DNA of 32,380 bases. It comes from Candidatus Omnitrophota bacterium. Lineage in GTDB: Bacteria > Omnitrophota > Gorgyraeia > Gygaellales > Profunditerraquicolaceae. Positions 1-32,380 of the stretch are shown here, in pieces. The notes under the pieces were generated by a model that was given only the letters and a program-made list of their open reading frames with translations, was not told the origin of the DNA and did not search any database. Numbering within the stretch: the stretch's first letter is position 1; the number at the start of each line of letters is the position of its first letter. A program made the translations under genes and the position numbers. Location of the stretch: positions 1-32,380 of the forward strand of contig JAUYEC010000160.1 in the NCBI GenBank assembly GCA_030691585.1. The letters run 5' to 3'.

Positions 1-549
1 CTCTATATCGTTCTTCTTAGCGAGTGTTCCGAACTCTTCCATCTTCGGCAGATCTTCCAGCGATTTCAAACCGAAATATTCCATAAACTGCCTTGTCGTG
101 CCGTAGACGAACGGCCTTCCCGCGACCTTTTTTCTTCCGGAGATACGTATAAGATTTTTTTCAAGCAGGCTCTTAATCACACCGTCGACATTGACGTTCC
201 TTAGCAGTTCGACTTCCAGCTTGGTCAGCGGCTGTTTGTAGGCGATGATCGCCAGGGTCTCGAGTGCTGGCTTTGATAAACTCTGCGCGTTGCGCTCTTT
301 GAATAATTTTTTTAAAAACGGTGAATATCCGGCAAAGGTCGCGATCTGAAAACCGCCGGCGATCTCAGCCAGGCGGATGCCGCGGCCGGATTGCTCATAA
401 TCTCTGCCTAATTCTTCAAGTATGGCGCGGATCTGCGTGGTATCGATACCATCCAGCACTTTCTTGATCTGCTCTAAGGTCAGCGGCTTTTCGCTGGCAA
501 AAAGAAGCGCCTCGATCACCGATCTGGCATTATCCTGCGGTATGTTCAT
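1..549 (-). CDS. scpB: SMC-Scp complex subunit ScpB (3' end runs off the window)
   Basis: Not in the ORF track because it is open at the edge. Manual translation from ATG at 549 gives MNIPQDNARSVIEALLFASEKPLT...LETLAIIAYKQPLTKLEVELLRNVNVDGVIKSLLEKNLI...GRPFVYGTTRQFMEYFGLKSLEDLP, which are ScpB signature motifs. The start overlaps the ruvA stop (ATGA). Confidence 0.93.
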   Translation of the reverse strand, partial: MNIPQDNARSVIEALLFASEKPLTLEQIKKVLDGIDTTQIRAILEELGRDYEQSGRGIRLAEIAGGFQIATFAGYSPFLKKLFKERNAQSLSKPALETLAIIAYKQPLTKLEVELLRNVNVDGVIKSLLEKNLIRISGRKKVAGRPFVYGTTRQFMEYFGLKSLEDLPKMEEFGTLAKKNDIE

Positions 550-1172
550 CTTATCTTCCTTTGCTTATAGACTGCGTTTAGTAATCCTTCCGTGGTTTCA
601 ATTTTTGGGTTCAAGTCCAACGCCTTCTTAATCATGTTCATCGCCTCGGCCTTTTTGTATTCCAACTGCGTCAGAACAGCCAGGGCTTCATCAACGATAT
701 CTTTGAATTCAACCGGAGTGCCTGAAATCTTGCGGTCCTGGATCAAGCCGAATTTACCCACCTTGTTCTGCAGCTTTGCTACGATCTCTTTGGCGCGCTG
801 TTCTCCTATGCCGGGAAGCGAACGCAAAAACGCGGTATCCGCCTCGTCTATGGCCTGGGCGATCAGCGATATCGGCTTATTCAGGGCCTTGAGCGCGGCG
901 CGCGGCCCTATGCCGGAAACAGTGATGAATATTTCAAAGAAATCCTTTTCAATTTTATTTAAGAAACCGATAAGCACCGGAATACTCTTGGTCTGATCAA
1001 CCTGGTGGTAATGAAAAGTGATCAGGCTGATTGAGCCATCCTGGCCTATGCTCTCATCCACGCGCTGCATCACGGTCGTGGGGATAAGCACCTCGTAACA
1101 CATACCGTTTAAGTCAAGGCCAAGGTGATTGTCGCCCCTGTCCACGATTTTTCCGCAAATGCGTGAGATCAT
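546..1172 (-). CDS. ruvA: Holliday junction branch migration protein RuvA
   Basis: MISRICGKI N-terminus, HhH motifs VSGIGPRAAL and LPGIGEQRAKEI, C-terminal EALAVLTQLEY domain III; lies directly after ruvC. Confidence 0.95.
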   Translation of the reverse strand: MISRICGKIVDRGDNHLGLDLNGMCYEVLIPTTVMQRVDESIGQDGSISLITFHYHQVDQTKSIPVLIGFLNKIEKDFFEIFITVSGIGPRAALKALNKPISLIAQAIDEADTAFLRSLPGIGEQRAKEIVAKLQNKVGKFGLIQDRKISGTPVEFKDIVDEALAVLTQLEYKKAEAMNMIKKALDLNPKIETTEGLLNAVYKQRKIR

Positions 1173-1750
1173 ACGGATAAGTCATTGCGAGGAGGCCGCA
1201 GGCCGACGAAGCAATCATGTTTTTGAGATTGCTTCGCTCCCTTCGGTCGCTCGCAATGACGGTTTTCGAAGCGTGTCGCTTTCATAATATAGCTGTGGGC
1301 AATGGCCAGAGCCAATGCGTCGGTCACGTCGTTATAACGGGGTAACTGCTCAAGCCCAAGCAATCCTGCCACCATCCGCTGGACCTGGGCCTTAGAGGCA
1401 AGCCCATTGCCGACGATCGCCTTCTTGACTCTGGTCGCCCCGTATTCTATCAACGGAACTTTTTCTCTGGCACTTGCCAGGCATATTACTCCGCGGGCCT
1501 GGCCCAAAATATACGAAGTAACCGGGTGCCGGTAATGGCTGTAGATCTTTTCCAACACCAGACAAGCCGGCTTTGTATCAATGATCAATTTGCTTATACC
1601 ACGGTATATCTTATCCAGCCGCTGCTCAACTGCCTCATCGGCGGAAGTCTTGATGATCCCGGCCTCCACCAATGTTATCGCGTTATTGCGCACCTGGATG
1701 GCTCCGTAGCCGGTGATCACCAGCGCCGGGTCTATTCCAAGTATGACCAT
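1169..1750 (-). CDS. ruvC: Crossover junction endodeoxyribonuclease RuvC (with repeat-derived C-terminal tail)
   Basis: ILGIDP...GYGAI, LGQARGVI, VKKAIVGNGLASKAQVQRMV, DVTDALALAIAH motifs. Confidence 0.95.
   Translation of the reverse strand: MVILGIDPALVITGYGAIQVRNNAITLVEAGIIKTSADEAVEQRLDKIYRGISKLIIDTKPACLVLEKIYSHYRHPVTSYILGQARGVICLASAREKVPLIEYGATRVKKAIVGNGLASKAQVQRMVAGLLGLEQLPRYNDVTDALALAIAHSYIMKATRFENRHCERPKGAKQSQKHDCFVGLRPPRNDLSV
1181..1260. repeat. Palindromic element (GTCATTGCGAG...GAAGCAATC...GATTGCTTCG...CTCGCAATGAC), copy 1, inside the ruvC 3' end
   Basis: Perfect 11-bp terminal inverted repeat plus an inner CGAAGCAATC/GATTGCTTCG stem; related copy at 16784-16876. Confidence 0.9.
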
Positions 1751-1753
1751 TTT

Positions 1754-2518
1754 TTATTCCGAGTCAGACTCGGCTGCTATTTGGTCCATTATTTCGTCGG
1801 GTATGTCAAAGTTGGCATAGACCTGCTCGACGTCATCGTGCTCTTCCAATGCCTCGATCATGCTCAAAAGCTGTTTGGCTTCGTTACCGGCGAGCTTAAT
1901 CGTAGAAGACGGCACCATGGTCAACTCCGCGTCCAGGCACTTGATACCCTTGCCGTCAATGGCCTGTTTTACTTTGTCAAAATCCGCGGGAGCGGTGAAG
2001 ATCTCGTAATTTTTTTCATCGGATTTAAAATCTTCGGCGCCGGCGTCCAGGGCGATGGTCATCAATTCATCCTCTTTGGCCTGACTTTTTTCAATGAGAA
2101 AATAACCTTTTTTGTTAAACATCCAGCTTACCGAACCAGCCCCGGCCATATTCCCGCCTTTTTTGGACATGATATTGCGGATTTCCGCGGTAGTGCGGTT
2201 TTTATTGTCGGTCAGAGTCTCAATAAGGATGGCAACCCCTCCGGTGCCATAGGCCTCAAACATGGCTTCCTCGTAAATTATACCGGGGATCTCTCCTGTT
2301 CCACGCTTGATCGCCATTTTAACGTTATCCGAAGGCATATTCGCTTCACGCGCCTTGGCAATGACCGCGCGCAGTTTTGGATTAGTATCCGGATTACCGC
2401 CGCCTTCGCGGGCGATGATAACTAACTCCTTGATCAATCTTGTGAAGGTGGCTCCTCTTTTGGCATCCGCCACCATTTTTTTGCCTTTATTCGTCTTCCA
2501 TTTAGAATGGCCTGACAT
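1754..2518 (-). CDS. yebC: YebC/PmpR family protein
   Basis: MSGHSKW start, GGNPDTNPKLR, TDNKNRT, GSVSWMF, LEEHDDVEQVYANF; canonical yebC-ruvC-ruvA order. Confidence 0.95.
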   Translation of the reverse strand: MSGHSKWKTNKGKKMVADAKRGATFTRLIKELVIIAREGGGNPDTNPKLRAVIAKAREANMPSDNVKMAIKRGTGEIPGIIYEEAMFEAYGTGGVAILIETLTDNKNRTTAEIRNIMSKKGGNMAGAGSVSWMFNKKGYFLIEKSQAKEDELMTIALDAGAEDFKSDEKNYEIFTAPADFDKVKQAIDGKGIKCLDAELTMVPSSTIKLAGNEAKQLLSMIEALEEHDDVEQVYANFDIPDEIMDQIAAESDSE

Positions 2519-2549
2519 AGTTCCTCCGTGTGATTGCGATACAGGTTAT

Positions 2550-2578
2550 GTAGGGACAGGTTTCAAACCTGTCCCTAC
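2550..2578. repeat. GTAG-type REP-like palindrome GTAGGGACAGGTTTCAAACCTGTCCCTAC, copy 1
   Basis: 29-bp palindrome with 14-bp arms; identical copy at 3105-3133. Confidence 0.9.
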
Positions 2579-2601
2579 CAAACATTATTACAATTAATAC
2601 A

Positions 2602-3094
2602 GGAACAGGCAGAATAAGCCGGGTTCTGTCTCGGTTGCGAATAACCGCTACCTAAAGCAGCCATTTCTCTCGACCCCTGTATTACTACAGGGGCTCTAGC
2701 AGTCGACCCTCCCGTCCATCCTTGTTTCCAAGGATTTAAAGTGGACCACTTTTATCCCTACCTTTAGGGTAGGATGGCCGGGACTATTGGACCTTGCTCC
2801 GCGTAGAGATTGCCGCGTTTCACCCCTCGACTCGCGTCGCTCGCTCGGGGTTTTACCCCCGCTCGAGGAAGTACCGAATCAAGGACTCGTCTCTGTGGCT
2901 CTCCCGACGACCTCGCTTTCGCTCGGTGTCGGGATCCCGACTTCCGACGCTCACTTTCGTTCGGTCGGAACGTCGGGATGGATCCTATTGCAGTGCAAGC
3001 ACCACAACGATGGGCGTTACCCATTACGCTGTCCTCTGGAGCCCGGACTTTCCTCTCCGACGATACGTCGAAGCAGCTGCCTTCTGCCTGTCCC
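2602..3094 (-). ncRNA. rnpB: RNase P RNA (~493 nt, with extra helices)
   Basis: Minus strand has GAGGAAAGTCCGGGCTCC near the 5' end, GCCACAGA, GGTGAAACG, GGAGCAAG, and ACAGAACCCGGCTTA near the 3' end. P1 is GGGACAGGCAGAA/TTCTGCCTGTTCC. Confidence 0.95.
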
Positions 3095-3104
3095 GTAACT
3101 TTCT

Positions 3105-3133
3105 GTAGGGACAGGTTTCAAACCTGTCCCTAC
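3105..3133. repeat. GTAG-type REP-like palindrome, copy 2 (overlaps the RNase H stop codon)
   Basis: Identical to 2550-2578. Confidence 0.9.
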
Positions 3134-3546
3134 TTTCTAGCCTTTGCTTCCTTTACAGCCCTGGTTGCCAACTTATCGGCGCCGATGTTCTGTTCGCGCG
3201 GAATGTGCCTGATCGAAACTTCCCCGATGGCCGACATCAAATGCAGGGCCTGATTATACAAAACGGAAATATCCGGATTTCGGACTTTATAGATTTTTTT
3301 TATCTGGCGATAAAGAAGTTCGCTGTCAGTGCTGATCGCAATTGAGCCGGCCTTTAAGATCAAGGCCTCCTGCAGAGCATAGATCAAAGCGGTGTATTCG
3401 GCAATATTATTGGTCGCCCGGCCGATATATTCGGAAATATTTTTGATGACGCGGCCGTCGGAACAGATCACTACGCCCACGCCTGCCGGGCCCGGGTTGC
3501 CGCTGGAGGCCCCGTCAATATAAGCCTCAAGCCTGGCTGTCGACAT
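3130..3546 (-). CDS. rnhA: Ribonuclease HI family protein
   Basis: YIDGASSGNPGPAGVG, TNNIAEYTAL, TDSELL, HIPREQNIGADKLA motifs. Start moved to the ATG at 3546 (MSTARL) to minimise overlap with the upstream gene. Confidence 0.9.
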   Translation of the reverse strand: MSTARLEAYIDGASSGNPGPAGVGVVICSDGRVIKNISEYIGRATNNIAEYTALIYALQEALILKAGSIAISTDSELLYRQIKKIYKVRNPDISVLYNQALHLMSAIGEVSIRHIPREQNIGADKLATRAVKEAKARK

Positions 3547-4252
3547 ACAATATCCGGTTACAGACCTCGCAGGTAATAATGTGTTCATACATCTTTATCA
3601 GGTTGATTGTCTGCGGCGGAACGTGCATATTACAACCCTTACAGGAATCATCTTTAACAACCGCGATAGCCAGGCCGTCGCGGCTGGAGAGGATCTTTTC
3701 ATACTGGAACAATATCTTGGGACTAATGCCGACGCTAGCCTGGTTCCTCTGCGCCTCAAGAACACTCAAGCGTTCATCTATCTCTTTTATCCTGGCTTCT
3801 ATTTTATTCTTCTGCCCGGCAAATACTTTTTCTTCTTCTTTGAGCCTGGCCTTTTCCGCTTCCGTCTCCGCCTTGATCTTATCGCCTTCCTCAAAAAGCC
3901 CGAGGATCTTGTCTTCTATAACCGAGGCGTCGGCCTTGCCGTCCTGGATCTGTTTGAGCATTGTCTGGTATTCATTGTTGGTCTTGAGCGAATAAAGCTG
4001 GCTCTGCAGTTTTTTGTTGGCTTCTTCTTTGGTGCCTAATTCCAGTTCTTTTTCTTTTCTTTGTTTTTGCGCGTCCAGCAATTTCTTTTCCAGCGCTGCC
4101 AGGCTCTGCTTCTTTTCCTCAAAAGCCGCGTCTATGGCTTGGATCTCCTGCGGTAAAGCGTACTTTTCGGCTTTTAAGACATAGATCTCGCTGTCTATTG
4201 CCTGAAGACCTATCAGGCTGGTTAACTGTGATTTCAAATCGATAGTTTCCAA
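3527..4252 (-). CDS. C4-type zinc ribbon / coiled-coil protein (DUF164/COG1579-like)
   Basis: LQAIDSEI N-terminus, long coiled coil, C-terminal CKGC...CEVCNRILY. Confidence 0.9.
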   Translation of the reverse strand: METIDLKSQLTSLIGLQAIDSEIYVLKAEKYALPQEIQAIDAAFEEKKQSLAALEKKLLDAQKQRKEKELELGTKEEANKKLQSQLYSLKTNNEYQTMLKQIQDGKADASVIEDKILGLFEEGDKIKAETEAEKARLKEEEKVFAGQKNKIEARIKEIDERLSVLEAQRNQASVGISPKILFQYEKILSSRDGLAIAVVKDDSCKGCNMHVPPQTINLIKMYEHIITCEVCNRILYVDSQA

Positions 4253-4273
4253 ATATAACTCCTTCTAGAAAAA

Positions 4274-4437
4274 TGGGCATTAGAGGACTTGGACCTCTGA
4301 CCTCTACAATGTGAATGTAGCGTCCTCCTTCGCCCTGGAACGATAAGAAAAATGATAATTACGGGCTTCGGAGGACCCTGCGAAGCTCCAACGGAATTTT
4401 TTATACCATTTCTTTGGAGCGTAGCAGGGCTCTAACC
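4274..4437 (-). pseudogene. Partial tRNA-Val(CAC) duplicate interrupted by two hairpin elements
   Basis: 4274-4322 matches the anticodon arm, T-arm and 3' end of the tRNA at 4459-4532. 4430-4437 (CTCTAACC) continues the D-arm after a 107-bp insert. No 5' acceptor strand is present. Confidence 0.8.
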
Positions 4438-4458
4438 CTCACTACCAGTATTATCAAA

Positions 4459-4532
4459 TGGGCGCAATAGGACTTGAACCTATGACCTCTACAATGTGAA
4501 TGTAGCGCTCTAACCAGCTGAGCTATGCGCCC
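4459..4532 (-). tRNA. tRNA-Val (anticodon CAC)
   Basis: GGGCGCATAGCTCAGCTGGTTAGAGCGCTACATTCACATTGTAGAGGTCATAGGTTCAAGTCCTATTGCGCCCA folds as a cloverleaf; CCA not encoded. Confidence 0.95.
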
Positions 4533-4538
4533 GACACC

Positions 4539-4568
4539 TGGGCCCACAGGGACTCGAACCCCCGACCA
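4539..4568 (-). repeat. Duplicate of the 3' 30 nt of tRNA-Ile2 (att-like)
   Basis: TGGGCCCACAGGGACTCGAACCCCCGACCA matches 4707-4736 with one mismatch. Confidence 0.85.
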
Positions 4569-4706
4569 GTCGCTCCTGCGTCGCTTGCCAAAGGGGCTCT
4601 GCCCCTATGGCGCTCGGCCGAAACTTCGGCCTCGCTGTTACCCCGAACCCGCGGGGAAAGTTTTTCCCCGCACCCCTTTTTGGTCCGGGCGACGCGTTAT
4701 TTTATT

Positions 4707-4780
4707 TGGGCCCACAGGGACTCGAACCCCGGACCAAGTGATTATGAGTCACCTGCTCTGACCGACTGAGCTATGGGCCC
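4707..4780 (-). tRNA. tRNA-Ile2 (anticodon CAT, lysidine type)
   Basis: GGGCCCATAGCTCAGTCGGTCAGAGCAGGTGACTCATAATCACTTGGTCCGGGGTTCGAGTCCCTGTGGGCCCA. The body (AGAGCAG..GACTCATAAT..TTGGTC) resembles ileX-type tRNAs and lacks initiator features. Confidence 0.88.
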
Positions 4781-5914
4781 CGAATATCCAACCTCTCTAC
4801 TTTCAATAACTTCTGATAAACTCAAATTTAAGTTATTTTCAGGATTTACCATTTCCTGCATATTTCCTGCATATTTAGGCGTAGATTTTTGTAAGTTTTG
4901 CCCTAAAATATCAACTGCGCGCTTCTTATGATCCGGAGATAAGTGACTATATCTTAGCGTCATCTGTATTGATTTATGCCCAAGTAATTCCCGCACCGTA
5001 TTTAGATCAACTCCGCACATTACCAATTGCGATGCAAAGGTATGCCGCAAGTCGTGAAAATGAAAATTTATAATACCAGAATTTGTCAAGGCGGTCAAGA
5101 AGCTTTTCTTGATATCTCCGAACGGCTCACCAGTTGTATTGCAAAAAATATAAGGACTTTGAGGGTGCTTTCTCACCTTAATTAAGGTAGTCCTGACTTC
5201 CGAATTCATGGGTACTTCTCTTTTTTCGCCATTCTTTGTATCATGAAGATAAATTATATCCCGCCTAAAATCAAAATCATGCCATTTTAGTTTTAGTATT
5301 TCGCTTTTGCGCATACCTGTGTTGAGAGCGACTATTACGATCGGCTTCAGGTAATTATGACAATTGGCTAATAACGTCTCGATTTCTTCTTTTTCAAGAT
5401 AACGTAGACGTTGATTATTTTCCCTGAATAATTTTACCTGTTTGACAGGATTATCTTGCGCCATTTTCCATTCAATCGCACGGTTAAATAGAGATTTCAA
5501 ACAAGCCAAATCCCTATTTATCGTTGCAGGAGCTATGCTTTTATTTTTTTGAACCCTTTTGATTCTTTCCGATTTATACTTCTCGATATCTAAAGGGGTT
5601 ATTTCGTGCAAATGTTTCCCAGAAAAATATTTTTTCAAGTTATTTATCTTCTTCTCATCAGATGTTTTCCAAGTTTTATTATTCGGTTTACAATGAAACT
5701 CCAAATACTGATCAGCGAAATCTTCGAACTTTATCTTTTCTTCTTTTTTAACATCAAGATATCTATTCTCGGCAATTTCGGTTAATCTTTTGTGCAAAAC
5801 CTTCTCGGCCAATTTCTTATCTTTGCCGATAGTTTCGGTCTTCCTTCTGCCATTAACAGAATAAACAATATAATAGGTTGTTCCTTTTTTACCTTTATAT
5901 TCGTATACCGGCAT
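4742..5914 (-). CDS. Phage-type tyrosine recombinase/integrase
   Basis: Catalytic R (TGMRKSEI), HxxR (HDLRHTFAS), H (LLGH) and Y (RYSH) are all intact; N-terminal arm-binding-like and SAM-like segments. The last 12 sense codons and the stop lie in the tRNA. Confidence 0.95.
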   Translation of the reverse strand: MPVYEYKGKKGTTYYIVYSVNGRRKTETIGKDKKLAEKVLHKRLTEIAENRYLDVKKEEKIKFEDFADQYLEFHCKPNNKTWKTSDEKKINNLKKYFSGKHLHEITPLDIEKYKSERIKRVQKNKSIAPATINRDLACLKSLFNRAIEWKMAQDNPVKQVKLFRENNQRLRYLEKEEIETLLANCHNYLKPIVIVALNTGMRKSEILKLKWHDFDFRRDIIYLHDTKNGEKREVPMNSEVRTTLIKVRKHPQSPYIFCNTTGEPFGDIKKSFLTALTNSGIINFHFHDLRHTFASQLVMCGVDLNTVRELLGHKSIQMTLRYSHLSPDHKKRAVDILGQNLQKSTPKYAGNMQEMVNPENNLNLSLSEVIESREVGYSGPIAQSVRAGDS

Positions 5915-5916
5915 AG

Positions 5917-6108
5917 CTATTTTCCATTTTTATTTTTATTATAAATTTCAAGCAATTTAGTTATTTCTTTTAAGGCTAATTTGGAGGGCCTAGAATGCCC
6001 TCTTTCCCATCTATTAACCGTACAGAAAGCAACTCCTATTTTTTCGGCAAATTCTTCTTGGGTTAATTTTAGTTTTTCGCGGATAACTCTTGTATCAATT
6101 TTTTCCAT
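5917..6108 (-). CDS. XRE-family HTH transcriptional regulator (63 aa)
   Basis: IREKLKLTQEEFAEKIGVAFCTVNRWERG is an HTH_3 pattern. The track's TTG start at 6144 is the -35 box, so the ATG at 6108 is preferred. Confidence 0.9.
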   Translation of the reverse strand: MEKIDTRVIREKLKLTQEEFAEKIGVAFCTVNRWERGHSRPSKLALKEITKLLEIYNKNKNGK

Positions 6109-6115
6109 GGTTATG

Positions 6116-6144
6116 AATATAGCATACGCTATATTATATGTCAA
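6116..6144 (-). promoter_or_regulatory. Sigma70 promoter with overlapping palindromic operator
   Basis: TTGACA-17 bp-TATATT with extended -10 TG; palindrome AATATAGC-N4-GCTATATT at 6116-6135. Confidence 0.8.
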
Positions 6145-6163
6145 GGCTTTTAATTCTTAATTA

Positions 6164-6352
6164 TTAATAACTGTCAATGCTTTTAATTTCATCCTCTCTA
6201 AACCAAGCATCTATTTTTTCTTTGTCGAACCTAACTAGCCTGCTTTTTTTAATAAAAGGGACCTTTCTCTGACGGATCCATAAATAAATTGTAAAAACAC
6301 TTAGACCAGTGTAAGCTGATAATTCTTTTGGCGATAAATATCTTTTTTCCAT
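6164..6352 (-). CDS. Excisionase-like HTH_17 DNA-binding protein
   Basis: YLSPKELSAYTGLSVFTIYLWIRQRKVPFIK..RLVRFDKEKIDAW pattern; located near the integrase. Confidence 0.85.
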   Translation of the reverse strand: MEKRYLSPKELSAYTGLSVFTIYLWIRQRKVPFIKKSRLVRFDKEKIDAWFREDEIKSIDSY

Positions 6353-6460
6353 AGGGTATTTATTTTTTTATTAATTTCTTAATTAACATCAAGTAATCTT
6401 TTAGCGTTAAAATTACAAATCATTCTTTTCCTGACTCTTCGCCGAAAAGAATTAAATGAC

Positions 6461-6593
6461 TTATCCACAGTATCCACAGCCTTTATTTACTACTACTGTT
6501 TCTTTATAATGTTTCTTTGTATTATGGCAGGTGGTCTACAGGCCACTATTTTCCGGTGGTCTGCTGACCACTACCCAGTGGTCTGGAGTCTCT
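6461..6593. promoter_or_regulatory. Putative replication origin: DnaA boxes, AT-rich tract, palindromic iterons
   Basis: TTATCCACA (6461-6469) and GTATCCACA (6470-6478); AT-rich 6481-6525; three GTGGTC-N4-GACCAC-like repeats starting at 6531, 6556 and 6578. Confidence 0.65.
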
Positions 6594-6929
6594 TACATGT
6601 GAAGTTTTCCACAACTGCCATGACGTGTATTCTTTGTTTAAACCGATCCTATTTTCCCATCCTGTCTTGTCTTTAAACAACACATTATCTAAAATCAGCT
6701 TATTAATCCTTCTTTTAATGTAACGAATATCTATTCTTAATTTTCTAGCTACTGAACCATAGCTTATAAAAGATTTGCTTGTTTTCCAGCCGTAAGTCCT
6801 CCTGATGACTAACAGAATGATTCTTAATTCCGCGCAGGTAAAGGGATATTCGATTATGGCCTCAAATAGCTCGTTAGCTATTCTGGTATATCCGTTTTCT
6901 AATTGAGGATTCGACTTGAGGTCATTCAT
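6546..6929 (-). CDS. Phage replication initiator, lambda O-like N-terminal domain (short, possibly truncated)
   Basis: PQLENGYTRIANELFEA...ELRIILLVIRRTYGW...IGLNKEYTSW is characteristic of the Phage_rep_O N-terminus. ATG at 6929 is preferred over TTG at 6938. Confidence 0.82.
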   Translation of the reverse strand: MNDLKSNPQLENGYTRIANELFEAIIEYPFTCAELRIILLVIRRTYGWKTSKSFISYGSVARKLRIDIRYIKRRINKLILDNVLFKDKTGWENRIGLNKEYTSWQLWKTSHVRDSRPLGSGQQTTGK

Positions 6930-6936
6930 GGCAAAC

Positions 6937-6978
6937 AAAAAAGGCTGGCCTTCCGAAAGTTGATTCGGAAAACCAGCC
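6937..6978 (-). terminator. Intrinsic terminator-like hairpin directly upstream of the rep start codon
   Basis: Minus strand GGCTGGTTTTCCGAA-tcaact-TTCGGAAGGCCAGCC followed by TTTTTT. Confidence 0.75.
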
Positions 6979-7045
6979 CAGTTTTGCTCTGATCTATTGT
7001 TCAGACCGAGGTTACTGCGACTGCTAATTAAAATCTACTGTCTAA

Positions 7046-7074
7046 AAGTTACACTATATTCTTTTAATTGTCAA
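7046..7074 (-). promoter_or_regulatory. Putative sigma70 promoter for rep
   Basis: TTGACA-17 bp-TAACTT on the minus strand. Confidence 0.55.
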
Positions 7075-7137
7075 GTTTTATTTTTGCGCAGTTATATTTC
7101 TGGCATATCAAGTCGCAAAAAAATGTTCTCCTGCTTT

Positions 7138-10100
7138 TTAATTATTAGTTTCTTTTTCGTACAAGTCTTCAATATAGACCGTAGAGGTAACCAGCGAGCT
7201 GTTGGTAACGGTTTTTTTCACTCTTTTACCATCACCATCATAGATGAACTCAGTTTTGCTGCCATCTTTGGTGATACTGACCGGCCTGTTTTCAGGGTCA
7301 TATGCAATTGACCTGCCGGCGCCGGACGTCATATTGCCGCAAGTATCATAGGCGTAGCTGTTTTTACCGTCATTAGTTAGAGCGTGGATTTTTGAAGCGT
7401 GATAACTCTGCCCCGCGCCGTTTGCCTTCATAATATTTCCGATGGCGTTATATTCATAAGTATTCCCATCCCCCGAGACCAACCTGTCCAGGCCGTCATA
7501 AGCATAATCCTTGGTATAAGAATGCGCCGCATCCGTAATCTTAACTATATTGCCAACCTTATCGTAGGCGTAAGTTAAATCCTGCAGAGATCCGGTTAAA
7601 ATCGATTTTAGCCTTTGATTTTCAGGGTAATAGCCATACCTGGTAACAAAATTGTTTGAAAAAGTAACCGCGGCCGGCTGCGTTGAAGCATTATAATCCG
7701 CGCTTAGCACAAAGTTATCGATAGATTCAGGCAATCCGGCATTGTTATAAGTAAATTTTACTTCTTTTAAGTTGGGAAAAATAATGGACTTGATCCTGTT
7801 CATCGCATCGTAACTCCACTGCACGACGTAAGGATTATCGGCCCCGACAGTCTTGTCTAATTCCGTAACCCTACCCTCTAAATCATATTGCCACTGGCTG
7901 CTGCCTGAAAGGTCTTTCATACCGGTGCGCCTGCCTATGCCGTTTGTAGAAGAGGCTTCGTCATAACTATACGTAACTTCTATTCCCGGCTGACCGGAAT
8001 AATCCTTGGTTATCATCCGGTTAAGCGCGTCATAAGTAAAATTAACGACCTGTCCGGAGCCATCGACAAATTTCACGAGATTACCGTTATTATCATAATC
8101 ATAATTCCACGTACCCAAATCGGGGTCAACCATCTTTGTCCTGCGCCTTAAGGTATCATATGAAAATTCAAATTTATTTCCAGGATGGTCGGTGATCTGA
8201 ACAAGGTCATCAAGGCAATCATATTTATATGTGGTAGAATATTCTTCTGAACCGTTTTTTTCCTTCACTTGCGACAATAAACCGTAAGCGTCCTTTATGA
8301 AGGTTTTTTGATGACCGTTTTCATCGGTTATGGCCGTGTTCCAGCCGTCATAGGAATTATTGATCGTGCCTGAATCGGGCTTAATAATTGAAGTTATCCT
8401 GCCGATCGCGTCATAGGAGTATTGAGTCCATCCAGGCGCCCCATCGGCTAAGTGATAAGTTTTCCTTAAGCCGCCGTCTTTAAAATAAGGCAGGGAAGCT
8501 TTGTCTATCTCTCCCCTTGGATTATAAACGGTAGTAATGTAACTATAAATATTGGCGTCTTTACCTTCCCTGCCGGTCTGAATCACCCTTTCGAAACCGT
8601 CCAGAATATCAATTTTTATAAGGTGGTTGGCAGTGCCGCTAACTTCTGTGGTGCGGGTCAAAATATAATTCGACCCCGCTCCGTTGATCCCGTATTCATA
8701 AGATTCCGAGCCATACGTTGAATACAAATCATATGGCCCGGAGATTTTTGTTTTCCTGCCGAAACCGTCATATTCAAAACCGGTTTCATTTCCATTAGGA
8801 TCAATTTTGGATTTTATCTGCCCGAAAAGGCCTTTTGGATCGGAAGACATATAATAGGAAGTTTTTTCAGGCTGGCCTTTGGCGTTGGTCAATAAAACAG
8901 GAAAAGCATGATACGTTGAATCATAATCCACCTTCGTAACATTTCCGTTGGCGTCGGTTTTAGTAATTTCGTTGCCGTATGCGTCATAGGCCGACGTAGC
9001 CTGGATATAATTATTCATTGTATTAAGATATCTTTTTATCGCGGTTAAGTCTCCTTTTACGGGCGCATTGGAATAGCTGGAATTATTATCGTAAAAATAT
9101 TGCGTCTCGGACGCGGGCGTGCCTGTCCCGGTTAAACCGGAAAACACGCGTTCACGGGAAGGCAAATTTAGCAACCACGAGGATGTATTTAAGCTATAGT
9201 CGGTGAAAATGACCCTTTCATCCCCGGGAACATCACTATCTCCGTAAAATAATGTTTTTATCACATTGCCGTAATCATCATATTCATATGCGGTCCTGCG
9301 ACATTTAGAATCCGTATATTGATCGGACTGAATAAGCGGAGTAAAATATGGGGCAGAACTATCTTCTTTATAGGTATTCAAGATTCTGGTAATTGCATTT
9401 TCCTGCCGCTCAATCTTGCCCAACCTGGAATCATCCTGGTGATAATAGAGATGTGTAATGTTGTTTAGAGGATCAGTTACCTGCACATGACGGAAGCCCC
9501 TAAAGATCTTATTCTGCGTATCATATGAGCCGCCGTCATAAGCATAAGTAGTTATGCCTGCGATAGAGACGCCTATCCCAGGATCAGAAACAGAAGAATA
9601 CAACACCGGCAGGGAAAAAGGAAAGGTTGAGCCGCCGCAGTCTCTAGGATTCTTGTAATAAAAACTGGTTTTCCCGCCATAGCGGTTAATTACCTCTTTT
9701 AAAAGGTCGTCCTGGGCGGCTTCTAATCTGCAAGGAGTAAAGCTGTTTTCTTTTACCTTAAGACAGTCAACGACCCCATCCTTATCGCAATCAAAAAATA
9801 ACACATCTCTATCCTCGCTTTTCCAGGGGGGTTGGCTATTGAGCTGAAGCATCGGCCCAAAACCCTGACCATTACCCAAATGGCATTTATAGACCAACCC
9901 TCCTCCCCATTGATCATATTTACCGCAGACAAGGTCGGCAAAACCGTCTTTATTAATGTCAAAAACCTTTGTCGAAAGCCAAAACAAATTAAAACCGGCA
10001 TCAGAAGAGATATCTCTAATCTGGCCGTCCCATCCTGAACCATCGGCCAGCATATAATGCAGCTCAAAACCGGTATTTTGCGTAGCGCCGGCTTTACTAC

Positions 10101-11634
10101 AGAGAAAATCCGCCAGGCCGTCTCCGTTAAGGTCTGCAAGGCAACCCACATGGTTATAACACTGACCGTTATAACAGTGCCCGTTTTTGCCGAGTTGAAA
10201 ATAAAAAGGCAGGTTAGTAAAAAGCCGCACCGGATCATTCCAACCGCTGCCGTTGCCATAACAGACAGAGACATTTACCGAACTCATCGTAGCTCCCACA
10301 ATCTTTGCCTGGACAATATCTATGTATTTATCATTATTAACAAAGGCCAGCTGATTATGGGCATAGATCAAACTTAAATCATTGTTCCAGGCCTGGGTGT
10401 TCTCAATAACTACAGGCCCATTCCATCCGTCTCCGGTATTAAACCATACCTGATAATGCGCTGAGCCGGGCCCGATAGTAGGATTACTCCTGATAATGTC
10501 ATCCCGGCCGTCTCCGTTAACGTCTCCCAACTGAATATTGGCGGTGCCGGAATTGCTATATGGGAACCCGTAAGTCTTCACCGGGCCCCAGCCTCCATCT
10601 TGCCACAAGGCCACCTGGATTGTGGAATTAGAGATTTTGAATAAGTCGGGAAAACCGTCGCCGTTGATATCGCCCACGCGCGTATATGCGTCGCTGATAT
10701 CCCAGGGAGCGGGAGAGGCGAGGCGGCGCGCGGAATCAAAATTAATCGTGTTGGCGGCATAATTAAATTCCGCTATTTTAAGGCGGCTGTTTGCGTCCTT
10801 TGCGATCTCATCAACTTGCTTGAGCAGGCTTTTTGAGCTATTTGGGCTGTAAGTATAGGTAAAATCATACCTCTTATATAAAGAGCCTTCTACCAAGACA
10901 TCAATATAATCCACCCTGTAATTATATCTTACCGTCCTGCCGGAAGCGTTATCCGGATAAGTATCACTTCGGCCCTCATAATGGAATTCGACCGTCCTAT
11001 ATTTATTTAAATCGTTTCCTTTTGTGTATGTGATTGTTTCTATATAGCCGGTATAATCGCTTGAGATATAAGATATTTCCATAAAATTCCCATGCGTATC
11101 GGTTACCTTAGTAAGATAATAATTAAGCTCTCCGGCATTATAGTTATATTCGTATTTTGTGCCGTCTCTGTCTATTATCGCCCATTTACTGCCGGATTTA
11201 GTTATCTTTAAGTAAGACTCAAGCTTAGTGCGGAATTCTCCGTTACCGATGCCAACCAATTCAGATACAGTGTCATTCAACTGCAGGATAAATATATCGC
11301 TGTCGTTAAAATCCGGACGCTTAAGCCTAAGGCTGCGGGTAATCCTGCCTAAATCGATATTCCAGCCGACTCCTGCGCTGCTATTACCGTTGCCGGAAAA
11401 ATAACGCAAGACCAGCTGCGGCTGTATTCCGCTCGTGCCCGGGGCAACCTCCAAAGGAATAGAATAAGTTACTGCGCCGCTAAACTTATTATGCTGGAAA
11501 TTCTCTATTCCCACTGAACCCATTAACGAACCCAGGGCGGGAAAGGTATCGGTAGTGACGTCGGCGCGGGAGGAAAACGCCACAGTCAAGATTGAAAAAA
11601 TCAGAATAAAAATAATTCGCATCATTTTCGCCAT
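7138..11634 (-). CDS. Secreted SpvB / FG-GAP(VCBS) / TcdB-mid / YD-repeat protein lacking the RHS core ('shell')
   Basis: Signal peptide (MMRIIFILIFSILTVAFSSRA); SpvB-like SGAVTYSIPLEVAPG...GVGWNI; DxNGDGxxD repeats; FRGFRHV; many YD repeats; ends at YIEDLYEKETNN with no DPxG core. Confidence 0.9.
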   Translation of the reverse strand: MAKMMRIIFILIFSILTVAFSSRADVTTDTFPALGSLMGSVGIENFQHNKFSGAVTYSIPLEVAPGTSGIQPQLVLRYFSGNGNSSAGVGWNIDLGRITRSLRLKRPDFNDSDIFILQLNDTVSELVGIGNGEFRTKLESYLKITKSGSKWAIIDRDGTKYEYNYNAGELNYYLTKVTDTHGNFMEISYISSDYTGYIETITYTKGNDLNKYRTVEFHYEGRSDTYPDNASGRTVRYNYRVDYIDVLVEGSLYKRYDFTYTYSPNSSKSLLKQVDEIAKDANSRLKIAEFNYAANTINFDSARRLASPAPWDISDAYTRVGDINGDGFPDLFKISNSTIQVALWQDGGWGPVKTYGFPYSNSGTANIQLGDVNGDGRDDIIRSNPTIGPGSAHYQVWFNTGDGWNGPVVIENTQAWNNDLSLIYAHNQLAFVNNDKYIDIVQAKIVGATMSSVNVSVCYGNGSGWNDPVRLFTNLPFYFQLGKNGHCYNGQCYNHVGCLADLNGDGLADFLCSKAGATQNTGFELHYMLADGSGWDGQIRDISSDAGFNLFWLSTKVFDINKDGFADLVCGKYDQWGGGLVYKCHLGNGQGFGPMLQLNSQPPWKSEDRDVLFFDCDKDGVVDCLKVKENSFTPCRLEAAQDDLLKEVINRYGGKTSFYYKNPRDCGGSTFPFSLPVLYSSVSDPGIGVSIAGITTYAYDGGSYDTQNKIFRGFRHVQVTDPLNNITHLYYHQDDSRLGKIERQENAITRILNTYKEDSSAPYFTPLIQSDQYTDSKCRRTAYEYDDYGNVIKTLFYGDSDVPGDERVIFTDYSLNTSSWLLNLPSRERVFSGLTGTGTPASETQYFYDNNSSYSNAPVKGDLTAIKRYLNTMNNYIQATSAYDAYGNEITKTDANGNVTKVDYDSTYHAFPVLLTNAKGQPEKTSYYMSSDPKGLFGQIKSKIDPNGNETGFEYDGFGRKTKISGPYDLYSTYGSESYEYGINGAGSNYILTRTTEVSGTANHLIKIDILDGFERVIQTGREGKDANIYSYITTVYNPRGEIDKASLPYFKDGGLRKTYHLADGAPGWTQYSYDAIGRITSIIKPDSGTINNSYDGWNTAITDENGHQKTFIKDAYGLLSQVKEKNGSEEYSTTYKYDCLDDLVQITDHPGNKFEFSYDTLRRRTKMVDPDLGTWNYDYDNNGNLVKFVDGSGQVVNFTYDALNRMITKDYSGQPGIEVTYSYDEASSTNGIGRRTGMKDLSGSSQWQYDLEGRVTELDKTVGADNPYVVQWSYDAMNRIKSIIFPNLKEVKFTYNNAGLPESIDNFVLSADYNASTQPAAVTFSNNFVTRYGYYPENQRLKSILTGSLQDLTYAYDKVGNIVKITDAAHSYTKDYAYDGLDRLVSGDGNTYEYNAIGNIMKANGAGQSYHASKIHALTNDGKNSYAYDTCGNMTSGAGRSIAYDPENRPVSITKDGSKTEFIYDGDGKRVKKTVTNSSLVTSTVYIEDLYEKETNN

Positions 11635-11692
11635 CCTTTTAGCCTTTTCATTACATACTCATCCATATTGTAGGATTCTGGCATTCTCCAAA

Positions 11693-11983
11693 TTACATAA
11701 AGCGTGCGCCGTAGTCATACAGGCCGGTGGAATCACCAAGTTCTTTACCGGTGAATTTGCGCTTGATGGTTTTAGGGCCTTCTTCTACCTTGGTTTCGCC
11801 ATATGGCTTATATTCAAGATATTTGACAAGCTGGGCGGTTGCATCGGTGACTACGGAAGTTGAGCCGAGGTGGTCGAGGGCCGTCGCTACCGAAGAACCT
11901 GGGGACTTATTCAAAGGAAGGTACCCCTGAAGGCTACCGAAGATAAGAGTTGTAGATAATAGTAAGTTAATAATGTTAGTCAT
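11693..11983 (-). CDS. Truncated RHS-core cassette (leader + partial core, no toxin); possible pseudogene
   Basis: Near-identical to the N-terminus of 12414-13409; stops after YDYGARFM. Confidence 0.75.
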   Translation of the reverse strand: MTNIINLLLSTTLIFGSLQGYLPLNKSPGSSVATALDHLGSTSVVTDATAQLVKYLEYKPYGETKVEEGPKTIKRKFTGKELGDSTGLYDYGARFM

Positions 11984-12019
11984 AGCCTATTCTGGAATTA
12001 AGTAGCATGCCCGGAATTC
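11712..12019. repeat. 308-bp direct repeat, copy A (upstream motif + leader + RHS core start)
   Basis: Aligns without gaps to 13138-13445; the core portion also aligns to 14664-14834. Confidence 0.92.
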
Positions 12020-12067
12020 CAAACCATAATTTAGGGGTCATGTAGACTATCATTCTAATTGTTTTTA

Positions 12068-12409
12068 TCATGGCATAGTGATATAAAAACCTAACCGCCC
12101 TAAGATCGGTGCCAAAATATACATGTTAAAGAAAAAAGATATACCAATTAATATAATTATTTGTAGAAAGCTAGCTAAAATACTTAATACAACCAACACG
12201 ATTCTATTTATTTTTGGTATAATTCTGAATAAATAACCAGTTGTCCCAACAAAAACCAATGTACTTATTAAGATAATAACCCCTAACCCAAACTTCTCAG
12301 ATATTCTACCGCTACCCCCTTGGCCTAATAGTACATCTGCGACAAAAACAATGGAATCAAGACTTATACAAATTAAATAACCGACGAGATTTACTTTAAA
12401 CCATTGCAT
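12068..12409 (-). CDS. Putative membrane immunity protein (about 3 TM helices)
   Basis: Hydrophobic 113-aa, AT-rich ORF starting 4 bp after the toxin stop. Confidence 0.7.
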   Translation of the reverse strand: MQWFKVNLVGYLICISLDSIVFVADVLLGQGGSGRISEKFGLGVIILISTLVFVGTTGYLFRIIPKINRIVLVVLSILASFLQIIILIGISFFFNMYILAPILGRLGFYITMP

Positions 12410-12413
12410 AAGT

Positions 12414-13409
12414 TTACTCCTTTAACGGAATGGGTTTATCAGCCCCGGGTTGCCACCCGGACAGATTAGGGATATTAGATATTTTAGCATCTTTTAGTAC
12501 TCCATAAGTATACGCATTACTATTGTAAAATGGGTCGAATCGCCAAGGAGTCGGATCGTATGGTAAATTATCTTTATATTTATTAGCCGAAGTAATAATA
12601 TCTTTTATTAACTGTGTATCAGAACGTTTCTCAGGATCTAAAATTCGCTGACTATTCTTTAAATTGGAAGGGCTATCCCCGGCTATGCTGGGATAGGATT
12701 TTAAGTTACCGAAAAGAGGGCTTTTAAAAGTTGATTTCCAATTTGGGTTTGCACTTAAAGTAGCTTCCAGTCCGCCTTTAGAATTCGTATACCATTTAGT
12801 GCTTGCATCATTTTTGAAATCATTGGGATTATCAGGATGAAGAACAACTACGGTATGACTACCAACGCTTATACCAAATACCTTTACTGGCTTTTCTTCC
12901 AAAGCTACCCACAGTCCCGTCGGATCAATGTAACTGATAGGATTATTTAAACAATAACTATATCTGTTTAAATTCTGCGGATTATATAAAAGAGCGATGA
13001 GAAGATTTTGTTCTTGAATGTTTCTAATACGAAAACTTATGGAATCTCTAAGTATATTTTGTTTTTGAAGCAGAAATATATCTATTGGGTCGGGAGTAAT
13101 GAATCTTCCAATCGTGGGGTCATACAACCTAGCTGAATAGTCATACAAGCCGGTGGAATCATCCAGCTCCTTGCCGGTGAATTTGCGCTTGATGGTTTTA
13201 GGGCCTTCTTCTACCTTGGTTTCGCCATATGGCTTATATTCAAGATATTTGACAAGCTGGGCGGTTTCATCGGTGACTACGGAAGTTGAACCGAGGTGGT
13301 CGAGGGCCGTCGCTACCGAAGAACCTGGGGACTTATTCAAAGGAAGGTACCCCTGGAGACTGCCAAAGATAAGGGTTGTAGATAATAGTAAGTTAATAAT
13401 GTTAGTCAT
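12414..13409 (-). CDS. Leader peptide + RHS repeat-associated core + C-terminal toxin domain
   Basis: DHLGS...YKPYGE...FTGKELD...ARLYDPTIGRFITPDP...NRYSYCLNNPISYIDPTG, then a ~165-aa variable tip with H...YNSN. Confidence 0.88.
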   Translation of the reverse strand: MTNIINLLLSTTLIFGSLQGYLPLNKSPGSSVATALDHLGSTSVVTDETAQLVKYLEYKPYGETKVEEGPKTIKRKFTGKELDDSTGLYDYSARLYDPTIGRFITPDPIDIFLLQKQNILRDSISFRIRNIQEQNLLIALLYNPQNLNRYSYCLNNPISYIDPTGLWVALEEKPVKVFGISVGSHTVVVLHPDNPNDFKNDASTKWYTNSKGGLEATLSANPNWKSTFKSPLFGNLKSYPSIAGDSPSNLKNSQRILDPEKRSDTQLIKDIITSANKYKDNLPYDPTPWRFDPFYNSNAYTYGVLKDAKISNIPNLSGWQPGADKPIPLKE

Positions 13410-13445
13410 AGTCTATTTTCGAATTAAGTAGCATGCCCGGAATTC
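13138..13445. repeat. 308-bp direct repeat, copy B
   Basis: See 11712-12019. Confidence 0.92.
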
Positions 13446-13463
13446 GCGCTATTTCAGTGTTCA

Positions 13464-13904
13464 TTACTTTTCTACCCAAATTTCTAGCATGCACTCGCTT
13501 TCTTTGCCAAGTCCAGGTATAGTCTCTCTAAATTTCTGCTTAACATAAGTTATATATATAAACTTACCTTCTTTATATAAATCCGCCATTTGAGAACGAG
13601 TTAATGAACTGCCTGGAATTTCTGATGTCTGTCTAGCCCATGATGACTTCTCTAAACCAGTTTCAATTTCAAACTCTTCATAATCGTTGTGTCCTGATTT
13701 AAAAACACGAGAAATTGTTCCTTCGATAGCGTGGGTTTTAATTACACCGCCATTCACTGCCTGCCACCATTCCTTAGAGCCAAATAAGCCATATTCTGGA
13801 ACCAAACCAAACTTTTTAGTGTTTAAAGTTGCTTTTTGTATATCTGAAATGTAGTCTTGGTCATATCTTAAATCGTAAATTTGTATTAAGTTGTTTTTTT
13901 CCAT
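13464..13904 (-). CDS. Putative soluble immunity protein
   Basis: 146-aa AT-rich ORF directly downstream of the 840-aa toxin, with a GGAGAAGG RBS; family not recognised. Confidence 0.65.
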   Translation of the reverse strand: MEKNNLIQIYDLRYDQDYISDIQKATLNTKKFGLVPEYGLFGSKEWWQAVNGGVIKTHAIEGTISRVFKSGHNDYEEFEIETGLEKSSWARQTSEIPGSSLTRSQMADLYKEGKFIYITYVKQKFRETIPGLGKESECMLEIWVEK

Positions 13905-13960
13905 ATAGCCTTCTCCACAATTTTTTTCAATTTATTATTATTTGATTTAATTCCTCCGTA

Positions 13961-22582: not shown

Positions 22583-24277
22583 TTATTGGACTACCCGTAA
22601 AACTTCTTCGGGCGTAGTAAGGCCGGCTAAAACTTTTTCCCAGCCGTCCTGCTTCAATGTCCTCATACCCAACGCGACCGCCTTGTGTTTCATCGCGTCG
22701 GAAGACGTTTTTTGTAAAATCATTTTTTTTATCTCCTCATCGACCTGCAGGATTTCATAAATGCCCGTTCTATTCATATACCCCGTATTATTACACACTT
22801 TACAGCCTTTGCCGCGATAGCCTGTCTGTGCCGCCCCGCCGTCTTTGCCCTCCGGCATACCGAACTTTTGGCATATTTCTTCAGGCAGGCGGTATTCTTC
22901 CTTGCAGTTATTGCATATCAACCTCACCAGCCTCTGGGCAATAAATGCCTCTACCGAAGAGGCAATCAAATACGGTTCGATGCCGATGTCAACCAAACGG
23001 GTGACGCCGCTTACGGCGTCGTTGGTATGAAGCGTGGAAAAAACCAGGTGGCCGGTAAGCGCGGTCTGGATGGTAATATCGGCAGTCTCATAATCCCTGA
23101 CCTCTCCCACCATCATTATATCCGGGTCGTGCCGAAGCATGCTTCTAAGCACTACGGAAAAAGTAAGGTTTATGTTCGGGTTAACCTGCGTCTGTGTAAC
23201 TCCCTTGAGTTCATACTCAACGGGGTCTTCGATGGTAACTATTTTCCTCTGCCGCGTATTAAGACGGCTTAAAAAACTGTATAAAGTCGTAGTTTTACCG
23301 CTTCCGGTGGGCCCGGTTACAAAAATTATCCCGTGAGGCCTTTCCAGCAATTGCTCCAAAACCGCCAGCTCTTTTTGCGACATACCCAAATTAGCTATAT
23401 CGAAAAGCATGGTCGTCGGCAGGATCCTGATCACGATATTTTCACCATAAAGCGCCGGCATTACCGATACCCGCAATTCATATTCTTTATCTCCTATCCC
23501 GACCTTTGCCCTTCCATCCTGCGGGATCCTTCTTTCCACGATATCCAATGAGGACATAATTTTGATCCTTGAGACAATTGGAAGATATAAGTGCTTTATG
23601 GCGTCGGGGACGGAAGTATCATAAAGGATGCCGTCGATTCTGTAACGCAAGCTCAATTCTTTGCGGAAAATTTCTATGTGTATATCCGTCGCCCGGTCAT
23701 TGATTGCCTGCTGGAGGATCTGGTTAACCAGCCTTATTACCGAGACGTCCGCGGACATCTTTTCCAAATCTTCAACCTTGTCATTTTTTTCTTCCGGCTT
23801 TTCTATGCCATATTCCGCCTGATTGGACAACAGCCTCTCAATCGTGTCGGCGCCTACGCCGTAATATTTTCGCGCGGCCTCCATTATGTCCGCGGACACC
23901 GCCAATACTTTTTCCACCCTCAATCCCGAATGCGCCTCAAGGTCATCAACCGGCCAGGCGTCAAGGGGATTAGATACCGCGATGGTAAGCACATTGTCCG
24001 TTATATTTACCGGCATAATCTTATAGTGCCAGATAAATTTAGCGGGCACGGCCTGGACGGCCTTATCGTCGATACTTACGTTCTTTAATTCCAGGAAAGG
24101 GATACCCTGCTGCTCGGCAAGGATCTGCAGCATCCTTCTTTCGGTAACAAACCCCATGCCTATCAAAACTTCGCCGAGCAGTTTTTTCGTCTTCTGCTGC
24201 TCCTTAAGCGCCAGTTCCAATTCCCGCGGAGTTATTATTCTTTTTTCTATAAGTAATTCACCCAACCGCAACGTCAT
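22583..24277 (-). CDS. gspE: T2SS/T4P assembly ATPase GspE/PilB
   Basis: Walker A GPTGSGKTTT, TIEDPVEY, RHDPDIMMVGEVRD, TGHLVFSTLH, tetracysteine motif; MshEN-like RLGELL N-terminus. Confidence 0.95.
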   Translation of the reverse strand: MTLRLGELLIEKRIITPRELELALKEQQKTKKLLGEVLIGMGFVTERRMLQILAEQQGIPFLELKNVSIDDKAVQAVPAKFIWHYKIMPVNITDNVLTIAVSNPLDAWPVDDLEAHSGLRVEKVLAVSADIMEAARKYYGVGADTIERLLSNQAEYGIEKPEEKNDKVEDLEKMSADVSVIRLVNQILQQAINDRATDIHIEIFRKELSLRYRIDGILYDTSVPDAIKHLYLPIVSRIKIMSSLDIVERRIPQDGRAKVGIGDKEYELRVSVMPALYGENIVIRILPTTMLFDIANLGMSQKELAVLEQLLERPHGIIFVTGPTGSGKTTTLYSFLSRLNTRQRKIVTIEDPVEYELKGVTQTQVNPNINLTFSVVLRSMLRHDPDIMMVGEVRDYETADITIQTALTGHLVFSTLHTNDAVSGVTRLVDIGIEPYLIASSVEAFIAQRLVRLICNNCKEEYRLPEEICQKFGMPEGKDGGAAQTGYRGKGCKVCNNTGYMNRTGIYEILQVDEEIKKMILQKTSSDAMKHKAVALGMRTLKQDGWEKVLAGLTTPEEVLRVVQ

Positions 24278-24284
24278 CGCTTCC

Positions 24285-25715
<1,431 letters not shown>

Positions 25716-26558
25716 CTAACTTCTCTTTCTCAATAACTGCGACGAAAATGTTTCACGCATACCCCTATCTATCAACTCATGCCGGCTGCGGAAATATTGA
25801 AACCTTATCAGTCTCTCCCTTTGCAGCAAAACCTGGTGGCTTTCTTCCAAATGCACCGTCCGGGCGGAAAATTCCGATAGTTTACTGTCCTCAAACACCT
25901 CAAATAATTTCTCCACAACCCAGGTGCCGACCAAATACTCGATTATCGCGCTTAAAGATGATTCTATTATAATGTTTTCTTCCGCGATATTTTCTCTTTT
26001 TTTAAACAGTTCACTGCAAGGAAGGATGCTTAGCGCTTCTATCTTATGGACGGTAAAAGAAACCGGCTTGGGATAAAAAAGCATCAACCTGGAAAACTTT
26101 CCGGCCAGCCCCTCTTTCATGATAAAACTTTTCAGGTTCAAAGCGGCCTCATAGCCCCCGTCGCTTGTGATTCCCGGAAATCCGGTGAAACTGCGGCCCA
26201 TGCCCTTAAGGTAGGCGGCCCCGCGATCGCCTATTATGATAAGTTCGGCATTTTCCGCGCCGGAATATTCTAAAGCGGTATTTATCACTTTTGTATTCAA
26301 CCCTCCCATAAACCCTTCATCAGAAGTGATCATAATAATACCGAGATTGCCGCCGCCTCCGGCAAAGGGATGCTGGACGGAGCTGAAATCTATCAACTGG
26401 AAAAATCCCTCAAAGGCATCCATAAATTTGGCGAAACGCTCTCTCCTCTTTTCAAGCTGCCTGAATTGCGCAGAGGCTATGCCTTTTAATACCTCCAATA
26501 ACTGCGTCAATTCCGTATTCAACTCCAGTTCATTTTTTAACCTTTGCGCGGATTGCAT
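25716..26558 (-). CDS. atpG: F1 ATPase gamma subunit (divergent)
   Basis: ITSDEGFMGGLN, IIGDRG and SEFSAR motifs; located between alpha and beta. Confidence 0.85.
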   Translation of the reverse strand: MQSAQRLKNELELNTELTQLLEVLKGIASAQFRQLEKRRERFAKFMDAFEGFFQLIDFSSVQHPFAGGGGNLGIIMITSDEGFMGGLNTKVINTALEYSGAENAELIIIGDRGAAYLKGMGRSFTGFPGITSDGGYEAALNLKSFIMKEGLAGKFSRLMLFYPKPVSFTVHKIEALSILPCSELFKKRENIAEENIIIESSLSAIIEYLVGTWVVEKLFEVFEDSKLSEFSARTVHLEESHQVLLQRERLIRFQYFRSRHELIDRGMRETFSSQLLRKRS

Positions 26559-26564
26559 ATTTCT

Positions 26565-28034
26565 TTATTCCATCCCCTTTAGATAACCGACAAACAAGCT
26601 GTTCAATACCTGTTCTATCTCAAGCGTGAGTTCTTTGGCCGATTCCAATTTTTTTGCCAATTCCGGCTCACGCGCGAGGATATATTGCCAGATTTCATTT
26701 TTAAACCTGTTGATCTTTGGCGGTTCCAATTGATCCAATATTTTTCTGTCCAAGGCATAAAGCAAAACAATTAATTCCGCGATGGCGGCCGGTTTGTTTT
26801 TATCCTGATTAAATATAGCGGTAATTACCTCTCCCCGGCGGATTTTGAACGCCACGTCCTGGCTTAAACTCGATTTTAGTTTAGTCAGGCGTAAAAGTTC
26901 TTTAAATTGCGTATATTCCAGGCGGATTCCGCCGCTTAACCTCTTTAAAACAGGATTTTGCGTCTTGCTTCCGATAATCGATACCGACATTGAAAAATCC
27001 ACTGCCGGTTTAAAGCCCTCGGCAAACATAGATGAATTCAAATAGATTTGCCCATCTGTCATTGAGATAAGATTAGACGGAATAAACCCCGTTACATCCT
27101 GCTGTAAGGTATCCGCGATAGGGAAGAAACTCATTGAGCCTGAACCCAGCTCCCGGCTAAGCCTGCCGGCGCGCTCCATAAGCTGGGAATGAATATAATA
27201 AATATCTCCGGGGTAAGCTTCTCTTCCCGGCGGCCTTTCCAGCAATAAGGAAATCTGGCGGTATGCCCAGGCATGCTTGGTCATATCATCGAACACCACT
27301 AAAACATCCCTGCCGTTATAAAAAAAATATTCCCCTAAGGCGGCCGCGGCATAAGGAGCCAGATACTGTTCTGCCGTCGTTGCCGAAGCGGGGGCGGCGA
27401 CAACCAGCGTGTAATCCAGCGCGCCCCCGAATTTAAGAAGCTGTGTTACTTTTAACAGCGAAGAAAAACTCTTGCCGATACAGCAATAAATACAAACAAC
27501 CCCCTTGTCTCTTTGGTTGAGTATGGCGTCTACCGCTATCGTTGTTTTACCTGTCATCCTGTCCCCAATAATCAGCTGGCGCTGCCCCTTGGAAAGCGGG
27601 ACAATAGCGTCTATGATCCTGGTGCCTGTTTCTAAACACGATAGGGCGCCGGAGCGCTCCATAGTGCCGGGCGCTTCTCTAAAAACAGGATAGTATTCAA
27701 CTGGGGGATTAACGGGGCCTTTGCCGTCTACAGGCTCGGCCAGGGCATTGACAATCCTGCCTAAAAAACCTTCGCCAACGGGTATCCTGAATTCTTCCGG
27801 CAAGCTATAGACTTCCTGGCCAAGCCTCACGCCGGCCTCATCGCCCAGGATCAAAACCGAGACTTCGTCTTCCCAAAAACCCACAATCATGCCTTTCGGG
27901 CCGCCGGAAAAAGTTACCAACTGGCCGTTCATAAAACCGCTAAGCCCGGATACGGCGGCAATGATTTTTTTAACCGACTTGACCCTGCCGGCCTCTTTTA
28001 TCCTGATTGCCGGTGAGTTTAATGTGTCCTGCAT
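26565..28034 (-). CDS. atpA: F1 ATPase alpha subunit paralog 2 (arginine finger lost)
   Basis: GQRQLIIGDRMTGKT, PPGREAYPGD, ISMTDGQIYL; SVSIIG in place of SVSRxG. Confidence 0.9.
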   Translation of the reverse strand: MQDTLNSPAIRIKEAGRVKSVKKIIAAVSGLSGFMNGQLVTFSGGPKGMIVGFWEDEVSVLILGDEAGVRLGQEVYSLPEEFRIPVGEGFLGRIVNALAEPVDGKGPVNPPVEYYPVFREAPGTMERSGALSCLETGTRIIDAIVPLSKGQRQLIIGDRMTGKTTIAVDAILNQRDKGVVCIYCCIGKSFSSLLKVTQLLKFGGALDYTLVVAAPASATTAEQYLAPYAAAALGEYFFYNGRDVLVVFDDMTKHAWAYRQISLLLERPPGREAYPGDIYYIHSQLMERAGRLSRELGSGSMSFFPIADTLQQDVTGFIPSNLISMTDGQIYLNSSMFAEGFKPAVDFSMSVSIIGSKTQNPVLKRLSGGIRLEYTQFKELLRLTKLKSSLSQDVAFKIRRGEVITAIFNQDKNKPAAIAELIVLLYALDRKILDQLEPPKINRFKNEIWQYILAREPELAKKLESAKELTLEIEQVLNSLFVGYLKGME

Positions 28035-28052
28035 ATGGGAATTTCCGGTATG

Positions 28053-29522
28053 TCAAGAGGCTGGAGAATATACTTCTTCGTTTTTAAAGAAAGCAATCAA
28101 GCACCCATCCAATTCTTTTGTGATTCCAGGGGTTAATTTCTTTTCATTAAACAAATCATCCATCATTGCCGGATAGTTATCTTCGGCAAATTGCAGGATA
28201 TTCTTTTTGAAATATTCTATTTGCGGTTTTGAAAAAACTTCAAGGACGTCCCGCCTTAAAGCATAAAGCAAAATCAGTTCTTCCTCCAAAGAGCAAGGTT
28301 TGGTCTTCTCTTGAATAAAGAGGTGCGTTATTACCTCACCATGCTTTAAGCGCTGGCCCACTTCTTCCGATACGCCTGTTTTAAACCTGGTAACATTCAA
28401 CAGATCAAGGTATTGTATGTATTCCTGGCGCAGCATCGAACTTAATTCCTTCATTGCCGCACACTGCACCTTGTTGCCTATCCTTGAAACGGAAAGCCCC
28501 AGGTCTATTGCCGGCTTGAACCCTGAATTGAATAAGCCCGTGTTTAAATAAATCTGGCCGTCCGTCATCGAAACAAGATTCGATGGGATATAACCGGTTA
28601 TATCGCCCTGAAGAGTATCAACTATGGGGAAAAAAGTCATTGAGCCGTTTTTTAATTCAGGATTAAGCTTTCCCGCCCTTTCCATAAGTTGCGAGTGTAA
28701 ATAGAAAATATCCCCGGGATAGGCGTCCCTTCCCGGAGAACGCTCTAAGAGCAATGAAATCTGGCGGTATGCCCAGGCATGCTTGGTCAGGTCGTCAAAA
28801 ACCACAAATACGTCTTTGCCGTTATGCATAAAATATTCGCCGAGCGTGCAGGCGGTATAGGGCGCCAGGTACTGCTCGCCTACCGGGCAGGAGGACGCCG
28901 CGGAAACCACTATTGTATACTTCATAGCATCGTTATCTTTTAATGTTTCAATGATTTTCTCAAGAGAAGCCTGGAATCGGCCTATGCAGCAATATATACA
29001 AATGACGTCCTTGCTTTTCTGATTAATTATGGCGTCTACGCATATGCTTGATTTTCCAATCATCCTGTCGCCGATGATTAATTCACGCTGGCCGCGGCCA
29101 ATAGGGATGGTTGCGTCAATAATCAAAATCCCCGTCTCAAAGGCTTCGGCCAAAGGGGCGCGCTCAAGCACACCCGGGGCATCCCGGAAAAGAGGATAGT
29201 ATTCGCCGCCCGACAAGATAATGCCCTTTCCATCCGACGGCTCGGCCAGGGCATTGACAACCCTGCCTAAAAAACCCTCACCCACCGGAACCCTGAACTC
29301 CTCCATCCTGCTATAAACGGTGTTGCCGACCTTTACATCATCTACTTTACCCAAGAGAAGAACCAACGCCTCCTCTTGCGCGAAGCCCATTACTATTGCC
29401 CTGGTATTGACGGTTATATCCAGCAACTGGCCGTTCATACAGCTTGAGAGTCCCGCGACCTTAGCAACGCTTTTTTTAATCTCTTTTATCCGGCCGGTTT
29501 CCCGGACCAACACCATGCTCAT
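28053..29522 (-). CDS. atpA: F1 ATPase alpha subunit paralog 1
   Basis: GRGQRELIIGDRMIGKS, PGRDAYPGDIFYLHS, SMTDGQIYL, LSVSRIG. Confidence 0.92.
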   Translation of the reverse strand: MSMVLVRETGRIKEIKKSVAKVAGLSSCMNGQLLDITVNTRAIVMGFAQEEALVLLLGKVDDVKVGNTVYSRMEEFRVPVGEGFLGRVVNALAEPSDGKGIILSGGEYYPLFRDAPGVLERAPLAEAFETGILIIDATIPIGRGQRELIIGDRMIGKSSICVDAIINQKSKDVICIYCCIGRFQASLEKIIETLKDNDAMKYTIVVSAASSCPVGEQYLAPYTACTLGEYFMHNGKDVFVVFDDLTKHAWAYRQISLLLERSPGRDAYPGDIFYLHSQLMERAGKLNPELKNGSMTFFPIVDTLQGDITGYIPSNLVSMTDGQIYLNTGLFNSGFKPAIDLGLSVSRIGNKVQCAAMKELSSMLRQEYIQYLDLLNVTRFKTGVSEEVGQRLKHGEVITHLFIQEKTKPCSLEEELILLYALRRDVLEVFSKPQIEYFKKNILQFAEDNYPAMMDDLFNEKKLTPGITKELDGCLIAFFKNEEVYSPAS

Positions 29523-30238
29523 TTCCTAAGCGCCTCGCAGGCTTCATTAAGTTTTCCGCGCAAGCTGCCGTCAATAATAAGACCTCCTAATTTTATTATG
29601 ACGCCCGCGATAATACTTGCATCCGCCGTCTCCTCCAACGTTATATTCCTTCCGGTTTTGGCGGAAAGCGTGGATGCTATTTGCTCTTTTTCGGCTTTAG
29701 TAATCTCTACGGCTATAATCAATTCACCTTTATCGGTATTCACATTTAACTTTGACGCCTCGATCATGCCTATTTCGTCCAGGGCGTCTTGCAGGACCGC
29801 GGTGCGCAGTATCAACATATTCTTAGAGGTAAGTATTTTCTGGATCAACGCCAGAGATTGCTCCACGCACTTTTCCTGCAGCCCGGCTTCGATCTCCTCC
29901 CTGATTTTTTCCTTTGTATTCAGGGCCTGTTTAATCATCCGGTCGGCTTCCTGTTTTGCCTTGTTCAAAGCTTCTTCTTTTATCTTATCCGATTGTTCTT
30001 TTGCTTCGGCCCTTAGTCTATTCGCCTCTTTTTCCGCGGCTTCAACTTTATCCCGGTATTTTTTCTCCGCCTCCTCCATCTTTGCCGCCAGTTCCCGCGC
30101 TTTTTCGGCATTTTCCCGGCTAAGCTGTTGTAACCTCTTAGTCTCCACAAAAGAGGCGGAATACATAATTTTATACAGGACAAAAACCAGCGCCGCAAAA
30201 GTCAGCACCTGAATTATGATAAGTTGAATTATCAGCAT
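29519..30238 (-). CDS. atpF: Peripheral stalk b-delta fusion subunit
   Basis: Q..TFAALVFVLYK TM helix, Ala/Glu/Lys coiled coil, C-terminal delta-like DASIIAGVIIKLGGLIIDGSLRGKL. Confidence 0.85.
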   Translation of the reverse strand: MLIIQLIIIQVLTFAALVFVLYKIMYSASFVETKRLQQLSRENAEKARELAAKMEEAEKKYRDKVEAAEKEANRLRAEAKEQSDKIKEEALNKAKQEADRMIKQALNTKEKIREEIEAGLQEKCVEQSLALIQKILTSKNMLILRTAVLQDALDEIGMIEASKLNVNTDKGELIIAVEITKAEKEQIASTLSAKTGRNITLEETADASIIAGVIIKLGGLIIDGSLRGKLNEACEALRK

Positions 30239-30265
30239 AAGTACCTCTTTTTAGTTTACCGCCGG

Positions 30266-30478
30266 CTATTTTCCAAATAACTGGAAGAGCACAAGCATTC
30301 CTATAATCGCGATCGCTTCAGCAAAAATAAGCGCGATTATCATAGCCAGCAGGATCTTCGGAGCTGAAGAAGGATTCCTTCCTAAGGCCCGGATGCTGGC
30401 AAATCCGATTGAGGCGATTACCGCCGAAGGCCCCAGGATAGTCACAAACATTACGAGTATTATGATAAAATTACGCAT
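30266..30478 (-). CDS. atpE: Fo c subunit
   Basis: Two TM helices, polar loop GRNP, ion-binding Glu in FAEAIAI. Confidence 0.9.
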   Translation of the reverse strand: MRNFIIILVMFVTILGPSAVIASIGFASIRALGRNPSSAPKILLAMIIALIFAEAIAIIGMLVLFQLFGK

Positions 30479-30708
30479 TATTCTTCCACCAGCGCCACAA
30501 GCTCATTTCTGTGCATTTTTACTACGCCTTTAGTGATAGCGACATATTTATTCCAATCTATTATGATTTCCCCCCCGCGTAAAAGGCTGATAATGGGCCT
30601 GTGGAAATCCAAAACTTCAAATTCACCCTCATTGCCGGGTAAAAAAACGCTGTTTGCCTGGCCTTCGTAAATCGTGCGTCTTGGATTAATTATGGTTACT
30701 TTGAACAT
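30478..30708 (-). CDS. atpC: F1 epsilon subunit, N-terminal beta-sandwich only
   Basis: VTIINP...YEGQANSVFLPGNEGEFEVL..H.P.ISLL..G; ends at 76 aa. Confidence 0.85.
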   Translation of the reverse strand: MFKVTIINPRRTIYEGQANSVFLPGNEGEFEVLDFHRPIISLLRGGEIIIDWNKYVAITKGVVKMHRNELVALVEE

Positions 30709-30709
30709 A

Positions 30710-32134
30710 TCACTCGTTAACCTTTTCTCGTTTTTTTCCCGCGGCCGCTTTAATCTGCGCCCACCAGAGGATAAAAAACAAAAAACTCACCATCGCCAGG
30801 AACCCGATAATTATCCAGATGATCTTCCAGCTGGTCGTCACATTGGGCGCCCTGCCGCGGAACATGGATTTTCCCACCAGTTCCATACCCATTGCGCCCC
30901 GCAAAACGCCTTCGGGTTTCGGCGCTCCGCCTGCTACAAACCCGACGCTTCCACCTGCCTGGATAACCATTTTCTCCAGTTTTGCAACGGCTATGGAGAC
31001 TTCATCGAATTTTATAAGGTTGGAGCGATAATTAGCGATATGCCTATCCACGCTCATATCGGTAATATTCTGATTAGCGTTGATATCATTTAAAGCGGCA
31101 ATGATTTTGTTCATCAAGGATTTTGCCGGCAGTTTATATTTCGATTCCGCCAAGACGCCCATCAATTTTTCCGTGTGCGCCGTGACCGCGTCAATGCCCT
31201 GCTCAGGTATTACCCATATATCTTTTACCGTAACCGCAAATTTTTTCTTTTCATCCGGCGCGAGCATAACCGCGTCTTTATAGACGTATTGCAGGCCTTT
31301 CTGGTAATCATAAGCTATCTCCAGGCCGCCGCTGTCAATTATATGCTCCCGCCTTAGCTCTGAAGGAAAGTAATACTTTACGGGAACGGGCTTCTCTTCG
31401 TCTGAAGGATTGGATACTGTTATATCAAATTTTATAGTGCCGGACCCCGCGTGGCCGGGCACGGGATTCTTTGCTTTCGCCTGATCGCCTGCGGGAGAGA
31501 ATTCTCCTTTCGGCGCGCTGACGGAAGAAACTTCCGGCGTGCCGGCCGGCAAAGCCGCCGGCCCGCTGACTTCCATTACCAAATCTTCCAAGTCACCGAT
31601 ATCCTTCTTTACCTCTTTTAAAATACCGCTGTTTGTCTCATAATTGGATATCTTCTGCTCGACATCCATCCCCGGCGAATTCTGGAATTCGCTTATCTTA
31701 TCAAGCCCGGCAGTGATACTCTCGGTTAAAGTCTTTGCCTGCGGGTAATATTCCGACTTCTTCAAGACGTCAAGAATCTCCTGCGCGCGTTTTTTTAATG
31801 ATCTGACCTCTTCAATAGGTATAGTCCAGATATCCCGGATTACCAGCTCCAGCGTAACTGTTTCCTGGGGCTTAAGCATGACGTCCTGATAGGCATAATA
31901 TAGCGATCTTTCAAAATCATATTCCACCCTGAAACCGCCCTTATCCGTTATATCTTCGGGCGCGACACCTTTGGGCAGATAAGTCTTTACCGGCAGCGTT
32001 CTTGTTTCGGTATCCGAGGGATTCGCGACAATCATTTTAAGTTTTACGTCGTCGGCAAAAGACAGGCCGTAAGCCGTTAACGCACAAATCGAAAGTAATA
32101 AAATAATATAGAACTTCTTCATAGCATGCGACAC
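30710..32134 (-). CDS. Hypothetical exported protein with two ~160-aa internal repeats and a C-terminal TM anchor
   Basis: Signal peptide (MKKFYIILLLSICALTAYGLSFA, likely start 32122); repeats V.NPSD...PVK.Y.P...GG....YD...DIW.IP; TM IIWIIIGFLAMVSFLFFILWW. Confidence 0.8.
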   Translation of the reverse strand: MSHAMKKFYIILLLSICALTAYGLSFADDVKLKMIVANPSDTETRTLPVKTYLPKGVAPEDITDKGGFRVEYDFERSLYYAYQDVMLKPQETVTLELVIRDIWTIPIEEVRSLKKRAQEILDVLKKSEYYPQAKTLTESITAGLDKISEFQNSPGMDVEQKISNYETNSGILKEVKKDIGDLEDLVMEVSGPAALPAGTPEVSSVSAPKGEFSPAGDQAKAKNPVPGHAGSGTIKFDITVSNPSDEEKPVPVKYYFPSELRREHIIDSGGLEIAYDYQKGLQYVYKDAVMLAPDEKKKFAVTVKDIWVIPEQGIDAVTAHTEKLMGVLAESKYKLPAKSLMNKIIAALNDINANQNITDMSVDRHIANYRSNLIKFDEVSIAVAKLEKMVIQAGGSVGFVAGGAPKPEGVLRGAMGMELVGKSMFRGRAPNVTTSWKIIWIIIGFLAMVSFLFFILWWAQIKAAAGKKREKVNE

Positions 32135-32140
32135 TACAAA

Positions 32141-32380
32141 TTACTTCTTTTCCCCTTTTTCCAACCATGTCTTAACCACCGGCTCCTGTCTATTCACCAG
32201 CGTCGTTTTTACAAATTCAACCGTCTTTTTTAATTCAATAAGCTGGTTCTGCAGGGTCTGCAAAGTAGCAGGGCCTTTAAATTCGGTTTCTTTAGCGGCC
32301 GCCCCTTTTAAGCCCGTCCCGGAGACTAACTTTTGCAATGCTTCTTTCGTTTCCCTGACGGATTCGGCGGCCTCTTTTAC
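32141..32380 (-). CDS. C-terminal part of a hypothetical coiled-coil protein (5' end outside the window)
   Basis: Frame is open from the window edge (VKEAAESVRETKEALQK...EPVVKTWLEKGEKK*), ending just upstream of the next gene. Confidence 0.7.
   Translation of the reverse strand, partial: VKEAAESVRETKEALQKLVSGTGLKGAAAKETEFKGPATLQTLQNQLIELKKTVEFVKTTLVNRQEPVVKTWLEKGEKK

Follow-up and report, generated by a model that had tools for sequence, protein, structure and literature searches.

The window analysed here is a 32,380-nt stretch of DNA from a Candidatus Omnitrophota bacterium (contig JAUYEC010000160.1 of assembly GCA_030691585.1), and the genes described below all lie on its minus strand. 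Read in their own direction, these are a main core-toxin gene (840 aa, 13961..16483) with a likely immunity gene (a 146-aa ORF without a family match, 13464..13904, assigned by position), a first cassette (cassette 1, a 331-aa ORF, 13409..12414) with its own likely immunity gene (for a 113-aa hydrophobic protein, 12068..12409, also assigned by position), a second cassette (cassette 2, a 96-aa ORF, 11693..11983) and the gene for a 1498-aa RHS shell protein (7138..11634). As a preliminary description of this DNA had stated, both cassettes open with an identical 35-aa leader, MTNIINLLLSTTLIFGSLQGYLPLNKSPGSSVATA, followed by LDHLGS. The two copies form a 300-nt repeat of 95% identity (11712-12011 and 13138-13437), and the 36 nt 5' of the ATG are common to both cassettes with 3 differences (13410..13445 and 11984-12019). 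A third copy of the repeat, at 63% identity, lies inside the 840-aa gene (14670-14969), and the cassettes' homology to that gene starts at the (L/S)DHLGS codons. In a sequencing run that may come from the source sample (run X1), unitigs tie the first 28 nt of each leader to its own distinct upstream flank (the unitigs span 11956-13178 and 13382-14710), so both copies are real in those data. In contigs from 2 DNA runs, assembly stops at the repeats, with no sign of an alternative junction, and a promoter and terminator scan gave nothing usable.

Cassette 1 consists of the 35-codon leader (13305..13409, of which codons 1-18, at 13356-13409, are the conserved block), an RHS-associated core running from DHLGS to DPTGL with an insertion of ~30 aa inside it (12912..13301, placed by TIGR03696 and alignment) and a 165-aa toxin domain (12417..12911, with the stop codon at 12414-12416). 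The core scores 82.3 bits against TIGR03696 (cut-off 32.5), with DPTGL at residues 162-166. The toxin domain belongs to no known family and has no Pfam or PDB sequence match; the 113-aa immunity candidate likewise matched no known family. The ATG of the 113-aa gene stands 4 nt past the cassette 1 stop, with an AAGGAG within the cassette's last codons. Toxin followed by candidate immunity gene is the order seen, and the toxins vary among cassettes and relatives. Cassette 2 carries the same leader (11879-11983) and half a core, which scores 25 bits, below the TIGR03696 cut-off of 32.5, over model positions 1-37 only, and ends in YDYGARFM 58 nt before the shell gene. This 96-aa remnant has neither a toxin nor an immunity gene and cannot be functional. 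Neither cassette ORF gives an RHS_repeat or YD match.

The 840-aa protein has a signal peptide, F5/8 type C and Ig-like repeats, the last RHS strand (ERIYIYLNGKRVA), a core (TIGR03696, 78.2 bits, cut-off 32.5) and a toxin, with no RHS repeats and no RHS_repeat or YD match. Its core is closest to those of genomes G012 and G185 (75% and 69% identity; other genomes at most 59%). At all five loci whose context is visible (the window, L021, G185, G012 and G292), the shell gene is preceded on the same strand by a core-toxin gene, and Pfam RHS_repeat has no match in the four carriers scanned, those of the window, G185, G012 and L022. Smaller stand-alone proteins also occur: in both P0010 (363 aa) and P0020 (420 aa), a signal peptide and a short linker precede the last strand, a core and a toxin. 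P0010 has a normal signal peptide and shares 55% identity with cassette 1 over the whole stretch from DHLGS to the C-terminus (E 2e-106); a search of 401 genomes of the phylum did not turn up its genome. The suggestion that the cassettes encode mini core-toxin subunits thus fits its context, in which a stand-alone relative of cassette 1 exists and the adjoining shell is conserved without a core.

The shell itself has a signal peptide followed by SpvB, FG-GAP, TcdB mid/N and RHS repeats (Pfam PF03534, PF13517/PF01839 and PF12256). In the PDB, its RHS part finds matches in TcdB2-TccC3 chains, the C-terminal repeats aligning with the TccC3 part of these fusion chains. It ends ...TVYIEDLYEKETNN right after YIEDLYEKE, one hairpin short of the core, with neither core nor toxin. 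All of the 17 closest protein clusters (the best 17 of 43; 58-100% identity over shell residues 1330-1498) end 1-9 residues past YE(K/E)(E/D), and none contains DHLGS. The same stop is found in the shells of G001, G185 and G012, of the same family, and of G292, from another family of the phylum; the end of the L021 shell is known from protein P0154. Canonical RHS proteins of the order, by comparison, continue via ...STTYIGSLFEKDSSGK.TKHIFAGANRVA...YYHSDHLGS in 21 of 30 loci. The split is exactly complementary: the turn that follows ...LYEKE is where the shell stops, and ERIYIYLNGKRVA is where the RHS-like part of the 840-aa gene sets in. We considered truncation of the shell by the neighbouring integrase/RepO element and rejected it, since the stop is kept in genomes without that element. 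As judged from these alignments, the tail-less shell is a conserved family whose stop is natural, 'by design'.

The preliminary description had proposed looking for the leader in other genomes, and a leader of the same type, with the same ATG boundary, was recovered in a metagenome relative in two copies (L020/L021). The family is nevertheless tiny, since a search of 5.8 billion clusters, 1.84 billion representatives, 60 relatives and species genomes returned only the two window copies, L020 (identical to P0003) and L021. Upstream of the ATG, the sequences of the window and of L020/L021 are unrelated, and the homology boundary is the ATG in all four copies; an in-frame stop, read from the upstream sequences, precedes it by 2-5 codons in each. 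Silent orphan modules are expected to have no translation start of their own, and these cassettes do have an ATG, at that boundary. No Shine-Dalgarno motif is present 5' of the leader ATG in any of the four copies. This is weak counter-evidence, because only ~34% of 985 crude gene starts in the genome have such a motif (against 11.5% of random sites). Two other origins of the leader were set aside. Against a recombination site, the 36-nt upstream sequence occurs in the window's two copies only and is absent from L020/L021. Against a fragment of an unrelated gene, the leader's best foreign match among the 60 relatives, which falls in a hydrophobic stretch within a 472-aa membrane protein, is at chance level (E 0.043).

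We used the pattern of differences between leader copies as a proxy for translation. Over the 105 nt, the window copies differ at exactly the 5 sites reported earlier, all synonymous (ACC/ACT, TTT/TTC, GGC/GGT, AGT/AGC and CTC/CTT), all third-position C/T changes and all confined to codons 12-18; the chance that 5 of 5 random sites among 105 fall at third positions is 0.0034. Over the 16 aligned leader codons this gives 5 synonymous and 0 non-synonymous differences (pS 0.42, pN 0), and the metagenome pair L020/L021, treated as an independent comparison, gives 5 and 1 (pS 0.41, pN 0.03), so that the test for selection draws on 11 substitutions in total. Between arrays (window against L020/L021), pS is 0.53-0.70 and pN 0.14-0.18, and variable leader sites over the four copies number 4, 1 and 9 at the first, second and third codon positions. 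In the window pair, leader pS is far above that of the adjacent core (0.42 against 0.045), from which it follows that the divergence of the leader is old, yet silent. An antisense ORF was rejected as the selected frame: although the opposite frame shares third positions, a TGA closes it in copy 2, and none spans the leader in the relatives. The earlier claim of a translated leader therefore holds up well, on the ratios of 5/0 and 5/1 in the two pairs and on cassette homology that begins at the ATG. Cassette 1 is probably translated from its own ATG, and its 18-residue hydrophobic N-terminus appears to be kept by selection; both form part of what we consider the best explanation of the locus.

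What the leader does is less clear, and here the results depart from the preliminary description. The leader had been called non-RHS, but both MAFFT and an HMM built from 17 canonical sequences put its STTLIFGSL under the canonical RHS strand STTYIGSLFE (in the HMM, on the STTYIGSL positions), albeit with weak statistics: out of 1000 composition-preserving shuffles in each case, 38 score as well as the window leader, 294 as well as L020 and 206 as well as L021. The leader as an RHS strand is therefore suggestive only; its first half may be what is left of the last-but-one RHS strand. Export had been thought probable. By a crude count, however, K/R before the hydrophobic stretch occurs in 0 of 3 leader types against 9 of 9 comparator signal peptides (from neighbouring or related secreted proteins, net positive charge 1-4), and over 11 residues the leaders average 1.95-2.09 on the Kyte-Doolittle hydrophobicity scale, the comparators 2.47-3.26. 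Lacking the charged n-region of a Sec-type signal, the leader is, as far as its residues indicate, not a typical Sec signal, and export of cassette 1 seems doubtful. The point matters, as a non-exported partner could not meet the shell, which carries a Sec-type signal. By eye, the leader resembles the start of the P0020 signal peptide. Finally, the absence of the YIY...RVA strands was borne out for the window's copies, which lack the strand FVQLNGKRIA..., but does not extend to the relatives L020, L021 and P0003, which keep it. The window cassettes may be degraded versions of these relatives.

The locus shares features with several known systems and coincides with none of them. In Tc toxins, the cocoon is put together from two proteins that are produced separately, and a single B subunit can accept several toxin-bearing partners (PMC11067744); in Yersinia entomophaga a single shell protein, YenB, packages three TcC (YenC1/2/3), one of them from an orphan locus. 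The window shell has a TcB-type front (SpvB, FG-GAP propeller, TcdB mid/N). However, TcC supplies ~680 residues of RHS repeats (PMC11067744), whereas the window's core-bearing proteins have no RHS repeats, contribute the core with no more than one or two strands and come with Ig-like carriers or a short leader, and the shell lacks nothing but its plug. For a TcA-like gene, PF18276 and PF03538 are unmatched in the window's genome (84% complete) and likewise in control genomes, so that this negative carries little weight. In T6SS Rhs effectors (RhsA, Tse5, Tse15), a C-terminal aspartyl-protease core is described as sealing one cocoon end and freeing the toxin inside (PMC8765631). Their RHS repeats match, and their core is the TIGR03696 domain of the window cassettes, but they are single chains with PAAR or clade domains, fired by the T6SS, whereas the window's shell and core are separate genes whose proteins have Sec-type signals. 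Nor is the window a single-chain Rhs/YD polymorphic toxin with shell and toxin together, its repeats lying in a separate 1498-aa protein.

Orphan rhs-CT modules are displaced C-terminal tips under the displacement model, and the resemblance of the window to orphan rhs-CT/rhsI arrays is close: tandem cassettes after a main gene, a core in common, different toxins and an immunity gene 3' of the toxin. It differs in that its cassettes have a conserved ATG and a leader apparently under purifying selection, that its main gene is not an RHS shell protein and that the array lies upstream of the shell gene. That orphans are normally headless, as the preliminary description assumed, turns out to be no firm rule: in Salmonella, internal promoters together with a CTG start are reported to drive the expression of orphan Rhs-CTs (PMC7043789). 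Core-proximal starts there yield short toxins from orphan as well as main rhs genes, and an orphan is therefore not necessarily silent. The Salmonella CTG, however, is inside a continuous rhs frame and its products remain in the producer's cytoplasm (PMC7043789), whereas the window has its ATG at the cassette boundary, a hydrophobic conserved leader and a membrane-like immunity candidate.

We propose that in this Omnitrophota bacterium the window encodes a naturally split RHS toxin system, in which the cassettes are alternative plug-toxin subunits, and give this reading a probability of about 50%. The cocoon would be a single secreted 1498-aa shell, halting one beta-hairpin before the C-terminal core that would normally plug it and cut off the toxin. 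Plug and toxin would be encoded apart, upstream, either as the tail of the 840-aa Ig-repeat carrier or as short cassettes with their own ATG. The N-terminus of cassette 1 would guide this small subunit to the shell, acting either as a docking strand or as an atypical export signal; cassette 2 is a broken copy. Different toxins could in this way be loaded into a single shell, comparable to the use of several TcC by one TcB. That shell and cassette assemble in trans we rate slightly below evens.

In the classical view the cassettes would be silent orphans, untranslated stores of core, toxin and immunity gene that are swapped into the 840-aa gene by homologous recombination, with the ORF and ATG left over. 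The cassettes do lie downstream of the main gene, with ~165 nt of core common to both at high identity, which suggests gene conversion; core pS between the cassettes is only 0.045, cassette 2 is a remnant, and there is neither a Shine-Dalgarno motif nor a typical signal peptide. Headless orphans also exist in the same order, one starting ...SLFEKD without a start codon (G074:C133) and another retaining 132 aa of RHS upstream of DHLGS (G033). But the leader is in neither main gene nor shell, so recombination into the main gene fails to explain its silent-only change, and the ATG marks the homology boundary in all four copies. We consider silent storage unlikely; the roles of recombination store and translated subunit could, moreover, coexist. 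Another way to view the cassette is as a translated product that stays in the cytoplasm, either paired with the immunity gene as a selfish TA-like unit or translated mainly to couple translation of the immunity gene. Main and orphan Rhs-CTs of Salmonella are described as behaving as type II TA modules (PMC7043789), the leader has no charged n-region, and the immunity ATG 4 nt past the cassette stop, with its Shine-Dalgarno inside the cassette, would suit coupling. Coupling alone, however, would leave the leader's amino acids unconserved, the largely hydrophobic 113-aa candidate suggests a target in the cell envelope and not a cytoplasmic antitoxin, and in P0010, the nearest relative with this toxin, the signal peptide is a standard one, all of which makes a cytoplasmic role distinctly unlikely.

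Two further alternatives concern the start codon and the integrity of the cassettes. Public gene calls differ from ours, beginning at an internal ATG for the L021 cassette (P0004) and at an internal TTG for cassette 2 (P0005, MNKSPGSS...). If the TTG, codon 24, with AGGGG 9 nt ahead of it, were the true start, the first 23 codons would be untranslated 5' sequence. This is highly improbable, as all 5 silent differences fall upstream of the TTG, in codons 12-18, and the TTG is absent from relatives that nonetheless keep the first 18 codons. Alternatively, the window cassettes might be decaying pseudogenes, broken forms of the L020 type that have lost the FVQLNGKRIAMEENGKKYFF strands. In the leader's second half, 17 unrelated residues stand where relatives have 29, and the +2 frame there reads ..PSFE*VPRFFGSD.., like the relatives' PSFV...YFFHSD; a lake-water relative has SLGPLA (depth 2) where the window has SPGSSV, and cassette 2 is truncated. 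Yet the DNA similarity behind the frameshift idea is at chance level, being equalled in 357 of 1000 shuffles, and a frameshift origin of the second half accordingly finds no support in the DNA. Cassette 1, for its part, is open for 331 codons with its frame intact across the rearranged stretch, retains the core motifs and DPTGL and matches P0010 to the last residues, so we hold decay to be improbable.

On the usual view, the toxin inside an RHS or Tc cocoon belongs to the same chain or to a large TcC half-shell, and orphan toxin cassettes work mainly via recombination. A conserved plug-less shell beside repeat-less plug-toxin genes, as the split system would have it, points to a third arrangement, in which a minimal unit of plug and toxin is exchangeable. 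More tentatively, we suggest that interchangeable, separately translated plug-toxin subunits load the tail-less shell, the 18-residue leader docking minimal ones on the shell's open edge, so that toxins would be switched at the protein level without DNA rearrangement. Literature searches outside subscription journals gave no account of an RHS shell divided from its core. If true, the split arrangement would offer a simple natural system in which to study toxin entry into an RHS cocoon, the minimal loading signal and the persistence of orphan cassettes. Short 'RHS core domain' proteins in metagenomes may likewise be working subunits and not gene fragments. Were the plugs interchangeable, their subunits would range in size from large Ig-repeat carriers down to minimal subunits of ~330 aa.

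The toxin locus lies on the minus strand and opens with the main gene (16483..13961), whose 840-aa product combines a signal peptide with an F5/8 type C domain, Ig-like repeats, an RHS-associated core and, at the C-terminus, a toxin; a domain scan gave no RHS repeats in it. A 146-aa ORF follows this gene, and then come cassette 1 (331 aa, 13409..12414), a 113-aa hydrophobic ORF with its ATG 4 nt past the cassette 1 stop codon, cassette 2 (96 aa, 11983..11693) and, 58 nt further on, the 1498-aa shell (11634..7138), all on the same strand. The shell has a signal peptide, SpvB, FG-GAP, TcdB mid/N and RHS repeats, and ends in ...TVYIEDLYEKETNN, with neither core nor toxin in the domain scan.

We found the shell's last 250 residues matched in 29 of the order's 234 genomes, as represented by incomplete MAGs: 21 of the 30 loci continue in the same frame to DHLGS, 5 are incomplete or of a different kind, and 4 (the window and genomes G001, G185 and G012; 58-70% identity) stop 3 residues past ...YIEDLYEKE. 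Of the 43 database proteins that matched at E <= 1e-20, the 17 nearest to the shell are 58-100% identical to it and 1346-1649 aa long. They include the shell of metagenome contig L021 (P0154); all of them end 1-9 residues past YE(K/E)(E/D), and none contains DHLGS. In its C-terminal repeats the shell aligns both to the TccC3 portion of TcdB2-TccC3 fusion chains and to T6SS Rhs cocoons. The shell is tail-less by design, a whole cocoon minus the C-terminal plug, and the two sides of the break complement each other: the shell stops in the turn after LYEKE, and the RHS-like part of the main protein opens with the next strand, ERIYIYLNGKRVA. In G185 and G012, but not in the window, small coiled-coil ORFs with signal peptides (75-88 aa; L054:10058-10321, L056:10474-10722, L027:2506-2733) adjoin the tail-less shell and could be an accessory factor of a split system.

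Beyond the shell are RepO-like, excisionase-like and HTH genes, an integrase and a tRNA-Met (4707-4780, minus strand), which the end of the integrase ORF overlaps (window 4459-5914). The 3' end of this tRNA is repeated over 24 nt at 4539-4562, beside tRNA-Val, a pattern suggestive of an att-type remnant; the integrated element would comprise the integrase, HTH, excisionase-like and RepO-like genes (4742-6938). Truncation of the shell by this element was rejected, since the same stop recurs in relatives, including a genome from another family of the phylum (G292) that shares both the stop site and the type of upstream partner.

In all five loci with visible context, the shell has a core-toxin gene close upstream in the same orientation. 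Ig-like or fn3 modules occur in the four carriers scanned (window, G185, G012 and the metagenome main gene L022), and none of the four matched RHS_repeat. Carrier toxins vary: G185 has a lipase-like domain, and a TNT fragment lies near the carrier gene in G012. The main-gene core has its nearest relatives in these two genomes (69% in G185 and 75% in G012; at most 59% in any other). The G012 fragment is a 151-aa ORF (L056:9519-9971) that has a TNT toxin domain, of the NAD-glycohydrolase type, and no RHS core. It lies between the shell and the immunity gene of the main gene, with a 135-aa ORF following it, and resembles a fragment of an orphan toxin without its core.

We propose a split RHS system in which shell and plug-toxin proteins would be exported separately, the plug-toxin would close the shell in trans, and the cassettes would act as minimal alternative plug-toxin subunits. 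Tc toxins offer a precedent: the relevant passages of PMC11067744 describe TcB and TcC assembling from two chains, and YenB accepting three TcC proteins, one from an orphan locus. Orphan expression and B/C splitting each have a precedent. Searches of open-access papers and preprints turned up no shell split from the plug alone, combined with plug-toxin genes that lack repeats and mini cassettes that start at an ATG; an Omnitrophota preprint, in its available portions, brings up RHS solely as a structural comparison (10.1101/2023.11.21.568195). For the window's cassettes, the weak point of the mechanism is export, plus the loss of one strand.

A 300-nt stretch, 95% identical between the two cassettes, begins 36 nt ahead of the ATG, covers a 35-codon leader and extends into the core; main-gene homology starts only at the DHLGS codons, and the window's genome holds no further leader copies. 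The preliminary description had reported five synonymous differences in this leader, and the count holds: all five are third-position C/T changes within codons 12-18 (chance of all falling on third positions, 0.0034). Its proposal that the leader be sought in other genomes was borne out by at least two metagenome contigs, L020 and L021, where cassettes start with MTIINLFLTTTLIFGNLSLNSQPSFVQLNGKRIAMEENGKKYFFHSDHLGS and MTLINLFLTTTLIFGNLGLNS..., in the same gene order of 840-like main gene (L022), immunity gene, cassette, immunity gene and RHS shell. Elsewhere, leader residues 1-40 had no relative among 5.8 billion protein clusters of 182-580 aa, nor did the leader in 60 relatives (the best foreign match being a chance match to a membrane protein) or in the species-genome collection, where the 2 confirmed of 330 candidate stretches are normal RHS ends that align just to residues 27-60. 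An exhaustive profile search gave 2596 proteins at E <= 0.001; among the best 150, only P0003 (332 aa), the complete L020-type cassette, covers the whole leader. The closer look at these 150 took in 16 of them. Short stand-alone forms exist: P0010 (363 aa) and P0020 (420 aa) are each built of a normal signal peptide, short linker, last strand, core and toxin, and from DHLGS through the last residues P0010 and cassette 1 share 55% identity.

Upstream of the ATG the window shares nothing with L020/L021, so the conserved unit starts at the ATG; translation from an internal TTG is a very improbable account. Over 16 aligned leader codons the window pair has 5 synonymous and 0 non-synonymous changes and the L020/L021 pair 5 and 1, outcomes with probabilities of ~0.001 and ~0.005 when ~1/4 of sites are synonymous (S=12, N=36), in a small sample of 11 substitutions, four copies and two arrays. 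An antisense frame as the source of this pattern was ruled out in the window, L020 and L021. We put at roughly 0.7 the probability that the leader's first 18 codons are translated. Between the window copies, pS is 0.42 in the leader vs 0.045 in the adjacent core, nine times higher; gene conversion has probably made the core uniform, the leader retaining old, silent divergence. That the cassettes are silent recombination stores is possible but unlikely beside this leader pattern. General decay is improbable. Cassette 2 is certainly dead, and because unitigs of a lake-water run (X2) are 89-94% identical to the cassette 2-shell junction (window 11588-11887), its truncated remnant is shared with a diverged strain. 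Upstream of codon 33 these unitigs read SLGPLA in frame for SPGSSV, at a depth of only 2.

The suggestion that the subunits are probably exported fared less well: the leader is an atypical Sec signal, with no K/R ahead of the hydrophobic stretch and a hydrophobicity of 1.95-2.09 vs 2.47-3.26 in nine comparator signal peptides, which carry 1-4 net positive charges. Cytoplasmic TA-like modules, of the kind described for Salmonella in PMC7043789, are an unlikely alternative. TLIFG[SN]L is invariant among leader copies; such conservation is unusual for a signal peptide, and a structural strand appears the better fit. The order's canonical full-length RHS proteins read ...GRVKK(7-10 aa)STTYIGSLFEKDSSGK.TKHIFAGANRVA...YYHSDHLGS, and MAFFT aligned the leader's STTLIFGSL to their STTYIGSLFE, as did an HMM. 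Because some shuffles reach its scores (38/1000 for the window leader, 206-294/1000 for relatives), a relic of the last-but-one RHS strand is plausible but unproven. The leader's second half in the window (QGYLPLNKSPGSSVATA) stands in place of 29 residues kept by the metagenome relatives. Its +2 frame (13305-13355, 11879-11929) reads ..GVPSFE*VPRFFGSDGP.., recalling their PSFV...YFFHSD and hinting at old indels; a frameshift origin finds no support in the DNA, where the similarity is not above chance (357/1000 shuffles). Between GRFITPDP and NPQNLNRYSY (12990-13110; residues ~101-140), ~30 aa are inserted in the core of cassette 1; the insertion is shorter in P0010, P0015 and P0018 and absent from the order's canonical RHS cores in the alignment.

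A T2SS-like set (GspE, F, G, K, pseudopilins, PilM/N/O-like; 16933-24277) immediately precedes the toxin locus in the same orientation; no secretin was seen within the window. The set might export Sec-delivered shell-toxin complexes, and in G185 it does not adjoin the toxin locus. The gene-poor gap at 16537-16930 holds a 39-nt inverted repeat (16756-16794 / 16866-16904) and short ORFs reading like ...PKATKQSQK..., similar to the end of a RuvC-like ORF (1169-1260), probably a dispersed repeat element. An ATP synthase operon (24285-30238) has three consecutive alpha/beta-family genes, two alpha-type (26565-28034, 28053-29522). Elsewhere in the window's genome, contig C106 encodes a canonical full-length RHS protein of >1846 aa, whose sequence breaks off with the contig at ...YYHSD, and C114 and C182 carry more core-bearing ORFs, one of 159 aa.

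Follow-up and report, generated by a model that had tools for sequence, protein, structure and literature searches.

A gene for an F1 alpha subunit lacking the arginine finger was identified in tandem with an intact alpha gene in the window, the whole stretch of 32,380 nucleotides that was analysed. Both genes belong to a channel-less F-type ATPase (no subunit a) within a type II secretion/type IV pilus-like operon. From the sequence comparisons described below we lean towards the reading that the second alpha (alpha-2) is a functional, selectively maintained, finger-less paralogue, which would be co-assembled with the intact alpha (alpha-1) and beta into a head with one or two crippled catalytic sites.

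All genes described here are on the minus strand. The ATPase gene set reads epsilon, c, b-delta, alpha-1, alpha-2, gamma, beta and has a single gene each for beta and gamma. The tandem alpha genes proposed in the first-pass annotation, alpha-1 at 28053..29522 and alpha-2 at 26565..28034, agreed exactly with the list of open reading frames, each coding for 489 aa. They are spaced by 18 nt, the stop of alpha-2 is 6 nt from the start of gamma (25716..26558, 280 aa), and the b-delta gene (29519..30238) overlaps the start of alpha-1 by 4 nt. The alpha genes abut or overlap in three related loci (L064, L066 and L071). The b-delta fusion has 239 aa and a single N-terminal membrane helix, the c subunit (30266..30478, 70 aa) an intact carboxylate (FAEAIA), and epsilon (30478..30708, 76 aa) only the beta-sandwich domain. 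Gamma (PF00231), epsilon, c and b-delta were recognised by Pfam, but either scored below the NCBIfam cut-offs, as gamma did, or had no NCBIfam match. Beta (24285..25700, 471 aa) passed the atpD equivalog with 579 bits (cut-off 462.85) and retains the catalytic Glu, the P-loop and Walker B, with SSSG in place of the canonical STSR. A 474-aa protein (30710..32134) that contains two internal repeats and is hydrophobic at its ends matched no known family in Pfam or NCBIfam; in related loci a homologue lies immediately upstream of the ATPase genes. At the other end of the gene set a GspE-type ATPase gene (22583..24277) begins 7 nt past the beta stop and is followed downstream by the GspF platform (21349..22581), and pseudopilins (GspG), GspK, PilM/N and PilO are located downstream of GspE/GspF. 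The linkage of the ATPase genes to GspE/GspF was also present in related loci.

Alpha-1 and alpha-2 were aligned without gaps at 54% identity (260/480). The three alpha/beta ATPase Pfam domains (PF02874, PF00006 and PF00306) are present in both, and both passed the atpA equivalog TIGR00962, with 523.5 bits for alpha-1 and 516.4 bits for alpha-2 against a cut-off of 484.45. The P-loop lysine that both proteins were said to keep was found in GDRMIGKSS of alpha-1 and GDRMTGKTT of alpha-2, and Walker B is VVFDD in both, which leaves the motifs of the non-catalytic site apparently complete in the two proteins. The reported difference at the finger, LSVSRIG in alpha-1 versus MSVSIIG in alpha-2, was confirmed down to the codons. 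Arg347 of alpha-1, the arginine finger, is encoded by AGG at 28482..28484 (region DLGLSVSRIGNK), and Ile353 of alpha-2 by ATT at 26976..26978 (region DFSMSVSIIGSK). In alignments with F1 alpha chains of solved structure, this Ile stands at the arginine of SVSRVG; the Arg-finger feature SVSR[VI]G of AtpA is present in alpha-1 and missing from alpha-2. Alpha-2 does retain the interface motifs that flank this position, SMTDGQIYL and GFKPA. Public records name both genes 'F0F1 ATP synthase subunit alpha', a naming that carries a risk of misannotation.

The N-terminal helix of AtpA normally holds delta through the delta N-domain, and this helix feature was found in neither alpha. Residue 10 of alpha-2 aligned with residue 23 of 2qe7_A, and residue 4 of alpha-1 with residue 10 of alpha-2, so alpha-2 is about 13 and alpha-1 about 19 residues short, which bears out the earlier remark on the N-terminal segment. 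The beta-barrel domain starts at residue 6 of alpha-1 and residue 13 of alpha-2; in a canonical alpha encoded by a related genome it is preceded by about 28 residues. For the b-delta fusion only the C-terminal motif of delta had been claimed to remain. The claim stood in BLASTP against a canonical delta, in which only residues 198-230 matched (to delta 142-172), but not in Pfam, where the OSCP match spanned residues 89-235 (profile positions 30-170). Loss of the whole delta N-domain from the fusion is likely. Compared with canonical AtpA (TIGR00962, 2qe7_A), the alphas of the window thus share the three-domain architecture, the P-loop, Walker B and the interface motifs, but differ in the finger-less alpha-2, the missing N-terminal helix, the two paralogues per operon and the lack of an adjoining subunit a gene.

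The loss of the finger in alpha-2 is neither due to chance nor private to this DNA, and it recurs in every related two-alpha locus examined. Conservation of the R-to-I change across alpha-2 orthologues had been set in advance as a check, and the change was indeed conserved. The first alpha carries R throughout the two-alpha loci with the site covered, and the second carries I (8) or T (1) in 9/9 such loci from genomes and I (14) or T (1) in 15/15 from metagenomes; some of these 9 and 15 loci are duplicates of one another, so that not all are independent. They originate from Omnitrophota, Kiritimatiellia and Victivallales and show two gene orders. The codons at the finger position were ATT, ATC and ACG in the second alpha and CGT, CGC, CGG, AGA and AGG in the first. 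Arg was missing from 37 of the 120 alpha-2 homologues listed (35 I and 2 T, the protein of the window included). Among 251 related alphas the finger column was I or T in 44, with no reversion to Arg or Lys among the 44, and only two of about 489 columns were at least 85% conserved in both groups and yet different, namely the finger and one Phe-to-Tyr. Further changes specific to alpha-2 and common to both operon types are located at or just after the finger (positions 348, 349, 356, 362 and 370), and residues conserved in alpha-2 only were found at positions 34, 70, 382, 383, 400, 420, 424 and 434, which belong to the crown and the C-terminal domain. Both alphas have Lys or Arg at the Gln of canonical IGQK. 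When contigs of four DNA runs were compared with the stretch, bins with the Ile codon had depth in all four runs, one of which may be the source sample, and none of the 40 differences listed, of 142, fell on 26976-26978.

Two Arg-bearing alphas (P0038 and P0168), each on a contig of 8828 bp, may represent a possible exception, a tandem pair with two fingers. Losses of arginine were also seen in alpha-1. His replaces an Arg of the C-terminal domain in 12/16 alpha-1 proteins of Omnitrophota, an Arg retained in 36/39 alpha-2 proteins, and in 3/4 alpha-1 proteins of type B a different Arg has become Lys. These losses were considered as a reciprocal change and set aside; they are mild and depend on the lineage.

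Purifying selection acts on alpha-2 as strongly as on alpha-1. Compared with locus L063, dN/dS was 0.156 for alpha-2 and 0.172 for alpha-1, and compared with L062, where dS was saturated, the values were 0.116 and 0.078. Identities to orthologues were 71.2, 66.5 and 71.5% for alpha-2 and 70.7, 68.0 and 72.5% for alpha-1. The first-pass annotation had named a private mutation or sequencing error, and relaxed selection on alpha-2, as outcomes that would speak against its proposal. The former is contradicted by the recurrence in two-alpha loci and by the different Ile codons, and the latter by dN/dS values of 0.12-0.16, on par with alpha-1. A sequencing or assembly error or an incipient pseudogene has next to no probability, given the full-length frame, the low dN/dS and the presence of the substitution, with different Ile codons, in dozens of independent assemblies; this reading was ruled out by the homologue recurrence, the codon variety and the dN/dS. 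A functional finger-less alpha is well supported at the level of sequence, because the loss of Arg is conserved and the purifying selection equals that on alpha-1.

The phylogeny is compatible with a single origin of the finger-less alphas. When all 18 finger-less rows were constrained to one clade, the likelihood was 12 units above that of the free quick tree, with an AU p value of 0.81. A separate IQ-TREE tree (LG+G4+F) recovered the finger-less clade with a label of 69 after re-rooting; the bootstrap support of the alpha-2 clade was weak. Convergent change following the loss of Arg could draw the two lineages together. The alphas of the window form a clade separate from the canonical alphas that related genomes encode. 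Operons with two alphas are rare: in 150 other sampled Omnitrophota genomes no match was more than 56% identical to alpha-2, and no tandem alpha pair was seen among the matches listed. The closest relatives of alpha-1 include single-alpha operons, which together with the rarity implies that the motor works without alpha-2.

Of the components of a complete F1Fo, subunit a was missing, and seemingly competent beta, gamma, epsilon, c and peripheral stalk were present. A search of the genome itself, which is 84% complete, gave no subunit a (PF00119) at E<=1, and about 55 related loci likewise lack it, both within the operon and upstream. Three of five related genomes do have a subunit a, on a different contig next to a canonical alpha/beta set. 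A V-type ATPase is encoded elsewhere in the genome and is its own ATP synthase. The earlier view of the gene set as the ATP synthase of the cell was therefore abandoned on three grounds, namely the missing subunit a, the run-on into GspE/GspF and the V-type ATPase elsewhere. Any asymmetry of the head would thus be that of an accessory, ATP-burning motor of a secretion or pilus machine.

A related arrangement is known in the phylum. Seymour et al. 2023 (Nat Microbiol; PMC10066038) described a 'symbiotic' Omnitrophota locus of an F-type ATPase and a type-4a pilus, with an alpha distinct from the respiratory one, and grouped this pilus-linked alpha with the type 2/3 ATPases of Mycoplasma. The window belongs to this type of locus: it shares the phylum and the linkage of the F-type ATPase to GspE/GspF, and as in the definition of the locus (PMC10066038) its ATPase genes lie within 10 kb of a type-4 pilus/T2SS cluster and its alpha outside the respiratory clade. 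A second alpha, the arginine finger and subunit a are not mentioned in the main text of PMC10066038. In contrast to the Mycoplasma placement in that article, the alphas of the window passed the canonical atpA model but failed the Mycoplasma type 2/3 alpha models (NF045863 and NF045936), with 406 (alpha-1) and 386 bits (alpha-2) for MMOB1660 (cut-off 600) and 312 and 296 bits for MSC_0619 (cut-off 520). According to the account of the G1-ATPase, the type 2 gliding motor of Mycoplasma (PMC11864180), the arginine finger is conserved, there is one type of alpha, this alpha is without the N-terminal H1 helix, and a b-delta-like protein is proposed. The type 3 F1-like ATPase of Mycoplasma is described as MIB-MIP-linked (PMC12994834). 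Like these systems, the window appears to encode an F1-derived head that serves a surface machine instead of ATP synthesis; unlike the Mycoplasma type 2/3 clusters, which have no c subunit, it has one. The N-ATPase alpha model TIGR03324 was also failed, with 472 bits for alpha-1 and 487 bits for alpha-2 against 750.5, and the gene order here is unlike that of N-ATPases as well. No paper on a finger-less alpha paralogue was found in the literature.

In the proposed mechanism the alpha/beta ring, with its three places for alpha, would have alpha-2 at one or two of them, alongside alpha-1. Alpha-2 would retain its own nucleotide site and its packing on beta, and a beta catalytic site flanked by alpha-2 would have no arginine for the transition state. 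If finger mutants of Bacillus F1 are a guide, turnover at such a site should be 1,000 to 10,000-fold slower, and the head would be intrinsically asymmetric, with one or two fast sites and one or two sites mostly holding nucleotide. Alanine mutants of the finger still rotate, 10^3 to 10^4 times slower and with about half the torque, according to a review (PMC5380711); in these laboratory mutants all three alphas are altered, whereas the window has a natural paralogue beside an intact alpha. ATP hydrolysis apparently still matters here, because beta keeps the catalytic Glu, the P-loop and Walker B, and alpha-1 keeps the Arg. We infer that the two alphas share one ring, and likewise their ratio, a set placement with respect to the b-delta stalk and the kinetic consequence. 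Several points are at odds with a mixed head: three alpha positions are not fillable 1:1, yet the genes look translationally coupled; random mixing of alpha-1 and alpha-2 would give a heterogeneous population; and operons with two alphas are rare. No docking surface specific to alpha-2 was identified in the sequence comparison. A more specific version is conceivable but doubtful, in which the head would be a defined hetero-hexamer with alpha-2 invariably at one place with respect to the single b-delta stalk. The slow or nucleotide-holding site would then stand at a fixed angle and make the head a stop-and-go, indexed rotary device, whose c-ring, without an ion channel partner, would pass the steps to the secretion/pilus machine.

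The retention of all beta-packing motifs in both alphas would also suit heads that do not mix alpha-1 and alpha-2. The cell would then build either an active ring of alpha-1 and beta or one of alpha-2 and beta that is nearly inactive, the latter being parked, braking or structural. The single beta and single gamma genes fit as well, and mixing and alternative heads are indistinguishable by sequence. We consider alternative heads unlikely, as the genes are adjacent in one operon and separate regulation was not seen, three finger-less sites would amount to an almost dead ring from what is stated in PMC5380711, and strong selection on a fully inert ring takes an extra assumption. A neutral loss of the Arg was given an equally low probability. 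Here the speed of the site would be unimportant or another residue would compensate, and alpha-2 would owe its retention to another role, such as dosage or contact with the b-delta stalk or with the 474-aa partner. The residues conserved only in alpha-2 in the crown and C-terminal domain, the absence of the delta-holding helix from both alphas and the continued rotation of F1 finger mutants (PMC5380711) are in its favour, but the finger is the sharpest single difference between the paralogues, each of the 44 finger-less sequences has Ile or Thr there, and the comparison showed no alpha-2-specific basic residue close to the site that could compensate.

A ring of two beta, two alpha-1 and two alpha-2 is less probable than either. 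If ordered beta, alpha-1, alpha-2, the finger side of alpha-2 would meet the non-catalytic site of alpha-1, and its arginine would therefore never be needed; two catalytic sites and a two-fold symmetry would result. We know of no such ring. The 1:1:1 ratio suits the tight operon, and alpha-1 of the two-alpha Omnitrophota operons shows substitutions particular to it (Ile or Leu for the P-loop Thr in 3/4, PGRD for PGRE, and R394H), but these alpha-1-specific changes are conservative and not clustered at the nucleotide face. The beta-contact motifs on the finger side of alpha-2 are nearly unchanged (SMTDGQIYL, GFKPA.D and SVS.IG), and a swap of partner from beta to alpha should give far more than the two strictly conserved but different columns.

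To our knowledge, the heads of rotary F-, V- and A-type ATPases all use three equivalent catalytic pairs, and asymmetric rotary heads that we know of were made by mutagenesis only. The second, finger-less alpha suggests a naturally lopsided motor head. If this is true, a natural and conserved finger-less alpha would represent the first 'hybrid' F1 to have arisen by evolution. It would also offer a system for asking what is gained from a dead or slow site, how subunits are placed in a pseudo-symmetric ring, and how channel-less F-type ATPases in secretion/pilus operons work mechanically.

The ATPase genes of the window were found in one tight row on the minus strand together with GspE and GspF genes. 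The row begins with a 474-aa protein that belongs to no known family (30710-32134; no Pfam or NCBIfam match), followed by epsilon (30478-30708), the c subunit (30266-30478), a b-delta fusion (29519-30238), alpha-1 (28053-29522), alpha-2 (26565-28034), gamma (25716-26558) and beta (24285-25700). Both alphas passed the NCBI atpA equivalog model, and the remaining subunits were assigned by Pfam. A GspE-type ATPase (22583-24277) starts 7 nt past beta and is followed by GspF (21349-22581); farther downstream are a GspG pseudopilin, two minor pseudopilins, GspK, a PilM/PilN fusion and PilO/GspM. A non-respiratory F-type ATPase linked to type-4a pilus clusters has been described in Omnitrophota (Seymour et al. 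2023, PMC10066038). The 474-aa protein contains two internal repeats and has hydrophobic N- and C-termini. In most related loci the ATPase genes have its homologue as their immediate upstream neighbour, in some of them in a giant form (about 2,500 aa in locus L014). Elsewhere on the minus strand, a 1498-aa protein combining SpvB, FG-GAP, TcdB mid/N and RHS-repeat domains (7138-11634) adjoins a phage-type integrase and a RepO-like gene (4742-5914 and 6546-6938). The G+C content falls to 0.34 around it, and the region looks like a mobile island with an RHS/Tc-like polymorphic toxin.

An assignment as the cell's ATP synthase was rejected, because subunit a was not found in the genome of the window (84% complete), in any of the related operons or among the genes upstream of these operons. 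These upstream genes encode large proteins, mostly without family matches and some with adhesin-like repeats. In three of five related genomes subunit a was located on another contig beside canonical alpha and beta. The genome of the window encodes V-type A and B subunits on a different contig, and its sixth alpha/beta-family match was Rho. Two related genomes have two separate secretion-linked F-type ATPase operons each (G001, contigs C14 and C61; G005, contigs C33 and C5); in G001 one operon has two alphas, the other a single alpha and a different gene order.

alpha-1 and alpha-2, 489 aa apiece, aligned without gaps at 54% identity. The arginine finger, the Arg of SVSRVG, is present in alpha-1 (LSVSRIG, codon AGG) and is Ile in alpha-2 (MSVSIIG, codon ATT at 26976-26978); alignment to solved F1 alpha chains placed this Ile in the Arg column. 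The P-loop Lys and Walker B are retained in both. Compared to a solved bacterial alpha, alpha-2 starts about 13 and alpha-1 about 19 residues later, and the N-terminal helix is therefore absent. The finger motifs of the two full-length alphas, the P-loop Lys in both proteins and the missing N-terminal segment, all reported in the first-pass annotation, were confirmed by reading frames, motif comparison and alignment. Its claim that the b-delta fusion keeps only the delta C-terminal motif held in part: the BLASTP match to canonical delta was confined to that motif, but the Pfam OSCP match was longer. The Gln of canonical IGQK, the counterpart of the catalytic Glu of beta, is replaced in both alphas (CIGR, residue 182 of alpha-1; CIGK, residue 188 of alpha-2). 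This column was Lys in 100% of alpha-2 sequences and Arg or Lys in other pilus-linked alphas, and a paper on Mycoplasma G1-ATPase likewise points to an alpha Lys at the non-catalytic interface.

Among the 120 best alpha-2 homologues in a protein search, 83 had Arg in the finger column and 37, the protein of the window included, did not (35 Ile, 2 Thr). Species genomes yielded 21 related loci, nine of them with two alphas or an alpha-2; metagenomes yielded 34 more, with the second-alpha finger site covered in 15. Had the Ile been a private mutation or sequencing error, Arg would be expected in orthologs; instead, the second alpha lacked it in 9/9 species-genome loci (8 Ile, 1 Thr) and 15/15 metagenome loci (14 Ile, 1 Thr), counts that are not independent since some loci are duplicate records of one stretch of DNA (e.g. 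L067 and L068). The first alpha had Arg wherever the site was covered in the species genomes, and in 13/13 covered metagenome loci. The second alpha used ATT or ATC for Ile and ACG for Thr, the first alpha five different Arg codons. An artefact is considered extremely improbable. Record titles named Omnitrophota, Kiritimatiellia, Victivallales and an unclassified bacterium, and two gene orders were seen, epsilon-c-b/delta-alpha1-alpha2-gamma-beta and alpha1-alpha2-epsilon-c-b/delta-gamma-beta. Two Arg-bearing alphas, P0038 and P0168, are 63.5% identical and each is reported from a single 8828-bp contig; they may form a tandem pair in which neither finger is lost.

alpha-2 is not decaying. Relaxed selection, which would have spoken against a function, was not seen: dN/dS towards the close relative L063 was 0.156 for alpha-2, 0.172 for alpha-1, 0.085 for beta and 0.052 for gamma. 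Towards locus L062 the values were 0.116 for alpha-2 and 0.078 for alpha-1, with dS saturated. Omnitrophota orthologues were 71.2, 66.5 and 71.5% identical for alpha-2 and 70.7, 68.0 and 72.5% for alpha-1; in the Kiritimatiellia/Victivallales set alpha-2 evolved somewhat faster (71% identity versus 84%). In L063, the closest relative, the alpha-2 frame (5127-6671) is 514 aa versus 489 aa in the window, and alpha-2 was the least conserved ATPase subunit between the two (95.1% identity versus 96-99%).

Across 251 aligned alphas, the finger position was R in 207, I in 41 and T in 3. Only two columns were at least 85% conserved in both finger-less and Arg-bearing groups and yet different, the finger and a Phe-to-Tyr change in PGDI[FY]Y restricted to the Omnitrophota branch. 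Changes common to finger-less alphas of both operon orders were at or just past the finger (Gly348 to A/S/T/Q, Leu349 to Met, positions 356, 362 and 370). The nearby catalytic-interface motifs SMTDGQIYL, GFKPA.D and SVS.IG are retained in alpha-2. alpha-1 of two-alpha operons is mildly marked by PGRD for PGRE (16/16 Omnitrophota and 4/4 type-B sequences) and by a C-terminal-domain Arg-to-His change in 12/16 Omnitrophota sequences. Judging from its motifs, among them YVPADD, beta looks catalytically competent. It has SSSG, with Gly (Ser in relatives) for the Arg of canonical STSR; this column corresponds to the alpha finger in the alignment and is turned towards the nucleotide site of alpha, and the replacement was common to pilus-linked betas whose motif was matched. 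The c subunit carboxylate is retained in the window (FAEAIA) and missing in some relatives. Among the c subunits compared (L011, L014, L072-L074, L080, L081, L084, L089 and L091), it was replaced in several single-alpha loci (FALAVS, FAQTLA) and one two-alpha locus (FVTAIC).

In trees, the pilus-linked alphas formed a clade beside canonical alphas of related genomes. The backbone of a quick mixture-model tree was unresolved; constraining all 18 finger-less rows to one clade raised the likelihood by 12 units over the free tree and was not rejected (AU p 0.81). An independent LG+G4+F search recovered the finger-less alphas as one clade (label 69, re-rooted reading) and grouped alpha-1 of both orders with some single-alpha operons in another clade. 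The simplest reading would be one old duplication with finger loss, followed by alpha-2 losses or transfer between operons, though convergence after Arg loss could also have grouped the finger-less alphas. The two-alpha form is rare. Of 150 further Omnitrophota genomes with a completeness of 80% or more, eight of them from the window's own family, 133 had an alpha match, none more than 56% identical to alpha-2; no two neighbouring alphas were among the matches listed, and 53 further matches were all weaker.

alpha-2 is predicted to keep all an alpha needs for nucleotide binding and beta packing, the sole residue lost apparently being the one given to the neighbour's active site. According to a review (PMC5380711), Bacillus F1 finger alanine mutants still rotate, 10^3 to 10^4 times slower and with about half the torque. 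Taken together, the intact motifs, the lost finger and the slow mutants point, on balance, to alpha-2 sitting in the ring beside alpha-1, where it would slow one or two of the three beta sites or cause them to hold nucleotide; co-assembly of the two alphas, their ratio and their positions are all inferred. Separate alpha-1 and alpha-2 heads are considered unlikely, and so is a neutral finger loss with alpha-2 maintained for some different contact, for instance with the stalk. A ring with beta, alpha-1 and alpha-2 in two copies each, which would never have required the finger, is judged highly unlikely because the beta-facing motifs of alpha-2 are almost unchanged.

Literature searches yielded no account of an alpha paralogue lacking the finger; they included the available text of PMC10066038, in whose main-text passages a second alpha and the finger both go unmentioned, and a 2026 preprint on rotary ATPase evolution. 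The locus type is known; new is an undescribed, conserved alpha, predicted to be catalytically crippled.
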